In this document: one piece after another, positions 1 through 64,000 of the stretch
Layout of the letters: every line of letters begins with the position of its first letter
Position numbering within the stretch: the first letter of the stretch is position 1
DNA from: Pirellulales bacterium
GTDB lineage: Bacteria > Planctomycetota > Planctomycetia > Pirellulales > Lacipirellulaceae
Direction of reading: 5' to 3'
NCBI GenBank assembly: GCA_050248495.1
Contig: JBFWSG010000004.1
Span: forward strand, 23,686-87,685
DNA length: 64,000 nt
Program-made: the position numbers and the translations under genes
The notes under the pieces: model-generated
What the model was told of the DNA's origin: nothing
What the model saw: only the letters and a program-made list of their open reading frames with translations
Database searches by the model: none

Positions 1-502
1 TTCCGTCAAAAAAGCGCGATTGGATCACGTCCCGCTGTTCCGTTGGCAATGTGGCCAAGGCCACTTTTAGAGCCTGCGCCGCTTCATCCCCGGCGACAGC
101 GCTGCTGGGATAATCTTCATCGAGCGCGACGAGCTCGATCAATTCGGCAACAGTACTCATCTTTCCGGCGTCGGCTGGCGTGATGCGATGCATGTCGCCG
201 CCGCGCTTCTTGCGGCGCAGCCGCTTCACCGCGTCGGCGAGCCGATGGTCCGCAATCGCCTGCAGCCACGCACGCAGTGTACCGCCAGCCGGATCGTACT
301 TGTCGAAGTCGCGGAACGCTTGCGTCAGCGAGTCTTGCAGCACGTCGTCGGCACTCAGGTGTCGACGCAGCGTCGCGGGGATATTGGCCGCGATATGCCG
401 CTCGAGGCGCGAGAAATGCGCCAACAGCAGTTGTTCAATCGCGGTCGCGTCGCCTTGGATCGCCCGATCGATCAGCTCACGTTCGACTTCGGGCTTGGCC
501 AT
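1..502 (-). CDS. ECF-type RNA polymerase sigma factor (sigma-70 family), partial; runs off the window start
   Basis: The reverse complement of 481-502 gives ATG GCC AAG CCC GAA GTC GAA (MAKPEVERELIDRAIQGDATAIEQLL...), a typical sigma-70 region 2 N-terminus. The C-terminal part (RLRRKKRGGDMHRITPADAGKMS) looks like a region-4 helix-turn-helix. This ORF is missing from the track because it is truncated by the window edge. Confidence 0.7.
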   Translation of the reverse strand, partial: MAKPEVERELIDRAIQGDATAIEQLLLAHFSRLERHIAANIPATLRRHLSADDVLQDSLTQAFRDFDKYDPAGGTLRAWLQAIADHRLADAVKRLRRKKRGGDMHRITPADAGKMSTVAELIELVALDEDYPSSAVAGDEAAQALKVALATLPTEQRDVIQSRFFDG

Positions 503-730
503 CGTTCGAAACTCCGCTGCCTGAAAGCGCTTTGCGCATCATATCCCCCAAATTGTAGGCGGTTTGCGAACAATCTCGCAAGCTGCGTACTTTGTGCCGA
601 AGTTGACGGCGACGGAAATGCGACAGCACGCCGAGGCGAATTTTTTGCTTTTTCGCGCGCGCCCCGCCGCGAAATATCGCTAGGTACTTAGGGTTGAAAT
701 CGAAGCCCTGAGAATCGAAAGGAGATTGCT

Positions 731-1414
731 ATGAGATCTACCCTCTTAATCATCGCCGTTTGGTCGTTCCCCGCGTTCGCCTACTGCCAGGCCAACGATC
801 CGATCTACCGGTTTCCGGAGCCGGCCCATTCACCGGTGCCGCTCTTTGCGTCGGATTACTGCTTCACCCAGGATCACCCGTCGACGGCAGCGGAAGGTTT
901 GCTCCGTGGCCTGGCCGCTTGGACTCATTCCCAAGGCAACTACCTGGTGAACCGCCAGCAAGCCGCGATCCTGTACGAGTATGTCCGCCACTTGGAGATA
1001 CTCAACAAACACAGTCGCGCCGAATGGAACGACTGGAAGCGCGCCCGCCGCGAGAAAAAGGTCCAAGCGAAACGCGAAAAGAATCTGGCGTCTCGCGCGG
1101 TCCGACTGCAAACGGCGTACGAGCTAAACGTCGATGAGCTGGACCGTTCCACGGGCACGATCTTCTGGCCCCAGGCGCTGCAGGCTCCGCAGTATGCTCA
1201 GCAGCGCGAGCGGCTCGACGAGTTGTATCGCCGGCAAGCGGGCTACGACAACCCGACGCCGAGCGACGCACGAGCGATCGTGGCCGAATGCGACCGGTTG
1301 ATCCGCCAGTCGAACCATGACCGCACGAAAATTGCCGCCAGCGACCACAGCGCCGCCCAGCGATTCTTGCGAGGTCTGAAGTACGAGCCTCTGTTCCGTT
1401 TGCAGGTGAACTAA
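731..1414 (+). CDS. secreted hypothetical protein (N-terminal signal peptide)
   Basis: A GGAG Shine-Dalgarno motif sits 6 nt upstream of the ATG. The N-terminus MRSTLLIIAVWSFPAFAYCQA is hydrophobic, the third codon positions are GC-rich, and an inverted repeat (gccccgtggcc...ggccacggggc) follows at 1436-1475. Confidence 0.7.
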   Translation: MRSTLLIIAVWSFPAFAYCQANDPIYRFPEPAHSPVPLFASDYCFTQDHPSTAAEGLLRGLAAWTHSQGNYLVNRQQAAILYEYVRHLEILNKHSRAEWNDWKRARREKKVQAKREKNLASRAVRLQTAYELNVDELDRSTGTIFWPQALQAPQYAQQRERLDELYRRQAGYDNPTPSDARAIVAECDRLIRQSNHDRTKIAASDHSAAQRFLRGLKYEPLFRLQVN

Positions 1415-1518
1415 CGCCGCCTGCCTCTGTGCCCCGTGGCCTGACACCACTGCCTCAATTGGTTTGGCCACGGGGCCTCTTCGATTTCACACGTCGGTCG
1501 TCCTCGTCGCGTGCGCAA

Positions 1519-1566
1519 CAAAAAAGGCCGTGGCGGCGTTTGGCCGGCCACGACCCTTTTTAAGTC
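1519..1566. terminator. A-run/hairpin/T-run element that could act as a terminator on either strand
   Basis: The sequence reads aaaaaaGGCCGTGGC..TGGCCGGCCA..CGACCcttttt. The stem pairs at 7 of 8 positions and is flanked by A6 and T5 runs. Confidence 0.35.
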
Positions 1567-2041
1567 AAACCTCCGGTTGATGGCGACGATGAGGAGTCGC
1601 TCGAAGAAAGGCGAGGTCGGGCTGTGCTGCGCACAGTCATGTGTTCGACCCTAGCCAATCGAAATTATGGTCCTCCCGACGGTATTCAACCGGAAAGTTT
1701 GATTTGGTTCGCGTCGTGTGGAATCGGATCGGTTGGTCCGCTGCGCACCTGCGACGCGTAATTGTATCGGCCGCTTTCGCCGAGGCGCTTCAACGAATCG
1801 CGCCGCGGGGAGTGAGACGATACAACATAATCGTAGTTCGCGGAAGCAGCGTTGGGAAATTATTTTTGCACGATCTGACAGCGAGCAAACGCTGTGCCGC
1901 AAACTGTGCCGGCGCGGGTAGCAAACACCGTGCCAGCGGCCGCTTCGGCTGCCAAACGCTCTTGCGGCTGCTCGTCGATTGCAGTAAAAGTTCCGCCCTC
2001 GTCGCTCGTACTCATCGATTTTCTCTGCGAGGTTGCGGAAC

Positions 2042-2488
2042 ATGGCAGCTTCAATTCCGTTCGGCTCACGGCGGTGTGGTCAACGACTGCTCGCATGCAC
2101 GGCCCGCTGGACATTGCTGATCGCGTTGGTCGGTGTCGGCAATTGGAGCGGCACCGCTGCGGGCCAGGGAAGCGCGACACCTTCGGGCAGGCCCACGATG
2201 CGGCCGCTCGACCCGGAGCATCCCGAGACTTACCGCGAGGTACTGATCTTTGGCCTGCGAGCCAAGCTCCCCTCCGAGCTGGAGTTCGTCGACTCGGTCG
2301 TCGTTGCCGTGGAGGAAGGCAAGCTCCCATCTCGACTGGTGGATCAAACCTATTTCTGGGCTCGCGCCCGCTCGGGCAGCAACGCGCTTGGCCGCTCGAA
2401 TCGCCCGATCATCTATTTCATTCCGGCCCTCGAAGCACGGGTGAAAAAGCTGCATCTCAACGTGGAACTCGCCGGTGGATTGCCGTAG
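2042..2488 (+). CDS. hypothetical secreted protein
   Basis: The ATG at 2042 starts MAASIPFGSRRCGQRLLACTARWTLLIALVGVG, which looks like a signal peptide. Codon usage is strongly GC3-biased. The upstream TTG at 2033 used by the ORF track is less likely. Confidence 0.45.
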   Translation: MAASIPFGSRRCGQRLLACTARWTLLIALVGVGNWSGTAAGQGSATPSGRPTMRPLDPEHPETYREVLIFGLRAKLPSELEFVDSVVVAVEEGKLPSRLVDQTYFWARARSGSNALGRSNRPIIYFIPALEARVKKLHLNVELAGGLP

Positions 2489-2601
2489 CAGAGCGGGGCT
2501 CGTTGGTTCTCCACCCGGTAGTCAGCGGCAGCCCAATCGGTTAAGATTGTCCCCTTGGGGCGCGAGCGCCGAGTTTTCTCCCCCTACCCAGTGGTTGGAT
2601 C

Positions 2602-2919
2602 ATGGCCCGGAAAGTAGTCAGTCGCAAAGAAAAACGAGCGGAAGTCGAAGCGGCGGAAAAGGCCGGCAAAAAGACGACGGCTACCAAGACCAAGAAGGAA
2701 CCGGGCGCCAAGGCGGCCCCCAAGCGCAAGAGCAGGGCCAAGGCGACCAAGGACATCCGCCTGAAGGCCTTCTGGGGCGTGTTCAATCAAACGCTCAAGC
2801 GGATCGCGCTATTCGAATACAGCGAGCGCAAGAAGGCGGATAAGATGGCCGCCGAGCTCACCGCCAACGGCAAGTCGCCCCACTTCGTCCAGCTGGTAAA
2901 AGACGTCGTGCAAGAGTAG
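2602..2919 (+). CDS. lysine/alanine-rich basic protein, histone H1-like / possibly nucleoid-associated
   Basis: The N-terminal ~55 aa are KKTTATKTKKEPGAKAAPKRKSRAKATK, low-complexity and highly basic. A non-repetitive C-terminal domain follows (FWGVFNQTLKRIALFEYSERKK...). Confidence 0.55.
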   Translation: MARKVVSRKEKRAEVEAAEKAGKKTTATKTKKEPGAKAAPKRKSRAKATKDIRLKAFWGVFNQTLKRIALFEYSERKKADKMAAELTANGKSPHFVQLVKDVVQE

Positions 2920-2943
2920 CGGCCCACAAGAATAGCGGCCCAC

Positions 2944-2965
2944 ATAGCCCGGCCATCCTGGCCGG
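2944..2965. repeat. REP-like palindromic unit, type A (ATAGCC + CCGGCCATCCTGGCCGG)
   Basis: CCGGCCA-TCC-TGGCCGG is a perfect hairpin. The same unit recurs at about 12352 and 40489. Confidence 0.7.
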
Positions 2966-3008
2966 TGCTGAGGCCGCGCTTTGTATTTCTTCGCCGATCG
3001 GCCCGGTT

Positions 3009-3030
3009 CGACCCAGGATGGGTCGGCTAT
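3009..3030. repeat. REP-like palindromic unit, type B (CGACCCAGGATGGGTCGGCTAT)
   Basis: CGACCCA-GGA-TGGGTCG is a perfect hairpin followed by GCTAT. It is the reverse-orientation analogue of type A and recurs twice at 40440-40488. Confidence 0.7.
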
Positions 3031-3038
3031 TTGCGCTG

Positions 3039-3135
3039 TCAGCCGCCGAGCACCGCGGTGAGCTTCTCCTTCGTCGCCGGGTCGTCGAACTCCAACTTGC
3101 CGAAGCCGCGATGGGCGCCGGCCGCGACTGCCGCA
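3039..3135 (-). pseudogene. 3'-terminal fragment (about 31 codons plus stop) of the receiver-like gene found intact at 5242-5610
   Basis: About 95 bp are roughly 90% identical to 5242-5340. The fragment translates to AAVAAGAHRGFGKLEFDDPATKEKLTAVLGG*, against AAVAAGAHRGFGKLEFDDPATREKLAAVLG* in the intact gene. Upstream of the fragment the similarity stops abruptly. The rest of the 3039..3689 minus-strand track ORF is antisense to the sigma-factor gene. Confidence 0.65.
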
Positions 3136-3239
3136 GGCTGGCGATTCTTCAGCACCGAGACACTTTCCGCGAAATGATTCGTGCCCTGTGGCGACTTGTA
3201 TGATGAAACGCGCAAGGCTGACGCGGTTCGGGTGCTCCG

Positions 3240-3776
3240 ATGACGGATTGGGATGACCTGGTGTGCCGAGAGGGACCGGCCGTTTGGCGGACGGCCTATC
3301 GGCTCATCGGGAATCAGGCTGACGCCGACGAGTGCTTTCAGGAGACGTTTCTCGCGGCACTGGAGCTGTCGCAGCGTCAGCCAGTTCGCAATTGGCCCGC
3401 GTTGCTGCAACGGCTCGCTACGACTCGCGCGGTCGACCGCATACGCAGCCGGATGCGGCGCAGACGGAGCGAAGAAGTCGCCGACGTCGCCTCCGCTGTA
3501 GGAAGCGAACCTGACCCGGCCGAGCAGATTGAAAGCAAAGAGTTGGTCGAAGCGCTGCGTTGGGCGGTGGCTCAATTGCCCGCCCGGCAGGCCGAGGCCT
3601 TCTGCCTTCATGAATTTGCCGACTGGAGCTTCGAGCAGGTTGCCGAGCAGCTGGGCACCACAGTCAACGCCGCGACGGTGCTGCTCCATCGCGCCCGACA
3701 GAAGCTACAAGAGCTGTTGAAGATGCAAAACTGTCTTTCGGCCGCACTCGACGAGCAGCGGCCAATTAGGGAATAG
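3240..3776 (+). CDS. ECF RNA polymerase sigma factor (sigma-70 family, regions 2 and 4)
   Basis: CFQETFLAALELSQ is region 2.2-like. EQVAEQLGTTVNAATVLLHRARQKLQELL is a region 4.2 helix-turn-helix. Confidence 0.9.
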   Translation: MTDWDDLVCREGPAVWRTAYRLIGNQADADECFQETFLAALELSQRQPVRNWPALLQRLATTRAVDRIRSRMRRRRSEEVADVASAVGSEPDPAEQIESKELVEALRWAVAQLPARQAEAFCLHEFADWSFEQVAEQLGTTVNAATVLLHRARQKLQELLKMQNCLSAALDEQRPIRE

Positions 3777-3780
3777 CGCC

Positions 3781-5232
3781 ATGACCGGCACGCATCGCAA
3801 CGAAGAATCCGAGGAGCTCTTGAATCGAGCTGTGGCCACAACTAGGCAACTGCCGCTGCCGACCGGGCCCTCGCCAGCCATCATGTCGCGAACTTTGGTG
3901 GCCTTGCGTGAGGCCGCGAGCCAGCCAGATATCACCTTTTTGCAAAGGATATATCACATGCCATGGACAACCAAAATAGCGGCGGCGTTGGCCACGGCAG
4001 CCAGTTTGTTGGTTGTATACGTGGGCCTATCGAACTTAACGGGCAGCGCACCGGCGTTTGCCGACGTCGTGGAAGTATTGAACAGCGTGCGTAGCGCCAC
4101 CTGGAAAACCACGACGGAGATCAAAGAGCTTCAAGAGGGATCAGTCTCATTGCTGGGCGGTGGAGTCACCACCACCAGAAGCTACGCCGCCGCGAGCGAG
4201 GAGAAGAGGCCTCAAAATGAGACCGGCGCAATGCGTGGCGCCGCGGAACGTGTGTCCACAGATGAGAACAGAGGCCCTCAAAACGAAACCGTCACTTTTG
4301 CCGGAGTTGGAATGTTCCTGGCACCTGCCCACGAACGAATGGAGTCTACCGGTCAGGGTGTGAAATCGATTCAAATCGTGGACGGTGAGAAGGACCAAGC
4401 ACTCACCCTGATTCCGGCCACGAAAATGGCCATCGTTATCCAGCTTAAAAACCTGCCACCAGGGCGCGAGAGTCCTTTCGGCAAGACTTTCCAAGGCTTG
4501 CGAGAGCTTGTTGTAGACGCCCAAAGTGGCAAAACGGGTAAGGCGGAGCGGCTTGGCGTCGAAACGATCGACGGCCGCCCTGCTGAGGGATTTCGAATTC
4601 AACTGGGCTCCACCGAAGTGAAGATCTGGGCCGATCCCAAAACTTTGCTGCCCGTCCGCGTCGAACAGACTACGACCTCCGGGCCGAAAGTCCGCCACGT
4701 GATGTCCGATTTTAAAGTCGACGTGGAACTCAACAAGGAATTGTTCAGCCTTGAATTGCCCAAAGGCTATACGCTCCAACAAACGGCACAGATCGACCTC
4801 GCGAAGGACCCGATCCACTATCTGGCGGAGACGCTGCGGCTCACGGCCGAAGTCAATGACGGTGTCTTTCCGCCCACGTTGCGCGGTGACGACGGCATCG
4901 ACGGAATTCTGATGCGATCGCCAGAAAAGTTGGCGAAAGCCATGGGCTCAGGCGCCGAGACTCCACAGCAATCAAGAGATACGGGAATCAAACTTTCTAT
5001 GAATCTCGGCGCTACGTTCGGCTTCTTAGGTGTACTCTCGGCTGAACAAAACGACTGGCACTACGCGGGCAAGGACGTCAAACTGAACGCGCCAAACCGG
5101 CCGATCTTCTGGCTCAGGCGCCACAAAGCGAGCGAGACCTACCAGGTGCTGTACGCCGATTTGAGCGTCAAAGAGGTTTCGCGGGAAAATGTGCCGAAGG
5201 CGCCGGCTCCGAATCCGCAGCCCGGGCCATGA
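3781..5232 (+). CDS. putative anti-sigma factor / single-pass membrane protein cognate to the upstream ECF sigma factor
   Basis: The gene starts 5 nt after the sigma factor stop. A cytoplasmic N-terminus is followed by one transmembrane helix (IAAALATAASLLVVYVGL) and a large extracytoplasmic domain with an internal RPQNET/GPQNET repeat. Confidence 0.6.
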   Translation: MTGTHRNEESEELLNRAVATTRQLPLPTGPSPAIMSRTLVALREAASQPDITFLQRIYHMPWTTKIAAALATAASLLVVYVGLSNLTGSAPAFADVVEVLNSVRSATWKTTTEIKELQEGSVSLLGGGVTTTRSYAAASEEKRPQNETGAMRGAAERVSTDENRGPQNETVTFAGVGMFLAPAHERMESTGQGVKSIQIVDGEKDQALTLIPATKMAIVIQLKNLPPGRESPFGKTFQGLRELVVDAQSGKTGKAERLGVETIDGRPAEGFRIQLGSTEVKIWADPKTLLPVRVEQTTTSGPKVRHVMSDFKVDVELNKELFSLELPKGYTLQQTAQIDLAKDPIHYLAETLRLTAEVNDGVFPPTLRGDDGIDGILMRSPEKLAKAMGSGAETPQQSRDTGIKLSMNLGATFGFLGVLSAEQNDWHYAGKDVKLNAPNRPIFWLRRHKASETYQVLYADLSVKEVSRENVPKAPAPNPQPGP

Positions 5233-5241
5233 GGCAATTGG

Positions 5242-5610
5242 CTATCCCAGCACCGCCGCGAGCTTCTCTCTCGTCGCCGGGTCGTCGAACTCCAACTTGC
5301 CGAAGCCGCGATGGGCTCCGGCCGCGACTGCCGCGTCCTGGTGATCGGCGTAGTTGGTGACGAGCATCACCGGCACATGGGCGACTTCGGCCGCCCGTTT
5401 GATCTCCCGCAGGATCTCGATGCCGTCCGAGTAGTCGGCGTCCAGCTTGCGGTTGATCAGCACCAGGTCGAAGTGGCCGGCGCGCAGCTCGGAGAGCGTA
5501 TCGGAGAGGCCGTGCGTCTGCACGATCTCGACATCGAAGTGGTTGGTGAGGTAACGTCGGATCGCGGCGTGGTCCGGCCCGCATTGCCCCACGTCGAGCA
5601 CGCGCTTCAC
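5242..5610 (-). CDS. receiver-like (CheY-fold) single-domain protein, atypical
   Basis: It is 122 aa with an alternating beta/alpha pattern and conserved-looking Thr (VMLVTNY) and Lys (GFGKLEF). The phospho-acceptor position appears to be Asn (DLVLIN), not Asp. Its start overlaps the upstream PQQ-propeller gene by 4 nt (5607-5610). Confidence 0.5.
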   Translation of the reverse strand: MKRVLDVGQCGPDHAAIRRYLTNHFDVEIVQTHGLSDTLSELRAGHFDLVLINRKLDADYSDGIEILREIKRAAEVAHVPVMLVTNYADHQDAAVAAGAHRGFGKLEFDDPATREKLAAVLG

Positions 5611-7400
5611 GACTTTGATTCCTTGTCGGCTGCTTTTTTGTCGTCCTTCTTGACGTCCTGCTTGCCGGCGGCCGCATCCTGCGAGGTATCTTTCTTCGGC
5701 GGCGCCTTGGGCTCGGCGCCTTCCTGGATCGCGAATAGGTGGGTGCGGTTGGCGATGTAGAGTACGTTGTCGGCGACGACGGGCGTGCTGTAGACGCTGT
5801 TGCCCATGTTGATTTCACCCAGCGCCGGCATATCGTCTTCCATGGCCACCTTTGGATCGGCTGAGTGACGGAAGATCGCGACGTCGCCATCTTCATCGCC
5901 GACATAGACTTTGCCGTCGACGATCAGCGGCGAGCCCCAGGCCGCGGCCAGCATGTCGTACACCCAGTTCACCTTGCCGGTCTTGGCGTTGAGGCAGTGG
6001 AACAACCCGCTGAAGTCCGCGATGTACAAGATGTCGTCCTTGATCGCCACGGTGCCCACAGTGCGGTGCATCGTTTCTTCAAAGTCGATCTCACCATCGC
6101 CGTTCGTGTCCTGGCTGGCGTAGTGCCAGATGACGGCCGAATTCGGATTCGGCCGCGCGAAGTCGCCCTCTTCCTTCACCACGGCCTGCAACCGCTTCGG
6201 CGGAATCGGCGTCGACGGGTCCTTCGAGTTGAAAGCCAGTTCCGGCGACACGTCGCCCCGCTTGGTCGGGTCGATGCAATACAAATGTCCGATGCCTTCG
6301 CCGTGCTCCGGATCCTCGCCGACCGCCACATACACCAGGCCGTCGTAAATTACCGGCGTGGCGATGATGTGGTTCCGCGTGGCCTTGCCGCTCACGGTGT
6401 AGAACGCATCCTTCGGGTTGGCGTCGAACTTCCAAAGCAACTTGGCATTGCCTTTGCCATCGCCCTCGGGAACGAAGCTGTAGACCCAGCCGTCCCCGCC
6501 GGCGAATAGAACTTGCGGCACTCCGCCCAGAACTCCATAAGTCGGCGACGACCACTGGCCGTGCAAAATGTTCAGCCCCGGCGAGCGGTCGGTCCAGAGC
6601 ACCTTCTTCGTGTCCTTATCCATTACGAAAAAACTCGGAGCATCCGGCGCGGGGATATAGTTGTGCTCGACGTCGACGCCGTTCGAAGTGTTGACGAACA
6701 ACAACTTGCCGGCGTCCGTCACCGAGCAGCTGCACATGTTGTGCTGCGAGATGCCCATCTCCTTCATCATGTCGAAGACCCAGATGACGTCGGCCTCGTC
6801 GTCGGTCGTGAACTGCTCGTCTTTATACGGCCCGTCATTTTCGCCGTCGTGGAAGCCCTCCGTGTCGAGGCAGCGGACCTCGCCGCGATTGGTGACAAAC
6901 CACAGCTTGTGGTCCTCGACCAGCGGCGCGGAGCAGACGCCCTGTTGCGGCCAATCGTGGACGCGCCCCGTCGGCAGCTTCTCGCTCGAATGCTGCCAGA
7001 GGAACCGACCGTCCTTGATGTCGAACGCCAACAGGCACCCCAAGTCGACGCTCGCCGGATAGCGGCTCAGCCAGCCGCCGTAGTTGTTAGTGCCGACAAA
7101 GACCTTGCCGTCGGCAACCACCGGATTGCCGTAGCTCTGCGAGCCGAGCTTGGCGACCCATTTGATATTCTTCGAGCCGGTCGGGTCCCAATCGCCCGTG
7201 CGGAGATTGAATTTGCCGACCTTCCATTCGCTCGGGATGTTGTGGCCGACCGCGACGTTATTGCGGCTGGACGAAATTCCCCATTGATTCACTTCGTGGG
7301 TGACCTTGTCATTCGTGTCGACGGCGTCGCCTGCAACCGCCGCCATACCAACAACACAGCATCCGCCCGTCACGATCAGCTTCAATAGCCAAAACTTCAT
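5607..7400 (-). CDS. PQQ-like beta-propeller repeat protein (BamB/PQQ enzyme-repeat family), secreted
   Basis: It has a signal peptide. Repeated motifs such as G.VY.G..DG.L.A.D..TGK..W recur throughout. The C-terminus is a lysine-rich tail. Confidence 0.8.
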   Translation of the reverse strand: MKFWLLKLIVTGGCCVVGMAAVAGDAVDTNDKVTHEVNQWGISSSRNNVAVGHNIPSEWKVGKFNLRTGDWDPTGSKNIKWVAKLGSQSYGNPVVADGKVFVGTNNYGGWLSRYPASVDLGCLLAFDIKDGRFLWQHSSEKLPTGRVHDWPQQGVCSAPLVEDHKLWFVTNRGEVRCLDTEGFHDGENDGPYKDEQFTTDDEADVIWVFDMMKEMGISQHNMCSCSVTDAGKLLFVNTSNGVDVEHNYIPAPDAPSFFVMDKDTKKVLWTDRSPGLNILHGQWSSPTYGVLGGVPQVLFAGGDGWVYSFVPEGDGKGNAKLLWKFDANPKDAFYTVSGKATRNHIIATPVIYDGLVYVAVGEDPEHGEGIGHLYCIDPTKRGDVSPELAFNSKDPSTPIPPKRLQAVVKEEGDFARPNPNSAVIWHYASQDTNGDGEIDFEETMHRTVGTVAIKDDILYIADFSGLFHCLNAKTGKVNWVYDMLAAAWGSPLIVDGKVYVGDEDGDVAIFRHSADPKVAMEDDMPALGEINMGNSVYSTPVVADNVLYIANRTHLFAIQEGAEPKAPPKKDTSQDAAAGKQDVKKDDKKAADKESKS

Positions 7401-7531
7401 CGCTTACACCTTCAGTTCAATCGCACAATTGTCTCACGCCAACGCGCGAATGCGCACAGGGGAGCAGTTGTGTTGAAAATCGTTTCGAATTGTCTTGTTC
7501 TTCGCGCCTTAGCGCCTTTGCGTGAGATAAA

Positions 7532-9811
7532 TTAGTTGTTCGGCGTCACGATCACGTTGTCCACGAAGATTTCCGCCTCGGGACAATTGCCGTAGAGGCC
7601 CGGTGTGCCGTGCAGATTGGGCGACTGATCGACCATCTCGACGGTCCAGTCCTGCGGCTCGGCATCGCCGCGCTTCCAGATCTTGCCCATCACCTTGGCT
7701 TCCTTTTCGCCCGGCTCGACGCGCAGCTTCATCGTGTACCAGGTATCCGGCACCGGGTCGAAGTCGACGCTGGTGTGCTTGCGATAGTCGCTCGTCGTCC
7801 AGGAGTCGAGCCGCAGCTTCTTGCTCAGCCCGCGGATCGTGAGCTGGTAGCGGCCGTCGATCAGCCCGATGTCGGAAATCTTTCCGCTCGCTTCGTCCTT
7901 CTTCAGAAGCACGTCACCCTGGATCGTGTAGTTCGACAGGTCGATCGGCCCCATCCAAACGAAGCTCCGCGTGCCGAGCTTGTTGTTGGGATCTTTCGGC
8001 GTGGGGAGGACGGTCTTCTTGGCGATGTACTTCTCGCCGCCGCTCTCGCGCGGCTCGAAGCGGACCCGGCCGCCGATCCAGGTGAGCGGCACGTCGCCGT
8101 CGTTGAAGTCGAATTTCCAGGGGAGCGGCGGCGTGATCCGCACCCGGGCCGTGCCCGTCAAGTCGCCGAGCTTGCAGGTGACCAAGGCGGTGGCCTGCTT
8201 TGCGTCCTTGGGGGCGATGTACGTGCCGTCGGAGGTGATGCTCCCCGGGCCGTCGACTGCATATTTAAGTGCGTCCGGCGCAAGCTTAGCCTTGATTTCA
8301 CGTCCGCGGGAATCGAACAGCTTTACGTGATACGACTGCTCCCCGCCGGGCTTGAGCAGCGCGTCGTAGGGAATTACTTGGAGCTGGGCGGGGCCGGCCT
8401 TGCCGTCCGGCGTCGACTCCTTGGGCTCCGGCGGCAGCGGATCGGCCGACGGCTTCACCGACGGATCGGCGATGCAATACAGCGCGCGTGAGGTCGGCAG
8501 GAACAAGCGGCCATGCGACACCGCGAGCGAGCCATCGCTCTGGTCGTTCGGGAGCCGCAGCTGCTGGATGACTTTGACGCCGGTTTTCGTCGGCTTGAGG
8601 ACGTACCAGCGGCCTTCCATCGTGCACAGGTACAGCTTGCCGTCGGCCACCAGTGGCGTGCTCCGCATGCTGGTACCCAGCGCCTTGCGAGCGATGAACT
8701 CGCCCGTCTTGGCGTTATAGATGTAGAGCTTTGCCCGGTCGTCGACAAAGTAGACGCGATCGTCAAGGATCACTGGCGAGGACTTGCCCGCCATCACTTG
8801 CAGCTCTTGCCACAGCTCGGTCCCCGTCAGGTCGCCTGATTTCTTGCCGTCGAGCGCGACGACAGCACCCATCGAACTGCCAACGCGGTTCTCTTCGCTG
8901 TGACTGATATATACAGTGCCGTCCGGCGCCACCAGCGGCGAGACATTCATGCCGGAACCGGACATTGGATAATGCCAAAGCGGTTTGCCGGTCCGCGGCT
9001 GCAACGCCCACACTTCGCCGTCGCCCGAGGCAAACACCAGCGCCGCCTGGCCGTCGATCATCGTCACGGTTGGCGTGCTGTAAGTCGTATCGAAAGGACT
9101 GATGCCCGTGCCGTTGAGCCAGCGGAGCTCGCCGGTCTTCTTGTCGAAGGACATGAAGCGATGCGCCGGGCGCGCCAGCCCGCCCCACTTCGGTGCATCG
9201 CCCCAGCCGACCACTACGGCGCTGATCAGCACCGTGTCTTCGAACACCACCGGCACATTCGTCCGGCCGCCGTAGGTCGAGATCAGCCCGAACTCTTCAT
9301 GCAGGCTGCGCTCCCATTTGACTTTGCCGGTCTTGCCGTCGAGGCAACAGAAGTAACCGCTCACGCCCTGGATGTAGACGTCGCCGGTTTCGGGATCGAC
9401 GACCGGGCAGGACCAGCCAATCCGCTCGTCCGGCACGTCGGTCAGATACATGTTGAAGCTGTGTTCCCAGATCGTCTTGCCCGTTGCGGCGTCGACGCAG
9501 ACGACTTTCTCCGACTCTTCCTCCGTGGCCGGCTTATCTCGGACGATCGTGTAGAGGCGGTCCTGAAACACGACCGGCGACGAACGGCCGCCGAGGTCCT
9601 CGCGAATCCAGAGCAGATTGCTCCCCTGGCCGCCGTCCGGATCCCAGCTTTCCGGGAGCCCTTTTTCCGTGGAGACGCGATCCTGCCGCGGACCACGCCA
9701 ATTTGGCCAATCCATCGGGTCCGGACCGGCCGCGGCGACGAAACTCACCAGCGACTCGACGAGCAAAACGGACGCAAAACCAAGGGAAACGACGCGAAAT
9801 CGACCGTTCAT
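7532..9811 (-). CDS. PQQ-like beta-propeller repeat protein with an extra C-terminal beta-rich domain, secreted
   Basis: It is a paralogue of 5607-7400, with motifs such as CLDGKTGKVKWE and YIYNAKTGEF. The start is likely at 9811 (MNGRFRVVSLGFASVLLV signal peptide, AGGTGA Shine-Dalgarno 7 nt upstream); the track ORF extends to 9901. Confidence 0.8.
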   Translation of the reverse strand: MNGRFRVVSLGFASVLLVESLVSFVAAAGPDPMDWPNWRGPRQDRVSTEKGLPESWDPDGGQGSNLLWIREDLGGRSSPVVFQDRLYTIVRDKPATEEESEKVVCVDAATGKTIWEHSFNMYLTDVPDERIGWSCPVVDPETGDVYIQGVSGYFCCLDGKTGKVKWERSLHEEFGLISTYGGRTNVPVVFEDTVLISAVVVGWGDAPKWGGLARPAHRFMSFDKKTGELRWLNGTGISPFDTTYSTPTVTMIDGQAALVFASGDGEVWALQPRTGKPLWHYPMSGSGMNVSPLVAPDGTVYISHSEENRVGSSMGAVVALDGKKSGDLTGTELWQELQVMAGKSSPVILDDRVYFVDDRAKLYIYNAKTGEFIARKALGTSMRSTPLVADGKLYLCTMEGRWYVLKPTKTGVKVIQQLRLPNDQSDGSLAVSHGRLFLPTSRALYCIADPSVKPSADPLPPEPKESTPDGKAGPAQLQVIPYDALLKPGGEQSYHVKLFDSRGREIKAKLAPDALKYAVDGPGSITSDGTYIAPKDAKQATALVTCKLGDLTGTARVRITPPLPWKFDFNDGDVPLTWIGGRVRFEPRESGGEKYIAKKTVLPTPKDPNNKLGTRSFVWMGPIDLSNYTIQGDVLLKKDEASGKISDIGLIDGRYQLTIRGLSKKLRLDSWTTSDYRKHTSVDFDPVPDTWYTMKLRVEPGEKEAKVMGKIWKRGDAEPQDWTVEMVDQSPNLHGTPGLYGNCPEAEIFVDNVIVTPNN

Positions 9812-10364
9812 GGACCCATCACCTGTCGAAAAACGGAAAAACCACCTGGCGAGAGGCTGAGCATCAGGAAGGCGACTGGAGAGTCGACCCAGCCGATACA
9901 AATTACGAGTTCGAGCCGTTTTGGTTCGATTTTCCTGGGGGATGATTCTGCGGCACTGCCAGCACCCGACCTCGCTGCATCGACTCCAGCCTCTCCCGCC
10001 CGACTCCTCAACGTTGCCAACTAGATAAACTCTAACGCCAGGATATCAGACTTCGTGGCCACTCACCACGTCCGGAGGGACTCACAACCGGTACGACCGG
10101 AAGCCCTTCGCCACGTGGCGCGCACTGCAAAGTCACCTTAAAAGTTGCGGCAGGCCCCACACCAAAAAATTCTTCCGATCCCTTCGAGGCGCGGTCGATA
10201 CGAGGGATGTCGCAGTGAGAGCACCCGCGTGCTTTCGCGCGACGGAGAGTCTGAACGTCGGCGCATCGGCCCGGACAAAATTCGAGCCATGGATTGGCTT
10301 GACTGATGCGACGACGTCCTACCTTGGAACCCCCCCAGCACGTCCCGCCTGATTCCGACTCCCG

Positions 10365-10381
10365 GCACTTTAAAAGTGCCC
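10365..10381. promoter_or_regulatory. palindrome GGCACTTT-A-AAAGTGCC upstream of the Cys-rich protein gene
   Basis: Perfect 8-bp inverted arms with a 1-nt spacer lie about 150 bp upstream of the 10528 start. Confidence 0.35.
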
Positions 10382-10527
10382 CTTACGCCGGTCGGAGACT
10401 CGGCTCGGAGTAGAAAGCATCCGTCTACACGATCGAACTGCGCGTTCGGCGTGGGGCGGCATCGCGCGTTGCCGGAAGTCGGCACAGATTCGCTGTGGGG
10501 AATTCCACAAATAGGAGACGATGTTCG

Positions 10528-11319
10528 ATGAAGTGGAACTTTTTGGGAGCGCTCATGATGAGCATCGCCCTGGCGAGCCCAAGTTTTGCGACTTGCTGCT
10601 TGCTGGACAAGATGCTCGGGGGCGGCTGCGGATGCTGCGAAGAGGCAAGCTGCAGCTGTTGTGAAAAATCGTGCTGCTGCGAGGAAGCGTCCTGCGGTTG
10701 TGAAGACAGCTGCTGCTCCTCGTGCGGCTGCGGCGGCGGTGGCTGCTGCGTGCTCGATCGGCTGAGCGGCTTGTTCAGCTGTCATCACGGCTGCGGCTGC
10801 TGCGAAGCCAGCTGCGGTTGTGAAGAAGCTTCTTGCTGTGCCGAAGCCTCGTGCGGCTGCGAAGATAGCTGCTGCTCGAGCTGCGGTTGCAAGAAGGGCT
10901 GCTGCCTGTTGGACGGCCTGTGCGGCATGTTCAAGTGTCATCACGGCTGCGGCTGCTGCGAAGCCAGCTGCGGTTGTGAAGCTTCTTGCGGTTGCGAAGC
11001 CTCGTGCGGCTGCGAAGATAGCTGCTGCTCGAGCTGCGGCTGCAAGAAGGGCTGCTGCCTGCTCGGTGGCCTGTGCGGCCTGTTCGGTCACAATCACGGC
11101 TGCGGCTGCTGCGAAGCCAGCTGCTGCTGCGAGCCCAGCTGCGGCTGTGCCTCGTCGAGCTGTGGTTGCGAAGGTGGTGGCGACAGCGCCGCTCCTGCCG
11201 AAGAAGCTGCTCCTGAGGAGAACGCTTCGGCTCGCATGATCCCGCCGTTGCCGATGGCTGATCCGAATGCCTCGATCAGCCGCGAGCGCGACGTCGTCCG
11301 CACCAGCTTCACCCGCTAA
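10528..11319 (+). CDS. secreted, extremely cysteine-rich (about one-third Cys) tandem-repeat protein, metallothionein-like
   Basis: A GGAGA Shine-Dalgarno precedes the ATG at 10528. The signal peptide is MKWNFLGALMMSIALASPSFA. Three ~50-aa repeats follow (CHHGCGCCEASCGCE(E)ASC..EDSCCSSCGCKKGCCLL.GLCG.F) with CxC/CC motifs, Glu and His, and a Cys-free acidic tail. Confidence 0.8.
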   Translation: MKWNFLGALMMSIALASPSFATCCLLDKMLGGGCGCCEEASCSCCEKSCCCEEASCGCEDSCCSSCGCGGGGCCVLDRLSGLFSCHHGCGCCEASCGCEEASCCAEASCGCEDSCCSSCGCKKGCCLLDGLCGMFKCHHGCGCCEASCGCEASCGCEASCGCEDSCCSSCGCKKGCCLLGGLCGLFGHNHGCGCCEASCCCEPSCGCASSSCGCEGGGDSAAPAEEAAPEENASARMIPPLPMADPNASISRERDVVRTSFTR

Positions 11320-11356
11320 GCGGCGAGTGAGCACGGTCGACTAGATCGATAGCAAC

Positions 11357-11396
11357 AGCCTGCCTCGGACCACAAGTCCGAGGCAGGCTTTTTTTG
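11357..11396 (+). terminator. rho-independent terminator of the Cys-rich protein gene
   Basis: cagcctgcctcggac-cacaa-gtccgaggcaggct is a 14-bp perfect stem. It is followed by tttttttg. Confidence 0.8.
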
Positions 11397-11420
11397 TGCC
11401 CGCACTCGTTCCATTTTCTG

Positions 11421-11510
11421 CCGCAGATGTCGCAGATGGCCGCAGATAACGCTCGGCGAAATCTGCATTCACCTAGGCTCCCAAATCTGCGAACATCTGC
11501 GCAATCTGCG
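11421..11510. promoter_or_regulatory. heptamer dyad array: 3 direct CGCAGAT units followed by 4 inverted ATCTGCG units
   Basis: The direct units are ccgcagat gt cgcagat ggc cgcagat. The inverted units are aaatctgc, aaatctgcg, acatctgcg and caatctgcg. The array ends about 30 bp before the ATG at 11540. Confidence 0.55.
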
Positions 11511-11539
11511 GCAACAAAATACCAAGGCCTCTGGCAAAC

Positions 11540-12325
11540 ATGTCCGGCAAAGGAATAGTCCTGGCCACGCTCCTACTGACCGCGATCTGCGGCGAGTCGT
11601 TCGCCCAGGGCACTTCTGCGCCGGTTGCTGCTCAAACGCCGACCGCCACCTCGCCCGACAAGATCGCCGCGGCTGTCGCCCAACTGATCGCCGACGCGAT
11701 CCCCCGCGAATACGAACGCAAGAAAGACTGGGGCCGCCAAAAGGAAATCACCACCGGCCTCCACAGCTACGGCAACTTCTTCAAATTCGACATGCACCGC
11801 ACCAAGACGGCGGTCAACCACGGCGTCTGGAAACACTATCGCGCCACACTCGTTGATCCGCAGCACAATTTACAGGTGCGGATCGACAACCTCCGCAGTG
11901 TGGCCGCCGGCCGTATTGCGTTCACGCTATTTGTGACGACGAAACTTCACGGCTGGGGACGGGCCAAAGTCTACGACCGAGGCGTCCACGTCATCGCGCT
12001 GGAAGCGGAGACCGACGCCAAGGTCAGCCTCTGGCTGGACTGCGAAATCGCCCTCGAAGCCGCGCCCGCGTCGTTCCTCAGCGGCATTGCGGTCCGGCCG
12101 CAGATCACTTCCGCCCGCATGAATCTCGATGAATTCCGCCTGACTCGGATCAGCGACGTCAGCGGTCCCGTGGTCCGCGAGCTGGGCGACGGGATCAAGC
12201 ACCTGATCGAAGACGAGCTCAACGGCCCGAAACTCGCCGCCAAGCTGAACCATTCGATCGAGAAGCGCCGCGACCGCCTGGTATTCACGCCCGATATGTT
12301 GCTGGGCGCGACACCCAACAAGTGA
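11540..12325 (+). CDS. secreted hypothetical protein
   Basis: The signal peptide is MSGKGIVLATLLLTAICGESFAQG. The ORF is clean, 261 aa, with GC-rich third positions. Confidence 0.7.
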   Translation: MSGKGIVLATLLLTAICGESFAQGTSAPVAAQTPTATSPDKIAAAVAQLIADAIPREYERKKDWGRQKEITTGLHSYGNFFKFDMHRTKTAVNHGVWKHYRATLVDPQHNLQVRIDNLRSVAAGRIAFTLFVTTKLHGWGRAKVYDRGVHVIALEAETDAKVSLWLDCEIALEAAPASFLSGIAVRPQITSARMNLDEFRLTRISDVSGPVVRELGDGIKHLIEDELNGPKLAAKLNHSIEKRRDRLVFTPDMLLGATPNK

Positions 12326-12348
12326 AACCAACGCAAGCTGCGTCAGCC

Positions 12349-12400
12349 ACATAGCCCGGCCATCCTGGCCGGAACAGGGTTTGGCCATCCCGGCCGGGAA
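12349..12400. repeat. REP-like element (two type-A-like palindromes)
   Basis: catagcccGGCCATCCTGGCCgg aacagggttt GGCCATCCCGGCCgg lies between two convergent genes. Confidence 0.65.
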
Positions 12401-12424
12401 ATGACTCCGCCATCTCGGCTGGCG

Positions 12425-13297
12425 TCACGAAGCCATCGTCCCCTTGATGGCGATGAACTGTTCCTGCGGCAAGATCATGTTGCGAATCCGTAGGCCAAAC
12501 TTGTCGCCGACCTTCACCACTTCGCCCATCGCAATCGGCTGATCGCAGACCACCAGGTCGAGCATCTCTTCGCACGATTTGTCGAACTTAATGATCGCAC
12601 CGGGCACCAGCTCGCGGATCTCTTGCACCGTGTGCTTCTGCGAGGCCAGATTCACCGCCACCGGCACCTGTACCTTCAAAAAGCTACGGCAATATTTCGG
12701 CAGCCGCGCCAGATCGTCCCATTCCTCTTCGGCCTGCTCCAAGGGGGGCGGTACTGGCTTCGCTGGAGCCGCCGCTGCCGCCGCCTGTTGGGGCAACAGC
12801 TCGGCATGCTTGCCAACCGGCCACAACACACTCCAGCGCCCTTCGTTGGCTTCCTGCTGAATTGTAATCGAAACATGCGTCGCACCCGCAGAGAGCTCCG
12901 CGCGGCCGAGCGCCGCCGCCACGCTCTCGAGCGGCACGATGTGATACTCGTCGGCCACGTGCGACGCCGGCAGAAGCAGCATGCTCAGCTCTTGCGCGAG
13001 GGTGCTCAGCCGGCTCTTGCCTGTCGCGTCCGGCGCCACATACCAAGGCGGCAACATCCCCGACGCTTCCGGCAACACCGCCACCGCCGCCGAATCGCCG
13101 CAGCGGAACACCACGGCGAGGCCCCCGCCGTCGAATCCGTCGGGGGGCGACTCTGGATCGTAGGCCGCCGGATCGTGGACCGTCGCCCCGGCAAATTCAC
13201 CGTCAAACGCTCGGGCCATCGCGCCCAGGATCTCGTCCGCCGAAGCCCGGCAGGCCAGCACGAGATCTTCGGCGATGTCCGGTGTAAACGCGGCCAT
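12425..13297 (-). CDS. fliN: flagellar motor switch protein FliN/FliY family (C-terminal SpoA domain)
   Basis: The C-terminus VPVAVNLASQKHTVQEIRELVPGAIIKFDKSCEEMLDLVVCDQPIAMGEVVKVGDKFGLRIRNMI matches the FliN/SpoA consensus (..PIAKGEVVVVDDNFGVRITEI.). Confidence 0.65.
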   Translation of the reverse strand: MAAFTPDIAEDLVLACRASADEILGAMARAFDGEFAGATVHDPAAYDPESPPDGFDGGGLAVVFRCGDSAAVAVLPEASGMLPPWYVAPDATGKSRLSTLAQELSMLLLPASHVADEYHIVPLESVAAALGRAELSAGATHVSITIQQEANEGRWSVLWPVGKHAELLPQQAAAAAAPAKPVPPPLEQAEEEWDDLARLPKYCRSFLKVQVPVAVNLASQKHTVQEIRELVPGAIIKFDKSCEEMLDLVVCDQPIAMGEVVKVGDKFGLRIRNMILPQEQFIAIKGTMAS

Positions 13298-13529
13298 GGA
13301 TTTTGCGCGCAGCGACAGGATGTGGGGAAAAGCAGGACCATCCGCGCACCCTCGCAGCCGATGCGCGGACAGTCACAGCATTTATCGGCCGCCGCGGTCG
13401 TCAAACTTGCCGCAGTCTCCCTCAATCCCGCCGCCGCCGCCCGAACCTGGGACCGAGTTGCTCGATCTCGTATAATTGCCTGACGATTTCGCATGCTGGC
13501 ACTGCTGGCCCCACGGCCGAACAAACTCC

Positions 13530-14672
13530 ATGTCGACCGCCACCCTCACTCCCGCCCCCGCCTTCGAGCTGCAACCCTACAAGTCGCTCTCGAACGACGA
13601 GCTCGCCGCGCGGATCCAAAAGGTCCGCGACGAAATGGGCCCGCGGCTGTTGATCCTCGGCCACCATTACCAGCAGGACGAGGTGATCGCGCTCGCCGAC
13701 CTCTCGGGCGACAGCTACCGCCTCAGCCAGCTCGCGGCCGAGAACCGCGACTGCCGCTACATCGCCTTTTGCGGTGTCCACTTCATGGCTGAAACGGCCG
13801 ACATCCTCGCCAACCGCCCGGAGAAGCTCGCGGAGCGCGGCGGCCAGCGCGTGCCGGTGATCCTGCCCGATCTCGCGGCCGGCTGCTCGATGGCCGACAT
13901 GGCCGCCATCAACCAGATCGAAGACGCCTGGGACCAACTCGGCGAGGTAATCGACACCGCCGACCTCACGCCGGTCACCTACATCAACTCCGCCGCCAGC
14001 CTCAAGTCCTTCGTCGGCCGAAACGGCGGCATCGTCTGCACCTCGTCGAACGCCCAGGCCGCGATCGAGTGGGCCTTCGCCAGAACCAGTCGCGTGATGT
14101 TCTTCCCCGACCAGCACCTCGGCCGCAACACGGCCCTCGGCATGGGCATCGCGCTCGACCAGATGCCGGTCTGGGATCCCTACGCCGACGCCCTCGGCGG
14201 CAGCACGGAAGACGAGCTCCAGCGCAGCAAAGTAATCCTCTGGAAGGGCCACTGCAGCGTCCACCAGATGTTCCGCCCCGAGCACGTCCGCCTGTTCCGC
14301 GAGAAGCACCCCGGCATCAAGATCCTCGTCCACCCCGAGTGCCCGCGCGAAGTGTTTGAAATGGCCGACGAATACGGCTCGACGGGCAAGATCATCAAAA
14401 CGGTCGAGTCCGCGCCGCCGGGCACCAAGTGGGCCATCGGCACCGAACTGCACCTGGTGAACCGGCTCAAGCAGCAGCACCCCGAACAGGAAATTCACTT
14501 CCTCTCGCCGGTCGTCTGCATGTGCGCGACGATGTACCGCATCGACCTCGCCCACCTCTGCTGGAGCCTGGAAAACCTCGCCGCTCTCACCCCCGTCAAC
14601 GTCATCGAAGTCGACGAAGAAACCGCCAAATGGTCACTCATCGCACTCGAGCGGATGCTCGAAGTGAAGTAG
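13530..14672 (+). CDS. nadA: quinolinate synthase A
   Basis: Signatures include ILGHHYQ, CGVHFMAETADIL, VHPECP and the Cys ligands. The start is likely the ATG at 13530 (MSTATLT). Confidence 0.85.
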   Translation: MSTATLTPAPAFELQPYKSLSNDELAARIQKVRDEMGPRLLILGHHYQQDEVIALADLSGDSYRLSQLAAENRDCRYIAFCGVHFMAETADILANRPEKLAERGGQRVPVILPDLAAGCSMADMAAINQIEDAWDQLGEVIDTADLTPVTYINSAASLKSFVGRNGGIVCTSSNAQAAIEWAFARTSRVMFFPDQHLGRNTALGMGIALDQMPVWDPYADALGGSTEDELQRSKVILWKGHCSVHQMFRPEHVRLFREKHPGIKILVHPECPREVFEMADEYGSTGKIIKTVESAPPGTKWAIGTELHLVNRLKQQHPEQEIHFLSPVVCMCATMYRIDLAHLCWSLENLAALTPVNVIEVDEETAKWSLIALERMLEVK

Positions 14673-14707
14673 CGAGACGCTTTTCGTCGGCGAGTTCTCA
14701 AAACAAC

Positions 14708-14742
14708 AGCAGCGTCGCACAGGGCCATGCCGCGCGACGCTG
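14708..14742. terminator. hairpin between the convergent genes nadA and the GY-rich protein gene, could terminate transcription on either strand
   Basis: GCAGCGTCGC-acagggccatgccgc-GCGACGCTGC is a 10-bp perfect stem. Confidence 0.5.
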
Positions 14743-14772
14743 CTTCGCTTTCCAACGCGGTCGTCGCCCGCG

Positions 14773-15075
14773 CTAAAAGCCGATCGACAGTGACACGCCG
14801 CCAGGATAGTTGCAGTGGCCGTGATGGCAGCCGCCGCCGTAGCCGTCATAACCTCCGTAGTACACCGGCGCGCCGTAGTAGATCGGCGGGTAATAACTCG
14901 CACGGTACACGCCCGGATAATATCCGCCGTAACCGCCGTAATACGCTCCGTAGTAGCCGCCATACCCGCCGTACCCGCGCCGGCAGCCGTGCGCCTCGGC
15001 CGAATCGGTCGCCACAAAACCCGCGACGCCCAGCGCCGCCACGAAACTGATCGCCAACAACACGCGACGAAACAT
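14773..15075 (-). CDS. small secreted glycine/tyrosine-rich low-complexity protein
   Basis: A GGAGAG Shine-Dalgarno precedes the ATG. The signal peptide MFRRVLLAISFVAALGVAGFVA is followed by GYGGYGGYYGAYYGGYGGYYPGVYRASYYPPIYYGAPVYYGGYDGYGGGCHHGHC. Confidence 0.65.
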   Translation of the reverse strand: MFRRVLLAISFVAALGVAGFVATDSAEAHGCRRGYGGYGGYYGAYYGGYGGYYPGVYRASYYPPIYYGAPVYYGGYDGYGGGCHHGHCNYPGGVSLSIGF

Positions 15076-15364
15076 CGGTCTCTCCTCGGACGCCTCGAAT
15101 GCGTCCTCTCACCTCGGGGGGAACTGACGGCGATCGGCCCGACACCCGGAACCGAATTGCCGTCGAAGATGAAGTTGCAGCCCCCGTGCCGCGCCGCAGC
15201 GCAGTCGCCCTAACCGTCGCCGCAAGAGCCATTTACAACGACGCGCGAAATCTTGCAGGCACCGCCCACACCGCGAAAAGCGCCTACAAAGCGACGACGC
15301 CCTGTATCAAAGGCGAACCATTCACAAGTACCCAGTGCCCAGTACTCAGTACTGCCTTTCCCAC

Positions 15365-15396
15365 TCCCTGCCCCCTGCCCCCTGCCCCCTGCTCCC
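15365..15396. repeat. simple tandem repeat (CCCTGC)x4 overlapping the 3' end of the OYE gene region
   Basis: The sequence is ccctgccccctgccccctgccccctgctcccc. Confidence 0.4.
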
Positions 15397-15398
15397 CT

Positions 15399-16856
15399 CT
15401 ACTCCCACGCCTGCTTGATCTCCACCAGTTTCTCCCGCTCCGGCAGCTCCTTGTAGTGCGGGTCGAGCGGGTAGCACCCCGAGATCAGCCCGTTCCGCGG
15501 CGCCGTCGTGCAATCGCTGAACGTCCGACAAATCCGCTTGCGGCTCAGCGGCTTCCCCGCGAGCGTATCCGCCGGCAGCTCCGGATACGAAAGCACCATC
15601 CGCCCCAGCCCGACGAAATCGACCCAACCCTCGCGGACCACGGCCTGCCCCACGTTCGGCAAATACTCCTGCAGATACGAATACCCCGTCCCCACGAGCG
15701 GCAGCGACGGCACGCTCCGCTTCACGTCGCGCACCGCCTGAATCTGCCGGCACACGCCCACGAGCGGATCCTCCGGCGGTAGGTACCCATCGGTCGGCGG
15801 AAAGATCGCCGGCCGCTGCATGTGCGGATTGTAGTACGGGCTCCCGCACGTGAGATTCACCATCGCCACGCCATGCTGCATCAACATGCGGACGAGTTGC
15901 AGCGGTTCCGCCAAATCCATTTGCAGCGGATCGTCCGCCGACACGCCGAACCCAAACTGGTACGGCAACAGATTCTCAAAATCCATCGGCCGCCCCAGCT
16001 GCCGGCCGCTCGCAAATGGCACCGAGTCGAACACGCTCAGCCGCACGCCGACGATTAACTGCGGCAATTCCTCCCGAATCCGATCGATGATCGTGAGCAT
16101 CAGCCGCGCCCGCCCGGCCAGGTCGCCGCCAAACTTCCCCGGCCGCGTCCGCGCGCTCAAAAACTCGTGCAGCAAATACCCGTGGCAGGCCTTCACGTCG
16201 ACAAATGCAAAACCCACCTCCGCCGCCAGGTGAGCCGCCCGCACATAGTCGTCCGCAAGCACCTCCAGCTCGGCATCCGTGAACACCATCCGGTCGTCGC
16301 CGGGCGCGAGATGATACTTCTCGGCCAACAGCGGATGATGGTACGCAATCCGCGGCTCGAACTTCTTGTGATCGTTCGGCTTGCAGAACCGCCCGCTATG
16401 CGTCAGCTGCAGTCCCACCAAGAGCCCATCGAGCGTTCCGAACGACTCCCGATGCGCCGCCCGCAAGCCGTCGAGTAGCGCCGCGAGCCCCGCGCGATTG
16501 CTCTCCACTGCCAATGTCTGATTCGGATTCGCCCGCCCGTCCGGCCGCACGGCCGCCGCCTCGCCGCCCCAGATCAGCTTCGCCCCGCTGAGCCCGAAAT
16601 TCCGCCACCGCCGCAACGTGTGCTCACTCGGCGAACCGTCCGTGTTCGCGTCCCAGCCCTCCATCGCATGAATGCACCAGCGGTTCGCCACCTCAAACCC
16701 GGCAACCGAAATCGGCGCCGCCAGCGGCGACCCGGCTTCGCGGGAGAGCACCCGCTCATCCACCGGCAGCTCCAGCCCCAACTCCGCAAGCCGCGCGCGC
16801 AGCGCCCCCACGTCCCGCATCTGGGCCACCTTGGGATAACTCACCGCCTCAGCCAT
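15399..16856 (-). CDS. NADH:flavin oxidoreductase, Old Yellow Enzyme family
   Basis: CHGYLLHEFLS is the OYE active-site motif (HGAHGYL). The TIM-barrel length and layout fit, and a C-terminal Cys-containing extension is present. Confidence 0.85.
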   Translation of the reverse strand: MAEAVSYPKVAQMRDVGALRARLAELGLELPVDERVLSREAGSPLAAPISVAGFEVANRWCIHAMEGWDANTDGSPSEHTLRRWRNFGLSGAKLIWGGEAAAVRPDGRANPNQTLAVESNRAGLAALLDGLRAAHRESFGTLDGLLVGLQLTHSGRFCKPNDHKKFEPRIAYHHPLLAEKYHLAPGDDRMVFTDAELEVLADDYVRAAHLAAEVGFAFVDVKACHGYLLHEFLSARTRPGKFGGDLAGRARLMLTIIDRIREELPQLIVGVRLSVFDSVPFASGRQLGRPMDFENLLPYQFGFGVSADDPLQMDLAEPLQLVRMLMQHGVAMVNLTCGSPYYNPHMQRPAIFPPTDGYLPPEDPLVGVCRQIQAVRDVKRSVPSLPLVGTGYSYLQEYLPNVGQAVVREGWVDFVGLGRMVLSYPELPADTLAGKPLSRKRICRTFSDCTTAPRNGLISGCYPLDPHYKELPEREKLVEIKQAWE

Positions 16857-16961
16857 AGCGCCAACTTTCTCGCAGATTCATCAACGGGTGCCGCCGCCAA
16901 ACTCTACATTCTAAACCCCCGCCGAATCTTCCACTAACCCACGATTCCAGCCACCCAACGG

Positions 16962-16977
16962 ACTGGTCGCTTCAGCG
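16962..16977. repeat. variant copy of the GCTTCAGC-loop hairpin element (GGTCGC-TTCA-GCGACC)
   Basis: It belongs to the same family as 17039, 18013 and 18249. Confidence 0.5.
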
Positions 16978-17038
16978 ACCAATAACACCCGCCACACTTC
17001 AATCGTCCACACCCGCTATACTACCCCCACCACCCCAG

Positions 17039-17060
17039 GCGAGCTCGCTTCAGCGAGCGT
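17039..17060. repeat. hairpin repeat element GGCGAGCTCGC-TTCA-GCGAGCG (copy 1)
   Basis: The element occurs as three near-identical copies (17039, 18013, 18249). Each has a GCTCGC/GCGAGC stem with a TTCA loop. Confidence 0.7.
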
Positions 17061-17064
17061 GTAG

Positions 17065-17166
17065 CTCCACCCTCAACCCTCCACCCTCAACCCTCCACCC
17101 TCAACCCTCCACCCTCAACCCTCCACCCTCAACCCTCCACCCTCCACCCTCCACCCTCCACTCCAC
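17065..17166. repeat. C-rich tandem minisatellite: (CTCCACCCTCAACC)x5 then (CTCCACC)x3
   Basis: It lies directly upstream (within 5 nt) of the ATG at 17171. Confidence 0.8.
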
Positions 17167-17170
17167 ACTT

Positions 17171-18013
17171 ATGCACATCCCCTCGCACTGGACCCGCGGC
17201 ACCGCCACCATTCGCCTGCCCGATGGCCGCGAGTTCCCGCTCACCGTCTGGGGCTGGGCCAACGACAAAGCCGCCGCCCAACGAATTGCCGCCGAGCGCC
17301 TGCAGCGTGTCCAGGATCGGTTCCGCTCTGGCGACTGGCCCGATTGGTACGCCTACGGGTCGCGCCCGCTCCGCGAGGAAATCCTGCAAACCTTCCACGC
17401 CGACGGCGCCGCCGAACCCGTCGCCATCGTGACCCGCAACGGCTACGGCACCCAAGTCCTCAACACATCCTCCCTGCTCTTTCTCGACATCGACCGGCCG
17501 CTGCCCACCTTGCGACAGCGCCTCCCGCGTTGGCTCGGCGGCAAACCCGCCCCCACCGGCGAAGAAATCCTCTTCAGGCTCCGCCGCGCGCTCGAAGCGC
17601 ACGCGCCCACGACATTCCGCATCTACCAAACCGCCTGGGGCTGGCGCGTTGCCGCGGTCGACCGTGAATTCAATCCCACCAGCGACTCGACCCAATCGCT
17701 CATGCGCGCGACCGACACCGATCCGTACTACATGCGCCTCTGTCAGGTGCAGCAAAGCTTTCGCGCCCGATTGACCCCCAAACCGTGGCGCTGCCACGTC
17801 GCCCCGCCAACGTCCCAATATCCCCGCACGGACGAACAGGCCCAGCGCCAATTCGCCGCCTGGCTACGTGACTACGAGCAAAAAACAACCGGCCACGCCA
17901 CCTGCCGCTACCTCGAAACGGTCGGCACGAGCAAACCGAATTCAACCCTCGCGTCACTCCTGGAACTCCACGACACCGTCACCCGCAGCCACGAACCACT
18001 CCCGCTGGCCTAG
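17171..18013 (+). CDS. hypothetical protein (possibly a 5' portion of a longer gene interrupted at 18011)
   Basis: The 280-aa ORF has good GC3 bias. It ends at a TAG formed at the junction with hairpin repeat copy 2. Confidence 0.65.
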   Translation: MHIPSHWTRGTATIRLPDGREFPLTVWGWANDKAAAQRIAAERLQRVQDRFRSGDWPDWYAYGSRPLREEILQTFHADGAAEPVAIVTRNGYGTQVLNTSSLLFLDIDRPLPTLRQRLPRWLGGKPAPTGEEILFRLRRALEAHAPTTFRIYQTAWGWRVAAVDREFNPTSDSTQSLMRATDTDPYYMRLCQVQQSFRARLTPKPWRCHVAPPTSQYPRTDEQAQRQFAAWLRDYEQKTTGHATCRYLETVGTSKPNSTLASLLELHDTVTRSHEPLPLA

Positions 18014-18038
18014 GCGAGCTCGCTTCAGCGAGCGGGCG
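18013..18038. repeat. hairpin repeat element copy 2 (GGCGAGCTCGCTTCAGCGAGCGGGCG)
   Basis: It starts within the stop codon of 17171..18013. Confidence 0.7.
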
Positions 18039-18245
18039 ACTCAGCATCTGACACCCGCCACCTTCCGCACCTGCCGCCTCGAGTACGTGAAGCAAGCCCG
18101 CAACCCGCTCACGACCTCCCAGTCCCACCGTCTGCAACAACTCGACTACCGCCTGCAACTCGTGGCCGAAGGCCAAGCCTCCGCCGCGACAATCCGCAAC
18201 GAAGCCCTCGATACCCTCGACGCCTTCAATTGGTCCCTGCCCTAA
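18039..18245 (+). other. coding-like ORF segment without an ATG; it may be the displaced C-terminus of the 17171 gene or a small GTG-initiated gene
   Basis: Frame 0 is open from 18012 to the TAA at 18243-18245 with strong GC3 bias (TQHLTPATFRTCRLEYVKQARNPLTTSQSHRLQQLDYRLQLVAEGQASAATIRNEALDTLDAFNWSLP). Deleting 22 nt of the hairpin element (18012-18033) joins it in frame to the upstream gene. Confidence 0.4.
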
Positions 18246-18248
18246 TGC

Positions 18249-18274
18249 GGCGAGCTCGCTTCAGCGAGCGGGCG
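18249..18274. repeat. hairpin repeat element copy 3
   Basis: It is identical to copy 2 and lies 3 nt after the TAA at 18245. Confidence 0.7.
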
Positions 18275-18753
18275 TCCTGCCCCAAGACTTCGCCACGCTC
18301 GGATCACTCTTCGTCGCCAACCCCAACCACGCCCTGCGCTCGCCGCCATAGGCCGTTCGCACCATCAGGATTTGCGCCTCGACGATCGCTGGCGCCACGT
18401 AAGCACAATGCGCCAGCACAATCTCACGCAGCACGACTCGAACCAATCGCTGGCGAAACCGTCTCACGACTTCCATCGCATCTCTTCCAAAAAGGGTTCC
18501 AGCATGCAGGGGAAATACGCCACATCGCCTCAAGAGTTTCCCAGCCCCGTTCACAGCTCCTGTCCCTCATCCCAGGCCCGGGATTGTAGCCGGGCTTTAT
18601 GTCCACCAACTCCATACAATTCCGGGGAGGTCGAACGATAGTCGCAAATGCTGGCGTGCTTCCGTCAGGTGCTTGCTTCCATCGACCAGGGCCCGATAAT
18701 CTGCGCTCACAATCAATCGCCTCCTCCAGTTACTCCTCCTTCCGAGCGCGAAC

Positions 18754-19644
18754 GTGGGACGTCTTACATTTCTGGTGGTCTTCACGAGCAATGCATTGTT
18801 GCTGCCCACGGCCTGTTTTTCAGCCGTCTCGAAAATTGACTCACCGTCACAAATCGAAAGCGGCACCACGATTTCGTTCGACGGCATCCCGGATTTGACG
18901 GTTCTAAATACCTTGTATCAGAACCAAGGTGTCACGTTCACACGCGATGACGCGGGGCCAATCTTCGCATTTGACGTTGTCGCGATCGGTCGCATAACCA
19001 CGTCGCCGCGAAACGTCCTCGCGACGATTCAGGCCGGAAGTGCCTCTGGCCCGACCACCCATCTCAACGTGCTGACGACGGCGCCGGCCCAAGCGATCGG
19101 AGCCTACTTTGGCAATGATCAGAACAATCCCGACTTCAAGTCGATTCGCCTTTCGGCATACGGGCTCGCTGGCGAATTGCTGGGATCCGTCGAGTCCGCC
19201 GCAAACAACAACATCCACGTCGACCAGTTCATTGGACTACGGAGCGACTCGCCAATCGGCAGAGTCCGCTTCCAGAATTTGAATGCGACCGGGGGATTGG
19301 CGGGCGGCTACTCAGTGGTCATCGATGACCTGGTGTTCTCCTCCGCGGCGCCAAATGTCCCTGGCGATTTCAACGCCGATCAATTCGTGGACGCCGCGGA
19401 TTACACGACTTGGCGCGACCACCTGGGCACCAGCTTTAACCTCAACGGCAACGGGAGTGAAGAGGGCGCGAGCGCGGGCGTGGTCGACCTGGCCGACTAC
19501 GCCTTGTGGACGCAACATTTCGCGCAGCCTGGCAGTGCCAGTCACGGCAGCATTGTGCCCGAGCCCATCGCCGTGTTGACAATGTCGACGGCTTGTTGCT
19601 TCGTATGCTCAGTGCGCCGGCGCCAAATCAACCACATGAGGTAG
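18754..19644 (+). CDS. PEP-CTERM-anchored secreted protein with dockerin-like Ca-binding repeats
   Basis: It has a signal peptide and two dockerin-type segments (GDFNADQFVDAADYTTWRDHLG and VVDLADYALWTQHF). The C-terminus VPEPIAVLTMSTACCFVCSVRRRQ is a PEP motif plus a transmembrane helix and an Arg cluster, i.e. an exosortase sorting signal. Confidence 0.7.
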   Translation: MGRLTFLVVFTSNALLLPTACFSAVSKIDSPSQIESGTTISFDGIPDLTVLNTLYQNQGVTFTRDDAGPIFAFDVVAIGRITTSPRNVLATIQAGSASGPTTHLNVLTTAPAQAIGAYFGNDQNNPDFKSIRLSAYGLAGELLGSVESAANNNIHVDQFIGLRSDSPIGRVRFQNLNATGGLAGGYSVVIDDLVFSSAAPNVPGDFNADQFVDAADYTTWRDHLGTSFNLNGNGSEEGASAGVVDLADYALWTQHFAQPGSASHGSIVPEPIAVLTMSTACCFVCSVRRRQINHMR

Positions 19645-19848
19645 ACGAAGCGCAGCCGCTAACAGCGGAGGGGGAGAATCGAACTCGACCGGCGCAGGGG
19701 CCGATCCGGGCTGGGCTCATAAGGCTCGTTGCATCACCAGACGCGGGCCGCTCTCCTAGGCTGGGAGTCATAAGCACCAAAAAGCATCCACCAGATGAGA
19801 AACAGAGACATAGGGGAATAGCGACAAACCTGCTCTACCTGAGGTTGG

Positions 19849-20097
19849 CTATTCGTGGCTAAAGAACTCTTTGTCAGAAACGTTGTCTTTTTTGGACAAC
19901 TTAAACTTCTTGCGGACGCCAGCCACGTAACAATCTAGGATCTCGTCCTCTTTCTTCTGCTTGGGAATCGGATACGAGAAGATATTCCCGTTGATGTTCC
20001 GCTTGAACATCGTGTGGCTGCCCTTGCCGCGCGCGGTCTCTTCCCAGCAATCATAGTGCGATAGAATGCGGCGGAGCTTTCTTAGCGAATACGGCAC
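19849..20097 (-). CDS. hicA: HicA-like mRNA interferase toxin
   Basis: LRKLRRILSHYDCWEETARGKGSHTMFKR..YPIPKQKK matches the HicA consensus (GW....KGSH..F.....P.HKK). It has an approximately 30-aa C-terminal extension. Confidence 0.6.
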   Translation of the reverse strand: MPYSLRKLRRILSHYDCWEETARGKGSHTMFKRNINGNIFSYPIPKQKKEDEILDCYVAGVRKKFKLSKKDNVSDKEFFSHE

Positions 20098-20106
20098 GCG
20101 GACATT

Positions 20107-20529
20107 TTACACCGCGCACGTACTTCCACCAGCGTATTCCCGATACTGGCATTCCTCGATCTCGAACGAATCGATATGCCGTGGAGCGCTAACTTCCTTG
20201 AGCTGCAATTCGCCAATGGCGATGTTCTTCCCGGCGGCAAACATCTCAAAAAACTTGCCGTCAGCCGGGCTGAAAAGATTGGCCGGATTATCGTGCTCGA
20301 TTGAAGCCTCGATTTGAAGAGCGATTGCATCGCCCAATTGATCCAGCGCTTCCTCGCGGGTATCCCCGTCACCCATCAAATCGAATTCAAGGCAATGCGC
20401 AACCCAAGCGTTCCCTTCCTTGTAGAAGACGATGCGGATCGGCAATCGCATTGACTCTGCCATGAACTTCCTTACACGCGGCGCAACAAAACGGCCCGAC
20501 CTGAACGGCTGGGCCATGATCGTTTCCAT
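20107..20529 (-). CDS. hicB: HicB-like antitoxin (UPF0150/HicB N-terminal domain)
   Basis: PIRIVFYKEGNAWVAHCLEFDLMGDGDTREEALDQLGDAI is HicB-like. The start is likely METIMAQ at 20529, with an AGGAAA Shine-Dalgarno; the track start is 20568. Confidence 0.55.
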   Translation of the reverse strand: METIMAQPFRSGRFVAPRVRKFMAESMRLPIRIVFYKEGNAWVAHCLEFDLMGDGDTREEALDQLGDAIALQIEASIEHDNPANLFSPADGKFFEMFAAGKNIAIGELQLKEVSAPRHIDSFEIEECQYREYAGGSTCAV

Positions 20530-20686
20530 CTTTCCTGGTTTGACATCCCGATCATCCTGACAGTCCATTTAATCGGGTCGCTAATGCAACTATATCCAAC
20601 CAAACGGCCGAAAGCAAAAGACTGGTCATGCCCCCCAGAAGTGCCGTCAAATTGATGAAAACACCGAGAAATACGCGGCCGGCGCC

Positions 20687-20726
20687 CGCGCGGATAGCTT
20701 TCAAAGCTTTGAAAGCTATCCGCGCG
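20687..20726. promoter_or_regulatory. 40-bp perfect palindrome CGCGCGGATAGCTTTC-AAAGCTTT-GAAAGCTATCCGCGCG
   Basis: Two 16-nt arms around a palindromic 8-nt core were verified by eye. It lies about 160 bp upstream of hicB and about 340 bp upstream of the HNH gene. Confidence 0.75.
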
Positions 20727-21062
20727 CACACGATCTGTCAACGGATGGCGGGTGCCAGAGGTCAAAATGAGGGCGCCAACTCCGTTGTAAATCACGAGCT
20801 CGGCCGCTATGATGACGCCCGTAGAACGAAACGCTGGCCTCTGGGGTGTTGCACTCGCCACCCCAGGGGCCAACTTCGTTTTTCGACATTGACGAAAATG
20901 CGATAGCACTGTTAGACTGTTCACGTTGTAGGAGTCCTGTCCGAACGGATTCGAGCGTTTCGTTCTACAAGCCTCTCGCTCAGCCGCCTCTGGCTCGCAC
21001 TCCTGGTATTTGTTTCCGCGCACCCGGTGCGCGCTGACATCCTTTTTAAAGGAGTGCATGTC

Positions 21063-21359
21063 ATGTATTGCAATTGGACGCATGAGGAACGGTCTGCTGT
21101 GTGGTTCAAGGGTCGCGCTGTCCCCGGCGTCGATGGCGACAAGTGGCGTCTCGACGTTTGCGGAGCTTGGATCGGCTGGCAGTTCTACGGCAACCGCAAC
21201 TCGCAGTATGGATGGGAAGTGGACCACATTGATCCACGCGGCGGCGACGGGCTTCACAATCTTCAGCCGCTCCAATGGGAAAACAACGTAGCCAAAGGCG
21301 ACGGACACTTGGCATGCGTTGTTACGGCATCGGGCGTGGAGAACGTTGCCGTTCGTTAG
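21063..21359 (+). CDS. HNH endonuclease, small stand-alone
   Basis: An AAAGGAG Shine-Dalgarno lies 7 nt upstream of the ATG at 21063. The HNH motif is YGWEVDHIDPRGGDGLHNLQPLQWENNVAKGD. Confidence 0.7.
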   Translation: MYCNWTHEERSAVWFKGRAVPGVDGDKWRLDVCGAWIGWQFYGNRNSQYGWEVDHIDPRGGDGLHNLQPLQWENNVAKGDGHLACVVTASGVENVAVR

Positions 21360-21567
21360 TCCTTTCCCGCGTTCCCTCCGGATGACAGAGCGCGCTCGTG
21401 GCTAGATCGAAGTCCGCGCGCACAAACACTCTGTCGTCCTCTGGGACGGCATCCATAATCCGGCGGATGCACTCACAGAGTGCGTCCGCCTCTTCGTTTC
21501 CAAGGGTCAACGGGTAGTCCTGCTGCCGAACGCTTTCAAGCAGCAATCGGATTGTCGCGTTATTCAA
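21322..21567 (-). CDS. hypothetical small protein (81 aa)
   Basis: An AAGGAG Shine-Dalgarno lies 4 nt upstream of the ATG. It converges on, and overlaps, the 3' end of the HNH gene. Confidence 0.4.
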   Translation of the reverse strand: MNNATIRLLLESVRQQDYPLTLGNEEADALCECIRRIMDAVPEDDRVFVRADFDLATSALCHPEGTRERTNERQRSPRPMP

Positions 21568-21727
21568 TGGTGCTCCTTAGCCATCCAGCGCGGTCGCCCG
21601 GAATGCCAGGCGAAGGGGGCGGGATGGTCGCAGGGCCGCAGAATCGCGGCAAGACCGCAGAGACGCACTCGGCGTGCCGGCGGCGACATTGTGGTAAGCT
21701 GGGCGAAATTCCGCCGGGGGTCCGACT

Positions 21728-21782
21728 CGCACACTTACATCCAGCACCACCTCGCTTTGGGTGGTGCTGGATTAAGTGTGCG
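21728..21782. terminator. long hairpin with a 23-bp stem and one bulge, directly downstream of the 21788..22432 gene
   Basis: cgcacacttaCatccagcaccacc-tcgctttg-ggtggtgctggattaagtgtgcg. Its left arm is part of a 39-bp direct repeat shared with 25788-25825. Confidence 0.55.
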
Positions 21783-21787
21783 GGGAT

Positions 21788-22432
21788 TTACGCGTGCCGA
21801 TAGCGTAGGTCGGGTATTCGGACGCCATAGCCAGCGCAGACATCGCACTCAGCTTCTATGCGCCCGAACTTATGGCCAGTGCCCTTGCATATCTGGCATT
21901 TGGGATAGTGGGACAATTCACCGGGAAGCTCGCCGGTGCCACCACACTTGCTGCAAATAGCTTCTATGCGATTCCATTTCAGACCAGAGCCTTTACACAG
22001 AGGGCATCTCATGGGCGGAATCGAATCTGCCGGATCGTTGCTTCCCGTTTTGCCTTCACGCACCATTCTTCGGTGAAGCATGAAATCGGCGATGGTTGCT
22101 GGTGTAAATCGCGGGATTTTAGGGAGGGCGGTAGACTTCACTACTGTGGTAATGGTCGCTGGCGATGGCGAAGCTGTAACTCCGTGAAATGTTTCCAGAA
22201 GTCCCCGCAATTTCGGAAGATTGACAACGACAATGATCGTCAGCCCAAGTAGGCAAAGTCCGGTTCGTACGATGTCATGGCTAAGAATCGTTGCGACAGC
22301 GTTGAACGCCATCCCCCAATTCCGGATGTCATCCGGCAGGCCACCCAAGCCAATAATACCAATTACAGTACCTAGCACGTTCCCTACTCGGCGCACGTTG
22401 CGCCACGGTGGTACGTTCCAATCGACAGCCAT
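21788..22432 (-). CDS. membrane protein (2 predicted transmembrane helices) with four DnaJ-type CXXCXGXG zinc-finger repeats
   Basis: The repeats are CPLCKGSG, CSKCGGTG, CQICKGTG and CDVCAGYG in the C-terminal 80 aa. The transmembrane helices are VLGTVIGIIGLGGL and LCLLGLTIIVVVNL. GC is about 52%. Confidence 0.6.
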   Translation of the reverse strand: MAVDWNVPPWRNVRRVGNVLGTVIGIIGLGGLPDDIRNWGMAFNAVATILSHDIVRTGLCLLGLTIIVVVNLPKLRGLLETFHGVTASPSPATITTVVKSTALPKIPRFTPATIADFMLHRRMVREGKTGSNDPADSIPPMRCPLCKGSGLKWNRIEAICSKCGGTGELPGELSHYPKCQICKGTGHKFGRIEAECDVCAGYGVRIPDLRYRHA

Positions 22433-22518
22433 GCCATGCTCCTACGACTTGACGCGCGCAGCCGTAGGCCATACCATGCAATCACCTAGATTGTGCATGG
22501 CCTACGTGGTCATTCAAA

Positions 22519-22551
22519 AGCTGACGGCTCCACCCGTCAGCTTTTTTGTTG
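22519..22551. terminator. hairpin plus T-run (agctgacgg-ctccac-ccgtcagct-ttttttg)
   Basis: The 9-bp stem lies between the zinc-finger membrane gene and the transposase. It is palindromic and could function on either strand. Confidence 0.45.
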
Positions 22552-22601
22552 CGTGAATTATATCGACTCTCTGCACAAAGCTACAGTGGCGGGGGCACCA
22601 C

Positions 22602-23561
22602 CTAGTCCGCCATCACATTCTCAATCATTTCTCGCACCGACCACACCTTTGTTGCAACGCCGTGGGCAACGGCCGGCGTCAGCCCTTTCAATGTCTTGTG
22701 TTGACGGCAATAGTTGTAATGACAGAAGTACACGGCCAGCGCGGCACGGTGGTTGTTCCACTTCTTTGAGAAGCAGTAGGTCAAGCGGCCCATGCGCTTC
22801 ATGTGGGTGCGGATGCTGCCGTTCATTCGCTCAACGTGCGAGGTGCATATCTGATCTTGTTGGAATGGCGTGCCGTGCATCGGGGTCCGGCTGGCCCCTA
22901 TTATCCGAGCCGGTGAGTACCGGCGCTGGTCCTCGTAGACATTGACGCCGTATATCTTTTGCATCACGCCGTGGTCGACGCGGTGTCCAAGCTGCTTTTT
23001 GATTTCGCTTGGATAGCTCCGCCAGCCGTCGCTACTAACGTGGAAGTGACCGAACGTGGCCCGGTCCAGTTTGGCGATGAACTGCTCGGTGTGCTGCTGG
23101 CTGCGGCGGCCCATGTGCCAAGTAATGAGCAGCTTTGATTGGCGGTCGATGGCGGTGTAGCAATAGCTGTCGCCGCAGCCGCCAACCATCTTCTGCGCTT
23201 TTGTGGTCGCGTTTTTTGCTAAAATAAATTGCCAAATTTCGTCCACCTGGGTGTCGCTGACAAACACGTCCTTAATGTGTTCGGCCATGTACTTTTCGCA
23301 GTGCTCGCCGAGCATCGTGAGCAGCGAGAGGATCGTCATTAAGTCGGTGCCGGTGAAGCGGGCGGTGGCGCGAACATTCATGCCCTCGCACAGCAGCTCG
23401 ACGATCTTGGCGGCTTGCTCAACGCCGATCCGCATGCCGCCCAGCATGGCGGTGGATTCGGTCCAGGACGCGCCGCAGCTCTTGCAGCGGTAGCGGGTGG
23501 CCCCGGCCTTAGTTTTCCCATTCGTGCGGCGGTTCTCATGCTGACAGACGGCGGCAATCAT
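22602..23561 (-). CDS. DDE transposase, IS1595-family-like
   Basis: An N-terminal zinc ribbon (RYRCKSCGASWTE) is followed by a DDE-like core (DEIW..., AIDR, SDGWRSY). The C-terminal motif is YFCHYNYCRQHKTLKGLTPAVAHG. Confidence 0.75.
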   Translation of the reverse strand: MIAAVCQHENRRTNGKTKAGATRYRCKSCGASWTESTAMLGGMRIGVEQAAKIVELLCEGMNVRATARFTGTDLMTILSLLTMLGEHCEKYMAEHIKDVFVSDTQVDEIWQFILAKNATTKAQKMVGGCGDSYCYTAIDRQSKLLITWHMGRRSQQHTEQFIAKLDRATFGHFHVSSDGWRSYPSEIKKQLGHRVDHGVMQKIYGVNVYEDQRRYSPARIIGASRTPMHGTPFQQDQICTSHVERMNGSIRTHMKRMGRLTYCFSKKWNNHRAALAVYFCHYNYCRQHKTLKGLTPAVAHGVATKVWSVREMIENVMAD

Positions 23562-23756
23562 TGCGAAACTTCCCCGTTCTTAGGGCCTTCGCTATGATTC
23601 AGTTCTCTAGGCTGGAATCTGGCGAAAGCCGGTTCTAGTTGCCCCCGGTCGCGTGCCAACGCTTCCGGGGGTTTACTTTTGCCTACATTTATTCTACCCA
23701 TAATTAATCGGCATTGCAAGGGTTGACGCAAGATTATTTATGGGTATATTTATGGC

Positions 23757-23933
23757 ATGGAAAACAAACGAGGCAGGCCGCCTAAGGCCCCAGAAGACCG
23801 CAGGACTGAGGACATCAAAATCCCACTGAGCGAAGCGGAGAAGCAGCAGATTCAATCTGCGGCCGAATCCGACGACGCCAAGCCCGTTACATGGGCCAGG
23901 AACGTGCTCTTGAGGGCCGCCAAGAGGCGGCTG
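23757..23933 (+). CDS. small ribbon-helix-helix DNA-binding protein (MobC/CopG-like), 58 aa
   Basis: This ORF is absent from the track because it is under 60 aa. It translates to MENKRGRPPKAPEDRRTEDIKIPLSEAEKQQIQSAAESDDAKPVTWARNVLLRAAKRRL. The RGRPPK, K-I-P-L-S-x-x-E and VTWARNVLLRAA pattern is typical of MobC-type RHH proteins. Confidence 0.5.
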
Positions 23934-24199
23934 TGAGCGGAGAGCAGGGGTTACGATCCCAGCCGCGAAAAGTTTGCACGGCCCCCTTCGGCGGGTTATA
24001 AACCACGCTACGCCAGCCAAGACGCGGGCCGCTCTCCGATAGAGAACGGTCTGTTGAGGCTTAGAATGTGGCGAACATGTTTCTAAGACACCTACGCTAC
24101 TGCTTGGTTCGCGGCTGGTTATTGATGCACCCAGAGCGATGCGCCAGAGGCCGTTATGGACGATTGATAAGGCGCACCCGAAGATACAGGCAAAGTAGG

Positions 24200-25699
24200 A
24201 TGACTACGGTCGATGCAGCGATCAATCCAAGTAAAAGTTTACCCGACCACTGGAGCGAATCGATGTCCGACATCACGTCGGTAAACGAGCAAATCGCTGC
24301 ATTGACGCAACGATTAGCCAATGTGAATGAGTCGGCAAATGCGTATGCGACTGCCGGACACGTGTTCGCCGCGGCCATAGCGCTCTTCACGGCCGCAGTA
24401 TTCTTTACATCGTATTTGGGGGCAAGTAAAACGCGGCAGGTTAAGAAAATCAGCGACGAACTTGCAACTGCTAGGGAAGCGCAGCTGAGTTTGATTCTTG
24501 CTGACAAAGACGCCAAGATCGGTGCAGCTAACGCGACGGCAGCTACAGCGAATGCCGAAGCAGCCAAGGCAAACGAGGGCCTCGCAAAGGCAGGCCTCGA
24601 TATTGAGGACCGCAAGAATGAGAACCTGAAATTGGAGTCGCAGGTTACCACTCTCCGAACAGCGGCCGCCAAAGCTGATGCAGCACTTGAGGAAACCCGA
24701 ATTAAGGCGGCAGAAGCGCTTGAGGGTCTCGCGGAAACCGGGGAATGGCAGCGAATACAAGAAATGATTCGCTCGGAGATCGAAGAAGAGCTGACCCCGC
24801 GAGGCGTTAACATAGAGTTGGCTAGTGCCAACATTCTAAAAGAGTTTCGCGGGACGAAATTCTTCGTGACAACGCCAACAGAAGTAGAGCCGATAAGGCT
24901 GGGTAAGGGAATTGAAGATTTGCTGTTAGAGTCAGGGTGGGAGCGTGTCGCGCCACTCTCGGCGATTGTCGAATCCGAAGAGTTTGAATTCGATAACAAC
25001 GTGACATTCAAGTCAAACTTTCGATCCGAGGAAGAATTAAAACCGGCAGTATATGCACTTGCCATCGTCCTGCAAAAAGAGCGAATTGACTGTTTCCATT
25101 TCATCGACACTTCTCCCAAGAGAGGGCAACCGCCAATTCCTAAAGGTGCCATTAGCATCGTCGTGGGACCAAAGCGCACAACGTACTCCAGGCAATTGAC
25201 CGACAGGGCGGACTCACCTCGGTGGGATGCTCGGCAGAAAGCGATGGTAGAGCTTGAGGGCCGCCGCGAAACAAAAGCACCACCAGATGCCTCCCTGCTC
25301 GGCCCCATGTCTGAAAATGCGTGGCGCGTCTTTGCAGAATGCGCGCCAACTTCAGGAGACGCAGTGTTAGTTGGAAATTCAATGAACGATCCGGCGGATG
25401 AATGGGTCGTCGGCGTCCGCGATGGATTGTTGGTGGCCGGATGGACCGTGGTATCGACCGTGCTATTCGACGAACAGCGTATGCTCGGCATTGAGCGCAA
25501 CGCCGTAATTCTTCGTAAGAACGCGCCAGCAGCACGCAGGCAACAGGCGGAGAAATTGCACAAGGCGCTCTCTGATGCCGGGTTCCAGCCAGTTTTTGTG
25601 GAGACAGAATCGCCGCCGAAAGGATTCGCGGTGTGCGTGTTAATTGGCGGTCCCGGAGATGGCGCGCAGGGCGACACTGGCCCGGCCAAACCGGAGTAG
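24200..25699 (+). CDS. hypothetical membrane-anchored coiled-coil protein (about 500 aa)
   Basis: The start is likely MTTVDAAI at 24200; the track start at 24068 gives an implausible Arg-rich leader. It has one transmembrane helix (HVFAAAIALFTAAVFFTSYL), about 120 aa of Ala/Lys/Glu coiled coil, then a C-terminal domain of about 300 aa with two related sub-modules. No family was recognised. Confidence 0.6.
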   Translation: MTTVDAAINPSKSLPDHWSESMSDITSVNEQIAALTQRLANVNESANAYATAGHVFAAAIALFTAAVFFTSYLGASKTRQVKKISDELATAREAQLSLILADKDAKIGAANATAATANAEAAKANEGLAKAGLDIEDRKNENLKLESQVTTLRTAAAKADAALEETRIKAAEALEGLAETGEWQRIQEMIRSEIEEELTPRGVNIELASANILKEFRGTKFFVTTPTEVEPIRLGKGIEDLLLESGWERVAPLSAIVESEEFEFDNNVTFKSNFRSEEELKPAVYALAIVLQKERIDCFHFIDTSPKRGQPPIPKGAISIVVGPKRTTYSRQLTDRADSPRWDARQKAMVELEGRRETKAPPDASLLGPMSENAWRVFAECAPTSGDAVLVGNSMNDPADEWVVGVRDGLLVAGWTVVSTVLFDEQRMLGIERNAVILRKNAPAARRQQAEKLHKALSDAGFQPVFVETESPPKGFAVCVLIGGPGDGAQGDTGPAKPE

Positions 25700-25787
25700 A
25701 AAGTGTTAATCACGGCGCACCCCCTGCGGAGTCGCCGCTTTTCGGACTCGCGGAACGCACCCACGACCGGACAAGGCGCCTCACTGC

Positions 25788-25825
25788 TGCCGGGGGACCG
25801 ACTCGCACACTTAATCCAGCACCAC
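25788..25825. repeat. direct repeat of 21713-21751 (gccgggggWccgactcgcacacttaMatccagcaccacc)
   Basis: Of 38 nt, 37 match copy A with one extra base, and the match extends a further 10 nt (gccctttgg vs tcgctttgg). The two copies bracket 4.07 kb holding the zinc-finger membrane gene, the transposase, the RHH gene and the coiled-coil gene. Confidence 0.6.
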
Positions 25826-26431
25826 CGCCCTTTGGCACACCCGTTGCATCTAATCCGTCGTCGCCTGAACGATCAGGCACCAAGCGTTCGGAACAAACGC
25901 TCGGGGCCGAACAGAGAAGAGGCATTTTGTCTGGGGTCGGTCGGCGAAGAGGCAAATCTGCCGTGTTCGGATCTGCATATCAGGAAAGAAGTTAGCGAGA
26001 TCTGCCCACCTCCCACAGAAACTCGCAAACCAGGCGCATTTCCGACACGTCACGGGCGAGTCGCGGTCTTCCGAGAGGCTAGACCACGACTCGCCCATCT
26101 TTTTTGACTGTTGCAAAATCGTACATGTGTATTTTTCCAATACACTTTTCTGGGACACTTCGTCACCCACCTGCCAGTCGACAAATCACGTCCGCAGAAT
26201 TTTTCCAAGATTTTCTCGGCCGCCAATTCGCGGAATCGCTCGACCCGCAAATCCACGACTGCTCAACTGTGTGTCCCCCGGTTGAGCAGTCGCAAAAAGC
26301 CGGCAAAAAGTGGTAGCCGCCCGTTGAACAGTCGCCCCCTTTTTTTCCGACACCTCGCACCGCCTGCGGACGTTAGAACGTGGGGCAGCCAAATCCGCGC
26401 GGTCGATCATAATCAAGCAATGAGGATCTCA

Positions 26432-26491
26432 CCGCTAATCCGCGCTAATGGACGCTAATTTCCATTAGCGCTCCTTAGCGACAATTAGCGG
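26432..26491. promoter_or_regulatory. heptamer dyad array: 3 direct CGCTAAT units followed by 3 inverted (A)TTAGCG units
   Basis: ccgctaat ccgcgctaat ggacgctaat ttcc attagcg ctcc ttagcg acaattagcg. The centre (cgctaat-ttcc-attagcg) is a perfect palindrome. The array ends about 25 bp before the GTG start at 26515. Confidence 0.55.
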
Positions 26492-26514
26492 TTTGCTTTA
26501 CCGGGACCAAGGCT

Positions 26515-28275
26515 GTGGCGCACGTCACTCGACCATCGCAGGTGCTCGCATTCGCCGCGGTCGCACTGTTGACACAGGCTGCATTCTTTCATCGCACGGC
26601 TCGCGCCGCGGACCAGGTCGTCGCCAGCGCTGCGACGGCGCCCGCGCGATCGGCCGGTGACGCCAACACGCCGCCGGAAGTGGCCCTGATCGACGAGGCG
26701 ATTTCGGCCGCCTGGGCGGACCAGAATCTCGCTCCCTCCCCGCCGGCTAGCGATGGCGAGTGGTGCCGCCGCGTGTATCTCGACATCCTGGGCCGCATCC
26801 CGACCGTCACCGAGCTGCGCCAATATTTTGCCGACCGGAAACGCGACAAGCGGGCCCGGCTGGTCGACCGGTTGCTCGGCCCCGAATATCGCGACGAGTA
26901 CGTCCACAACTGGACGACGATCTGGAGCAACGTCCTCATCGGCCGGACGGGCGGCACCGATCGCCGCTCGCTCACCAGCCGCGAAGGGATGCAGGTGTAT
27001 CTGAGCGAGGCGCTGGCTTACAACCGGCCGTACGACCAGATGATGCGCGAGCTGGTCACCGCCACGGGCGCCTGCCGGCCGGAGGACAAGAATTTCAACG
27101 GCGCGGCCAATTTCCTGGCCGACAAGATGGAAGAGAATGGCGTGCAGGCCACGGCCAAAACGGCCCAGATTTTTCTGGGCATGGCGGTGCAGTGCACGCA
27201 GTGTCACAACCATCCCTTCAACGAGTACCAGCAGAACCAGTTCTGGGAGCTCAACGCCTTCTTCCGCCAGACCCGCGTGCGGCGGATTCGGCTCGATGAC
27301 CAGCGGCAGCGGTTCGCGGGCCGCGTGGTCGACCGCGACTACCGCGGCGAGACGGGCGACGTTGCGAAAGCCGACCTGTTCTACGAGCTCCGCAACGGCC
27401 AGATGAAGGTCGCCTACCCGGTATTCGTCGACGGCACGTCGCTGGCCGAAGTCTACAAGGAGAAGGGTGAGGATTTTGGCGATCATGGCAAACTCAGCGA
27501 CGTCAACCGCCGCGAGGAGCTGGCCAAGTTGATCGCCGGGTCGCGTGAGTTTGATCGGGCAATCGTGAATCAGATTTGGGGCCATTTCTTCGGTTACGGA
27601 TTCACGAAGCCGGTCGACGACATCGGCCCGCACAACACGCCGTCCCACCCCGAGCTCCTCGACCAGCTCGGCCAATCGCTGCGCCGCGCGGAGTTCGACC
27701 TCAAGCAACTGATGCGGTGGATCGCGCTCTCGGAAGCGTACAGCCTGTCGAGCCGCACGACGAAGAAGAACGAGGCCGACGATCCGGAGCTGGGAGCGCG
27801 GCCGATGTTCACCCATTTCTACCTGCGGCAGATGGAGGCCGAGCAGCTGTACGAGTCGCTGCTGGTGGCGACCGCGGCCGACCAGACGGTGCAGAGCGAC
27901 GAGCGACGGGACGAGGTCCGCGAGCGGTGGCTGCGACAATTCAGCAAGGCTTTCGGCACAGACGACGGCGGCGAATCGACGAGTTTTAATGGCACGATCC
28001 CACAGGCGCTCGCGTTGATGAACGGGCCGCTGGTAAAACGGGCCACGGGCAACCAGGGGGGCAGCATGCTGGCCTGGGTGGCCGAGCATCCGAAGATGAA
28101 CAGCGCCGAGAAGATCCGCTACTTGTACCTGGCGGCGCTGTCGCGGCGACCGACGAAACCGGAGATCGCCTTGTCGAACGATCTGCTGGCGGCCCGCAAC
28201 GGGAATGTCGGGGCGGCGCTGCAAGACATTTGGTGGGCACTTTTGAATAGTAACGAGTTCATATTGATACACTAA
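26515..28275 (+). CDS. DUF1549/DUF1553 domain protein (planctomycete PSD1-like family)
   Basis: CTQCHNHPFNEYQQNQFWELNAFF is a DUF1549 signature. WALLNSNEFILIH is the DUF1553 C-terminal signature. A signal peptide is present and the gene starts with GTG. Confidence 0.8.
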   Translation: MAHVTRPSQVLAFAAVALLTQAAFFHRTARAADQVVASAATAPARSAGDANTPPEVALIDEAISAAWADQNLAPSPPASDGEWCRRVYLDILGRIPTVTELRQYFADRKRDKRARLVDRLLGPEYRDEYVHNWTTIWSNVLIGRTGGTDRRSLTSREGMQVYLSEALAYNRPYDQMMRELVTATGACRPEDKNFNGAANFLADKMEENGVQATAKTAQIFLGMAVQCTQCHNHPFNEYQQNQFWELNAFFRQTRVRRIRLDDQRQRFAGRVVDRDYRGETGDVAKADLFYELRNGQMKVAYPVFVDGTSLAEVYKEKGEDFGDHGKLSDVNRREELAKLIAGSREFDRAIVNQIWGHFFGYGFTKPVDDIGPHNTPSHPELLDQLGQSLRRAEFDLKQLMRWIALSEAYSLSSRTTKKNEADDPELGARPMFTHFYLRQMEAEQLYESLLVATAADQTVQSDERRDEVRERWLRQFSKAFGTDDGGESTSFNGTIPQALALMNGPLVKRATGNQGGSMLAWVAEHPKMNSAEKIRYLYLAALSRRPTKPEIALSNDLLAARNGNVGAALQDIWWALLNSNEFILIH

Positions 28276-28282
28276 AGGGAAT

Positions 28283-28364
28283 GACGAATGACCAATTCCT
28301 AATGACGAATGAATACGGTAGGCGGACGTACATACGTCATTGGGCATTCGGAATTCGTCATTCC
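28283..28364. repeat. TGACGAATGA / TCATTCGTCA repeat cluster (family also at 44897-44995 and 63480-63580)
   Basis: aatgacgaatgacc...taatgacgaatgaatac...cgtcattggg...ggaattcgtcattcc. The last unit is the exact reverse complement of ggaatgacgaattcc at 44899. Confidence 0.6.
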
Positions 28365-28382
28365 GCAGCGAAGGTTGCCACT

Positions 28383-29654
28383 ATGAAATGCGACTGCAGT
28401 ATTCCCCCCGGCATGACCCGGCGTCATTTCATGCGTCACCTGGCCGGTGCGTCGGCGCTGGCGCTCCCGGCGTTTGCGTTCACGCGGACACTGCGGGCCA
28501 ACGCTCCGGCGCTCTCGAAGGCGCACAAGTCGGCGATTCTGATCTGGCTCGGCGGTGGTCCACCGACGATCGACATGTGGGACCTCAAGCCGGGCGCCCC
28601 GACCGCCGGCCCGCTCAAGCCGATCAACACGACCGGCGATTTTCAGATCAGCGAGCGGTTGCCCAAGCTGGCCGAGCAGGGGAAGCACCTGGCGATCGTC
28701 CGCGCGATGAGCACCCGCGAGGCCGACCACGAGCGCGGCCGCTACTACATGCACACCGGCTACGTGCCGAACCCGAGCGTCGAGTATCCCAGCTACGGCT
28801 CTGTGATTTCGCACGAGCTCGAAGACCTGGTGCCGCAGCTCGAGATTCCGCCGTTCGTGTCGATCGGGGGCCCCAGCGAAGGGCCGGGCTTTTTGGGAAT
28901 GGCCTACGCGCCGTTCCAGGTCGACGCCAACGGCAACGTCCGCGACACCGAGATGAGCGTTCCCTGGCAGCGGATGGTCGATCGGCTCAAGCTCCTTGAA
29001 GCCGTCGAAACGCGATTCATCCGCGAGCGGCGCGGCAGCGCCGCCGAGGAGCACGCCAAGGTGCTTAAGAAGACGCAGGATTTGCTCACGAGCGACCAGA
29101 TGAAGGCGTTTCAGGTCCGCAGCGAGGAGCAGAAGGTCCAGGATCGCTACGGCAACACGAACGTCGGCCGCAGCTGCCTGATGGCGCGACGCCTGGTGGA
29201 GGTCGGCGTGCCGTTCGTCGAGGTCGACTTCGGCGGCTGGGACCTGCACAAGGACTGCTTCACGACGCTCGACACGAAGCTGCCGGAGCTTGACCAGGCG
29301 TACAGCGCGCTCCTGGAAGACCTCGCCCAGCGCGGATTGCTCTCGAACACGGTGGTGCTGTGCATGGGCGAGTTCGGCCGTACGCCGCGGATCAACGGCG
29401 ACGCCGGCCGCGACCATTTTGCCCGCGCGTGGAGCGCGGTCCTCTCGGGCGGCGGCATCCGCGGCGGCCACGCGATCGGCAAGACCAACGCCGACGGGAC
29501 AAGTGTCGACACTGAGCCGTTCTCATCCGAAGACCTGATGGCCTCGGTGCTGAAGGCGCTCGACATCTCGCTGGAAACTACCTTCACAACGCCCAGCGGC
29601 CGCCCGATGAAAATCGCTAACAGCGGCCGGGTCATTGGCGAGCTGTTTGCGTAA
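28383..29654 (+). CDS. DUF1501 domain protein (sulfatase-like fold, Tat-type signal), usual partner of DUF1549/DUF1553
   Basis: The Tat signal is MTRRHFMRHLAGASALALPAFAF. DUF1501 hallmarks are present (LIWLGGGPPTIDMWDLKP, GGGIRGG). The start is placed at 28383 because the track's first 34 codons lie in the repeat cluster. Confidence 0.8.
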   Translation: MKCDCSIPPGMTRRHFMRHLAGASALALPAFAFTRTLRANAPALSKAHKSAILIWLGGGPPTIDMWDLKPGAPTAGPLKPINTTGDFQISERLPKLAEQGKHLAIVRAMSTREADHERGRYYMHTGYVPNPSVEYPSYGSVISHELEDLVPQLEIPPFVSIGGPSEGPGFLGMAYAPFQVDANGNVRDTEMSVPWQRMVDRLKLLEAVETRFIRERRGSAAEEHAKVLKKTQDLLTSDQMKAFQVRSEEQKVQDRYGNTNVGRSCLMARRLVEVGVPFVEVDFGGWDLHKDCFTTLDTKLPELDQAYSALLEDLAQRGLLSNTVVLCMGEFGRTPRINGDAGRDHFARAWSAVLSGGGIRGGHAIGKTNADGTSVDTEPFSSEDLMASVLKALDISLETTFTTPSGRPMKIANSGRVIGELFA

Positions 29655-29767
29655 GGTAGAATAGCAGGGAGCTTGGAGCAAGAAGCGATATTTGGTCGAT
29701 ATTCGTTCTTACTCCGTGCCCCATGCTCCCCGCTCCTTGCTTTCCATACTTCCAGGAGGGTCCTTTG

Positions 29768-30052
29768 ATGGCCAATCGTCCCGAGCATCCGGAACACATC
29801 GTCGTCGTCGCTACCGCGCCGAATGAGCTTGAAGCGGGGGTGATGGTCGCGGCCCTGGAAGAGGCGGGCATCAAATCGACGATGTCGGGCGCTGCGACGG
29901 CCGATTTCCGCGTGGCAATACCGGGCGACGTCGAGATCCTCGTGGCACAGGAAGACGAAGCGCGAGCCCGCGAGATCATCCGCCTCGGCGAAGAGGACAA
30001 GGAAGATGTCGATTGGTCGCAAGTGGACGTCGGCGAGCCGGAAGACGAGTAG
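29768..30052 (+). CDS. DUF2007-like small protein (putative signal-transducing protein family)
   Basis: An AGGAGG Shine-Dalgarno precedes the ATG at 29768. The pattern IVVVATAPNELEAGVMVAALEEAGIKS...VEILVAQEDEARAREII fits DUF2007, and there is an acidic tail. Confidence 0.5.
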   Translation: MANRPEHPEHIVVVATAPNELEAGVMVAALEEAGIKSTMSGAATADFRVAIPGDVEILVAQEDEARAREIIRLGEEDKEDVDWSQVDVGEPEDE

Positions 30053-30402
30053 CGCGGTCCGTCGCGCGGTTCGTTGTGGGAGGCCTCTCCGGGTCCGGTT
30101 GACGCCTCCGAATGCCGCGCTCAATCGGCGTCGCAGTCGCCTCCCACAATTCTGATTTGTGACGCAACTCATTGCGCTGCCTGCGGATGATCGCGGTCCG
30201 ATTTGCGGCAAGATTCCCGCGGCGAGTGCGAAATACTCTCAATTCCGCAGGCCGCCAGGACAGCGGCAGTGCAAGTGTGCCGATTCTGCCGGTCGCAGGG
30301 CGTGGGGCCTGGTGGCGATTCGCAACGAAGAACGGCAAAAGCTACAATTTCGGACGGTTCGCGTCCGCTGCGGCGACACCGCGCACATGTGGGAGCTCGG
30401 CC

Positions 30403-31110
30403 ATGTTGGACACCATCTTCTCGATTGCGGCGCTGGTCGGTGGAACCGTCCTGGGCTTCCAGTTCGTGATGATGCTGCTGGGCTTCGCGCAGCATGGCCC
30501 GGCCGACATCGCGGCGGGGCATCACGTCGATCTGGGCGGCGCGGACGGATTTGACGGGTCGCTCGATGGGTCGATGGATACCAGCGGAAGTCTGGGCCAC
30601 GACGCCGGGCTGGGGCACGAGAGCGGCGCCGGCCACACTCACCAGGGCGATGTCTCGGATCACGGCGCCCATTGGTTCTACGAAGTCATTTCGATCCGCA
30701 CCCTCAGCGCGGCGGCCACTTTCTTTGGCCTGGTCGGCAAGGGCTTGTTGACCAATGGCCATACGCCGCTAGCTTCGTTCGTGTACGCGAGCCTGGCAGG
30801 CATAGCAGCGCTGTATGGCGTGTACTGGTTATTCCAGCAAATCTATTGGCTGCAAAACTCAGGGAATGAGGACGTCCGCTGCGCGATTGGCCTGTCCGCC
30901 ACGGTGTACGTGCCAATTCCGGCAGCGCAGTCGGGGGCGGGTAAGGTAACCTTTCGGCTGCAAGATCGCACGGTCGAGTACCAAGCTGTGACCGATGAAG
31001 GTTTGCGATTGGCCACTGGCGAACGAGTGGTGATCGTGGGAATTGTCAATTTGGGCACGGTTTGCGTCGCAAGAGAATCTCAAACGGCCGACGCTCAAGT
31101 TTCGGCCTAG
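30403..31110 (+). CDS. NfeD-like membrane protein (N-terminal transmembrane segments plus C-terminal OB-fold)
   Basis: A GGGAG Shine-Dalgarno lies 6 nt upstream of the ATG at 30403. The C-terminus GKVTFRLQDRTVEYQAVTDEGLRLATGERVVIVGIVNLGTVCV is an NfeD beta-barrel. A His/Gly/Asp-rich linker is present, and the gene sits immediately upstream of flotillin. Confidence 0.65.
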   Translation: MLDTIFSIAALVGGTVLGFQFVMMLLGFAQHGPADIAAGHHVDLGGADGFDGSLDGSMDTSGSLGHDAGLGHESGAGHTHQGDVSDHGAHWFYEVISIRTLSAAATFFGLVGKGLLTNGHTPLASFVYASLAGIAALYGVYWLFQQIYWLQNSGNEDVRCAIGLSATVYVPIPAAQSGAGKVTFRLQDRTVEYQAVTDEGLRLATGERVVIVGIVNLGTVCVARESQTADAQVSA

Positions 31111-31165
31111 GAACAAATCGTAGAAAACACTTTCGACCTTCTTTGACCAAAAAGGCATCCATTCC

Positions 31166-32836
31166 ATGAACGTCAATTCAATCCTATTTGGCCAAACTGC
31201 CATCTCTTCGCTCAACGCACTCTTTGCCGAAGCTTGGCCGTGGCTGGCGGGACTGGCGTTGATTGTAATTTTCTTCATGTTCCTGGGTTTTGTAAAATCG
31301 ACGATTCGCCGCTGCAGCAGCAACCAGGTGCTCGTGATCTATGGCGGGCTCACAGGCACGGGCCGCACGGCAAAGACGATCCACGGCGGCGCCGGCATTG
31401 TGCTGCCGTTTTTGCAGGACTACCGCTACCTGAGCCTGGAGCCAATTCAGATCGAAATCCCGCTTCGCGGCGCGCTCTCGATGGAGAATATCCGCGTCAA
31501 CGTGCCGAGCGTATTCACGGTGGCCGTCGGCACGCAGCCCGACGTCATGAACAATGCCTCGATCCGTCTGCTGGAGCTGACGACGGACGAAATTCGCAAG
31601 CAGGCCGAGGAAATCATCTTTGGCCAGCTGCGGCAGGTGATCGCCTCGATGAAGATCGAGGACATCAACCGCGACCGCGATACGTTTCTGCAGCATATTC
31701 AGAATTCGGTCGAGCCGGAGCTCAAGAAGATCGGCCTGGTGCTGATCAACGTGAACATCACGGACATCACGGACGAGAGCGGGTACATCGACGCGATCGG
31801 GCAGAAGGCGGCGTCGCAGGCGATCCAGCAGGCCCGCGGCGACGTGGCCGAGGAAGTGAAGCAGGGCGAAATCCGCGTGGCCGACGCCGAGCGTGAGAAG
31901 ACGGTCATGGTCGCCAGCGCCACGAAGCTGCGCGAAATCGGCACGCGCGAAGCAGCCCGCGAGCAGGCGGTAAAGATCGCGATGCTCGAACGGGAACAGA
32001 CCGTCGGCGAGCAGACGGCGGCCTTCCAGCGCGACGTGGAGGTGAAGCAGGCCGAGCAGAACAAGCGCGTGGCGGTAGCCGAGGCGAATGCGGCGGCGGT
32101 GGACGGCGAGAACATCGCCGACGCCAAGATCGCCCAGTCGCAGGCGACGCTGCTCGAACAGCGGGCCGAGGCGTATGAGCGCGGTGAATCGCGCAAGCGA
32201 GCTGCCGAGGCCGCGGTCATCGAGGTGCAGAACCGCGCGATGGCCAAGGCGGCGGTGGCCGAGGCGGAACGCGTCGAAGCCGAGGAGCGGGCGAAGTTGG
32301 AAGCTCCCGCCAAGGCGCAAAAGGCTCGGATCCTGGTCGACGCCGAAGCCGAGGCCCAGAAGCGCCGGCTGGAAGCGGAGGGTGAGGCGGCGGCGATTTA
32401 CGCCCGGCTCGAAGCCGAAGCCCGCGGCCATTACGAAATCCTGGCCAAGAAGGGCGAAGGTCTTAAAATGATTGTCGAGGCCTGCGGCGGCGCGCAGCAG
32501 GCCTTTCAGCTGATGATGCTCGAGCACCTAGATACGCTCGCCGAAAGCTCGGCCAAGGCGATCAGCAATATCAAGTTCGACAAGGTCGTGGTGTGGGAGA
32601 ATGGAGGCGCGAATGGCCGCTCGAACACGGCCGACTTCCTGCACAAGATGGCTGGCACGCTGCCGCCGATGATGCAGGTCATGCGCGACATCGGCGGCAT
32701 TGAGATTCCCGAGAGCCTGGCGAAGCTCGCCGGCGAAGATGGGGCGACGACGGGGAACGGCAATGGACGAGCTCCGTATGCGGAGAACGCGGTTGCGGTC
32801 GAGGAACCAGTGGCGACGGCGACGAAGAAGTCGTGA
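31166..32836 (+). CDS. flotillin-like SPFH/band-7 protein
   Basis: An N-terminal transmembrane segment is followed by an SPFH domain (VLVIYGGLTGTGR...IQIEIPLRGALSMENIRVNV) and a long Ala/Glu-rich coiled-coil flotillin domain. Confidence 0.85.
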   Translation: MNVNSILFGQTAISSLNALFAEAWPWLAGLALIVIFFMFLGFVKSTIRRCSSNQVLVIYGGLTGTGRTAKTIHGGAGIVLPFLQDYRYLSLEPIQIEIPLRGALSMENIRVNVPSVFTVAVGTQPDVMNNASIRLLELTTDEIRKQAEEIIFGQLRQVIASMKIEDINRDRDTFLQHIQNSVEPELKKIGLVLINVNITDITDESGYIDAIGQKAASQAIQQARGDVAEEVKQGEIRVADAEREKTVMVASATKLREIGTREAAREQAVKIAMLEREQTVGEQTAAFQRDVEVKQAEQNKRVAVAEANAAAVDGENIADAKIAQSQATLLEQRAEAYERGESRKRAAEAAVIEVQNRAMAKAAVAEAERVEAEERAKLEAPAKAQKARILVDAEAEAQKRRLEAEGEAAAIYARLEAEARGHYEILAKKGEGLKMIVEACGGAQQAFQLMMLEHLDTLAESSAKAISNIKFDKVVVWENGGANGRSNTADFLHKMAGTLPPMMQVMRDIGGIEIPESLAKLAGEDGATTGNGNGRAPYAENAVAVEEPVATATKKS

Positions 32837-32985
32837 CGCTGCGAGGCTGGGTGGCTGGCGGTCGAGGTTGAGCCGAGCCCCCAGGGAATTGTCGCGCAGT
32901 GGTACTGCTGGGGGCTCGTAGACCAAGCATCCTGCTCGGTGCCCTCTCGACCGCCAGCCACCCAGTTCACGCGCGGAAGTATCGG

Positions 32986-33735
32986 TTACTTCGTGTCGTG
33001 CTCTTTGCACCAGGCGATCATTTGATCGACGGTCATTGACTTCTTGTCGATCGGCCCGGATGGCGCTTTGGCGGCGGGGGCTGGTGCCGCGGGGGCTGGT
33101 TCGTCGGCCGGCGCTTCGGCTGCGGCCTCTTCCACCGGTTCTGGCTCCGCTGGCGGTTTCGCTGCGGGGGCCGGTGCGGCTTTGCCTGCCGCGCCGCCAG
33201 CTCTCGCGGCGGCGAGCATGTCGGCGACGCTCATCTTCGAGCGGTCGACCTTGGCGGGGGCGGCGCCGGGGGCTTTGGGTGCTGGGGCAGGTTTGGCTTT
33301 TGCTTCCCCGCCCGCTGAAGCTCCCTCGCCGCCTGCCGGTTTGGCGGGGGCCTTCGCGCCTCCGCCGGAGCGGAGCGCGGCGAGGATGTCGGCGGTGGAT
33401 TGCTTCGCACCGCCGGTCGCCGCTGGTTTTGCGGCGGGCTTGGCCGCCGGCTTTGCCGCCGCGGCCTCCTTCTTGGCGGGGGCTTCCTTGGCGGGCGCTT
33501 CTTTGACCTTGGGAGCGGGCGGCGTGTCGACCACCTTCAGGAACGCGGGGTCGATGTCATACCAGCCGATGTTGAGGTGATAGTCGTTGAACTCGACCAG
33601 GGCGCGGCCGCTCATGTTGACCGTCTTCACCGTGCCATACGTGTCGCGGAAGCGGGCCAGCTCGGGCCGCGAGCCGTCGACCACCACGTACTTATCCGTG
33701 TACTTCCGCTTGAGCTCGTCAATCAGGTCGACCAT
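32986..33735 (-). CDS. hypothetical protein with a globular N-terminal domain and an Ala/Pro/Lys-rich low-complexity region
   Basis: The short motif [SM][VT]AD[MI]LAA[AL]R[AS]GG recurs twice ([26 protein letters not shown]), with a related terminal [23 protein letters not shown] repeat is present. The mirror + strand ORFs are rejected as GC artefacts. Confidence 0.55.
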
Positions 33736-33899
33736 CGCGCGACATTCGCTCCGTACTGCAAGAAACCACCGTGGATGGGGAGTCCGCCATTTTGGTCCAA
33801 AGCCGCCCGGCGGGCAAGGACGGCCGAATGGTTGCCGCCGCCCGCGACGCCGTCCATAATCAAGCTCCGGTTTCCCGCTACATCCAGGAGAGATTTCCC

Positions 33900-34721
33900 A
33901 TGCGTTCGCGGCGGCTGTTGGTATCGGCGATTGTTGCTGGTGGGGTCTTGTCGGCGGTGGCTGTCGTGGCGATGAACCGCGAGTACCTGCCTGGAATCGA
34001 ATGGCAGGAGCCGCCGGTCGTGACGCCCGGCGAGAACGGCAGCCCGCCGTCCGATGCGATCGTGCTCTTCGACGGCACCGACCTCTCGGCCTGGGAACCG
34101 TCGAACACGTGGAAGGTCAAAGACGGCGTCTTGACCGAGGGCAAGGGAGATATTCACACCAAGCAGAGCTTTGGCGACGTACAGCTGCACGTCGAGTGGT
34201 CGTCGCCGACTGAACCGCACGGCGAGGGCCAGGACCGCGGCAACAGCGGCGTGTTTCTGCAGGATCGCTACGAATTGCAAGTGCTCGATTCGTACAAGAG
34301 CAAGACCTATTTCGAAGGCCAGGCGGGAGCGATCTACAAGCAGACGCCGCCGCTGGTGAACGTCACGCGTCCGCCGGGAGAGTGGAACTCGTACGACATC
34401 ATCTGGACCGCACCGACGTTCAACGACGACGGCACGGTCAAGACGCCGGCCTACATCACCGCGCTCCACAACGGGGTGTTGATTCTCAACCACTTCGAAG
34501 TGGTCGGCCTCACGCCGTGGACCGACGCGCCGAAGTACGAGGCCCACGGCGCGGCCCCGATCCGGCTGCAGGACCACGGCCACCCGGTGCGGTTCCGTAA
34601 CATCTGGGTCCGCGAGCTCAAGCCGCTCGAGGCCAAGCGAATCCGCGAGCCGTATTTCCACGACCACGACAGCGGCAAGGAATGGCCGGTGTCGGCAGGC
34701 GAAACGCCGCCGGCGACGTGA
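33900..34721 (+). CDS. DUF1080 (3-keto-disaccharide hydrolase-like) secreted protein
   Basis: An AGGAGAG Shine-Dalgarno precedes the ATG at 33900. The signal peptide is [24 protein letters not shown]. Motifs [11 protein letters not shown]...WKVKDGVL...NSGVF...ELQVLDS...GEWNSYDII fit DUF1080. Confidence 0.7.
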
Positions 34722-34768
34722 AATTGTGTTGCACGATCCAGCCTTGGCCATCCGCAATATTGTTGGTC

Positions 34769-35053
34769 ATGACGTCGCGCCGAATACAAATCGATTTGCG
34801 GCAGATATTCTTGTCGATGATCTTCTTCGCCGGCGCGGCCACCGTGTTCGCCGCAAGCCTGAATGACCAGATCTACAATAGCGGTCACGGAATGCTTGTG
34901 TGGGCAATCATTCCGCCGACGATCGGTGCACTTGTCGGCGCAGGAATCGGAGTGCTTTTTCGCCGAGTTTGGCTGCTTGCGACGATTGGATTTATCTTGC
35001 CATTCATGGTTGTCTGCTACGCAATGTGGCAGTTATCAAATATCGATTGCTGA
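34769..35053 (+). CDS. small hypothetical membrane protein
   Basis: Three hydrophobic segments are present (IFLSMIFFAGAATVFAA; AIIPPTIGALVGAGIGVLF; LLATIGFILPFMVVCYAMW). Confidence 0.35.
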   Translation: MTSRRIQIDLRQIFLSMIFFAGAATVFAASLNDQIYNSGHGMLVWAIIPPTIGALVGAGIGVLFRRVWLLATIGFILPFMVVCYAMWQLSNIDC

Positions 35054-35097
35054 CGGTCGATTTTGATTCCTCAATTTGGCCAGCCAATCGCACGCAA

Positions 35098-36220
35098 TCA
35101 CTCGTCGTCGTCGCCGTCTTCGATGGGCTGGCCGGCGCGCCAGCGGAGGACGGAATCCAGGAAGCCTTGGATGTCGCCGTCCAGGACGTTGTGGAAGTTG
35201 CCCTGCTGATACTTCGTGCGGGCGTCTTTCACGCGCTGGTCAGGGTGCAGAAAGTAATTGCGAATCTGCGAGCCGAAGCCGACCTTGGCCTGCTGCTGGT
35301 ACTTGGCCGCGTCGGCGGCTTCGCGTTTTTCTTCCTCGGCGCGGGCCATCCGGGCGCGGAGCATCTTCCAGGCGGTGGCCCGGTTCTTGTGCTGCGACCG
35401 TTCGCTCTGACACTGCACGACGATGTTCGTCGGCAAATGGGTGAGTCGAATCGCGCTCGAGGTCTTGTTGACGTGCTGGCCGCCGGCGCCGCTCGCGCGG
35501 AACACGTCTTCGCGGACGTCCTCGGGGTCGATCTCGATTTCGACCGAGTCGGAAATCTCCGGCGACACGTCCACGGCCGCAAAGCTCGTCTGCCGTTTGC
35601 CTTCCGAGTTGAACGGGCTAATCCGCACGAGGCGGTGCATGCCGGTCTCGCCGCGGAGGTAGCCGTAAGCCATCGGGCCGCGGATGGCGACCGAGGCGTG
35701 CGTGATGCCGGCCTCTTCGTTGTCCTGCCGCTCCAGGAGCTCGACCGAGTAGCCGTTCTTCTGGGCCCAAAGCGTGTACATGCGGAGCAGCATCTCGGCC
35801 CAGTCGTTGGCGTCGGTGCCGCCGTCGCGAGCGTTGATCGTGAGGATCGCGCCGGCGGCGTCGTGCCGGCCGTTGAGCAGGGCCTTAAGCTTCAGCTGCT
35901 CGACCAGCGTTTCGAGGGCGGCGATTTCGCTCGGCACTTCGGCCGCGAACGACGGATCTTCTTCCGCCATTTCGATCATCGCCGATACGTCATCGCTGCG
36001 CTTGATCGCTTCATCGAGAGGCGCGATCACGGAGGTGAGCGACTTGCGCTCCTCAACCGTGGCTTGCGCTTTTTCCTGGCTGCCCCAGAAATCGGCTTCG
36101 GCCATGCGCTCATCGATGGCCTTGATGCGGTCCTTCTTGGCCGCGTAGTCAAAGAGAGTCTCGTAGCTGGAGGATGCCTTCGCGGATCGCTTTGGCGCGG
36201 TCGATGAATTCTTTTTCCAT
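35098..36220 (-). CDS. prfB: peptide chain release factor 2 with programmed +1 ribosomal frameshift
   Basis: SPF and GGQ motifs are present (SGAGGQHVNKTSSAIRLTHLPT). The true start ATG is at 36218-36220 (MEKEFIDRAKAIREGILQLRDSL). It is followed by the canonical CTT TGA C shift site at 36148-36154, after which the frame continues as DYAAKKDRIKAIDE... Confidence 0.85.
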
Positions 36221-36468
36221 GCTTCTAAAGGCTCCTAGAAAACACTACGTGCGACGCGCCATTTGGTTGCGAATTATCACAATTGCGATTACGACCAGTG
36301 CGATCAGCAGCATTTCGGTTGGTCCGATGCCGATCATTTTCGCTCCCTCACGACATAGTGAGTCGGGCTGGAAAGCCTGACCGACGGTGGAAAATCATTA
36401 TAGGTGGCGGCCATTCGGCGGACGAGGGCGCTTGTGGCGGCGTTGGAAAGGGCCGTAGACTCGAAGAT

Positions 36469-37719
36469 ATGTCGCGCGTTGTGCTGGCCATGAGTGGAGG
36501 AGTCGATTCGAGCGTCGCGGCCCACTTGCTCACGCAGGCGGGCCACGAGGTGATCGGCGTCTTCATGCGCCATGGGGAGCAGTCGCCCGTGGCGTGCGCG
36601 ACGACCGAGAGCGCGGCAGCCGGCGACCTACGCGTCGCCGGGGTGGGGGCGAAGCCGGCGACCGGCCCGCGTAGCGGCCCGGCTGGTCACACGAATTCGG
36701 GGGCGCTGCCGATTGTTTCGCGGCTCGATCATAAGCAGGGGTGTTGCACGGCGGCGGATGCGGAGGATGCGCGGCGCGTGGCCGACAGGCTTGGCATCCC
36801 GTTCTATGCTTTGAATCTGCAGGAAGAGTTCGGCCAGATCATCGACTACTTTGTGGCCGAGTACACGGCGGGCCGGACACCGAATCCGTGCGTGCAGTGC
36901 AACAACTGGATCAAGTTTGGCAAGCTGTTCGACTACGCGGACAGCGTCGGCGCCGAGTTCGTGGCGACGGGGCACTACGCGCGGCTCGAGGCAACTGCCG
37001 CCGGAGGCTCGGCGCTCGTGCGCGGCGTTGACGCGGCAAAGGACCAGTCGTACGTGCTGTTCGGCATTCGCCGCGACCTCTTGCCACGGATGATGCTGCC
37101 GGTGGGCGGATTCGAGAAGCCAGCGATCCGCGCGATGGCAGCGGAATTGGGCCTGCGCGTCGCCGACAAAAAGGACAGCCAGGAAATCTGCTTCGTGACG
37201 CACGATCGGTACGACGAGTTCGTACGGCGACGGGATGCGGGCGACCGCGGTGGTGAAATGGTCACCTCCGACGGCACGGTCGTCGGCGAGCACCGGGGGA
37301 TCGAAAGCTTTACGGTCGGCCAGCGCAAGGGCCTCGGCGTCGCACTGGGGGACCGCAAATTCGTCGTCCGCATCGAACCCGAGTCGCGCCGCGTGGTGAT
37401 CGGCGACCGAGAGGAACTGTATTCGCGCGAGCTGACGGCGCACGGCGTGAACTGGCAAAAAGGGGACATTCTGCTTTTATCCGAGCGGCTCGCGAAGGCG
37501 GCGGTGGTGGGCGGAAAAGTAGAATGTCCCCTTTTTAGGTGTTGGGCACAAATTCGCTACAACGCTACGGCGCAACGAGCCACGATGGCGGTGCTGCCAG
37601 ATGCGCGGATACAGGTAGAATTCGACGAGCCGCAATTTGCGATCACGCCGGGCCAGGCGGTCGTCTGCTACGACGCCAAAACCAACTCCCGTGTGCTTGG
37701 CGGCGGGTGGATCGAGTGA
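36469..37719 (+). CDS. mnmA: tRNA-specific 2-thiouridylase
   Basis: The PP-loop (SGGVDSS), the catalytic Cys region (RTPNPCVQCN) and the C-terminal barrel (ITPGQAVVCYD) are present. A low-complexity insertion of about 45 aa follows the PP-loop. Confidence 0.85.
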   Translation: MSRVVLAMSGGVDSSVAAHLLTQAGHEVIGVFMRHGEQSPVACATTESAAAGDLRVAGVGAKPATGPRSGPAGHTNSGALPIVSRLDHKQGCCTAADAEDARRVADRLGIPFYALNLQEEFGQIIDYFVAEYTAGRTPNPCVQCNNWIKFGKLFDYADSVGAEFVATGHYARLEATAAGGSALVRGVDAAKDQSYVLFGIRRDLLPRMMLPVGGFEKPAIRAMAAELGLRVADKKDSQEICFVTHDRYDEFVRRRDAGDRGGEMVTSDGTVVGEHRGIESFTVGQRKGLGVALGDRKFVVRIEPESRRVVIGDREELYSRELTAHGVNWQKGDILLLSERLAKAAVVGGKVECPLFRCWAQIRYNATAQRATMAVLPDARIQVEFDEPQFAITPGQAVVCYDAKTNSRVLGGGWIE

Positions 37720-37807
37720 CGGGTTGTAGGAGGCCTCTCTGAGGCCGATTACGCGCTCGAATTGACAACGTTATCGGCGTCGGAGACGCCTCCTACAGGA
37801 AGCAGTC

Positions 37808-39865
37808 ATGCCCAATCATCTCGCCCACGAATCGAGCCCGTATCTCTTGCAGCACCAGAACAATCCGGTGGATTGGTATCCCTGGGGGGACGCGGCAATT
37901 GAAAAGGCGCGGCGGGAGGGGAAGCCGATTTTTCTGTCGATCGGTTACTCGGCCTGTCACTGGTGCCACGTGATGGAGCACGAGAGTTTTGAGAGTGAGG
38001 CGATCGCGGCAGTGCTCAACGCGCATTTCGTGTCGATCAAAGTCGACCGCGAGGAACGGCCGGACCTTGACCAGATCTACATGAACGCGGTGCAGATGCT
38101 CACGGGCCGCGGCGGCTGGCCGATGAGCGTGTTTCTCACGCCGGAGCTCAAACCGTTCTATGGTGGCACGTACTGGCCACCGACCGGCCGGCAGGGCATG
38201 CCGGGGTTCGATCAAATTTTGACGGCCGTGGTCGATGCCTGGCAGAATCGCCGCGAGCAGGCCATGACGGCGGCGGACCAGCTGACGGCTGAGCTGCAAA
38301 AAGTCGGCGCGGGCGAGGGCGGCAGCGATGCGAGCGCGCTCTCGCTCGATTTGATCGGCGGCGCGGTGAACCAGCTCGCGCGGATGTTCGATCGGACGTA
38401 CGGCGGCTTCGGGCAGGCGCCGAAGTTTCCGCATCCAATGGATTTGCAGCTGCTCTTGGCCGTTTATTCGAGGAACAAACAGCCGGCGCTACTCGACATG
38501 GTCCGCGTGACGCTCGACCGGATGGCGGCGGGCGGCATTTATGATCACTTGGGCGGCGGCTTCGCGCGGTACTCGGTCGACGCCCACTGGTTGGTCCCTC
38601 ATTTCGAGAAGATGCTCTACGACAACGCCCTCCTGGCTCGGGCGTACACTGACGCGTACCTCGTCACGGGCGACACAAACTATGCCCGCATCGTCCGCGA
38701 GACGCTCGACTACGTGCTCCGCGACATGACCGACCCCAAAGGCGGCTTCTACAGCACCGAGGATGCCGACAGCGAGGGCGAGGAAGGACTGTTTTACACC
38801 TGGACGCCGGACGAGATCGACGCGGTGCTCGGCGACGAACGCGGGGCGACGTTTGGCCGCGTATTCGACGTCACCGACGCCGGCAATTTCGAGCACGGCC
38901 GCAGCATCCTCAACCTGCCGAAGACGCTCGAGCAGTGTGCCAAGATTATGAAACGGCCGCTCGAGGAACTGGTCAATGAATTGACGCAGTCCAAAAAAGA
39001 ATTGTTCGAGGTGCGTGAGAAGCGCACTCATCCCGGCAAGGATGACAAGGTGATTGTCGCGTGGAACGGGCTGGCGATCGACGCCATGGCCCGGGCCGGC
39101 ACGGCGCTTCACGAGCCGCAGTACGTATTGGCGGCCGAATCGGCGGCCGACTTCATCTTGCGCGACATGCAGCAGGACGGCCGGCTGCTGCACACCTGGC
39201 GGCAAGGGCAGGCGAAGCTCGCGGCCTATCTCGACGATTACGCGGCACTCGCCAATTCCTTCGTAACGCTGTACGAAGCGACAGGCTGCGAACGCTGGAT
39301 CGACGAGGCGGTGCGGCTGATCGACGTCGTGCTGGAGCGGTTTGCTGATCGTGAGGGAGGCGGCTTCTTTTACACAGCAAACGATCACGAGACGCTGCTC
39401 ACACGGACCAAGGAACTCACCGATAGCAGCGTGCCGAGCGGCAATTCCCTGGCCGCGACGGCGCTGCTGCGGCTGGGGAAGCTGCTCGGCCGCGGCGAGT
39501 ATTTGGAGGCGGCCGAGAAAACGCTCCTGGCCGCCGAGCCGGTTCTGCAGCGTGCGCCAATGGCGGCCGGGCAGATGCTGCTGGCGCTCGACCGGTATTT
39601 GGGGCCGAGCAACGAATTGGTGCTGGTCGGCACGATGGATGAGGAATTTGAGAACGCGGTCCGTGCAATTCACAACCGCTACTTGCCGCGCAGCGTGCTC
39701 GCATACCGGGGCGAAAGGTCTGAGTCCGCGCTTCTTGACGAAATATTCGCCGGCAAGGTCGCGCCGGACGGCGGCCCGGCGCTCTATGTCTGTGAAAATT
39801 ACGCCTGTCGAGAACCCGTCGTAGGTATCGCGGCGATTCAAACGGCGGTCGACAACTTCGCCTAG
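37808..39865 (+). CDS. thioredoxin-domain protein (DUF255/YyaL family: N-terminal thioredoxin fold plus C-terminal six-hairpin domain)
   Basis: [50 protein letters not shown] is the family N-terminal signature. Confidence 0.85.
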
Positions 39866-40371
39866 CCGCCGGCGCTTGCGGCGCGCCGTTGCTCGCGCTG
39901 ACTGATCACCAGTACCAGATAGATCGCCAGCACCTGGACCGGCAACGGGACGGTCTCGGTGAAGTCGCCCACGCGGCTGCGCGTGAACAGGCCGGTATGC
40001 TGAATCGTGCCGACGACGCTGTCGCCGCTCATGAGATGGTAGGTCCTCGTGAACCAACCGGCCGGTTGCAGGAACCAGGTTTCCTTGGCTTCATCGAGCA
40101 CTGCCTCCAGTTCGAACCGCCGCGACCAGAAGCCGCGTTTCACCTGGCACACGCTCGCGTCGCCCGAGAGCAGTTGAAAGCCGTCCTTCCAGAGCGACGT
40201 CTTGCGAATCGCGAAGGGATGCCCGGCGATGGTGAAGTCGCAGCCTTCGATCCAGAACTGCATCTTCAGCGACGCGACCGTTTCGCCGCCACGGCGCAAG
40301 TCGAAATGGCGCGAAAAGGCGCCTTGTGGCACGATGTCCCAGTGGCTGGATGGCTCGGTCATGCGGTCCAT
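39862..40371 (-). CDS. hypothetical protein
   Basis: The ORF is clean at 169 aa with a hydrophobic C-terminus. It overlaps the previous gene by 4 nt in convergent orientation. Confidence 0.45.
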
Positions 40372-40439
40372 TCAAGATGACGAGGCGGCGATTGGCAATG
40401 GCGGCACTTGACCGAATCAAGGCGGGCGGCGAATTCATT

Positions 40440-40512
40440 CGACCCTGGATGGGTCGGCTATTTTTCACGACCCAAGATGGGTCGGCTATATAGCCCGGCC
40501 ATCTTGGCCGGA
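40440..40512. repeat. REP-like array: two type-B units plus one type-A unit
   Basis: cgaccctggatgggtcggctat ttttca cgacccaagatgggtcggctat atagcccggccatcttggccgg. Confidence 0.7.
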
Positions 40513-40532
40513 AAAAGTGGCGCAAAAAAGAA

Positions 40533-40574
40533 GCCGCCTGCTCGAGTCAACTCGGGCAGGCGGCGGCAGGGTGT
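40533..40574 (-). terminator. rho-independent terminator (minus strand)
   Basis: On the + strand the sequence reads aaaaaag-GCCGCCTGCTCGAG-tcaa-CTCGGGCAGGCGGC. On the minus strand the hairpin is followed by a U-run. Confidence 0.5.
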
Positions 40575-40759
40575 TGGAGGGAGAGAAGGGGTGAGGTGTC
40601 ATTCCTCAAAGTGTTGTGTCATAGGCTGCAGGTGCTCCGGTTGGTGATGAAAACCGTTCACACCTTCTCCTACGGCCGGCCGGCGGGGTGTTACGGCCGC
40701 GGCAAAAAATGGCAAGTTTTGCAGCAAGTCCCGCGAAATCACGGTCCCGATGCGCCGGC

Positions 40760-43700
40760 CTAGGGATCCGCCTTCTCAATCCTGGGTAGTGGGAAGACGA
40801 GCAAGTTGTTGTCCCAGACCTGGTAGACTTCGTGACGTATGCGACCCTGGGTGACGCCGTCAGGAAGCCCGCTGGCTTCGGTCACGAAGGTAGCTTCCGG
40901 CGCACGGCCGAGTGCGCCGGTGCTCCACAAGAGCGGCGTGTGAGCGGCAATCGACTCGTGCGATGCGTCATAGAAACTGCGGAGTTCCAGCTCCAAGCCT
41001 TGCGGCCGGTACGCGAATTCGCGGCCTGTGTACGGATCGATAGGCACGAACGGCAGGTAGTCAGATACGAGATCGGCCAGCGCTCCTGGATAACTACCGT
41101 GGTCGGCGCGATAGGCTAACAGGGCGAGCTGTTGCCGCAAGCCCAAACCGGCGACATCGGCATTGACGACCGAAGCGAGCCATCCGCCGAACGAGCGGTT
41201 CTTTTGCAATTCCCTCCGCAGGAAGGGCGATGTGCGGAGCCACGAATAGGGCGGATTCTCAGGCTTCCAATCATCGTCGTAGCGATTGAAATAATTGCTG
41301 CCCGATTGGACTTGTTGGATCTTGCGGCGGAGACTAAAGCCGATGTCTTCGTTCCTGTCTTCACCTTCAACCAGTACGTTGTGCTGCGACCAGTCGCGTA
41401 GCATTTCCTGGTTGAGCCGCCAGATCACATTGCGCCACTGGGCGACCTCGGCGATCGTGAGATAGTCGAGGATGGAGAGCGCCCGGGCGCGCTCCAGCGG
41501 CAATTCGTTCGACATCACGGCCACGTAATCGTCGACGCTGGCGTCCTTGCCCAAGAGCCGCGTCGGCTCCTTGCCGCGGATGATCGCCCGCAGCTGTTCG
41601 TGTGTGGCGACGATTTGCGGTGGGGGCGTCCACAACGCGATCGAGCTGACCGTGTCCGGAGTCGGCTCGCGCTCGGTCACGGGCGGATAGATTCTGTCGA
41701 GCGCGGCGATGGCCCGCTTGATCCGCTCGCTGGTCTGGCCCTTCGCGCCGGCCCACCGGACAAGGCCGCTTTGGGCGCGCAGCCGTTCCTGGACCGACTG
41801 ATAGACGTTCGTCGACGGCCCGTTCCACAACCGTTCCCAGAGCGTCAGGGCTGCGAGGTGAAACTCGAGCGCGGCGTCCAGCTGTCCGTCGCGCGTCGCC
41901 CAGCGGGCGGCTTCCCGGAGCAAAAACCTGAGGTCCTGGACCCGAGAGAAGCCGCCTTCGGAGACGGTGAGTCGGTAGTCGCCGAGGGCCAGCGGCACGG
42001 CCTCTTTGAGGATCTTTTCGTTGGCGGCCACGAGCGCCTGCAAATATTCGTCACCGTAGGAGCCCATCCCCATCCCTTCCTCTTCGACCAGCTTGTCGGG
42101 CCGCGGCGGGTAGTCGATCTTTTCACCGAGGCGCACGAGTCGATCGACTGTGGCCTGGTTTTTCTCCGGAAGATCGGCGGCCGATTGTTCGACCCAATGG
42201 GCGACGATCTGGTCAGCATGAAACGGCAACCCCGTTGAAAATTGCAGTTGACCACCAACTTGAATTGGACCCTCGAGATTCGTCAGCGCCTGGTATTTGT
42301 CTTCCAGGCTGATGGACCGCGCCGCAGGCAATCGCCACGCGATGAAGACGAGCGGGATCAACACCGCGGCCGCCACTTTGGCCCAACTGGCGAACGACTT
42401 GCGATCGACGAGCCAATCGGGGACGCGCAGCCACGTGGCGGCAACCAGGCCCAGAGCGATCGGCAACAGGAACACCGGCGGCTTGAGCTGCCAGGTCCAA
42501 GCGGCGAGGCCCCACGCCCCCAGCGGCAGCGCCAGCGCCAGTGCCGCGAAGCCGGCCACCAGCGCGCGGCGAAAAAAGAGCGACGTCGCCTGGCCCAGCG
42601 CGAAGCCCAAGGCGGCGCCCCACAAGCCAAATGCGAGGCTGCGGCTGGCGATGTCCAGATCGCGCCATTGTTCGGCGAGATATCGCGTGTCCCAGCTTGG
42701 ATTATAGTAGACGATATTCGGAAATTGGCGCCGCATCGCTGCGATGAAATCAAATGTCGCGGAGATCGATACGATGGCCGCCAGAATTGCCGCAAGCGCG
42801 ATCGGCATCGACCAGACCGCGAGCCGCGAGAACCAGACGTACCGCGGCCAGACGGCATGCTCGGCCAGGAAGCGATATTTGAACTGTCGCTGGTCGGCAT
42901 AGAACACCACCGACCAATAGATCGCCATCGCCAAGAGGGCAATCGGATACGGAAACATCACCAGATGGCTGAAACGAATCCGCGTCGCCATGTTCAGCAT
43001 GTCGGCGATCAGCAGCAGCATGAAACAGAGCCCGGGCACGATCAGCGACATGGCCAGCATCGGCTTCCATGATTGTCGCCAGGTGTGCCAGAGAAGATGG
43101 CCGAGCACTCGCGGGCTGTGGTGTCGAATTAGCGCGGCGCCGCGAGAGGCGACGCCGCGGAGGTAAGTGAGGGGTCTGGAATTGTCGGATGTCGACGGAG
43201 CGGGCGCCGTCGTCTCCGACGCTTTCCCTTGGTGCTCCTGGACCAGCCAGCGGCGGGCAACGAGCACATCGATCACCAGGATGCAGACGGCGACTGCGAT
43301 CCGGGGCACCAGCACGCCCGCATAGCTTTCGAGCATCATAAAGTTATCGGTGCGCTCGCCGAAGATGTTTGCGATCCAGGTGACGGCGAGCGACTCGGCG
43401 CCGATCGCCAACAGGGCCGCCAAGAGCGGCTGGCGAATCAATAGCGAAAAGAACATCCCCCAGGCCAGCATCTCAATGATTGCGAAGCCAAATGTCGAGA
43501 GCAGGAGCGAGAATTGCGCCGCGCTGGGCGCCCGCATGCCGGCAAACTGCCACGCAGTGATCAATAGCAAGGCCGCGAGCATCAATGAGCTGGTAACGGC
43601 GAACGACGCTTTGCCTGTAAACAGCGGCAGCCAGCGCGTGGGGAGGCCACTCAGGTAGGCATATGTTTCCTCTTCGTGCTCCATGGAAAACGTCGTAGCG

Positions 43701-43906
43701 GCAACGCCGACGGCGTAGAGCGCGGCAGCGGCGAGCGCGATGCCGAACACCGTGGTCACCGGATCGGAGCTGGGCGGCGCCAGGGCGATCGTGACCGCCT
43801 GCAACAGCGCGGCGATCACGCAGGCCGCGAGCCAGAAGCCGCGCAGGGTGCGGTATTCCTTCCAGGCAAAACGCGCGGCGACGGGGGAGAGGGTGACAGA
43901 TGACAT
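40760..43906 (-). CDS. ABC-2-type transporter permease with a very large (about 600 aa) extracytoplasmic domain
   Basis: Multiple N-terminal and central transmembrane helices are present. It lies immediately downstream of the ABC ATPase in the same operon, and the large soluble domain is inserted between the membrane bundles. Confidence 0.65.
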   Translation of the reverse strand: MSSVTLSPVAARFAWKEYRTLRGFWLAACVIAALLQAVTIALAPPSSDPVTTVFGIALAAAALYAVGVAATTFSMEHEEETYAYLSGLPTRWLPLFTGKASFAVTSSLMLAALLLITAWQFAGMRAPSAAQFSLLLSTFGFAIIEMLAWGMFFSLLIRQPLLAALLAIGAESLAVTWIANIFGERTDNFMMLESYAGVLVPRIAVAVCILVIDVLVARRWLVQEHQGKASETTAPAPSTSDNSRPLTYLRGVASRGAALIRHHSPRVLGHLLWHTWRQSWKPMLAMSLIVPGLCFMLLLIADMLNMATRIRFSHLVMFPYPIALLAMAIYWSVVFYADQRQFKYRFLAEHAVWPRYVWFSRLAVWSMPIALAAILAAIVSISATFDFIAAMRRQFPNIVYYNPSWDTRYLAEQWRDLDIASRSLAFGLWGAALGFALGQATSLFFRRALVAGFAALALALPLGAWGLAAWTWQLKPPVFLLPIALGLVAATWLRVPDWLVDRKSFASWAKVAAAVLIPLVFIAWRLPAARSISLEDKYQALTNLEGPIQVGGQLQFSTGLPFHADQIVAHWVEQSAADLPEKNQATVDRLVRLGEKIDYPPRPDKLVEEEGMGMGSYGDEYLQALVAANEKILKEAVPLALGDYRLTVSEGGFSRVQDLRFLLREAARWATRDGQLDAALEFHLAALTLWERLWNGPSTNVYQSVQERLRAQSGLVRWAGAKGQTSERIKRAIAALDRIYPPVTEREPTPDTVSSIALWTPPPQIVATHEQLRAIIRGKEPTRLLGKDASVDDYVAVMSNELPLERARALSILDYLTIAEVAQWRNVIWRLNQEMLRDWSQHNVLVEGEDRNEDIGFSLRRKIQQVQSGSNYFNRYDDDWKPENPPYSWLRTSPFLRRELQKNRSFGGWLASVVNADVAGLGLRQQLALLAYRADHGSYPGALADLVSDYLPFVPIDPYTGREFAYRPQGLELELRSFYDASHESIAAHTPLLWSTGALGRAPEATFVTEASGLPDGVTQGRIRHEVYQVWDNNLLVFPLPRIEKADP

Positions 43907-43945
43907 GGGAGTGAGAACGATGAGCGGTGAATGATGAGTGATGAA

Positions 43946-44893
43946 CTAGGCCAGACCAGGCGAATCGATCATGGGCGATGGCGTTAACAGCGCGGCCGAC
44001 GTTGTCGAGGGCGCGCCCGTCATGTAAGCGACAAAAATCTCTTCGAGCGACGGCGTCCGCGACTCCACGGCGGTGACGCCGGTCGTAAAGCGGAGCGCAT
44101 CGATCGCCGCTTCATCGAGGCCGCGGGTGATGAGCTCGTATTGCCGCCCTCGATGCCGTTCGTGAATCACCTGTCCCTCCAGCGGCGGCAGCGGGCGATG
44201 CGGGTCCTCCATCGTCACGGTGACTTGCCGCGTGCTGCGTTTGATATCTTCCAAACGGTCGACCAGGAGCACGCGGCCGGCGTGGACGATCGCAACGATA
44301 TCCGCCACCCGTTCCACCTCGCCGATCTGGTGACTGGAGAGGAGCACCGTTCGTCCCTCGGCGGCGACGTCGACCATGCTTTCGAGAAACTCACGGCGGA
44401 CCATCATGTCGAAGCCGCTCGTAGGCTCGTCCAGGATCAATAGCTCCGGCTTGTGGGCCATGGCGAGCGACAACGCCACTTTGCCGCGCATGCCCTTGGA
44501 CATCTGACTGAGCTTGCGGTCGAGCGGTACGCGGAAGCCCTCGACCAGGCGGCGGAATTCGAATTCGAAGCCGTCTGGATAGAAGCCCGCGGTAAACCAG
44601 CCGATCTCGGCGGCGGTCATCCAGTCGTAGAGCGTGGGCCGCTCCGGCAGGTAGCCCACTCGGCGACGAATTTCAAAGCCCTCGCGGCGGCTATCGAGCC
44701 CCAGCACGCGGACCTCGCCCGCCGTGGGCGACGCCAGGCCGAGCATCAACCGGATCGCCGTCGTCTTGCCGGCGCCGTTTTCGCCCAACAGCGCGAAGAC
44801 CACACCGGGCGGCACCGCGAGCGAGACCTGGTCCAGCGCGGCCTGCTGGCCATAGAGCTTGGTGACGCGATCGAGCTCGATAACCGGGTTCAT
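43946..44893 (-). CDS. ABC transporter ATP-binding protein
   Basis: Walker A (GENGAGKTT), the ABC signature (LSQMSKGMRGK), Walker B (LLILDEPTSGFD) and the H-loop are all present. Confidence 0.9.
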   Translation of the reverse strand: MNPVIELDRVTKLYGQQAALDQVSLAVPPGVVFALLGENGAGKTTAIRLMLGLASPTAGEVRVLGLDSRREGFEIRRRVGYLPERPTLYDWMTAAEIGWFTAGFYPDGFEFEFRRLVEGFRVPLDRKLSQMSKGMRGKVALSLAMAHKPELLILDEPTSGFDMMVRREFLESMVDVAAEGRTVLLSSHQIGEVERVADIVAIVHAGRVLLVDRLEDIKRSTRQVTVTMEDPHRPLPPLEGQVIHERHRGRQYELITRGLDEAAIDALRFTTGVTAVESRTPSLEEIFVAYMTGAPSTTSAALLTPSPMIDSPGLA

Positions 44894-44896
44894 AAG

Positions 44897-44995
44897 TTAC
44901 TCCAGGAATGACGAATTCCCAATGACGAATGACGAATGACGAATGAGGTTTCGTGGTGCCGAGCTTCGTCATTAGTCATTCGACATTAGTCATTG
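44897..44995. repeat. TGACGAATGA / TCATTCGTCA repeat cluster
   Basis: ggaatgacgaattcc caatgacgaatgacgaatgacgaatga ... cgtcattagtcattcgacattagtcattgac. Confidence 0.6.
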
Positions 44996-45008
44996 ACTTC
45001 CTCTGTGG

Positions 45009-45401
45009 TTAATTCTTCTTCGCACGACGCAACGTGGCTATTTCCGCGCGGACCAGTTGTTCGATTTCGGCGTTGTCGAGGCCGCTGGTGGCCGCTTCTT
45101 CCAGGACCAATTTGAGTCGGGCGCGGATCAGTTTGGTCCGTTCCGACTGGCACTGGCGACGGGCGGCCGGCGCGACGGCCAGGCCCGTGCCGCGGACCGA
45201 TTCGAGCACGCCGTCGTCTTGCAATTGGCGATAGGCACGGGCGACGGTGTTTGGATTGATCGCCAGGTCGCGGGCCAGCTCGCGGACGCTCGGGACCAGC
45301 TCGCCCGACGCCAGGGCCCCGTCGGCGATGGCGAACTTCACCTGCCGCACGATCTGGTCGTACACGGCCAGCCCGTTATGTGCGTCGATGGTGAAGAACA
45401 T
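45009..45401 (-). CDS. GntR-family transcriptional regulator, YtrA subfamily
   Basis: The winged HTH is PSVRELARDLAINPNTVARAYRQL. A short C-terminal helix is present. It leads an ABC-transporter operon, as in ytrA-type systems. Confidence 0.85.
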   Translation of the reverse strand: MFFTIDAHNGLAVYDQIVRQVKFAIADGALASGELVPSVRELARDLAINPNTVARAYRQLQDDGVLESVRGTGLAVAPAARRQCQSERTKLIRARLKLVLEEAATSGLDNAEIEQLVRAEIATLRRAKKN

Positions 45402-45433
45402 CTGCTGGGCCTCCGACGAAGGGAGCGGTCGAC

Positions 45434-45454
45434 TGTACTAGCGTACTAGTACGG
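45434..45454. promoter_or_regulatory. putative YtrA operator: TGTACTAG-C-GTACTAGTAC
   Basis: It contains the perfect 10-bp palindrome GTACTAGTAC (45443-45452) and a direct GTACTAG repeat, about 35-55 bp upstream of the GntR start codon. Confidence 0.5.
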
Positions 45455-45907
45455 TAACAAAGCGTGGCCGCGCGCGTCAAGCCGATTGTCGAAGAGTTTC
45501 CCTCCGCCGCCGCGGCGAGGTGCTGGTTCGCGTGCAAAAATCGGTGACGCAATGCGCGAACGAGGCCGATAGACTCGCCGCGATCGGCAGTGCTTGCGCG
45601 ACCCTCAAAGGGGAAGGAGCAGTTCCCGCTGATCGGCTGGGAATTGCGACGAAAATACTTGACTTTTCATTTGCGGCCCGATAGGCTCAAGCCTTCTAGC
45701 CGCAAAACGACATTGCGGCCGTCAGCTCTTTTCCCGAAAACTTAGGTTCTGCGACGGCGGCTAGCCTGGACGCCGCGCGGGACTACGGGGCGGCTTCCGA
45801 GGGGGAGCTGGTCCAGTGTATGTCCGTTGGATTTGTGGGCAGAAGCACTTCTATCGGTGCGCCGTCGCTGGGGCGCGGCGTTCCTTTGCACAGCTAGCGA
45901 GGTTTCT

Positions 45908-48004
45908 ATGTTTCGCAATCTGATATCGTTGATCGCTCGGCCTTCCACGGTGAAGTCGCGTCGTCGCCGTGGCCACAACAACTTGCGCTCGCTGTTGTCG
46001 ATCGAGAGTCTGGAAGATCGTATTGTGCTGGCGACTTCGGTCACCATCACGCCGGCAGCGGGCGTATTCGGCATTCAGGATCTCGACTACCAATACCAAA
46101 AGCTGGCCACGTTCGTCGTAACGACGGATGATTTTTCGCTTCCCGCATTTTCGATTGATTGGGGCGGCGACCCGACGATTCCCGGTAACATTACACCCAT
46201 CGAGTCGACCTTCACAAGAACGGACATCTCGCTGGTGCCGGGTGAAACAAGCACCTTCGAGGGAGTTCTGTACGGCACGTTCAGCTACGATCTTGCCGGC
46301 CCGAAGACTGCCACCATCACGGCCGTCGATCCGCTTAATCCGTCGGTCGAATTGGCAGCGGAAGGCATGGCAATTAATGTTTTTGAACAGCACTCCGGAA
46401 GCGAAACGTTTTCTCTCCTACCGCCGGCCGGACCCATCTCCGAAGCCGGCAGCTACGCTTACACGCTGAATTCGAGCTTTGGCGTTTCGGCAATCTCTTA
46501 TTCCATCGACTGGGGCGACAGCGTGCAAACCGGCATCAGCACCTTCGATGCGGTATCGTTGCATTCGCACACGTACGCGGATGATTCGCCGTTTGCGCTC
46601 AATAACTACCGGATTTCAGTTGCGGTGGAGACTGCTGGCGGCACCTTCGCCATTCAGGGCCCGGCGGTGGAGGTTCTCGACGTGGCGCCAAGCGTCGTCA
46701 TCGATGGGCCGACCAGCATTGCTGCGAACGACACGTACACGCTCAATTTGTCGTCCAGCGACGTTAGTGCCGAGGATCAGCCGGTTCAATGGCTGGTTTA
46801 CTGGGACTATGTGAACGACCCTGGCACATTCGAGATCGTGGATGCGGACCTCACGTCGGTGACTCATGTTTACACGACCGATGGGCCGCGGACGATTTTT
46901 GCCGAGTTCATGGACGATGACTTTCTTACCACGCCATCCAATACCGTTGACGTCACCGTCGGCAGCCAGCCGACGGCAGACGCGGGCGGTCCCTACACCA
47001 CGCTCGCCGATGTGCCGATCACGCTCACCGGCGTCGGCGCTGGCGGCACGAATCTGGCCTACGCCTGGGATCTCGATGGCGACGATATGTACGGCGAGCT
47101 GGGTGAAGTCGGCGCCGCGGTCACGTTTGATCCGGCCGGCGTGGCGGGTACGCGCACCGTGCGGCTCAAAGTAACCGACCTCGACACCAACGTCGTGAGC
47201 GAGCCGGATGAAGCCATGATCACGGTCAACGCCACCGGCGCGCTGGTGGTAGATGAAACTTTGCACGTGCTGGGCAGCGGCACGGGTGGCGACACGGTGA
47301 CCGTGAGCGTCAGCGGCGGCAACATCGTCGTCAACACAGGTTCCGGACCGCAGACGTTCAGCCTCGCCTCGATAGATGAGCTCAACGTCCGCACGGGGGG
47401 CGGCAACGACATCATCACGATTGCGGCCGCTGTCACGATTCCGACGACGGTTGACGCCGGCGACGGCGACGACCTCATCCTGGGTGGCGGCGGACGCAGC
47501 GTGCTCATGGGCGGTGCGGGCACCGACATCATTTACGGCGGTGCAGGCGACGATGTGCTCATGGGTGGTACGGGCAACGACCTGTTATTGGGCGGCGGCG
47601 GCAACGACGCTCTCGTGGGCGGCGGCGGCACCGACATCCTGGAAGGCGGTGATGGACGAGACGTTCTTGTCGGCGGTGTCGGCAGCGACGCCATCTTGGG
47701 CGGAAGCGGTGACGACATCCTCATCGGCGGCTACACGATCCACGACGGTAACGTCGCGGCGCTGGATCAGATCATGAACACTTGGACGAGCGGCGCCAGC
47801 CTGACCGCTCGAATCAATCTCCTCACGGCGGTGGGTGGTTTGCTCGAGGCCAATGAAGCCGTGTTTGACGACGATGCAATCGACGTGATTACCGGTGGGG
47901 CCGGCGCCGACTTGATCTTTGGCGACCGCAGCCTGTTCGGGGATGGTGCGATCGATCTGATAGCGCTGCAGACGGCCCAGGACCGCTTGATCGCGCTCAA
48001 TTGA
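45908..48004 (+). CDS. secreted RTX-type (hemolysin-type Ca-binding repeat) protein with PKD-like modules
   Basis: The C-terminus holds 12 or more nonapeptide repeats (GGAGTDIIYGGAGDDVLMGGTGNDLLLGGGGNDALVGG...). The N-terminus is RRRRGHNNLRSLLSIESLEDRIVLA. Confidence 0.75.
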   Translation: MFRNLISLIARPSTVKSRRRRGHNNLRSLLSIESLEDRIVLATSVTITPAAGVFGIQDLDYQYQKLATFVVTTDDFSLPAFSIDWGGDPTIPGNITPIESTFTRTDISLVPGETSTFEGVLYGTFSYDLAGPKTATITAVDPLNPSVELAAEGMAINVFEQHSGSETFSLLPPAGPISEAGSYAYTLNSSFGVSAISYSIDWGDSVQTGISTFDAVSLHSHTYADDSPFALNNYRISVAVETAGGTFAIQGPAVEVLDVAPSVVIDGPTSIAANDTYTLNLSSSDVSAEDQPVQWLVYWDYVNDPGTFEIVDADLTSVTHVYTTDGPRTIFAEFMDDDFLTTPSNTVDVTVGSQPTADAGGPYTTLADVPITLTGVGAGGTNLAYAWDLDGDDMYGELGEVGAAVTFDPAGVAGTRTVRLKVTDLDTNVVSEPDEAMITVNATGALVVDETLHVLGSGTGGDTVTVSVSGGNIVVNTGSGPQTFSLASIDELNVRTGGGNDIITIAAAVTIPTTVDAGDGDDLILGGGGRSVLMGGAGTDIIYGGAGDDVLMGGTGNDLLLGGGGNDALVGGGGTDILEGGDGRDVLVGGVGSDAILGGSGDDILIGGYTIHDGNVAALDQIMNTWTSGASLTARINLLTAVGGLLEANEAVFDDDAIDVITGGAGADLIFGDRSLFGDGAIDLIALQTAQDRLIALN

Positions 48005-48053
48005 GGCCCTCTTATTCTGGCAGCACAAAAGGTCATGCGGTCGAATACATGGT

Positions 48054-48080
48054 CCGGAGCCGCTCATTCGCAGCTCCGGA
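48054..48080 (+). terminator. hairpin downstream of the RTX gene (tccggagc-cgctcattcgca-gctccgga)
   Basis: An 8-bp perfect stem is followed by a weak T-rich tail. Confidence 0.35.
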
Positions 48081-48371
48081 CTATTTCGTTTCCAGGCAGT
48101 AAACACCGGCAAAATCGGCCCCTCCGGTGTTTTCCTGCTTGGCGCAATGTGTGCTACGATAGATCATTGACACTTGAACGCCGGTGACGATTGCGCCGGC
48201 GCCCAGGCGGAGTGTCTGTTTATCATTTCGCCATTGAGTTAATTTAGGGCGCCGAGCCGTTTAGCCCGAGTAGAGAATATGCGCCCAGATTGCGGGGCGG
48301 CCTGGGCTTAGCGTCTGCGTCGCCCCTGCCGCCATTGGGTCGGCCCGATCCGGCCCGCCAACTCCCCCACC

Positions 48372-48404
48372 ACGAAGTAGCCCACGTAATACGAAGTAGC
48401 CCAC
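48372..48404. promoter_or_regulatory. 14-bp direct repeat ACGAAGTAGCCCAC x2 abutting the start codon of the large transglutaminase-like gene
   Basis: cACGAAGTAGCCCACgtaatACGAAGTAGCCCACcATG. The second copy ends 1 nt before the ATG at 48406. Confidence 0.45.
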
Positions 48405-48405
48405 C

Positions 48406-51400
48406 ATGCCGATCCGCGTCGCGCTCCACCATCGCACCGAGTACAAGTACGATCGCCTGACCGAGCTGGGTCCGCAGGTGGTTCGTTTGCGCCCGGCGCC
48501 CCATTGCCGCACGCCAATCCGCGCCTACTCGCTGAAGATCTCGCCGCCCGGGCACTATCTCAATTGGCAGCAGGATCCGTACGGCAACTACCTCGCGCGT
48601 CTGGTGTTCAACGAACAGGTCAACGACTTCGTCGTCGAGGTCGACGTGCAGGCCGAGATGACGGTCATCAATCCGTTCGACTTCTTTCTGGAGCCCGCGG
48701 CCGAAAGGTATCCGTTCTCCTACACACCGACGTTGCTCAAGGACTTGATGCCGTTTCTGCACGTCTCGCCGGTGATGGAGAATTCACCGCTGGCGGACTT
48801 CATGCGGACGATCGACACCACGCCGCGGAAGACGATCGACTTCCTGGTCGACTTGAACCGGCACTTGAAAGAAGTGATCGGCTACGTGATCCGCTTGGAG
48901 CCCGGCGTACAGACGTGCGACGAAACGCTCAGCAAGCGGACCGGCTCATGCCGCGACTCGGGGTGGCTGTTGGTGAACATCCTGCGGCACATGGGCTTTG
49001 CCGCGCGGTTCGTGTCGGGCTACTTGATTCAATTGACGGCCGACGTGAAGTCGCTCGACGGGCCGAGCGGGCCGGAACACGACTTCACCGACCTGCACGC
49101 CTGGGCCGAAGTCTATCTGCCGGGGGCGGGCTGGATCGGCCTCGACCCGACGAGCGGCCTGATGGCGGGCGAAGGGCACATTCCGCTGGCCTGTACGCCT
49201 GAGCCGATCAGTGCCGCGCCGATCACCGGCACCACGTCCGAGGCGAAGTGTGAATTCGGTTTCGAAATGAGCGTCACGAGGATCCACGAAGATCCGCGGG
49301 TCACGCTGCCGTACACCGACGCCCAGTGGCAGGCGATCACGGATTTCGGCCACCATGTCGACGAGCACCTGGAGCGCGGCGACGTGCGGCTCACGATGGG
49401 CGGCGAGCCGACCTTCGTGTCCATCGACGACATGGAGAGCGACGAATGGCGGACCGCGGCCACGGGCCCGCACAAGCGGCGGCTCGCCGGCGATCTGTTG
49501 ATGCGATTGAAACATCGCTGGGCGCCAGGTGGCTTGTTGCACTTGGGACAGGGCAAGTGGTATCCGGGCGAATCGCTGCCGCGCTGGGCGCTGCGCTGTT
49601 ACTGGCGCGAAGATGGCCAGCCGATCTGGCGCGACGAGTCGCTGTTTGCCGATCCGTTGGTACCGGGCACCCACACCGCCGAGGACGCTCAGCGGTTTGG
49701 CCGCGAATTGGCAGCCCGGCTGGGCGTGAATCCGGACTTCGTCACTTTTGGTTACGAAGACGCGCTCTACTACACCTGGAAGGAGCGGCGGCTACCAACG
49801 AATGTCGATATCCGCGATTCAAAGCTGGAAAACAAGGAAGAGCGGGCGCGACTGGCCAGAGTGTTCGAACAAGGAATCACTTCGCCTATCGGTTGCGTTC
49901 TGCCGCTACGAAAGCTGTGGTGGCTCGCCGAACCGGTGTGGGAGAGCGGCACCTGGGTCGTCCGCTCGGACGAGATGTTCCTGATCCCCGGCGATTCGGC
50001 GATGGGTTTCCGCCTGCCGCTGCAATCGCTGCTGTGGTACAGCGGGGCAAAGGCCGAAATGGCTGGCTACGCGATCGAGCCATTTGAAGCGCGGCTGCCG
50101 CTGCCGGAACACGACCAATTGCGTGAAGAGCTCTTTGCTCGCAGCGCGGCCTGGGCTCACAAGCGGCAACCCGTGCTCGTGGGCGGCGGCGATTCGTCCG
50201 GCGGCCCCGACAGCGGCGGCGGGCGACATGGCGGTGGTGGCGGCGAAGGCTTTGGCACCAACGGCAAGACGCCACACGATCCGTTTGCCGATCCGCGCGA
50301 TTTGCCCGAGTGGCAGCGGAACGATCCGGCGTTCGTCGTGCGGACGGCCATCTGCGTTGAGCCGCGCGGCGGCGTGCTGCACATCTTCATGCCGCCTTTG
50401 GATCGGCTCGAAGACTATTTGGAGCTCGTCACCGCGATCGAAGACACCTCGGCGGCGCTCGCGCTTCCGGTCGTGATCGAAGGCTACCTGCCGCCACACG
50501 ACTCGCGCGTCGACCATATCAAAGTGACGCCCGACCCCGGCGTGATCGAGGTAAACGTCCACCCGGCCCATCATTGGGAAGAGCTGGTCGACATCACGAC
50601 CAGCGTCTACGAAGACGCGCGCCTCGCGCGCCTCGGCACCGAGAAGTTCGATCTCGATGGCACCCACACCGGCACTGGCGGCGGCAACCACGTGGTGCTC
50701 GGCGGCCGCACGCCGCAGGACAGCCCGTTTTTGCGCCGGCCCGATTTGCTGCGGAGTCTCGTGGCCTACTGGCACAATCACCCGTCCCTCTCGTACCTGC
50801 TCTCGGGCACGTTCATCGGCCCCACGAGCCAGGCACCGCGCGTCGATGAAGGCCGCCGCGACTCGACGTACGAGCTGGGCATCGCGTTCGAGCAGTTGCC
50901 CAAGGACGGCTATTGCCCGCCCTGGCTCATCGACCGCGTCTTTCGGCATTTGCTCGTCGACGGCACCGGCAACACCCACCGCGCCGAGTTCTGCATCGAC
51001 AAGCTGTTTGCACCGGAATCATCGACCGGCCGCCTCGGGCTCGTCGAGTTCCGCGCGTTCGAAATGCCGCCCCACGCCCGGATGAGCCTCGCGCAGCAGG
51101 TGCTGCTGCGGGCGCTCGTGGCCCGCTTCTGGGAGCGGCCCTACGAAACAAAGCTCGTCCACTGGGACACGACGCTCCACGACCGCTTCATGCTGCCCCA
51201 CTTCGTGCGGCAAGATTTTGAAGACGTCGTCACCGACACGCGCGAGTCCGGTTTCGAGCTGGACCTGGCCTGGTTCGCGCCTCACTTCGAGTTCCGCTTT
51301 CCGATCATGGGTGAGTTCACCCAGCGGAGCACGCGCGTCGAACTGCGCAAAGCAATCGAACCGTGGTACGTGCTCGGCGAAGAGCCGGCCGGCGGCTATA

Positions 51401-51846
51401 CCGCGCGGTACGTCGATTCGAGCGTCGAGCGGCTGCAGGTGAAGGTCGAAGGCATGACCGACACGCGGCACATCGTCACGTGCAATGGCCGCCAGGTGCC
51501 GCTCCATCCGACCGGCACCCAGGGCGAGTTCGTCGCCGGTGTGCGGTACCGTGCCTGGCAGCCGCCCAGCTGTCTCCACCCGACGATCCCGGTCGACACG
51601 CCGCTCGAGTTTGGTCTGGTCGACACGTGGCAAAACCGCTCGCTGGGTGGGTGCACCTACCACGTAGGCCATCCGGGCGGTCTGAACCCGTCGACTTTCC
51701 CGATCAATGCCTTCGAGGCCGAGAGCCGTCGAGCGGGGAGATTTTTCCGAATCGGCTACCAGGGAGGCGTTTTGCCGCCGGCGCGGGAGGAAACAAACCC
51801 CGATTTCCCGATGACTCTCGACCTCCGCCGCGGACGAAACCGATAG
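48406..51846 (+). CDS. large transglutaminase-like family protein (Bact_transglu_N + transglutaminase core + DUF2126)
   Basis: The N-terminus is [29 protein letters not shown]. The Cys-His-Asp core context is [27 protein letters not shown]...DLHAWAEVY...WIGLDPT. Confidence 0.8.
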   Translation: [1146 protein letters not shown]

Positions 51847-51918
51847 AATTTACGTATCTCGCATGGTTTGCCTCGTCTCGCGTTGTCATCCTTCTAGGCG
51901 TTCAAGGCGGATTTTTAA

Positions 51919-54489
51919 GTGTCAGTTTCGGAGATGCGCTCGGACATAGGATTGTTCGGCCCGTACGCCGGCATTCCGAAACATTTCGACGAAGTGTTTG
52001 CCGCACCGGGCAAACTTCGGACGCATTGGCGTCGCTTCTCCGAACTCACGGCCGCGCTCGGTAAGGAAGAATTCGGCCGCCGCTGGGAGCAGGCCCGCCG
52101 CCTGATCGAGCAGCAGGGTCTCACCTACCCGGACCCCAGCGATCCGACGGGGCAGCGGCGCCCCTGGGAACTCGACCCGTATCCACTTTTGATCGCCGCC
52201 GACGAATGGCGTTCAATCGCCGCCGCGCTGCGCCAGCGGGCCCGGTTGCTCGACCTCGTGCTCCGCGACGTCTACGGCTCCCAGGAGCTGCTGCAGCGGG
52301 GGCTTTTGCCGGCAGAGCTCGTGTATCGCCATCCGAGCTTCCGGCTGCCGTACTGCGGCCAGCTGCCGCCGCACGATCGCTATTTGCATTTTTATGCCGC
52401 CGACTTGACGCGCTCGCCCGACGGCCAGTGGTGGGTGCTGGCGGATCACACCGAAGCGCCCTCCGGCGTCGGCTTCGCGCTCGAAAATCGGCTCGCCATG
52501 TCGCGGATGCTCCCCGAAGTGTTCCGCCAATGCCACGTGCAGCGGCTCGCGCCCTATTTCGTCGCCGTGCGCGAAGAGCTGGTCCGTCTCGCCCCGCAAC
52601 ACTATCGCGACCCGCGGATCGTGATCCTCACGCAGGAAGCGGGCGGCCACAACTATTTTGAAGACGCCTACGTCGCCCGCTATCTTGGCTACACGCTGGC
52701 CGAGGCGGGCGACCTCGCGGTCCGCAACAACCACGTCTTCATGAAAACGCTCGGTGGGCTGCTGCCGGTCGACGTGCTGGTCCGCCGGCCCAACAGCGAC
52801 GAGTGCGATCCCTTGGAGCTCTCCGACCGCTCGGCGTTCGGCGTGGCAGGCTTGATGCACTCGGCCCACACTGGCCGCGTCGCCGTCGCCAACACGCTCG
52901 GCAGCGGCCTGGTCGAATCGCCCGTGTTCATGGCCTTCATGCCGAGCTTGAGCCAGGCGCTGTTGGGCGAGCCGCTGTTGATGCCCGGCGTGGCTACCTG
53001 GTGGTGCGGCGACAAGAAGTGGCGGCCGTATGTGCTGGGGCGGCTCGACCAGCTCGAGGTGCAACACGCCTATCGCCGCCGCGGCTCAGAGCACCAATCG
53101 GCGGCCGAGCTGGCCAGTCTCTCGAAAGCCGAGCTCGCGGAGCGAATCGCCGCCAATCCGACTCAATACATCGCCCAGGAACGAGTGACCCGCTCCACCG
53201 CACCGATCTGGAGCAACGGCAACGCCGCCAAGCCCGCCTACGTCGCCCTCCGCGTGTTCGTCGTGGCCAGCGGCAGCGGATACACGGTGATGCCCGGCGG
53301 ATTGACGCGCGTCTCTTCGTCCCTCGAAACGTTGCGGCTCTCGCTCGTCGAAGGCCATCACAGCAAAGACACCTGGGTCCTCTCCGACGGCCCCGTCGTG
53401 CCGGTCACGCTGATCAAGACCTCCGACGACGAGGTGCCTCTGCGGCGCGGCGGCGTCGACCTCCCCAGCCGCGTGGCCGAGCAATTTTTCTGGATCGGGC
53501 GGCAGGCCGAACGGGCCGAGTCGCTCGCCCGGTTGCTGCGGACCGTGACCATGCGGCTCACCAGCGAAGCCGACTCGACGACGCTCGTCGAGTTGCCGAG
53601 CCTCTTGCGCGTGCTCGCCGAAGGCGGACAGATTGAGCCGGGCTTTGTGGTCGACGAAATTCGCACGCGGCTGCCGGCCATCGAGCGCGTGCTGCCGCTC
53701 GCGGTGTTCGACGACGAGCAGCCGCATGCCCTGCGGGCCACAGTCTCGCAGCTGGCCCATTTGAGCGCGCTCGTCCGCGACCGCATCTCGCTCGACACCT
53801 GGCGAATCCTGCGCCAGCTGGACGAGCAGTTCTGGCCGTCGACGTCGGAAACCGATCTGGCCGATCTGTTGGAAAAACTAAATTCCCTGCTGCGCAACCT
53901 GGCGGCATTCACGGGCCTCGCGCTCGAGAACATGACCCGGACCCAAGCCTGGCAGTTTCTGCAGCTCGGCCGGCGGATCGAACGCGGGATGCAAACCTCG
54001 AACCTGGTCCGCGTGATGCTCCACTCCGGCGGGGCGACCGAACATGCGGTGCTCGAAGCGCTGCTCGAGGTGGCCGACAGCATCATGACCTACCGCTCGC
54101 GGTATCTGGCCCGCGTCCAGCTCGCGCCGGTGCTCGACCTCTTGCTCACCGACGAGTCGAACCCGCGGTCGGTGGCGTTTCAATTGGCCTGCTGCGCCGG
54201 CCACGTCGAGCAGCTGCCGCGCGACCCGCTCGAAGACGACTCGCCGGAAATGAAACTCGTCGCCGCGATGGTCGAGCTGATTCGCAACGTCGACAGCCAG
54301 ACGCTGGCCCGCGACTACATCGCCGGCGACGCGGAGCAGCTCGACGGGCTCTTTGCCCAACTCGAGTCGCTGCTGCCCAAATTGTCGGACGCCGTTTCAC
54401 ACCGCTACTTGCTGCACGTCGGCCCGACGCAGCGGCTGGCGGAAATCGGCGCAGCGGACAGCTTGCATCACGCGGAGCTTGCCGACTAA
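51919..54489 (+). CDS. circularly permuted ATP-grasp domain fused to an alpha-E domain (DUF404/DUF407 + DUF403)
   Basis: Its position between two transglutaminase-like genes is the conserved operon context. It is 856 aa, with the N-terminal half cpATP-grasp-like and the C-terminal half alpha-helical. Confidence 0.75.
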   Translation: MSVSEMRSDIGLFGPYAGIPKHFDEVFAAPGKLRTHWRRFSELTAALGKEEFGRRWEQARRLIEQQGLTYPDPSDPTGQRRPWELDPYPLLIAADEWRSIAAALRQRARLLDLVLRDVYGSQELLQRGLLPAELVYRHPSFRLPYCGQLPPHDRYLHFYAADLTRSPDGQWWVLADHTEAPSGVGFALENRLAMSRMLPEVFRQCHVQRLAPYFVAVREELVRLAPQHYRDPRIVILTQEAGGHNYFEDAYVARYLGYTLAEAGDLAVRNNHVFMKTLGGLLPVDVLVRRPNSDECDPLELSDRSAFGVAGLMHSAHTGRVAVANTLGSGLVESPVFMAFMPSLSQALLGEPLLMPGVATWWCGDKKWRPYVLGRLDQLEVQHAYRRRGSEHQSAAELASLSKAELAERIAANPTQYIAQERVTRSTAPIWSNGNAAKPAYVALRVFVVASGSGYTVMPGGLTRVSSSLETLRLSLVEGHHSKDTWVLSDGPVVPVTLIKTSDDEVPLRRGGVDLPSRVAEQFFWIGRQAERAESLARLLRTVTMRLTSEADSTTLVELPSLLRVLAEGGQIEPGFVVDEIRTRLPAIERVLPLAVFDDEQPHALRATVSQLAHLSALVRDRISLDTWRILRQLDEQFWPSTSETDLADLLEKLNSLLRNLAAFTGLALENMTRTQAWQFLQLGRRIERGMQTSNLVRVMLHSGGATEHAVLEALLEVADSIMTYRSRYLARVQLAPVLDLLLTDESNPRSVAFQLACCAGHVEQLPRDPLEDDSPEMKLVAAMVELIRNVDSQTLARDYIAGDAEQLDGLFAQLESLLPKLSDAVSHRYLLHVGPTQRLAEIGAADSLHHAELAD

Positions 54490-54524
54490 CTTGGAACGGT
54501 AATAGCCGGCAACGCGACGCACCG

Positions 54525-55409
54525 ATGCGATACAACATCCGCCACACCACGATCTACTCCTACACCGATCCGGTGCCGGTTTGCCACAACTTGGTGCATC
54601 TCGCGCCGCGGGACACGCCGGCCCAGTCGTGCCGCGAGCATCGCGTGGTGATCGATCCGCAGCCCTCGGTGCGGGCCAAGCGGCGCGATTACTTTGGCAA
54701 TGACCTGGAGTTCTTCTCGATCCAGGAAGCGCATGAAGGACTGAGCGTCACGGCGATGAGCCTGGTGGACGTGTCGTCGCCGGTGCTGAAGGTCGGCGTG
54801 AAAACTCCGCCTTGGGAAAGCGTCGTTGCCGAGATTCCGGCGAACACGCGGCCGCCGGGACTGGCCGTGTATTTCCTCACGCTGCCCTCGCCGCGGATTC
54901 GCGCCTCGACCGCGCTGGCCGAATACGCGCGGCCCAGCTTCCCCGCCGGGCGGCCGATCTTTGATGCCGTCCGCGATTTTACGGCCCGCATCCACAACGA
55001 CTTCACGTTCGATCCCAAGGCCACTACGGTGAGCACGCCGCCGGAAGAGCTGCTCCAATTGCGCCGCGGCGTGTGCCAGGATTTCGCCCACTTGCAGATC
55101 GCCTGCCTGAGGTCGCTCGGCCTGGCGGCGCGGTACGTGAGCGGCTACGTAGCCACCAATCCGCCGCCCGGAATGCCGCGGCTCGCCGGCGCCGACGCCT
55201 CGCATGCCTGGGTCAGCGCCTTCTGCGGCCCCTTGGGCTGGGTCGACTTCGATCCAACCAACGACACCGTGGTCGGCGATCAGCACATCACCATCGGCTG
55301 GGGCCGCGACTACGGCGACGTCTGCCCGATCCAGGGCGTCTTCATCGGCGGCGGTCAGCACAGCATGCGCGTGGGCGTCGACGTGATCCCGCTGCCGGCG
55401 CTGAAGTGA
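54525..55409 (+). CDS. transglutaminase-like protein (Bact_transglu_N plus transglutaminase core)
   Basis: The N-terminus is MRYNIRHTTIYSYTDPV. The catalytic-Cys context is GVCQDFAHLQIACLRSLGLAARYVSGY...DASHAWV...WVDFDPTN. Confidence 0.8.
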   Translation: MRYNIRHTTIYSYTDPVPVCHNLVHLAPRDTPAQSCREHRVVIDPQPSVRAKRRDYFGNDLEFFSIQEAHEGLSVTAMSLVDVSSPVLKVGVKTPPWESVVAEIPANTRPPGLAVYFLTLPSPRIRASTALAEYARPSFPAGRPIFDAVRDFTARIHNDFTFDPKATTVSTPPEELLQLRRGVCQDFAHLQIACLRSLGLAARYVSGYVATNPPPGMPRLAGADASHAWVSAFCGPLGWVDFDPTNDTVVGDQHITIGWGRDYGDVCPIQGVFIGGGQHSMRVGVDVIPLPALK

Positions 55410-55415
55410 GCCCCG

Positions 55416-58400
55416 CTACTGCGAACCGTTATCGCGGGCGCCGCGGCGGATGGCGGCCAGGCGGTCGCGGAGCGTGAAGGCGTGCGGCTGATGATGGGTC
55501 GCCGAATGCTCGGCCTCGCCGTTTTCGGCGAGCGTCAGGGCCTTCTTTCGCGGCGGTTGCATGATTTCCGGCTCGCGGGCCGCAATCGCTTCGACTGCCG
55601 CCACTCGCTGCGGCAATTCGTCGCGAGCGGAATCGTCCTCTTCGGCGTCGTGCGGCGGATGATCTTCGTGGTCGCGCTTACGCCTCTGCGGCTGAACCGG
55701 AAACGCCTTGCCAAGCGGGCCGGCGAGCAGGGCCGGCAGCATGATCAGCTCGGCCACCATGCCGGCCACGAGAATCGAGAGCATCAGCCAGCCCATTCGC
55801 TGCGTCGGCGTGAAGGTGCTCAAGACGAACACCGACAGGCTCAGACCGCTGACCAGCGCTGCCTGGATCGTTGGCGGCGCACAATGGCGGTAGGCTTTGC
55901 GAATTGCGGCCCGCCGGTCGCGGAGCCGATTAAGATCCTGACGGTACCAGGTGAGAAAGTGAATCGTATCGTCGACCGCCACGCCGAGCGCAATGCTGGC
56001 CGACATCATCGAGCCAATGTCGATGTTGATTCCCAGCCAGCCCATGGCTCCGAAAATCACCAGCACGGGCAGCACGTTCGGCAACATCGCCACCGCGCCG
56101 CCGGCAATGCTTCGCGAGACGAACATCAACAGCGGAGTGATCGTCACGAATGACCAGAACGAGCTCTGCATCAAGTTGTCGAGCAGCGCCCGTTGGGCTT
56201 TGTATACGATCGGGACGACGCCCGTGTAGACGGCCGAAATCGTGTCGGCACTGGGCTGGTCGTGATTGACGATGAACGTGTCGCGCCCGGCGCTGACGTC
56301 CCGGGCGTCGACCACATGGATGCCCGCGTCCTTCAGGTCCTTGATCTGAGCATCGGTGAACGGACCGGCGAGCACCACGCTGTCGAATTTCTTCAGTGCG
56401 TCAAGGAGCTTGTCGCGCTGCGCCTGGTCGAGCTTCGCCAGGTTGTACGAAGCATATTGAATCTTGAGCCGCGCATTCCGCAGAAACATTTTCCAGGAAT
56501 CGGCAAAGATCTGCTGCGAATCGATATCCGCGGCCGAGCTGGTCGAATTGGCGCCGGCCTTGGTCGAAGCAATTGACTTGGAATTCGCTTCCTTCTCGGC
56601 GCGCGGATCCCAGATGCAAACCGTGTCGCCGGCAAACGACTCGCCGGGATGGTCGGCCACGAGCTGCCGCAACACCACCTGCCGCAACCGCTGCGCGGCC
56701 AGGACGGGTTCAACGATGTGCCGCACGCTTTCCACAAACTCGCCGTAGTCAAGATCGCGGAACGCAGCCGCTCGCAGACTCACGCGCCACAGCTCCGAGC
56801 CGTCGCTGTCGTCGGTGGCGAGATAGCCGCTCTTGGTCAGGTTTTTGTGGCTGGCTTCGAGCTGGGCGTTGGTCGTGGTACGGCGACCGACGGCAAACAC
56901 GTCGCGCCCCTCCGGCAGCGGCGGGGCAAACGTGGCCGCGGCCATCGCCGGGCCGACGAGGTCTTTCCCTTCCGGGCCGATCTCCCGCTCGATCGAGTCC
57001 TGAATCCAGGCCACTGTCTCCATCCGCTCCAGGAAGGAGAGCGTTTCCGGAACTTCATCTACGTCGACGTCCAGCTCGTTGTCACGCAGCATGTGACTCG
57101 GGAAGCGGACCACCACTTCCATCGGCACCAGCCGGGCAACATTGTTTTCCAGCCAGCCATAGTCCGTGCGAACGCGGGCCTGGCTGTCGAACAGCTTGAG
57201 CAAGTCGATCGACGTATGCATCATCGTGACGCCATAGCCTACGATGCCGATGAACAAGAAGCAGCCGATCGTTACGGCCGCGTTGTGCCGGATCAAAAAA
57301 CTGCTGACATTGGACCAGACCTGCTCCGACCAGATGGTGCCGGCGTGAGGATCGTGATGCCGATGGTGGTGCTCCTCTTCGTCCTTGTCAGACTTCTTCG
57401 GTAGCCAGGCGCGAGTCGGCCACATTTGTAGCGCCGCAGGCAACAGCGCAAATAACATGATCAGCATCAGGAACACGCCGATCGCCGAGAACACGCCGAA
57501 CTTGGCGATCGGCGCGATGTCGCTCACATACAGCGAACCGAGCCCGATACCGGTGGTCACCGAGCACAATAGCGCCGGCTTCCAGCCCAGGCGAATCGCT
57601 TCTCCCGGCGCGCCTTCGAGACCATGCTCCTTGAGCGCTTCGCGGTAGTAGTTGATCAGGTGAATCGAGCCGGAGATCGCCAGCACATAGAGCATCGACG
57701 GCATCGACATCAACACCGCGTCCATCCTATGGCCCGACCAGTAGACGGCCGACAGCCCCGCGGCGGCGCTTAACATGCCGCAGCCAAACACGATCGCCGT
57801 GAGCCGGATACTCCGCAGCGACCACCAGGCCAGGAGTATGCCCAAAAGACCCGAAATCGCGCCGAGGCGGGCGATCGTGCGGCCCCCCTCTTCGTCGATG
57901 GCCACGTTTTCGACCGGCGGGCCGCCCAGGCGGACTGATTCCATCGGAACGCCGCATTGTTCCAGCGCCTTCCACAAAATGCCCGGCTTGCGCTTCCACG
58001 GCAGTTTGCCGTCGGGGACGCTGCGGCCTAGCACGCCGGGGAAGTTCTCGATCGCGGCGTCCGAGAGCATCACGACGATGCAAGTTTGCTTACCGTCCGG
58101 CCCGATCAGCACATTTTCCAGCCGCTTGTGCGCCTCGGCGTACGGGATCTCCGATGGCTTGGAGGTCAGGTCATTGAGCAGCCGCCGGGCGGTCGTCACG
58201 GCCTGAAACATTCCTTCGTAGCCGGCGGGCTCACCCGGCTTGGGCCTCACATCGGCATTCGGGCCCAACAGAAACTTGGCCAGCCGCTCGATCCGCGGAT
58301 CGTCTGGCTTGGCATCCGGCAGCTCCGGGTTGTCGCCGAGCGTGCAGCCGTCCCAGCTGATCAGCACGAATTGGTCGGCGACGAAATGCTGGCGGAACCA

Positions 58401-58604
58401 GCGAAGTTCCGTCGTCTCGCGGAAGGTCGACGGCAGCCAGTCCTGGACCTTGTTCGTATTGCTCTTTACCGCCTTTTGAGCGCCCTGCAATAGCAGCGGC
58501 GTGGCGAAGGCGAAGAGCATCAAGATGGCTAGCGAATAGCGCGCGTAAAACGGCTTCTGCTGGCTCATTGCGCGATCGCTCGAGTTTCGTTGGACGTTGG
58601 GCAT
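55416..58604 (-). CDS. MMPL/RND-superfamily exporter with two 6-transmembrane-helix bundles
   Basis: Two hydrophobic bundles are each followed by periplasmic domains. A His-rich stretch (EEHHHRHHDPHAG) is present. The size and layout fit an MMPL/HpnN-like transporter. Confidence 0.65.
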   Translation of the reverse strand: MPNVQRNSSDRAMSQQKPFYARYSLAILMLFAFATPLLLQGAQKAVKSNTNKVQDWLPSTFRETTELRWFRQHFVADQFVLISWDGCTLGDNPELPDAKPDDPRIERLAKFLLGPNADVRPKPGEPAGYEGMFQAVTTARRLLNDLTSKPSEIPYAEAHKRLENVLIGPDGKQTCIVVMLSDAAIENFPGVLGRSVPDGKLPWKRKPGILWKALEQCGVPMESVRLGGPPVENVAIDEEGGRTIARLGAISGLLGILLAWWSLRSIRLTAIVFGCGMLSAAAGLSAVYWSGHRMDAVLMSMPSMLYVLAISGSIHLINYYREALKEHGLEGAPGEAIRLGWKPALLCSVTTGIGLGSLYVSDIAPIAKFGVFSAIGVFLMLIMLFALLPAALQMWPTRAWLPKKSDKDEEEHHHRHHDPHAGTIWSEQVWSNVSSFLIRHNAAVTIGCFLFIGIVGYGVTMMHTSIDLLKLFDSQARVRTDYGWLENNVARLVPMEVVVRFPSHMLRDNELDVDVDEVPETLSFLERMETVAWIQDSIEREIGPEGKDLVGPAMAAATFAPPLPEGRDVFAVGRRTTTNAQLEASHKNLTKSGYLATDDSDGSELWRVSLRAAAFRDLDYGEFVESVRHIVEPVLAAQRLRQVVLRQLVADHPGESFAGDTVCIWDPRAEKEANSKSIASTKAGANSTSSAADIDSQQIFADSWKMFLRNARLKIQYASYNLAKLDQAQRDKLLDALKKFDSVVLAGPFTDAQIKDLKDAGIHVVDARDVSAGRDTFIVNHDQPSADTISAVYTGVVPIVYKAQRALLDNLMQSSFWSFVTITPLLMFVSRSIAGGAVAMLPNVLPVLVIFGAMGWLGINIDIGSMMSASIALGVAVDDTIHFLTWYRQDLNRLRDRRAAIRKAYRHCAPPTIQAALVSGLSLSVFVLSTFTPTQRMGWLMLSILVAGMVAELIMLPALLAGPLGKAFPVQPQRRKRDHEDHPPHDAEEDDSARDELPQRVAAVEAIAAREPEIMQPPRKKALTLAENGEAEHSATHHQPHAFTLRDRLAAIRRGARDNGSQ

Positions 58605-58843
58605 CTTGCCGCCGCGACGGTCGTGCTCGACCGCTCGGCGTCCATATCGGGGTCACGGCCCGAAACGGGATTCGGGACCAAAATTCGCCATTCCTTCGGC
58701 GGTTCTATTGTAAACTTGCGGGCTTGCGCGTGTCGAGGCGAGCTATCGGCCGTGGCGTCCGCTGTCTCGAACGGCCATAATCAACGCATAAGCCCCCGGT
58801 GGGGAAATCTTGCCTTTGGATCTCGTCTTAAGGTGCATGACGC

Positions 58844-61582
58844 ATGCAAAGGCCGTGGGTCGCCATCGTTTCGTTTTGGGTAATTTGGGTCGCGGCCGCA
58901 CGAGTGCTGGCAGCCGAAAGCGACGCGATCAATTCGCTACCCGCCGCGATGGACGCCAGCGCCCAGTGGCCGCAGCCCACGAATGTGTCCCGGCCGTGGA
59001 CCCGCTGGTGGTGGCTCGGGTCGGCCGTCGACCCGGAGAATCTGTCTCGGCTATTGGAGACCTATCAGGCGGCAGGCCTGGGCGGCGTCGAGATCACGTC
59101 GATCTATGGCGTCGAGGGCATGGAAGACCGCGAGCTGCCGTTTCTGTCCAACGATTGGCTGAGGGCGCTACGACACACGGTCCGCGAGGCGCAGCGGCTG
59201 GGCATGGGTGTCGATCTCGCGACCGGGTCCGGCTGGCGGATGGGCGGGCCGAGCGTCACGGAGGCTGATCAGAATCTCGAAGTCGTGATTCGCAAAGTCA
59301 CTCTCACGGGCCCCGATGTTTTCGGGCGGCAGTTCCCTTCGCCACCCCAAGCGCTCGTGGCGTATAGCGCGGGCGGCGACACGGTCGACCTGACCGCGGA
59401 AGCGGCAACCAAGGGTCAAGTTCGCTGGGACGTGCCCGAGGGCAATTGGACAATTTACATCGTCGACCAGCGCTGGTCGCGCGACAACGTGAAGCGCCCG
59501 GCCCCCGGCGGCGAAGGACGCAACATCAATCCTCTTTCGCGCCGCTCGGTGGAAAGCTTTCTCGCCTATTTCGGCCACAAACTCGGCTCCCTGCCTGCCG
59601 AAGGCGTCCGCGCCCAGTTCCACGACTCCTACGAATACGAAGGCAACTGGTGCGATGACTTCTTCGACCAGTTCGAGCGACGGCGCGGCTATCGGCTGCA
59701 GGACCATCTGCCGGCGCTCGACGGAGACGCGGATGCCGACGAAGTCGCGCGCGTCAAGCACGACTACCGCGAGACCGTGTCCGACCTGGTGCTCGAGAAT
59801 TTAATCGAACCATGGACGGCATGGTCGCACGAACAAGGGATGCTCGCCCGCAATCAATCGCACGGTTCGCCGGCCAATTGGCTCGACTTGTACGCGGCGT
59901 GCGACATCCCGGAGATAGAAAGCTTCGGGCGATTGGAGGGCGGCGACACGAACCGACTCGTCTTCAAGTTTGCGTCCTCCGCTGCCACCGTAACGGGAAA
60001 GCCGCTCGTCTCCAGCGAGTCGGCCACCTGGCTGGATGAGCACTTCCAAGAAACGCTCGGCGAAGTGAAGGAGATCGTCGACCGACTCTTTCTTGGCGGC
60101 GTGAACCACATCTTCTATCACGGCACCGCCTACTCGCCCGCCGACGCTGCCTGGCCCGGCTGGCTGTTCTACGCGTCGACTCAGTTCAATCCGCAGAATC
60201 CGCTCTGGCGCGACTTCGCGGCGCTGAACGAATACGTCACCCGCTGCCAAGCGGTGCTGCAGTCGACGCGACCCGACAACGACATCCTGCTCTACTGGCC
60301 GATCCACGATTTCTGGCAAGACGAGCGCGGCCTCCGCAAGGATCTCCGAGTCCACAACAGCCGCGAGTGGTTCGACGCCACCGAGTTCGGCGAGACCGCC
60401 CGCTGGCTCGAAGAGCACGGCTATTCGTTCGATTACATTTCCGATCGCCAGATCATCGCCAGCGAAATCGAGGGCGGGAGAATCAAGACGCCGGGCGGCC
60501 GCTACGCCGTGCTGCTGTTTCCCGGAACCAGAACGCTGCCATTGAAAACGGGCCGGGCGGTCAACCGGCTCGCCAAGGGCGGTGCGACCATCGTTTCCTA
60601 CGGCCAGGCGCCCGCCGGCACGCCCGGCCGGAAATTCCGCGACGAACAAGCGGAGTTCGACGCGCTGGCCCGCGAGTTCATGCCCCGGATGAACCGGTCC
60701 GATGGCTTTTCGCGGGCGAGTTTAGGGCAGGGCCAGATCGTCATCGCCAAGGATCTCGACAGAACACTCCAGGAACTCAAAACTCCCCGCGAAGCTTGGG
60801 CAGTAGAGGGCCGGCTCCAATTCCTCCGCCGCAGCTGGTCCGGCGGCAGCGTGTACTTCATCAAAAACGTATCGCCTGAGCCGTTCGACGAACGAATCCA
60901 ACCGGTGACAGATTTCGCCACCGCGCTAATCATGGATCCCGTGGACGGGAAGATCGGTCGGGCCGACTACGATGCCGATACCGGCGGCCTGCGGTTGCAG
61001 CTCGCCCCCGGGCAGGCCGTCTTTGTGAAGACGTATCGCAAGTCAATCGACGCTCCCGGATGGAACTATCAGGCCCCAGCCCACTTGCCTTCCGAAGTGG
61101 AGGGTGAGTGGAGCGTCGAGTTCGTTGCCGGCGGGCCGGAGCTGCCGCCCCCTTTCAAGACACATCGGCTGGCCAGTTGGACGGAGCTCGCAGGTGCTGA
61201 AGGCGAACGCTTTGCCGGCACCGCGCGGTACACCATTCGCTTCGCACCGGACGTCGCTGCCAGGCGTTTTCTCCTCGATTTAGGACACGTTGCGGATAGC
61301 GCTCGGGTGAGCCTCAACGGCAAACCGGTGGCCACGCTCTTCGCGCCGCCCTACCGGGTGGAAATCGGTCCGCTCTTGGCGGAGAATAATACACTTACGA
61401 TCGAAGTCACCAGCGTCGCGGCCAATCGGATTCGCGATCTCGATCGGCGCGGCGTGAAGTGGCGGATTTTCAAAGACATCAATTTCGTGAACATCGAATA
61501 TAAGCCGTTCGACGCGTCACAGTGGCCGTTGCGGCCAGCTGGGTTGTTCGGGCCGGTGACGCTCACGCCACTCGCCGATTGA
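58844..61582 (+). CDS. secreted glycoside hydrolase, possibly GH106 alpha-L-rhamnosidase-like
   Basis: A signal peptide is followed by a PWTRWWWLGSAVDPENLSRLLE...GLGGVEI N-terminal motif typical of that family. The rhaA gene is immediately downstream. Confidence 0.5.
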   Translation: MQRPWVAIVSFWVIWVAAARVLAAESDAINSLPAAMDASAQWPQPTNVSRPWTRWWWLGSAVDPENLSRLLETYQAAGLGGVEITSIYGVEGMEDRELPFLSNDWLRALRHTVREAQRLGMGVDLATGSGWRMGGPSVTEADQNLEVVIRKVTLTGPDVFGRQFPSPPQALVAYSAGGDTVDLTAEAATKGQVRWDVPEGNWTIYIVDQRWSRDNVKRPAPGGEGRNINPLSRRSVESFLAYFGHKLGSLPAEGVRAQFHDSYEYEGNWCDDFFDQFERRRGYRLQDHLPALDGDADADEVARVKHDYRETVSDLVLENLIEPWTAWSHEQGMLARNQSHGSPANWLDLYAACDIPEIESFGRLEGGDTNRLVFKFASSAATVTGKPLVSSESATWLDEHFQETLGEVKEIVDRLFLGGVNHIFYHGTAYSPADAAWPGWLFYASTQFNPQNPLWRDFAALNEYVTRCQAVLQSTRPDNDILLYWPIHDFWQDERGLRKDLRVHNSREWFDATEFGETARWLEEHGYSFDYISDRQIIASEIEGGRIKTPGGRYAVLLFPGTRTLPLKTGRAVNRLAKGGATIVSYGQAPAGTPGRKFRDEQAEFDALAREFMPRMNRSDGFSRASLGQGQIVIAKDLDRTLQELKTPREAWAVEGRLQFLRRSWSGGSVYFIKNVSPEPFDERIQPVTDFATALIMDPVDGKIGRADYDADTGGLRLQLAPGQAVFVKTYRKSIDAPGWNYQAPAHLPSEVEGEWSVEFVAGGPELPPPFKTHRLASWTELAGAEGERFAGTARYTIRFAPDVAARRFLLDLGHVADSARVSLNGKPVATLFAPPYRVEIGPLLAENNTLTIEVTSVAANRIRDLDRRGVKWRIFKDINFVNIEYKPFDASQWPLRPAGLFGPVTLTPLAD

Positions 61583-61618
61583 GCAGGGGACACGACTAAT
61601 GTTCAGGGGGACGGACGA

Positions 61619-62890
61619 GTGACGACGAGCGACAAGGCAATTCAATCGGCATACGCCGCCGCCAGAGAGCGCTATGTGGCGCTGGGCGTCGATACGGACG
61701 CAGCCCTCAAGCGGCTCGCCGCCATTCCGATTTCGCTCCACTGCTGGCAGGGCGACGACGTTGCCGGGTTCGAGAACGCCGGCGAAGAGCTCGGCGGCGG
61801 ACTCGCGGTCACCGGCAACTATCCTGGCAAAGCCCGCACGCCCGAGGAGCTCCGCGGCGATCTAGATCAGGCTTTCGCGCTGCTTCCCGGCAAACACCGG
61901 CTCAATCTGCACGCCTTCTACGGCGATTTCGGCGGCCGCCGTGTCGACCGCAACGAGATCCGTCCCGAACATTTTCAAGGCTGGATTGACTGGGCCAGGT
62001 CGCAGCAAGTCGGCATGGACTTCAACCCGACTTTTTTCTCCCACCCCAAAGCCGCCGACGGCTTCACCCTATCGAGTGCGGACAAAGGCATTCGCGAATT
62101 CTGGATCGAGCACGGCATCCTCTGCCGCCAGATCGGCGCTGCCATTGGCAAAGCCCTTGGCACCGCGTGCGTGACCAACGTCTGGATCCCCGACGGCTAC
62201 AAGGATTTACCCATCGACCGCCGCGGTCCGCGCGAGCGGCTCGCCCAATCGCTCGACGCCATCTTCGCCGAGAAGCTCGACCCCAGGCACAATCTCGACG
62301 CCGTCGAAAGTAAACTCTTTGGCATCGGCTCCGAGAGCTACGTCGTCGGCTCGCACGAGTTCTACCTTGGCTACGCGATCAAGCACAAAACGCTCCTCAC
62401 GCTCGACGCCGGCCATTTCCACCCCACCGAAACGATCAGCGACAAACTCTCGGCCGCGTTCTCTTGGCTCGACGAAATTCTGCTCCATGTGAGCCGCGGC
62501 GTCCGCTGGGACAGCGACCACGTCGTGATCCTCACCGACGAGCTCGAAGCCATCGCCCAGGAGCTGGTTCGCGGCGACTACCTCGCCCGCACCCACATCG
62601 GCCTCGACTATTTCGACGCCAGCATCAACCGCGTCGCCGCCTGGGTGATCGGCACCCGCGCGATGCTCAAGGCCCTGTTGCTCGCGCTGGTGGAACCGAC
62701 CGCCAAACTCCGCGATTGCGAACGCGCCGGCGACTTCACCGCCCGCCTGGCCCTCTTGGAAGAAATCAAAACCCTCCCCGCCGGCGCCGTCTGGGACTAC
62801 TACTGCCTGGAGCAAAACGTCCCCGTCGGCCTCGCCTGGCTCGATGTTGTTCGTACGTACGAACGAGAGGTGCAGAGTCGCCGCGGCTAA
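61619..62890 (+). CDS. rhaA: L-rhamnose isomerase
   Basis: It is colinear with E. coli RhaA throughout ([73 protein letters not shown]). Confidence 0.9.
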
Positions 62891-62941
62891 TCAAGGTGCC
62901 GATTTCCGACTATGAGAGAATTGCAGCAGACGCGTCGCAGG

Positions 62942-63415
62942 CTAGTCGCCGTCCCAAACAACCTCGCAATTGGGAAGAGCTGAGCGGACTCTCGAAATTC
63001 CGGCGATAGTGACGTGGGTGCCTTCAACGTGGATGTATTCTAACGTCTTGATCTTGGACAGGATTTCCAGCCCAGTGTCGGTAACGCCTGTATTCGTCAG
63101 GTCAACATTGTCCAGCTTCGACAAGTCATTTAGATGTCGCAGGCCGTCGTCCGAAACCTGTGTGCCTTCTAGGCCAATGACCGTGAGCTCTTCTTGGAAC
63201 GCCTGCAGAAGTCGGAGCGAGTCATCGGAGATCCTTCGTTGACGACACTGGATCCCAAAAACTTGCGATCCACCATGGCGAAGTGACACGTGAGCTCCAA
63301 GTTTTTGGAAGTGCTCAATAGCGCTTTGACGGTCGATCATGGCGCCCCCGGCGGACGTATCCGCGCCACAAAGCAACGGAAAATTTCGGAGCGTGAATTG
63401 TAGCAGATCTTCCAA
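62942..63415 (-). CDS. leucine-rich-repeat protein
   Basis: Repeats such as LxxLxLxxTxVxDxGL occur (LIGLEGTQVSDDGLRHLNDLSKLDNVDLTNTGVTDTGLEIL). Confidence 0.45.
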   Translation of the reverse strand: MEDLLQFTLRNFPLLCGADTSAGGAMIDRQSAIEHFQKLGAHVSLRHGGSQVFGIQCRQRRISDDSLRLLQAFQEELTVIGLEGTQVSDDGLRHLNDLSKLDNVDLTNTGVTDTGLEILSKIKTLEYIHVEGTHVTIAGISRVRSALPNCEVVWDGD

Positions 63416-63479
63416 ATTTGGGCCCGCTCAGCGATTTAAGCCATCCAAGCGGCACGGCGATTGCTCCTCAGCAGCCTGA

Positions 63480-63580
63480 ATTCGACCGTCATTCATTCGG
63501 AGTTTCGCACCAATTGTGGAGTCATGGAATGCCCATAGTCATTCGTGTGAGGTTAGCTGCCATTCGGCTCGCTCATTCGT
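63480..63580. repeat. TCATTCG-family repeat cluster
   Basis: The units are cgtcattcattcgg, tagtcattcgtg, gccattcggc and cgctcattcgttg. The cluster overlaps the 5' part of the track ORF starting at 63418. Confidence 0.45.
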
Positions 63581-63888
63581 TGCGGCTGTCGATTCTCGAA
63601 GAAACCAAGACGTGGGAGATTGGCGTCGACGACGAAGGGCGTGCGGGGATCGTTGCCGGGCCCTTTCGCCTCGTGATCACGCCGCGAGCAGTGCGGCTGT
63701 TCGACGCCCTGCATCTTTATTGCGACGGGGCCGAGATTTGGCTGCCGCTCTGGTGGCGTCTGCGAATGCGAAACGCCGTGCGGCTGGTGCTGGCAGAAAA
63801 CGCGCTCGAAATGCTCGACGTTGAGGAGCCGACCAAGACTTCGAAGTCTGCGCGAGTGGCCCGCCGACGTGAGAAGCAATCGGCATAG
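63529..63888 (+). CDS. hypothetical protein
   Basis: GC3 is biased from MPIVIRV at 63529 onward. The start is uncertain because of the upstream repeat cluster. Confidence 0.35.
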   Translation: MPIVIRVRLAAIRLAHSLRLSILEETKTWEIGVDDEGRAGIVAGPFRLVITPRAVRLFDALHLYCDGAEIWLPLWWRLRMRNAVRLVLAENALEMLDVEEPTKTSKSARVARRREKQSA

Positions 63889-64000
63889 GCCTACGCCGGG
63901 TGGCTGGCGGTCGAGTGACAGCGCGCTCCCGGCTACTTAGCCACACACCGCCGCAAACTTCTCGGCAGCGGCATTCCAGGCGTCGCGTTCGTTCGGCTCG

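What the first reader, a model, noticed from the sequence alone, without database searches (positions are those of the whole stretch)
3039..5340. ECF sigma/anti-sigma cassette flanked by ~95-bp direct repeats derived from the receiver gene 3' end
The last ~95 bp of the receiver-like gene (5242-5340) are duplicated at 3039-3135 with about 90% identity. The duplicate still reads as AAVAAGAHRGFGKLEFDDPATKEKLTAVLGG*. The two copies directly bracket the sigma-factor and anti-sigma genes (3240-5232). Two REP-like palindromes sit next to the upstream copy. This looks like the scar of an insertion or recombination event that delivered a regulatory cassette into the 3' end of the receiver gene, possibly REP-mediated. 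It would be a mechanism for modular gain of ECF pairs.
Basis: seen in the sequence. Interest (0 to 1): 0.6.

Follow-up and report, generated by a model that had tools for sequence, protein, structure and literature searches.

The report
Duplicated receiver tail beside ECF cassette
A roughly 100-base leftover copy of the end of a response-regulator gene sits upstream of an optional sigma/anti-sigma gene pair in a planctomycete genome, and comparison with about 20 related genomes suggests it is a recombination scar joining a cassette-free version of the locus to a cassette-carrying one, a tidy but fairly ordinary example of how regulatory gene pairs move between relatives.

Summary
The repeat is real. 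Window 3046-3145 matches 5246-5345 at 90/100, with spacing of exactly 2200 bp. The upstream copy is the last 33 codons of the receiver gene.

The ECF sigma/anti-sigma pair between the copies is accessory. Close relatives (Lacipirellulaceae-like MAGs) have receiver and g105 converging directly. Four other lineages carry the cassette at the same right-hand junction, and none of them has the duplicate.

The upstream copy continues into the native intergenic region with its two REP-like hairpins. Its tail (LGG-TGA) matches the receiver tail seen in cassette-free ("empty-site") relatives. The copy in the intact gene has the cassette-linked tail (LG-TAG).

My best reading (about 0.5): the left half of an empty-site allele was joined to a cassette allele at an imperfect 8-nt microhomology (3138-3145), about 30 nt upstream of a conserved ECF-type promoter. 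This resembles homology-facilitated illegitimate recombination or Campbell-type integration. It is not the scar of the original insertion, and I found no transposon, integrase or DGR signature.

Two distant cassette homologues in unrelated contexts (L099/L096 and L098) are also bracketed by 130-180-nt direct repeats. In L099 the repeat includes the tail of the convergent gene, so the pattern recurs. Interest is moderate.

The parts
2602..2919 (+). g105: a conserved small lysine-rich protein (105 aa). It is the left-flank core gene and converges on the receiver gene in empty-site relatives.
   Evidence: ORF. There is no Pfam hit. It is 80-96% aa identical in syntenic relatives and lies directly next to the receiver in empty-site loci.
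2944..2965 (+). REP-like hairpin A (ATAGCC CGGCC ATCCTGG CCGG), part of the native intergenic region.
   Evidence: Pattern search gives 6 copies in the window vs 0.02 expected. The element sits at the orthologous position in L002, L003, L123 and L129. It folds as a stem-loop.
3009..3030 (-). REP-like hairpin B (ATAGCC GACCC ATCCTGG GTCG on the minus strand). In empty-site relatives its ATAGCC head supplies the receiver stop codon.
3031..3045 (-). A 15-nt stretch present only in the upstream copy. It carries the fragment's own TGA stop (3039-3041) and the extra Gly codon, giving the empty-site-type receiver tail LGG*.
   Evidence: Alignments. Receiver orthologues P0124, P0127 and P0128 end in ...KEKLAAVLGG. 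P0128 and P0127 sit at empty sites.
3039..3145 (-). FRAG: a displaced copy of the last 33 codons of the receiver gene, truncated at about codon 89. It is probably a pseudogene remnant.
   Evidence: tblastn of the receiver protein gives 77% over residues 84-122, E=2.6e-15.
3136..3145 (.). The novel junction. The receiver-derived sequence meets the cassette's upstream region at an imperfect microhomology: CTGGCGAT here, CTGGTGAT in the receiver, CCGGCGAAAT in the L122 cassette.
   Evidence: Read directly from the alignments. Assigning the crossover to this exact spot is an inference.
3171..3196 (+). Putative ECF-type promoter (GAAAT-N16-CGACT) for the sigma/anti-sigma operon. Only about 30 nt of cassette DNA remain upstream of it.
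   Evidence: The block is conserved with L122 (83% over 92 nt) and recognisable in L082 and L118. No sigma-70 consensus was found. The promoter assignment is inferred, not tested.
3240..3776 (+). ECF sigma factor (178 aa).
   Evidence: Pfam Sigma70_r2 5.9e-9 and Sigma70_r4_2 9e-14.
3781..5232 (+). Putative anti-sigma/sensor protein (483 aa). It has an N-terminal cytoplasmic segment, one hydrophobic helix (about residues 63-83) and a LolA-like/DUF2092 periplasmic domain. Its middle part (3843-4700) is mosaic.
   Evidence: Weak DUF2092 hit. Homologues are named LolA or lipoprotein-sorting proteins by their sources and are always paired with the sigma gene. Mosaicism is shown.
5233..5245 (.). The old right-hand junction of the cassette (GGCAATT + GGCTAT). 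It is shared with L082 and L118. The GGCTAT is a REP head that provides the receiver's TAG stop.
5242..5610 (-). Intact single-domain receiver gene (122 aa). Its last about 100 nt (5246-5345) form the downstream repeat copy and carry the cassette-linked tail LG*.
5607..7400 (-). PQQ/BamB-like beta-propeller gene. It is the right-flank core gene and was used as the synteny anchor.

Best explanation
The locus is a hybrid of two alleles that both circulate in this clade. One is an empty-site allele: g105 > REP-A REP-B < receiver. The other is a cassette allele: g105 > ... promoter-sigma-antisigma < receiver.

In the window, the left part comes from an empty-site allele. It runs from g105 through both REP hairpins and the receiver tail up to about codon 89. 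It is fused to the right part of a cassette allele, which runs from about 30 nt upstream of the ECF promoter through sigma, anti-sigma, the old cassette/receiver junction and the whole receiver gene.

Only one new joint was needed, at an imperfect 8-nt microhomology (3138-3145). The other crossover would have been ordinary homologous recombination in a flanking core gene. DNA from a close relative therefore entered by one homologous and one illegitimate crossover. This is homology-facilitated illegitimate recombination, or equivalently single-crossover integration of a circle that carried promoter-sigma-antisigma plus about 100 nt of receiver tail.

The resident receiver tail was displaced and left as a non-functional fragment. 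The intact receiver now ends in the cassette-linked tail.

Shown here: the repeat, the allele types, the shared old junction, and the absence of the fragment in other cassette lineages. Inferred: the order of events, which allele was the recipient, and the enzymology.
For: 1. The cassette is polymorphic among lineages that are all about 82-88% nt identical to the window. Empty sites: L002-L006, L123-L129. Cassette-bearing: L082, L122, L118-121, L103.

2. The right junction GGCAATTGGCTATCC is shared with L082 and, slightly diverged, with L118, which points to a single old insertion. Those lineages have no receiver remnant: tblastn gives one hit each, and Smith-Waterman alignment of their upstream regions against their own receiver tails gives z<1.

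3. The fragment is contiguous with an intact REP-A/REP-B intergenic region, as in empty-site relatives L002, L003 and L123. Cassette lineages have degraded REPs or none.

4. The fragment's tail is LGG + TGA with Lys at the K/R position, as in the empty-site alleles P0124/P0127/P0128. The intact gene carries the LG + TAG tail found in all cassette alleles.

5. The two copies are 93% identical to each other, and each is 89% or less identical to any sampled lineage. The duplicate is therefore younger than the cassette's residence at this site.

6. The derived substitutions split about evenly between the two copies (my reading of the alignments), and the fragment keeps an open frame. This fits two alleles that were both functional until recently.

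7. The junction keeps the conserved promoter block.

8. The cassette holds only sigma and anti-sigma. I found no recombinase, terminal inverted repeats, tRNA or Rfam element.

9. The same architecture occurs independently at L099/L096 and L098. Their left ends are variable and unconserved (-95, -160 and -291 nt from the sigma ATG), as expected for illegitimate joints.
Against: - No genome close enough to act as the empty-site or cassette parent was found. The nearest lineages are about 85% nt identical. The donor/recipient scenario is therefore indirect, and sliding-window comparison shows no recombination tract in the right flank.
- The differences between the copies seem to cluster in the 25 nt next to the stop (5 of 7), but the clustering is not significant (max chi-square permutation p=0.11). 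The sequence alone cannot separate this model from an old duplicate refreshed by gene conversion.
- Three of roughly 15 independent cassette loci show bracketing repeats. That is high for an event type that is normally rare relative to scarless double crossovers, and it hints at a more systematic process.
- Natural transformation or another DNA-uptake route has not been shown for these organisms (my own knowledge).
Confidence: 0.5

Rival explanations
1. Long target duplication at the primary insertion. Whatever inserted the cassette duplicated about 120 nt of target (receiver tail plus REP head). The other cassette lineages later lost or overwrote their fragment. In the window, gene conversion from the intact copy has kept the fragment similar.
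For: Independent cassette homologues are also bracketed by 130-180-nt direct repeats that begin 0-13 nt after the anti-sigma stop (L098; L099, with a fragment of the convergent gene also in L096). At L099/L096 the fragment predates the split of the two lineages: 71-78% between the copies vs 86-89% between the lineages. The regions upstream of the promoter in L082, L122 and L118 are lineage-specific orphans, so that side has clearly been remodelled.
Against: It needs at least three independent complete losses at this locus, plus gene conversion, plus a 15-nt deletion in the intact copy before the lineages split. No remnant is detectable where about 80% identity would be expected. The cassette left ends are not conserved between L098 and L099, which argues against an element with defined ends. 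No enzyme candidate is encoded in the cassette.
Confidence: 0.15
2. In-situ secondary duplication. In a cassette-bearing ancestor, a break or stalled fork upstream of the sigma promoter was repaired by template switching. This copied about 100 nt of the receiver tail from 2 kb away (MMBIR or templated insertion) and replaced the previous upstream sequence.
For: There is microhomology at the 3136-3145 junction. The two copies are each other's nearest relatives. No foreign DNA needs to be invoked.
Against: The fragment's tail is not a copy of the intact gene's tail. It has the extra Gly codon, a TGA stop and the 15-nt stretch, and it runs straight into an intact REP-B exactly as in empty-site alleles. 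Three independent in-situ copies (window, L098, L099) would each have to start within 0-13 nt of the anti-sigma stop by coincidence.
Confidence: 0.12
3. A small integrative element mobilised in trans. The repeats would be attL/attR made by a site-specific recombinase that targets the 3' end of the receiver gene, with the element carrying a replacement gene end, as in genomic islands or CIME-like elements.
For: The architecture is the classical one: an intact gene with an element-borne tail, a displaced native tail at the far end, and direct repeats. The copies share identical runs of 46 and 17 nt.
Against: There is no integrase, excisionase or transposase in the 2.2-kb unit. Related cassettes are flanked by repeats from entirely different targets: the receiver tail, a beta-helix gene tail, and an intergenic sequence. 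No conserved att site exists. Four lineages carry the cassette at the same site without a second repeat. No relatives were found on viral contigs.
Confidence: 0.05
4. The fragment is kept because it does something. It might encode a small protein (GenBank calls a 58-aa ORF here). It might give an antisense RNA to the receiver mRNA tail when g105 transcription reads through. With the REP hairpins it might insulate the sigma promoter.
For: The open frame is retained over 33 codons. An ORF is called on the NCBI contig. Convergent-gene tail fragments sit in the same place relative to the sigma gene at L099/L096 and have persisted there through a lineage split.
Against: The fragment is absent from every other lineage carrying the same cassette at the same locus. 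The L099/L096 fragments have decayed to 71-78% and lost their frame. No Rfam family matches. A 33-residue receiver tail has no plausible fold of its own (inference).
Confidence: 0.05

Closest known systems
Homology-facilitated illegitimate recombination (HFIR), described for naturally transformable bacteria such as Acinetobacter and Streptococcus
   Same: One end of the incoming DNA is anchored by homology in a conserved flanking gene. The other end joins at a short GC-rich microhomology. The net effect is gain or replacement of non-homologous DNA between relatives, with a single novel junction.
   Different: It is known from laboratory transformation assays. Here it is only inferred from a natural sequence, in a phylum where competence is undocumented. 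The illegitimate joint lies inside the anchor gene's own tail, so a gene-end duplicate is left rather than a deletion.
Campbell-type single-crossover integration of a circular DNA (as with suicide plasmids)
   Same: The insert ends up flanked by direct repeats of the homologous segment. One repeat completes the gene and the other is a truncated copy.
   Different: There is no plasmid or replicon backbone. The circle would have to be a 2.2-kb excision or duplication-collapse product with only about 100 nt of homology.
C-terminal displacement at rhs / cdiA toxin loci (orphan toxin-immunity modules)
   Same: Incoming DNA brings a new gene 3' end plus linked cargo, and the resident 3' end is displaced and persists as a fragment. 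An Rhs-type locus with such repeats was seen in passing in L008.
   Different: In the toxin loci the displaced tips are alternative functional toxins, and the repeats are conserved core sequence. Here the cargo is a regulatory pair, and the displaced tail is nearly the same as the new one.
Integrative elements that duplicate the 3' end of their target gene (att repeats of prophages, ICEs and genomic islands)
   Same: A gene-end direct repeat brackets accessory DNA, and the target gene remains intact.
   Different: There is no integrase and no conserved att core across related cassettes. The same cassette also occurs at the same site without repeats.
REP/BIME intergenic palindromes
   Same: Short imperfect palindromes occur as an inverted pair between convergent genes. 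They are dispersed in the genome and conserved at orthologous sites.
   Different: They are bystanders to the new junction. No RAYT transposase was looked for or seen.
Diversity-generating retroelement TR/VR pairs
   Same: A repeat of about 100 nt and about 90% identity involves the 3' end of a gene.
   Different: There is no reverse transcriptase between or beside the repeats. The substitutions are not adenine-specific. The target is not a variable ligand-binding fold.

Membership tests
ECF (group 4) sigma factor | Sigma-70 region 2 and region 4 only, about 170-200 aa | tested here: met
   PF04542 5.9e-9 and PF08281 9e-14, 178 aa.
ECF (group 4) sigma factor | Co-transcribed cognate anti-sigma factor with a recognisable anti-sigma domain | tested here: inconclusive
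   The downstream gene starts 5 nt after the sigma stop and has one hydrophobic helix and a periplasmic LolA-like domain. It is paired with the sigma gene in every locus where the upstream sequence is present. No Pfam anti-sigma domain was detected.
REP-like intergenic repeat | Short imperfect palindrome present in many dispersed intergenic copies | tested here: met
   6 matches in 64 kb vs 0.02 expected. The copies at 12351 and 40440-40511 lie between ORFs. Stem-loops are predicted.
REP-like intergenic repeat | Associated RAYT (Y1 transposase) in the genome | not tested
   Only 64 kb of the genome is available, and no search was run.
Transposon / insertion sequence | Element-encoded transposase | tested here: not met
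   The only genes between the repeats are sigma and the LolA-like protein.
Transposon / insertion sequence | Terminal inverted repeats and a short (2-15 bp) target-site duplication | tested here: not met
   No inverted repeat pairs the two cassette ends. The duplication is about 100-120 nt. Left ends are not conserved between related cassettes.
Site-specific integrative element (att-flanked island) | Integrase or recombinase within or next to the element | tested here: not met
   None lies within 3146-5240 or in the adjacent genes g105, g151, the receiver or the PQQ proteins.
Site-specific integrative element (att-flanked island) | Same att core wherever the element family integrates | tested here: not met
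   The repeats at the window, L098 and L099 are unrelated sequences derived from each local target.
Diversity-generating retroelement | Reverse transcriptase gene near the TR | tested here: not met
   No such ORF lies between or beside the repeats.
Diversity-generating retroelement | TR/VR mismatches confined to adenines of the TR | tested here: not met
   The substitutions are T/C, C/A, A/G, G/A, A/G, C/G and C/G.
Homology-facilitated illegitimate recombination product | Novel joint at a 3-10-nt microhomology | tested here: met
   CTGGCGAT (3138-3145) vs receiver CTGGTGAT and L122 cassette CCGGCGAAAT. The match is imperfect, and the placement of the crossover is inferred.
Homology-facilitated illegitimate recombination product | A homologous anchor tract of donor origin on the other side | tested here: inconclusive
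   All sampled relatives are equidistant (82-88%) along both flanks, so no tract boundary is visible.
Homology-facilitated illegitimate recombination product | Uptake of exogenous DNA by the host | not testable with these tools
   This needs experiments or population read data.

The most novel reading that the evidence does not exclude
The LolA-type ECF sigma/anti-sigma pair may be a recurrently mobile two-gene unit without its own recombinase. It would land at the 3' ends or terminator regions of convergent genes. Each landing would generate or bring a 100-190-nt direct duplication of the local target, including the last about 35 codons of the neighbouring gene. This would be a systematic route, for example duplication-derived circles re-integrating by RecA, or a replication template-switch at hairpin-rich convergent terminators. 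It would explain the modular gain, loss and exchange of ECF modules in planctomycetes.

Three independent loci (window, L099/L096, L098/L106) out of roughly 15 show the pattern. The right boundary always lies within 13 nt of the anti-sigma stop.
Probability: 0.15. Interest if true: 0.7.

Novelty: new member of a known kind. Interest (0 to 1): 0.35.

Why it matters
ECF sigma/anti-sigma pairs are among the most expanded regulators in planctomycetes, and how genomes gain and lose them is poorly documented.

This locus gives a worked natural example. One cassette is present or absent among lineages that are otherwise equally related. It is exchanged as a block with the linked tail of the neighbouring gene. 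In one genome it was caught with the displaced gene end still readable, so the junction can be mapped to within about 10 nt.

If the recurrence at unrelated loci holds up, it would point to a general, recombinase-free way of moving small regulatory modules.

For annotation, the 58-aa ORF called over 3039-3215 should be treated as a gene remnant.

Tried and rejected
- DGR (TR/VR): rejected. There is no reverse transcriptase, and the substitutions are not A-specific.
- Transposon or IS with a target-site duplication: rejected. There is no transposase and no terminal inverted repeats.
- tRNA- or integrase-type island: rejected. There are no tRNAs in the window and no integrase.
- Known RNA element in or near the fragment: none found.
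- Phage carriage: no cassette relatives on IMG/VR contigs.
- Decayed fragment hidden in the upstream regions of L082, L122, L118 and L103: local alignment against their own receiver tails is no better than shuffles. Those regions match nothing else fetched.
- Tandem duplication of the 2.2-kb unit followed by REP-REP deletion: rejected. It predicts a fragment with the cassette-type tail, not the 15-nt LGG-TGA tail.
- Recombination breakpoint inside the repeat: the max chi-square test is not significant (p=0.11).
- Search for a donor tract in the right flank by sliding identity against five relatives: no transition found.
- Metagenome scan with the anti-sigma alignment returned only distant relatives (52% or less). 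Three encoding-contig look-ups returned no DNA.
- ECF group assignment from the 2021 reclassification paper: that paper does not mention LolA or DUF2092 partners.
- A literature search for HFIR with duplication gave nothing directly relevant.
Full report
**Observation.** The region was read directly and ORFs were listed.
- The repeat finder reports one long direct pair, 3046-3145 vs 5246-5345: 100 nt, 90% identical, exactly 2200 bp apart (alignment).
- A self-BLAST of the 64-kb window gives E=3e-32 for this pair and finds no further copy.
- The downstream copy is the 3' end of a 122-aa single-domain receiver gene (5242-5610, minus strand, PF00072).
- The upstream copy reads, on the minus strand, as the last 33 codons of that gene with its own stop at 3039-3041.
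- Between the copies lie an ECF sigma gene (3240-3776) and a 483-aa membrane protein with a LolA-like/DUF2092 region (3781-5232). The latter's stop is 9 nt from the receiver stop.

**Organism and relatives.**
- The receiver protein is found on an NCBI MAG contig (GCA_050175285.1) with the identical arrangement.
- Anchoring on the adjacent PQQ/BamB-like gene retrieved 80 syntenic loci from Pirellulales/Lacipirellulaceae-like genomes.
- Across most of them, where the contig extends far enough, the order is pqq789 > pqq597 > receiver > < g105 < g151. In L002, L003 and L004, the closest of these genome loci (86-88% aa in pqq597), nothing lies between the receiver and g105.
- The sigma/anti-sigma pair is therefore accessory DNA at this site. 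Its G+C content is slightly low (55-58% vs 62%).

**The cassette is older than the repeat.**
- Homologues of the anti-sigma-like protein and of the receiver led to further contigs.
- L082, L122, L118-121 and L103 carry the cassette between g105 and the receiver.
- L123-125, L126-128 and L129 are empty sites.
- All these lineages are about equally distant from the window (82-88% nt over the flanking genes). Presence and absence are therefore interleaved.
- The right-hand junction, anti-sigma stop + GGCAATT + GGCTAT(stop)CC, is the same in the window and L082 and recognisably the same in L118. This implies one original insertion that has since been inherited or exchanged.
- None of these other cassette-bearing loci has a receiver fragment. 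tblastn finds a single receiver hit in each. Local alignment of their g105-sigma spacers against their own receiver tails scores no better than shuffles (z<1), whereas the window scores z=45.
- Their spacers are lineage-specific orphan sequences. Only the last about 95 nt before the sigma ATG is conserved. That block contains a GAAAT-N16-CGACT motif at window 3171-3196, which I take to be an ECF-type promoter. This is an inference.

**What the upstream copy is attached to.**
- On its outer side the fragment runs into the 119-nt spacer 2920-3038. This spacer contains two hairpins in inverted orientation, at 2944-2965 and 3009-3030.
- The same pair, in the same order, sits between the receiver and g105 in empty-site relatives L002, L003 and L123. 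There the receiver's TAG stop lies inside the ATAGCC head of hairpin B.
- The motif ATAGCC-N3-CC-ATCCTGG-N3-G occurs six times in the window against 0.02 expected, always between ORFs. It folds as a 7-bp stem with a 3-nt loop.
- The fragment's tail differs from the intact copy by a 15-nt stretch (3031-3045). This gives an extra Gly codon and a TGA stop (…KEKLTAVLGG*).
- Receiver orthologues P0124, P0127 and P0128 end …KEKLAAVLGG. P0128 (L129) sits at an empty site next to a g105-type gene. P0127's short contig, for which only called genes were returned, has a convergent gene 62 nt downstream, which also looks like an empty site.
- The intact window gene ends …REKLAAVLG* with TAG in ATAGCC, followed at once by cassette DNA, as in L082 and L118; L122 has the same LG tail with a TAA stop.
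- The left 220 nt (2920-3135) therefore look like an intact empty-site allele cut off at receiver codon 89. Everything to the right looks like a cassette allele.

**Relative age.**
- Over the 89-91-nt core the two copies are about 92-93% identical. The best match of either copy to any other lineage is 89% (L082), then 86-87%.
- The copies share derived states against L082 and L118. By my reading of the alignments, the substitutions that separate them split about evenly between the two copies (differences listed).
- Five of the seven differences lie in the 25 nt next to the stop, but a max chi-square permutation test gives p=0.11. I do not rely on this clustering.
- The substitutions are not adenine-specific.

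**The junction.**
- Receiver-derived sequence ends at 3135.
- The next 10 nt (AGGCTGGCGAT…) resemble both the receiver (GTCCTGGTGATC) and the corresponding cassette-upstream sequence of L122 (TCCGGCGAAATC).
- Clear homology to L122 then runs to the sigma ATG, at 83% over 92 nt.
- This is what an illegitimate joint at a short microhomology looks like. It leaves about 30 nt upstream of the putative -35 element.

**Best explanation (about 0.5).** The window is a recombinant between an empty-site allele and a cassette allele from closely related cells.
- One crossover was homologous, in a flanking core gene. The other was an illegitimate joint at 3136-3145.
- In one version, an empty-site genome received promoter-sigma-antisigma-receiver DNA anchored in the receiver/pqq genes, and its own receiver tail was displaced.
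- In the other version, a cassette genome received g105-spacer-receiver-tail DNA anchored in g105. The data cannot tell which.
- A circle carrying the 2.2-kb unit and integrating by a single crossover would give the same product.
- This model accounts for six things with one new junction: the empty-site-type tail, the intact REP pair, the shared old right junction, the absence of fragments elsewhere, the youth of the duplicate, and the preserved promoter.
- It also suggests why the fragment is short. With longer homology, the second crossover would have been legitimate and scarless. This point is an inference.

**Rivals.**
- *Long target duplication at the original insertion, then loss in the other lineages and gene conversion in the window (0.15).* Its main support is recurrence elsewhere (see below). 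It needs several extra events at this locus and has no enzyme candidate.
- *In-situ templated copy of the intact tail (0.12).* It does not explain the empty-site-type tail, nor why the downstream repeat copy at three independent loci starts within 13 nt of the anti-sigma stop.
- *att-flanked element mobilised in trans (0.05).* There is no integrase, no conserved att site, and the same cassette sits at the same site without repeats.
- *A functional small ORF, antisense RNA or insulator (0.05).* The fragment is absent from all other carriers of this cassette at this locus, and there is no Rfam match.
- *DGR, IS/transposon and tRNA-island readings* were tested and failed.

**Recurrence.** I tested every fetched cassette homologue with enough flanking sequence for repeats between the region upstream of sigma and the region downstream of the anti-sigma gene.
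- L098 has sigma 49% and anti-sigma 39% aa identity to the window. It lies between an S41-like peptidase gene (my reading of its sequence, no domain search run) and a DUF4276/AAA_21 pair, and carries a 133-nt, 87% repeat starting 1 nt after the anti-sigma stop. The short contig L106 holds the downstream copy at 97.6% identity.
- L099 lies between an RND-type pump gene (again my reading) and a 972-aa beta-helix protein (Pfam). It has a 177-nt, 78% repeat starting 13 nt after the stop. This repeat comprises 72 nt of spacer plus the last about 35 codons of the convergent beta-helix gene. The upstream copy still reads TPIGESVEG…REGNVF.
- L096, its 86-91% identical relative, keeps the same fragment next to the sigma gene, although extra genes now separate the parts.
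- L083 has only a 56-nt palindromic repeat.
- The left ends lie at -95, -160 and -291 nt from the sigma ATG. They share no sequence.
- In a blind survey of all 1.66 Mb fetched, only about eight to ten loci have direct repeats of 60 nt or more lying 1.5-8 kb apart. Three of them bracket exactly this cassette family.
It fits repeated illegitimate or homologous exchange at polymorphic sites at least as well as a dedicated mechanism. I give the dedicated-mechanism reading about 0.15.

**Comparison with known systems.**
- The process resembles homology-facilitated illegitimate recombination and Campbell-type integration.
- The outcome resembles C-terminal displacement at rhs/cdiA loci. An Rhs-type example with such repeats turned up in L008.
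- It mimics, but does not meet the criteria for, att-flanked integrative elements, transposons or DGRs (see the membership table).
- The palindromes meet the operational definition of REPs.
- Statements about HFIR, Campbell integration and Rhs displacement rest on my own knowledge. The literature searches here returned nothing specific.

**Verdict.** This is a readable recombination scar at a presence/absence-polymorphic ECF cassette, made by known kinds of processes. The hint of recurrence is modest but real and worth a systematic survey. Interest 0.35.

Noticed in passing
window 3843-4700 (inside the anti-sigma-like gene): The middle of the gene is mosaic. It is 79% nt identical over 851 nt to L083, a cassette in an unrelated context, but only 69-71% identical over about 385 nt to the syntenic cassettes L082 and L122. 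Both ends of the gene are 88-95% identical to L082. The window and L083 also share a roughly 48-aa insertion with an internal ...PQNET... repeat that other homologues lack.
   Followed up: partly
window 2944-2965, 3009-3030, 12351-12372, 40440-40461, 40468-40489, 40490-40511: A REP-like palindrome family (ATAGCC-N3-CC-ATCYTGG-N3-G) is dispersed in intergenic regions, often as inverted pairs at convergent gene ends. Its ATAGCC head supplies the stop codon of the receiver gene in several relatives.
   Followed up: partly
window 2911-2942: A 16-nt tandem duplication (CAAGAGTAGCGGCCCA / CAAGAATAGCGGCCCA) spans the g105 stop codon. The relatives aligned do not have it.
   Followed up: no
window 21713-21760 and 25789-25835: 48-nt direct repeats (92%) bracket about 4 kb. 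The interval holds an IS1/rve-type DDE transposase (22602-23561), a DnaJ-CXXCXGXG zinc-finger membrane protein and a 543-aa coiled-coil-like ORF. It looks like an inserted element with att- or target-like repeats. No tRNA is present.
   Followed up: partly
window 20687-20726: A perfect 40-nt palindrome found by self-BLAST.
   Followed up: no
window 10623-11132 and 17065-17161: Two tandem arrays: a Cys/Gly-rich array with a 153-165-nt period (2.5-3 copies, 82-88%) and a 7/14-nt CTCCACC microsatellite (about 14 copies).
   Followed up: no
L001 7084-9381 (just outside the window's left end): A second ECF sigma gene followed by a Ser/Thr protein kinase gene lies about 2 kb beyond g227. This is an ECF-STK-type pairing typical of planctomycetes.
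   Followed up: no
L019 6019-6216 vs 8030-8225; L063 11989-12112, 15029-15149, 19360-19483: In L019 the pqq597 orthologue is itself bracketed by 199-nt, 75% direct repeats. In L063 a 124-nt element occurs three times, with the first copy starting 10 nt after the receiver gene.
   Followed up: no
L082 4143-4400, L122 8301-8516, L118 1796-2010: The spacer between g105 and the conserved sigma promoter block is a different, unalignable orphan sequence in each cassette-bearing lineage. Other intergenic regions of the same loci are 80-88% identical to the window. The left side of the cassette has been remodelled repeatedly.
   Followed up: partly
L096 3249-4499 and 7541-9106: Relative to L099, L096 has gained an HTH + M78/IrrE-type peptidase gene upstream of the cassette and a 521-aa DUF5074-like gene downstream. 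This separates the gene-tail fragment from both of its original neighbours.
   Followed up: partly

Follow-up and report, generated by a model that had tools for sequence, protein, structure and literature searches.

An exported, cysteine-dense repeat protein of the Pirellulales behind a conserved leader RNA: a candidate extracytoplasmic metal buffer

The locus described here raises two questions: whether a reading frame so crowded with cysteine codons is a gene at all and, if it is, what its exported product might do with 63 cysteines. It lies in a stretch of 64,000 nucleotides (the window, meaning that whole stretch) from a Pirellulales bacterium of the Lacipirellulaceae, in which an earlier note made from the sequence had pointed to a secreted, metallothionein-like repeat protein. 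To our knowledge, bacteria have only a few metallothioneins, small proteins of the cytosol, and the folded Csp1 bundle is the only well-studied exported cysteine-based metal store. An exported, repeat-expandable, acidic poly-CGC protein, found order-wide in abundant environmental planctomycetes, would add an extracytoplasmic mode of metal handling or of envelope building. The features of the locus are collected in Table 1.

Table 1. Features at and around the cysteine-rich gene, in window coordinates.
Feature	Position	Strand	Remarks
Conserved non-coding block CAAAGT..TTGNNG..GAAAATTNCTT..CTCAAGG..CCGATAC	10127..10196	+	Alignment, 21 loci, several clades
Structured element of 5' leader	10197..10310	+	Covariance models R1 (87.5 bits) and R2 (62 bits)
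Leader remainder, to start codon	10311..10527	+	Alignment A3, 11 Lacipirellulaceae leaders, 67% mean column identity
Palindrome GGCACTTTAAAAGTGCC	10365..10381	+	Hairpin inside leader
Shine-Dalgarno AGGAGAC	10513..10519	+	8 nt 5' of ATG
Coding sequence, Cys-rich repeat protein	10528..11319	+	263 aa plus stop
Predicted Sec-type signal peptide, aa 1-21	10528..10590	+	Read from sequence
Cys-rich acidic core, aa 23-214	10594..11169	+	63 Cys in 192 residues
Tandem repeat, nucleotide level	10741..11124	+	Tandem Repeats Finder: period 153 nt (51 aa), 2.5 copies, 88% identity
Cys-free tail, aa 215-263 (last 49 residues)	11170..11316	+	
Conserved C-terminal motif IPPLPMADPNASISRERDVVRTSFTR	11239-11316	+	Within Cys-free tail
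Intrinsic terminator	11357..11396	+	Hairpin 11357-11389: 14-bp stem, 10 G-C pairs, 5-nt loop, then TTTTTTT

The plus-strand frame is a real gene, with little room for doubt, and equally firmly one under purifying selection. Substitutions between the window and its nearest relative (L087) number 25, 14 and 63 at codon positions 1, 2 and 3, and those between two others, L007 and L009, number 11, 4 and 36, with synonymous changes exceeding non-synonymous ones in both pairs (47 vs 26 and 30 vs 13, respectively). Chance is excluded, since hundreds of homologues are built on one and the same plan. The Shine-Dalgarno site and the strong rho-independent terminator that the earlier note had reported are both in place; GGAGA is unchanged in all 11 Lacipirellulaceae leaders aligned, and GGAGACGT occurs at about position -14 in 35 of 69 family leaders. 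The gene appears to be a lone unit, closed by this terminator, and a scan of 9900-11700 turned up no sigma-70-like promoter. Were the frame instead an artefact of a G+C-rich repeat, the true gene would be the Ala-rich minus-strand frame at 10138-11334 (398 aa), a reading to which the long antisense frame, present in the window and at 54 homologous loci, lends some substance. That frame is open and Ala-rich, however, because TGC and GGC codons reverse to GCA and GCC; the substitutions concentrate at plus-frame third positions, with synonymous changes in excess, it is the plus strand that keeps the signal peptide, the tail, the Shine-Dalgarno site and the terminator, and the antisense frame extends across the non-coding leader. 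An artefact is thus exceedingly improbable, and the minus-strand frame is a spurious by-product of these codons, as had been judged before.

The gene product is almost certainly a pre-protein bearing a Sec-type signal peptide. It starts with MKWNFLGALMMSIALASPSFA, followed after the predicted cleavage site by TCC, and its signal peptide combines an n-region MKW (with Lys2) and a hydrophobic core of 13 residues with S-F-A ahead of that site; AlphaFold2 places a helix at residues 3-16 (pLDDT 77-89), and a signal peptide is kept in all 74 family members extracted. Two other routes were rejected from the sequence, Tat export for want of a twin-arginine motif in the window protein and family members, and lipoprotein processing for want of a lipobox with a small residue at -1. 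The mature product (about 242 aa, about 24 kDa, pI about 4.5) has a core in which CGC[E/D] and CC units make up four Cys/Glu blocks, and between these blocks stand three short, amphipathic linkers of the form CC[LV]L[DG]xLxGLFxxHHG. Where some 90 Cys had been counted in about 250 mature residues, there are 63 in about 242, that is, 24% of the precursor and 26% of the mature protein; the one-third share formerly given to the whole applies to the core (63/192, 33%). This core contains 18 CxC motifs (15 of them CGC), 17 CC and 8 CxxC, has three Phe and neither Trp nor Tyr, and carries 32 D+E against 13 K+R. Of the Glu and His said to be interleaved with the cysteines, Glu does form blocks, but His is minor, with six residues in total, all within linkers. 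Both longer motifs listed earlier recur, CHHGCGCC twice with the single variant GHNHGCGCC, and CCSSCGCKKGCC twice with the single variant CCSSCGCGGGGCC. The three repeats of about 50 residues resolve into 2.5 copies with a 51-aa period and 88% identity, plus a more diverged first unit on their 5' side, and the tail, formerly called Cys-free and acidic, is Cys-free throughout its 49 residues but acidic in its first half only, the last 15 residues being basic. AlphaFold2, run on a 43-sequence alignment, gives a pLDDT of 48.6 and a pTM of 0.22, with the core below 50 throughout, and this low-confidence model, which is not usable as a structure, contains short helices only and a core predicted to be disordered. 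In outline, the earlier picture of an exported, hyper-Cys-rich tandem-repeat protein of metallothionein-like composition stands, given the predicted signal peptide, the CxC and CC motifs, the scarcity of aromatics and the predicted disorder.

A profile search with a cutoff of E<=1e-10, which recovered 303 clusters (at 50% identity, at least that number), indicates with near certainty that the window protein is a member of a large, nameless family confined to the Pirellulales, the order to which every family organism belongs wherever one is named. Repeat number, which the earlier note had proposed to count across homologues, is variable among them. The comparison brought out three defining features that this note did not contain, namely the CGC[E/D] unit, motifs that are invariant at both termini, and the leader RNA described below. 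Members start with a signal peptide of the form M-K-[WRGL]-N/T ... [FY]-[GA], continue with LLD[RK]MLG (mostly LLDRMLG) and a variable number of Cys/acid blocks separated by amphipathic basic/hydrophobic linkers, and end in a tail that lacks Cys and hardly varies, PPAPxVDPSA followed by 15-17 residues, the last of which is R in 88%. The PPAPxVDPSA block has a mean pairwise identity of 83% (67 members), and all of 43 sequences share P240, P242, D245, P246 and A248; the window protein itself reads MKWN...SFA TCC LLDKMLG at its start and PPLPMADPNA plus 15 residues, ending in R, at its close. Family-wide, 604 of 622 CxC motifs (97%) are CGC, followed by E in 52% and D in 17%, and thiolate and carboxylate are therefore adjacent. 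Core composition averages 22.8% C, 15.1% G, 11.5% A, 9.6% S and about 1.5% aromatics, while individual members have between 19 and 88 Cys, an odd number in 45 of 69 cases.

The family is nameless in every family database searched: the window protein matches no Pfam family at E<=10 and no NCBIfam model, none of 43 members matches a metallothionein model at E<=1, a Pfam scan of the same number of members came back empty, and neither sequence nor profile searches found a match in the PDB, where Csp1 entries are present. A literature search returned no paper on the family, and a Rhodopirellula baltica homologue, sought as a link to published transcriptomes, was not found. Named members are all 'hypothetical protein', and one bears the automatic UniRef name 'Stigma-specific protein Stig1'. 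Among near-identical relatives the tandem repeats expand and contract: a 96%-identical relative (161 aa) has one linker, an 81%-identical relative two, and the window protein three, so that the locus is prone to copy-number variation, as had been anticipated from its nucleotide-level repeats.

There is very little doubt, too, that upstream of the gene lies a leader RNA that is both conserved and structured; it is new here and a candidate regulatory RNA. Its structured element consists of two helices, UGUCGC pairing with GCGACR around a hairpin GCAC/GUGC, and CCGG pairing with CYGG around a hairpin GAGCCA-NGGAN-UGGCUY, whose 5-nt loop is N-GGA-N in 46 of 48 cases. The element was found in 48 of 89 sequences searched, on the plus strand and 200-370 nt 5' of a family ATG, and the covariance-model search located it nowhere else in 1.06 Mb. 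In alignments fitted to the covariance model before counting, 93-95% of cells are paired and compensatory changes occur at 17/19 to 19/23 pairs, values attained by none of 500 shuffles; slid controls reach 14-42% paired. Many of its G-U pairs are compatible with the plus strand only, and the folding z of 10197-10545 is -4.05 on that strand vs -2.80 on the minus strand. Rfam searches of the locus (E<=1), the whole window and 11 related loci yielded no family, and no terminator was found within the leader. An RNAalifold consensus suggests possible pairing, not backed by compensatory changes, of an upstream UGUC.CC with GGAGACG at the Shine-Dalgarno site. The conserved block upstream of the structured element may be a promoter, an operator or a further part of the leader.

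The palindrome that the earlier note had offered as a possible binding site for a metal-responsive regulator lies inside this leader. Besides the window, L087, L088, L007 and L009 retain it, L001, L004 and L005 do not, and Lacipirellula has a different G+C-rich inverted repeat in its place; since it is preserved in the nearest relatives only, an operator was rejected as the main reading, and the palindrome looks more like an RNA hairpin. The leader resembles those bound by CsrA/RsmA and those of riboswitches in its length, its conservation and its covariation-supported helices, and the CsrA/RsmA-bound ones also in having GGA in a 5-nt hairpin loop upstream of a GGA-containing Shine-Dalgarno site. 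It differs in being much larger than a simple CsrA site and in lacking an Rfam family. The Rhodopirellula-1 motif (Weinberg 2010), a different, multi-copy hairpin, was rejected as its counterpart. With its good covariation, the leader offers an experimental handle on the signal that controls the protein.

As to function, we tentatively put forward an extracytoplasmic, metallothionein-like metal buffer, a possibility to be taken seriously though short of an even chance. The protein would be exported unfolded, after which its disordered core would wrap metal ions, with Cys thiolates, aided by neighbouring carboxylates, forming polynuclear metal-thiolate clusters as in modular metallothioneins. 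The ions could be Zn, Cd or Cu(I), possibly Ni, Co or Fe, and the outcome would be a periplasmic or envelope buffer or sink of high capacity, able to hold, if metallothionein stoichiometries can be extrapolated to 63 Cys, some 20 divalent ions or at least 30 Cu(I). The LLDRMLG start and the PPAPxVDPSA...R tail might dock the protein on a partner in the envelope or anchor it there, gain and loss of 51-aa repeats would tune its capacity, and synthesis might be set post-transcriptionally through the leader by a CsrA-type protein, acting on the GGA hairpin and the Shine-Dalgarno site, or by a ligand. Consistent with such a buffer are the concentration of 63 Cys within a 192-aa acidic core having CxC, CC and CxxC motifs and three aromatics, the CGC[E/D] hallmark that sets thiolate beside carboxylate, the signal peptide kept in all members, and a Cys number that is variable and often odd, which, with the absence of a fold from AlphaFold2, suggests no fixed, disulfide-defined structure. 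The fuller proposal, that these proteins are the first Sec-exported, disordered bacterial class of metallothionein-like proteins, a repeat-tuned CGC[E/D] metal buffer of the Pirellulales envelope whose leader of about 330-400 nt is a metal or thiol riboswitch or a CsrA-type platform, is rather unlikely to hold in its entirety.

Known systems lend this reading precedent as well as difficulty. Of the marks of a metallothionein, the protein has abundant Cys in CxC, CC and CxxC and few aromatics, and lacks a low mass, a cytosolic location and a match to family models (Pfam, NCBIfam). Like the long modular metallothioneins of eukaryotes, namely CMT1/CMT2 of Cryptococcus neoformans and the multi-domain metallothioneins of molluscs and Tetrahymena, it has 20-33% Cys in CxC and CC, next to no aromatics, a metal-free form predicted to be disordered, and tandem Cys-rich modules with spacers; these proteins lengthen by internal tandem duplication (PMC12508003), just as the repeats here expand and contract among close relatives. 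It shares no sequence homology with them, however, carries a predicted signal peptide for export, and is bacterial, confined to a single order and endowed with conserved non-Cys termini. It is also acidic, with Glu/Asp after CGC, where classical metallothioneins are Lys-rich, and the middle residue of its CxC is nearly always Gly, an invariance foreign to metallothioneins, in which this residue is variable. SmtA/BmtA and MymT are likewise bacterial, Cys-rich and able to bind several metal ions (PMC7558416), but are cytosolic proteins of about 5-6 kDa with at most nine Cys plus His, SmtA having a zinc-finger-like fold, whereas the protein here is of about 24 kDa, exported and repetitive, and without a Pfam bacterial metallothionein match. 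Csp1-type proteins, exported bacterial proteins whose Cys thiolates store Cu(I) ions in large number (PMC7558416), are a precedent, yet Csp1 leaves the cytoplasm by Tat as a pre-folded four-helix bundle, while this protein has a Sec-type signal, no helical bundle in the low-confidence AlphaFold2 model and no PDB match. Against a metal buffer also weigh the facts that every named member is 'hypothetical', that neither metallothionein models nor solved structures show homology, and that Sec delivers free thiols to an oxidising compartment, where disulfides may precede metal binding.

The gene neighbourhood adds to these reservations. Recurrent neighbours encode a receiver-domain protein, two PQQ-like beta-propeller proteins, a small cupin, LpxB and HemD/E; the first four genes are conserved in synteny, all divergent from the Cys-rich gene, although the small cupin gene is missing from the window. 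Among these neighbours there are no metal transporters, sensors, resistance genes or other metal-homeostasis genes, nor any reductase or Dsb partner, and the neighbourhood was set aside as a functional clue, its synteny being kept while no neighbour indicates metals or redox. The gene behaves as a syntenic, Pirellulales-wide gene, unlike an accessory resistance gene, and such synteny would be less expected of detoxification than of a housekeeping or structural role.

A somewhat doubtful but substantial alternative is a structural envelope or adhesive protein, whose Cys blocks would be cross-linked by intermolecular disulfides into the proteinaceous outer layers or the holdfast of Pirellulales, with the conserved terminal motifs as anchors; by analogy, the YTV wall proteins of Planctomycetia, the chlamydial OmcA/OmcB complex and keratin-associated high-sulfur proteins could be compared. 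Sec export into an oxidising compartment, a widespread syntenic gene near housekeeping genes and devoid of recurrent metal neighbours, low-complexity Gly/Ser/Ala/Pro-rich repeats of variable length between invariant termini, and an odd Cys count compatible with intermolecular cross-links all fit this alternative, as do weak matches of three members to the keratin high-sulfur family PF13885. The GGA-loop hairpin suggests CsrA-type control, which is typically linked to switches between motile and sessile states, and the swimmer/attached life cycle of these bacteria fits such control. Cys-rich wall proteins are known in Planctomycetes, and YTV proteins and OmcA/OmcB, which are likewise Cys-rich, secreted to the envelope and from this superphylum, are thought to stiffen the wall via disulfides (PMC12673574, PMC8567305). 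If structural, the protein may relate to the Cys-rich protein content reported for planctomycete cell-wall preparations. In contrast to these proteins, however, it is far denser in Cys, low-complexity, acidic and found in Pirellulales only; no YTV tripeptide occurs in 67 members and neither YTV nor any other Pfam family is matched. Cross-linking alone would account neither for the acidic pI nor for the strict conservation of the CGC[E/D] unit, and no report of the protein was found in cell-wall proteomes, though the core is poor in Lys/Arg and tryptic detection is therefore probably weak.

The CGC unit itself invites a further reading, as an extracytoplasmic thiol-disulfide redox buffer or oxidant sink, in which CGC units would cycle between a dithiol and an 11-membered-ring disulfide and so buffer the periplasm or scavenge oxidants and electrophiles; we consider this improbable. 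The preponderance of CGC among CxC motifs would suit it and has precedents, since the reduction potential of CGC peptides is near the value for protein disulfide isomerase, and Erv2 shuttles disulfides by means of a C-terminal CGC. A stoichiometric sink would need re-reduction, for which the sequences give no hint of a route and the recurrent neighbours no reductase or Dsb partner, and the conserved tail and linkers would go unexplained. Whatever its role, the CGC[E/D] unit may be of interest for the design of metal-binding or redox peptides. A minor observation concerns subfamily B, a shorter, tail-less form without the leader element, whose gene contexts are uninformative; one of its genes adjoins a gene for an AhpC/redoxin/thioredoxin-domain protein, a placement that would favour redox buffering.

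The Cys-rich gene, whose product is an exported 263-residue protein with repeats, is real as the earlier note described it, apart from the Cys count: this was put at about 90, whereas the window protein has 63 (24% of the precursor, 26% of the mature chain), and the stated content of one third Cys holds for the 192-residue core (aa 23-214) but not for the whole precursor or mature chain. The quoted Cys motifs, the Shine-Dalgarno site, the tandem repeats (Tandem Repeats Finder), the Cys-free tail (the last 49 residues) and the rho-independent terminator, of textbook form with T7 after its 14-bp G+C-rich hairpin, are all present, and a more diverged first repeat unit stands 5' of the tandem array. 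Judged by eye, the proposed signal peptide is also visible: the N-terminus, MKWNFLGALMMSIALASPSFA/T, combines a single Lys with a 13-residue hydrophobic core, places small residues at -3/-1 and, with neither a twin arginine nor a lipobox, reads as a Sec/signal-peptidase-I signal. Relative to L087, the nearest related locus, the window gene has substitutions of 25/14/63 at codon positions 1/2/3 in the plus frame (47 synonymous versus 26 non-synonymous codon changes), and two other related loci, L007 and L009, differ by 11/4/36 (30 versus 13); the gene is under purifying selection. Conservation on the plus strand covers the signal peptide, tail, ribosome-binding site and terminator. The minus-strand ORF (398 aa, Ala-rich), rightly set aside as spurious by the earlier note, is a mirror image of the TGC/GGC codons that extends into the non-coding leader, and the same mirroring explains the Ala-rich antisense ORF of 54 homologous loci. 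Codon-position bias in the plus frame, the conserved plus-strand signals and this codon-mirror origin together dispose of the reading in which the real gene lies on the minus strand, and the chance that the Cys-rich ORF is an artefact is negligible.

Features of the Cys-rich locus and of the wider window, with positions along the window
Feature	Position	Strand	Remarks
Receiver-domain protein, ~125 aa	5242-5610	-	recurrent divergent block
Two PQQ_2 beta-propeller proteins, 600-800 aa	5607-7400, 7532-9901	-	recurrent divergent block
Small ORF, ~122 aa			recurrent divergent block
Cupin-like protein, ~120 aa			CPCGLARR motif; adjoins the Cys-rich gene at 59/87 loci; absent from the window
Conserved leader	10127-10527		core element 10197-10310, covariation-supported
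Palindrome	10365-10381		within leader
Shine-Dalgarno site	10513-10519		AGGAGAC
Cys-rich gene	10528-11319	+	263 aa
Tandem repeat	10741-11124		153-nt (51-aa) unit, 2.5 copies, 88% identical
Intrinsic terminator	11357-11396
9-nt tandem repeat	11420-11447		GCCGCAGAT-like, 2.9 copies
261-aa ORF	11540-12325	+	N-terminus resembles signal peptide; no Pfam match
ORF with IS1-family match	22602-23561	-
Protein with DsbH/DUF255 domain, 685 aa	37808-39865	+
RTX calcium-binding repeat protein	45827-48004
Transglutaminase-like/ATP-grasp cluster	48406-55409	+

A structured leader RNA, hitherto undescribed, goes with the Cys-rich gene. Over the 330 nt 5' of the ATG, conservation exceeds that of much of the coding region, with a mean column identity of 67% across 11 Lacipirellulaceae leaders, and conservation extends about 70 nt 5' of the modelled core element. 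A first covariance model of this element (110 positions, 23 pairs), built on nine Lacipirellulaceae sequences, found 38 matches in both strands of 1.03 Mb, all on the plus strand and 200-330 nt before a family start codon, 26 of them in loci outside the building set; a second-round model gave 48 matches in 89 sequences searched, again solely upstream of family start codons, and none at the two loci of subfamily B, a shorter, tail-less form of the family. Pairing is found in 93-95% of alignment cells, with changes on both sides in 19 of 23 pairs (first model) and 17 of 19 (second), none of 500 shuffles reaches the observed values, and sliding the partners by 1-3 columns lowers pairing to 14-42%, figures to be read bearing in mind that the alignments were fitted to the covariance model and that the sequences are mutually related. 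The many U-G and G-U pairs are compatible with the plus strand only; the fold z of the window leader is -4.05 on that strand versus -2.80 on the other. The best-conserved hairpin, GAGCCA-NGGAN-UGGCUC (loop GGA in 46 of 48), is one that we take to resemble a CsrA/RsmA binding hairpin, and the invariant ribosome-binding site could be a second candidate site of this kind. RNAalifold pairs the Shine-Dalgarno site with an upstream UGUC.CC, a pairing for which compensatory changes were not found. In L014, L062, L081 and other Pirellulaceae loci, the last 20 nt 5' of the ATG (at 6001) allow the Shine-Dalgarno site to pair with bases just ahead of the start codon, and these pairings differ on both sides (GGAGAT..ATCTCC, GGAGAA..TTCTCC, GGAGAC..GGCTCC), which suggests a hairpin sequestering the site. 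The Rhodopirellula/Novipirellula/Rubripirellula group, not matched by the Lacipirellulaceae-derived model, has its own conserved long stem, at about -200 to -105 relative to the ATG (L021, L040, L054, L064, L083, L084 and others), ACGAAGUCGGCG...CGCCGGCGACUUCGU, also given as GAACGAAGUCGGCG...CGCCGGCGACUUCGUYC, which encloses a CCGGGUG-UCCG-CACCCGG hairpin. The palindrome that the earlier note wanted tested for binding of a metal-responsive regulator is kept in sequence in the closest relatives only, Lacipirellula having a different G+C-rich inverted repeat instead, and an RNA hairpin is its simpler reading. No matching family was found for the leader in Rfam 15, and the leader is distinct from the Rhodopirellula-1 motif (Weinberg et al. 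2010), a multi-copy hairpin.

As judged by sequence searches, the protein defines its own family, with no model in Pfam or NCBIfam. Relatives number 78 by a word-indexed search; against 1.84 billion cluster representatives, a profile search yielded 577 at E<=1e-3 (303 at E<=1e-10, 52 at E<=1e-30), and a second search seeded with a Rhodopirellula-type member 286 at E<=1e-10. The only Pfam matches in the relatives found are three weak ones to the keratin high-sulfur family PF13885; named members (e.g. Poly41_12050, CA51_05110, EC9_06230, K227x_06970) are all annotated as hypothetical proteins, and the exact window protein is absent from a 15-billion-sequence collection. When species-representative genomes were scanned for the tail motif, 165 stretches were confirmed, and Pirellulales is the label of nearly all of the top 80 (Lacipirellula, Novipirellula, Rubripirellula, Rhodopirellula, Aureliella, Aporhodopirellula, Allorhodopirellula and Laterigemmans among the genera); among cultured relatives, Lacipirellula limnantheis I41 comes closest (50% identity), and the window itself encodes the planctomycete marker domains PSCyt2/PSD1 and DUF1501, so that it most probably comes from a Lacipirellulaceae genome. 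Locus L067 (CAVOGL010000008.1) is labelled "uncultured Chloroflexia bacterium" and has full Pirellulales synteny (PQQ propellers, cupin, Cys-rich gene with leader, HemD/E), the bin being probably mislabelled or chimeric. Loci L003 and L004 carry an identical Cys-rich gene on two contigs of one assembly (GCA_036704275.1), and the fragmented genes flanking L003, such as an IleRS in pieces, suggest a low-quality duplicate contig. Repetitive G+C-rich genes of this kind are easily mis-assembled or mis-called: the metagenome proteins P0045, P0049 and P0077 switch midway into "LRLRLRS..." or an unrelated reading frame, in what look like frameshifts, and the database proteins P0001 and P0009 are extended 5' through the leader.

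Across the family, the signal peptide runs directly into LLD[RK]MLG and is followed by a variable number of Cys/acid blocks of CGC-based units, by short basic/hydrophobic linkers between them (e.g. CC-LLDGL-G-LF...HHG), which AlphaFold2 predicts as short helices, and by a Cys-free tail comprising a PPAPxVDPSA block and 15-17 further residues. Among 67 distinct members, 604 of 622 CxC motifs are CGC, followed by Glu (52%) or Asp (17%), which gives a repeating unit [PS]-S-C-G-C-[ED]; mean pairwise identity is 83% in the PPAPxVDPSA block versus 48% in the N-terminal 32 residues, and 88% of members end in Arg. Across this large, order-wide family the CGC[E/D] unit and terminal motifs are strikingly invariant; members have 148-376 residues and 19-88 Cys (an odd number in 45 of 69), with aromatics at about 1.5% of the core. 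Copy number does vary, as the earlier note had anticipated, with one linker in the 161-residue P0002 (96% identical), two in P0001/L087 (81%) and three in the window. Subfamily B keeps blocks and linkers, ends in ...SCGCN and also occurs in planctomycete-type contexts. With a 43-sequence alignment, AlphaFold2 returned only the signal helix and three helices of 4-6 residues (pLDDT 48.6, below 50 throughout the Cys core and 59-71 in the tail; pTM 0.22), and sequence and profile searches gave no PDB match; the metal-free, reduced chain is accordingly predicted to be disordered.

The gene appears to stand alone, with a long intergenic region 5' that measures 626 nt in the window, where the strong terminator lies 3'. 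Comparison of 87 loci shows a recurrent opposite-strand block divergent from it, the cupin being absent from the whole window and from other Lacipirellulaceae. Downstream genes differ between loci (LpxB, HemD/HemE and RsmE among them) and in the window are the unassigned 261-aa protein, a FliN-domain protein and NadA; L087 has a 265-aa gene at the position of the first. Genes with a part in moving or sensing metals or in thiol-disulfide exchange were not found in these neighbourhoods. This pattern fits a gene inherited vertically throughout the order, not a mobile resistance determinant. The 9-nt tandem repeat sits between the terminator and the next gene, immediately 3' of the former.

Sequence and prediction thus describe a putatively exported, acidic, disordered and hyper-Cys-rich repeat protein with invariant ends and a structured leader upstream, for which a secreted metallothionein-like role, as in the earlier note, is plausible. 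Our tentative preference is for a metal buffer in the periplasm or envelope, where thiolates and adjacent carboxylates would form metal-thiolate clusters. The composition is that of operationally defined metallothioneins, and long modular metallothioneins, which evolve through repeat gain and loss (PMC12508003), are the closest likeness in composition and modular build; the varying, often odd number of Cys and the lack of a predicted fold argue against a fixed disulfide-defined fold, and bacteria do export Cys-based metal stores, as Csp1 illustrates (PMC7558416). Against a metal buffer stand the absence of homology to any metallothionein and of metal genes nearby, the order-wide synteny, the oxidising destination, and an invariant Gly and acidic character foreign to metallothioneins, to whose families the protein does not belong by sequence, size or location. 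Nor is it a Csp, having no Tat signal, predicted helical bundle or PDB match. A structural, cross-linked envelope or adhesive protein is doubtful in itself yet nearly as likely as a metal buffer: Planctomycetia already possess Cys-rich YTV wall proteins (PMC12673574, PMC8567305) and the invariant ends could serve as anchors, but YTV motifs are absent from the 67 members, which rules out a YTV protein as such, and cross-linking alone leaves the CGC[E/D] unit unexplained. A redox buffer based on the CGC units is improbable, and the rest of the probability falls to functions beyond metal buffering, structure, redox and artefact.

Elsewhere in the window, the thioredoxin-like DsbH/DUF255 protein, encoded 27 kb away from the Cys-rich gene, to which it is not linked in other genomes, is the sole thiol-redox gene product among the ORFs scanned. 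An ORF weakly matching an IS1-family DDE transposase domain is possibly an insertion-sequence remnant, and an RTX calcium-binding repeat protein precedes a cluster encoding a transglutaminase-like/DUF2126 protein, a circularly permuted ATP-grasp plus Alpha-E protein, and a further ORF.

Follow-up and report, generated by a model that had tools for sequence, protein, structure and literature searches.

The question posed by this locus is what kind of element is formed by short heptamers that stand in two inverted groups just upstream of a gene, and whether they are there for the benefit of that gene. In the window, by which we mean the whole 64-kb stretch of Lacipirellulaceae DNA analyzed here, four such dyad arrays (A to D) were found, all of them located between protein-coding genes.

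Heptamer arrays of the window and their surroundings

Array A consists of a left arm at 11422-11447, with CGCAGAT copies starting at 11422, 11431 and 11441 and separated by gt and ggc, a non-palindromic centre of 37 bp at 11448-11484, and a right arm at 11485-11510, where ATCTGCG copies starting at 11485, 11495 and 11504 are separated by aac and ca (the arrays are unstranded unless a strand is given). Its spacing is mirror-symmetric (2,3|3,2). Array B, at 26433-26490, presents CGCTAAT at 26433, 26443 and 26453, a centre of 4 nt (ttcc), ATTAGCG at 26464 and 26484 and the variant cTTAGCG at 26474, with a period of exactly 10 and a spacing that is again mirror-symmetric (3,3|3,3). Both have the arm architecture that we refer to below as class 1. 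The initial annotation had counted three direct and four inverted copies in array A, and three of each in array B; the direct copies are as it said, while one inverted copy in each array is imperfect, namely ATCTGCa at 11461-11467, inside the centre of array A, and cTTAGCG in array B, leaving three and two exact ones, respectively.

Two dyads missed in that annotation, C (28279-28367) and D (44906-44994), are built on the word GAATGAC with a period of 7. In array C, tandem GAATGAC (28279-28312) is followed by inverted copies of the GTCATTC type (28338-28367), and the array occupies the spacer between the stop of the DUF1553 gene (28275) and the start of a DUF1501 gene (28383). Array D, made of 5.9 copies of GAATGAC (44906-44946) and four of GTCATT (44965-44994), is flanked by a GntR-family gene (45009-45437, minus strand) and an ABC ATPase gene (start at 44893, minus strand). 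Arrays C and D have GGAATGACGAATTCC in common and, unlike those of arrays A and B, their units are truly head-to-tail, as in simple heptamer repeats.

Array A is predicted to form a bulged hairpin (-50.1 kcal/mol; z against shuffles, -7.7) whose stem runs from 11419 to 11513, and so is array B (-33.1 kcal/mol; z -6.0). The folding energies of arrays C and D were -41.5 and -40.1 kcal/mol; z scores ranged from -5.2 to -7.7 over the four arrays, and in each of them the MFE stem took in both arms. The total of CGCAGAT matches in the window (13) equals the shuffle expectation (14.25), and 6 of the 13 fall inside the 89 bp of array A. A scan for a direct pair plus an inverted pair of any 6-mer, covering the window and related loci (756 kb), found 28 arrays, and none in each of five shuffles. 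Arrays A and B are real and far beyond chance.

Heptamer tandem repeats are also common across the rest of the window. Fourteen copies of CTCCACC/CTCAACC (17065-17161, plus strand) end 9 nt before the ATG at 17171 and, though they form no dyad, belong to the same heptamer phenomenon; two adjoining direct arrays, AGTACCC x3.7 and CCCTGCC x4.6, lie in an intergenic region at 15327-15398; and a short GATGAGT/GAGTGATGAACGAT array (43909-43946) sits where the stop of the ABC ATPase gene (43946) meets the start of the next gene, both genes being on the minus strand. No heptamer arms lie near the IS-type DDE transposase at 22602-23561 of the window. Rfam at gathering scores found in the whole window no rRNA and no family for the arrays, only miRNA-hairpin noise, and its E-value mode on array A gave generic noise of the same kind.

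With regard to the neighboring genes, array A lies between the intrinsic terminator of the preceding gene (11357-11389, plus strand; a 14-bp stem and a T run) and the next start codon, and ends 30 nt before the ATG at 11540 of a plus-strand gene (11540-12325) that is conserved across Lacipirellulaceae and whose 261-aa product, with a signal-peptide-like N-terminus (MSGKGIVLATLLLTAICGESFAQG), matched no Pfam family. Array B ends 25 nt before the GTG at 26515 of a PSCyt2/PSD1 (DUF1549/DUF1553) gene (26515-28275, plus strand). The initial annotation had associated such arrays with genes for secreted proteins and proposed a multi-site operator, in which six sites on one helical face would serve an oligomeric transcription factor controlling the downstream gene. 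Several features agree with this proposal: with a period of 9-10 bp all sites face the same side of the helix, conservation is seen in the heptamers and not in the spacers, start codons follow arrays A and B at a distance of 25-30 nt and, since array A is 3' of a terminator, a promoter must overlap it. However, a scan around arrays A and B detected no sigma-70-like promoter, array centres go down to 3-4 bp, and the association with genes for secreted proteins does not hold, arrays C and D preceding the genes for DUF1501 and a cytoplasmic ABC ATPase.

A dispersed and labile repeat family

The array pattern recurs in other genomes and in metagenome and viral contigs. The string CGCAGAT-N2-3-CGCAGAT-N2-3-CGCAGAT gave at least 120 matches in metagenome contigs and at least 120 in viral contigs, and arrays were found in Planctomycetota, Bacteroidota, Gemmatimonadota and Desulfobacterota as well as in real phage contigs. 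Among the carriers are Haliscomenobacter hydrossis pHALHY03 (Bacteroidota), Gemmatirosa kalamazoonensis (Gemmatimonadota), Desulfobacteraceae, and MAGs of Lacipirellulaceae; at least three copies each, with related centres, are present in phage contigs that encode an HK97-type capsid or a Mu-like portal. Complete genomes with heptamer arrays include those of H. hydrossis DSM 1100, G. kalamazoonensis KBS708, Bacteroides finegoldii, Nostoc punctiforme PCC 73102 and Adhaeretor mobilis HG15A2. The kinship between CGCAGAT and CGCTAAT, suspected from the two arrays of the window, was borne out, since both words recur elsewhere with the same architecture and with AAC/ATC...GTT/GAT ends.

In this family, two or three direct copies and two or three inverted copies are separated by non-conserved spacers of 2-3 nt, with ATC/AAC outer flanks and a highly variable centre, which is 3-250 bp long across the family and 4-37 bp in the window arrays. 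In a sample of 30 exact 3+3 dyads, the spacing was mirror-symmetric in 27, the outer-flank consensus was TT-A-T/A-C, the spacers were just 57-68% complementary and the centre edges were without complementarity; a search for target-site duplications (k=2-8) found direct flank identity in 0-1 of the 30. With respect to the ATC/AAC flank, array B (cAC...GTt) matches in two of three bases and array A (tGC...GCa) in the C at -1 only.

The outer flank bears on the idea that a protein of replication or of chromosome organisation uses the arrays as a binding platform. The DnaA-box consensus is TTATCCACA, and the outer copy TTATCCGCA is one base away from it; furthermore, the outer-flank consensus can be read as TT-ATC-CGCA, and CACAGAT-type variants yield a perfect TATCCACA. 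Nevertheless, the likeness is confined to the outermost copy, the words CGCTAAT, CACGGAG and CGGAAT diverge from the DnaA box, and the density of the arrays, their presence in phage structural operons and the bracketing of mini-genes have no precedent in DnaA-box clusters, and we regard this idea as exceedingly unlikely.

Another way to account for the arrays is that they arose locally, through slippage of replication and switching of templates, like the cyanobacterial STRR/LSSR repeats, an origin that would involve neither a trans-acting partner nor mobility. The abundance of heptamer tandem repeats in the window fits with it, as do the standing of heptamers as the commonest long SSR unit (PMC4679880), the different numbers of arm modules in near-identical contigs (L375-L377) and the different words found at one orthologous site. 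Slippage, however, would copy the spacers too, and these were non-identical in 238 of 300 CGCAGAT arms (126 dyads), whereas 30 of 31 arms of a scrambled control word (30 loci) were pure 9-mer tandem repeats with identical spacers. Moreover, the same word is found with the same ATC/AAC outer flank across phyla and phages, the arms are placed precisely at the ATG and the stop of two mini-gene families, and identical centres occur at unrelated sites within one genome (L177, L235). Such an origin is, in our opinion, improbable. In arrays A and B themselves the spacers differ and the heptamers are identical, and an origin by chance or slippage was rejected on the basis of the scrambled-word control.

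The arrays come and go at intergenic sites, which typically comprise a few dozen bases between a stop and the next start. Array A is missing from the orthologous spacer in three related loci (L003, L004 and L005) and degenerate in a fourth (L006); the terminator at 11357-11389 is kept in the relatives that lack the array, and the protein encoded downstream is 71-83% identical. Likewise, L014 is filled at a site that is empty in L011, one intercistronic junction that is empty in L036 is occupied by a dyad of CACGGAG in L027 and by one of GTGAGTA in L034, and a nested element was observed in L018. The comparison of empty and filled sites gave boundaries that were not clean at base level. The analysis found neither an event of transposition nor an excision footprint, and the search of the 30 dyads for target-site duplications was negative. 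What the initial annotation had called a small mobile repeat family is a dispersed and labile one; the transposition itself did not find support.

This lability also weighs on the operator, as the array is absent upstream of an orthologous gene in close relatives and one orthologous junction can be empty or hold unrelated arrays depending on the genome. In addition, the same words are found within operons, between convergent genes, at 3' ends, in phage structural modules and beside unrelated genes, in at least four phyla. A dedicated operator is quite improbable in the light of these results.

The positions of the dyads, 2-25 nt past stop codons and 8-40 nt ahead of start codons of unrelated genes, could also be those of host-beneficial elements acting at the RNA level. 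Bulged hairpins, or single-stranded heptamer runs 5' of start codons, would then be signals for mRNA processing, stabilization, termination or translation, possibly bound by a conserved RNA-binding protein, and the mini-genes would reuse these signals or hitch-hike on them. Consistent with this, convergent contexts outnumber divergent ones (15 vs 6, from a greedy longest-ORF set, the set of all ORFs of at least 100 aa being too noisy in high-GC DNA), a Mu-like phage has arrays after its gene with a Mu-like protease (gpI) domain and after the following 312-aa gene, the direct-only arrays (GAATGAC, CTCCACC) lie directly 5' of start codons like the TAACTGA repeats (PMC4679880), and the hairpins are very stable. 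On the other hand, the gain and loss of arrays, or the presence of unrelated words, at orthologous sites argue against a conserved function for the neighboring genes; identical heptamers with free spacers, and one word across phyla, are not explained by selection for a hairpin; G.U pairs were not in excess on the sense strand, where a G.U-tolerant pairing test gave no support (2 G.U vs 11 A.C mismatches, small numbers on crude gene calls); and no Rfam family was matched. On balance, we judge this explanation rather unlikely.

Mini-genes between the arms

The GxxExxY family came to light when transposase-bearing autonomous elements were looked for. Between distant arm pairs no transposase was found, and the ORFs there were either GxxExxY genes or ordinary phage and host genes. 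The arm-flanked gene belongs to PF13366/TIGR04256, of PD-(D/E)XK fold, a family with at least 8000 clusters at 90% identity; by sequence, nothing significant was found in the PDB (T7 endonuclease I, E = 0.72). The ORFs just mentioned come from loci selected by their arms. When 14 loci were picked by the protein alone, inverted arms abutted the ATG and the stop in 10, two loci were partial and two had direct instead of inverted repeats as flanks; the arms at L366 (ATCCGCAGATtaCGCAGATtacCGCAGATtaATG...TAATCTGCGaaaATCaGCGtaATCTGCGGAT) are an example of the inverted arrangement, and the GxxExxY gene P0175 of Desulfobacteraceae Eth-SRB1 has perfect arms. An alignment search of viral contigs for GxxExxY, whose pattern was too narrow, gave only two loci. 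In Bacteroides finegoldii, the cassette ends in TTCAC-CACAGAG, which is also the end of an ORF-less Lacipirellulaceae dyad.

A second mini-gene family is physically associated with heptamer arms. PF05635 genes located outside rRNA had inverted tandem heptamers on both sides in all six plasmid loci selected by the protein, and the sequences flanking the PF05635 genes of Nostoc and Euhalothece (GACTTGC, CTGGTCA) look like STRR-type arrays. The window and 0.75 Mb of Lacipirellulaceae loci yielded neither family: jackhmmer detected no GxxExxY gene in the window or in loci L003-L047, and an HMM built from six PF05635 proteins detected no PF05635 ORF in the window or in loci L003-L358. The cognate protein in the source genome is for this reason putative.

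Hairpin elements compared with known repeats

We consider it somewhat probable that arrays A and B are ORF-less, selfish hairpin elements similar to rRNA intervening sequences (IVS), and that they belong to a widespread palindromic intergenic class. Each element has a centre that varies, set between two inverted arms in which a single heptamer word is repeated 2-4 times. Arrays A and B would represent class 1, with words that fit CRCRRAK (CGCAGAT, CGCTAAT, CACAGAG, CGCGGAT and others), 2-3 unconstrained bases between them, mirror-symmetric spacing and an ATC/AAC outer flank; arrays C and D would represent a sister class 2, with tandem heptamers of period 7 and a word of its own in each element. 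In full-length versions the arms directly adjoin the start and the stop of a mini-gene, which in class 1 encodes a PD-(D/E)XK nuclease of about 125 aa (GxxExxY, TIGR04256) and in class 2 a member of the four-helix-bundle '23S rRNA intervening sequence protein' family (PF05635). No gene is carried by the window copies, which would stand to the full-length versions as MITEs or REPINs do to their coding partners; the mini-genes may have entered arrays that were already there, or the arrays may have arisen by loss of the gene. As regards movement, we infer that the heptamers are recognition sites of a trans-acting protein that spreads or maintains the elements, the prime candidate being the GxxExxY nuclease. 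As regards RNA, the arms, once transcribed, would form a stem of some 25 bp with bulges, which RNase III would cut as it does in the 23S rRNA IVS of Coxiella, and any effect on the neighboring genes (mRNA cleavage or stabilization) would be a by-product and not a dedicated regulation. It should be noted that non-complementary spacers and uniform words within each arm are not predicted by hairpin selection alone, and this counts against the explanation that we prefer. The negative result for G.U-tolerant pairing, the direct repeats at two of the 14 GxxExxY loci and the TGC outer flank of array A speak against it as well.

In the IVS of the Coxiella burnetii 23S rRNA, a mini-ORF is enclosed by terminal inverted repeats that pair over about 28 bp, with two to three tandem copies of GACAGAT, strain-dependent in number, within the terminal stem just 5' of the ORF start; its excision by RNase III was demonstrated experimentally, its ORF is dispensable and decaying, and the element has been called selfish (Warrier et al. 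2016, PMC4990558). The window arrays share with it the inverted-repeat stem and the iterated heptamers, and GACAGAT is near-identical to CGCAGAT/CACAGAT. However, they are located between protein-coding genes and not in helix 25 or 45 of the 23S rRNA, their centres of 4-37 bp enclose no PF05635 (S23p) ORF, and the heptamers of arrays A and B are spaced (period 9-10), with a PD-(D/E)XK nuclease instead of S23p in the coding relatives.

REP/REPIN sequences and their RAYT partners are similar in other respects. They are abundant short extragenic palindromes that form hairpins, without target-site duplications, mostly at gene ends and within operons (Bertels & Rainey 2011, PMC3116915; Di Nocera 2013, PMC3733652). 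As in the elements described here, a small nuclease-type gene lies between inverted copies of a dispersed repeat and the gene-less copies are far more numerous. In contrast, the GTAG or CGTC tag of REP/REPIN is not present in the arrays, whose arms repeat a heptamer with free spacers where REP has a single imperfect palindrome; the protein linked to the arrays is of PD-(D/E)XK fold whereas RAYT is a Y1 HUH transposase; and REP families are lineage-specific whereas one array word is common to several phyla and phages.

The Correia elements of Neisseria are MITEs, short and non-coding, with terminal inverted repeats, located in intergenic regions, co-transcribed with their neighbors and reportedly cut by RNase III. 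The arrays resemble them as short non-coding intergenic elements with terminal inverted repeats, but differ from MITEs in the lack of target-site duplications (0-1 of 30 dyads), in the highly variable centres (3-250 bp) and in that the search between distant arm pairs brought up no DDE transposase sharing their ends. Heptanucleotide repeats of cyanobacteria (STRR) are said to have been described by Mazel and colleagues in 1990. TAACTGA direct repeats are present in Beggiatoaceae, Cyanobacteria and Bacteroidetes (MacGregor 2015, PMC4679880). Both types are intergenic heptamers, often a few bases 5' of start codons, and their scattered occurrence in distant phyla points to horizontal spread, as in our arrays; as described, they are direct tandem arrays and not dyads. 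Literature searches gave no match for the literal repeat strings, and the topics of Planctomycetes, heptamers and STRR gave analogues only; neither PMC4679880 nor the literature searched yielded a dyad arrangement, a spaced class whose spacers are free, or a link to mini-genes.

A broader possibility, which we put forward tentatively, is that heptamer dyads, GxxExxY nucleases and S23p proteins form one unrecognized class of selfish cassettes. The nuclease would read its own word, as RAYT proteins do, and spread both the cassettes and the more numerous gene-less hairpins, while RNase III would excise the insert from the RNA, making it harmless inside operons and even in 23S rRNA. STRR, TAACTGA-type repeats and rRNA IVS would then be facets of the same class, which would span at least six phyla (Planctomycetota, Bacteroidota, Gemmatimonadota, Desulfobacterota, Cyanobacteriota, Spirochaetota and others) in addition to phages.

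In the window, the arrays call for annotation as repeat elements, and a regulon of secreted proteins should not be deduced from them. If the link to the mini-genes holds, it would provide a function and a substrate for two very large 'hypothetical' families, GxxExxY and the S23p/four-helix-bundle proteins, and an origin for the rRNA intervening sequences and the heptanucleotide repeats, which have been unexplained fingerprinting markers for decades. It would also define a hairpin element that is tolerated in operons and in phage structural modules, which bears on annotation, on maps of mRNA processing and possibly on its use as a tool.

Heptamer dyads of the window and their gene context

In its left arm, array A (11422-11510) carries three exact CGCAGAT copies (11422, 11431 and 11441; spacers gt and ggc), and in its right arm three exact ATCTGCG copies (11485, 11495 and 11504; spacers aac and ca). 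The initial annotation had counted four inverted copies; the additional one is a degenerate ATCTGCa in the 37-bp centre. Array B (26433-26490) contains, as described there, CGCTAAT three times, with an exact 10-bp period, followed by a 4-nt centre and by ATTAGCG, cTTAGCG and ATTAGCG, the middle inverted copy being thus inexact. Two dyads missed at that stage were revealed by a k-mer scan, arrays C (28279-28367) and D (44906-44994), both of tandem GAATGAC heptamers and their complement. The whole window holds 13 CGCAGAT matches, against 14.25 expected from shuffles, and six of them fall inside 89 bp. The search for any 6-mer direct pair plus inverted pair gave 28 arrays in 756 kb (window and related loci); five shuffles gave no array. 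The initial observation is confirmed. All four arrays are predicted to form bulged hairpins far stabler than shuffles (z -5.2 to -7.7).

Array A is located between a canonical intrinsic terminator (11357-11389) and the ATG at 11540 of a gene whose 261-aa product matches no Pfam family and has a signal-like N-terminus. The window is part of a Pirellulales MAG, and two further assemblies have the array A locus with one SNP. Array B lies 25 nt upstream of the PSCyt2/PSD1 (DUF1549/1553) gene, array C occupies the spacer from the stop of this gene to the start of a DUF1501 gene, and array D stands between two minus-strand genes, one of the GntR family and one for an ABC ATPase. With such neighbours, the proposed association with secreted-protein genes therefore fails.

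Other repeats were observed in the window. The gene upstream of array A includes a 153-bp tandem repeat (10741-11124, 2.5 copies, 88% identity) that nests 18-bp GCTGC-rich repeats, and the same GCTGCTGCGAAGCC-type repeats occur in its orthologues in three related loci (L003-L005). Array B is at the right-hand edge of a region (20100-26450) of low GC3 and few confident ORFs, whose minus strand carries a DDE transposase gene of IS type (22602-23561) with weak Pfam hits to IS1/rve; for a pair of long, overlapping ORFs (24068-25764), Pfam gave no match. At 17065-17161, 14 tandem heptamers alternating CTCCACC and CTCAACC end 9 nt upstream of the ATG at 17171; like the Beggiatoaceae TAACTGA repeats, they are direct-only and immediately upstream of a start codon. 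The same intergenic region holds two small hairpins, GGTCGC-TTCA-GCGACC (16966-16981) and GCTCGC-TTCA-GCGAGC (17043-17058), which share their loop and may represent a separate REP-like short palindrome family.

Anatomy and distribution

The same design was found, at non-orthologous places, among 45 orthologous loci of the 261-aa gene fetched from Lacipirellulaceae and relatives: CGCAGAT arrays in L014 (two) and L016, CGCTAAT in L016, CGCGGAT in L019, CACAGAG in L007, L014 and L018, CACGGAG in L027, and dyads of period 7 built on other words. L018 has a CGCAGAT-type array nested within one of CACAGAG type.

Among 30 exact 3+3 dyads, spacing is mirror-symmetric in 27, as (2,3|3,2), (2,2|2,2) or (3,3|3,3). 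In this set the outer flank is TT-A-T/A-C, outside which complementarity falls to background; spacer complementarity reaches 57-68% versus 37-46% in the partner-shuffle null, centre edges show none, and no target-site duplication (k=2-8) was found. The centre measures 3 to 242 bp (median 44) in the 77 distinct dyads listed whose arms each hold two or more exact copies. Co-occurring words (CACAGAT, CACAGAG, CACGGAG, CGCGGAT, CGCGAAG, CACGAAT and others) fit CRCRRAK. Judged by a greedy gene set, dyads lie 2-25 nt past a stop codon and 8-40 nt ahead of the next start; convergent contexts (15) are more frequent than divergent ones (6).

The pattern CGCAGAT-N2-3-CGCAGAT-N2-3-CGCAGAT gave at least 120 matches in metagenome contigs and at least 120 in IMG/VR viral contigs; among the matches listed, host GC ranges from 39 to 71%, 238 of 300 arms have differing spacers and 126 are dyads. 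A control word with the same bases in scrambled order matched 30 loci, and of the 31 arms there, 30 were pure tandem repeats of a 9-mer whose spacers do not differ. The constraint therefore acts on the heptamer itself, not on the repeat unit, which rules out plain slippage. CGCTAAT gave 37 loci, with 12 arms of differing spacers and 2 dyads, and GAATGAC x3 appeared in 26 viral-contig stretches, mostly as direct arrays just upstream of start codons, with a few dyads. The many-copy contigs are true phage sequences that carry either an HK97-type capsid gene or genes for a Mu-like portal and protease, and their dyad copies have related centres in common. Some IMG/VR matches are on GVMAG-labelled contigs (L188, L246, L293, L295, L299, L306-L308), which may be true giant-virus sequence or mis-binned bacterial DNA.

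BLAST against PLSDB showed a perfect 3+3 CGCAGAT dyad at an SDR gene/SIS-domain gene junction of Haliscomenobacter hydrossis pHALHY03 (Bacteroidota), and, as a second clear case, one on plasmid 1 of Gemmatirosa kalamazoonensis (Gemmatimonadota). The entire 92 kb of pHALHY03 carry only two dyads, the other being of TTCAC-CACGACG type between DUF1501 and DUF1553 genes (L370 13232-13336). Array C occupies the same kind of spacer in the planctomycete window, which may be due to chance or reflect a preferred site.

Gain and loss at orthologous sites

No array lies in the orthologous spacer from the terminator to the 261-aa gene in L003, L004 and L005 (71-83% protein identity), and only a degenerate one is present in L006. 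A search for empty sites provided two clear cases: the dyad at L014:5595-5648 is absent at the orthologous L011 site, and one intercistronic junction is empty, with ~20 nt, in L036, but is filled by a CACGGAG dyad in L027 and, in L034, by a GTGAGTA dyad unrelated to it. Furthermore, three near-identical metagenome contigs (L375, L376 and L377; 870-1130), with Wzz/GNVR, GxxExxY and DnaJ genes, are distinguished only by how many ~77-nt modules they have, each bearing ATCTGCG/ATCTCCG arms; this is a copy-number polymorphism of arm modules. Such lability is incompatible with conserved operators and is what elements that insert or turn over rapidly typically show. The reading as multi-site operators of an oligomeric regulator is not supported; the alternative offered in the initial annotation, a small mobile repeat family, holds in substance. 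No target-site duplication or footprint was found for the elements.

In the close relative L003, the intergenic region lacking array A has AGTACCC-like heptamers instead (gtacccagtaccaagtacttcgtacc, 3100-3130), the word of the window array at 15327-15352.

Mini-genes bracketed by heptamer arms

A transposase was sought as autonomous partner between distant arm pairs and none was found. In two independent loci, the arms enclose a ~147-aa ORF of PF13366 (PDDEXK_3), equivalent to NCBIfam TIGR04256, "GxxExxY protein". All seven GxxExxY ORFs of the arm-selected loci adjoin arms. Against selection bias, 14 loci were chosen by protein only (2 from IMG/VR, 4 from PLSDB and 8 independent contexts from exact-protein look-up): inverted heptamer arms lie directly at the start and stop codons in 10, as in L366 of Desulfobacteraceae (ATCCGCAGATtaCGCAGATtacCGCAGATtaATG...TAATCTGCGaaaATCaGCGtaATCTGCGGAT), 2 are partial and 2 (Fusobacteria, Persicobacter) are flanked by direct repeats. 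In Bacteroides finegoldii, the cassette sits between radA and the gene that follows and has the ends TTCAC-CACAGAG...CTCTGTG-GTGAA, which are also those of an ORF-less dyad in a Lacipirellulaceae MAG. The literature search, of incomplete coverage, gave no paper that makes such a connection for GxxExxY or heptamer dyads, and an earlier description is possible.

Many protein-fetched cassettes (L363, L367, L373, L375, L378) are within polysaccharide-biosynthesis operons (CpsB/CapC, epimerase to Bac_transf, Wzz, DegT, PMT_2); this may reflect insertion preference, or sampling bias from closely related top hits. In L162 (6902-7396), the GxxExxY ORF runs on into the adjoining array, giving a C-terminal SASSAD-type peptide repeat, which shows that arrays can become part of coding sequence.

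In L368, a GxxExxY cassette and extended heptamer arrays are followed by a gene of PF05635 (23S_rRNA_IVP). Inverted tandem-heptamer arrays, each with its own word, flank all six plasmid PF05635 genes picked by tblastn (Nostoc, Treponema, Bernardetia, Euhalothece, Monoglobus, Chlorohelix); minus the gene, this architecture is that of arrays C and D. The closest experimentally studied relative is the 23S rRNA IVS of Coxiella burnetii, called a selfish element, which has GACAGAT in tandem two or three times, depending on the strain, at its 5' end, ahead of an S23p ORF in decay, and is excised by RNase III, with a cut at the first repeat (Warrier et al. 2016, PMC4990558). On the basis of this relative, transcribed copies of the elements would be RNase III substrates; a sense-strand G.U pairing test was negative but underpowered, a weak point of the reading.

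With arrays A-D, the window holds four copies of labile, dispersed elements whose arms consist of heptamer repeats. Such elements are spread across phyla and in phages, and their arms are the very structures found on either side of GxxExxY and S23p mini-genes. The window copies would be derivatives of such cassettes that lack the gene, or versions of them left unoccupied, and their words may be recognised by a protein, the PD-(D/E)XK nuclease being the prime candidate by analogy with REP-RAYT. The missing duplication or footprint, the fact that no cognate mini-gene was seen in the source lineage and the non-complementary spacers, for which it does not account, are weak points of this interpretation. 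The elements are best classed among the IVS-like or REPIN-like selfish hairpin elements, as a new variant that is ORF-less and lies outside rRNA.
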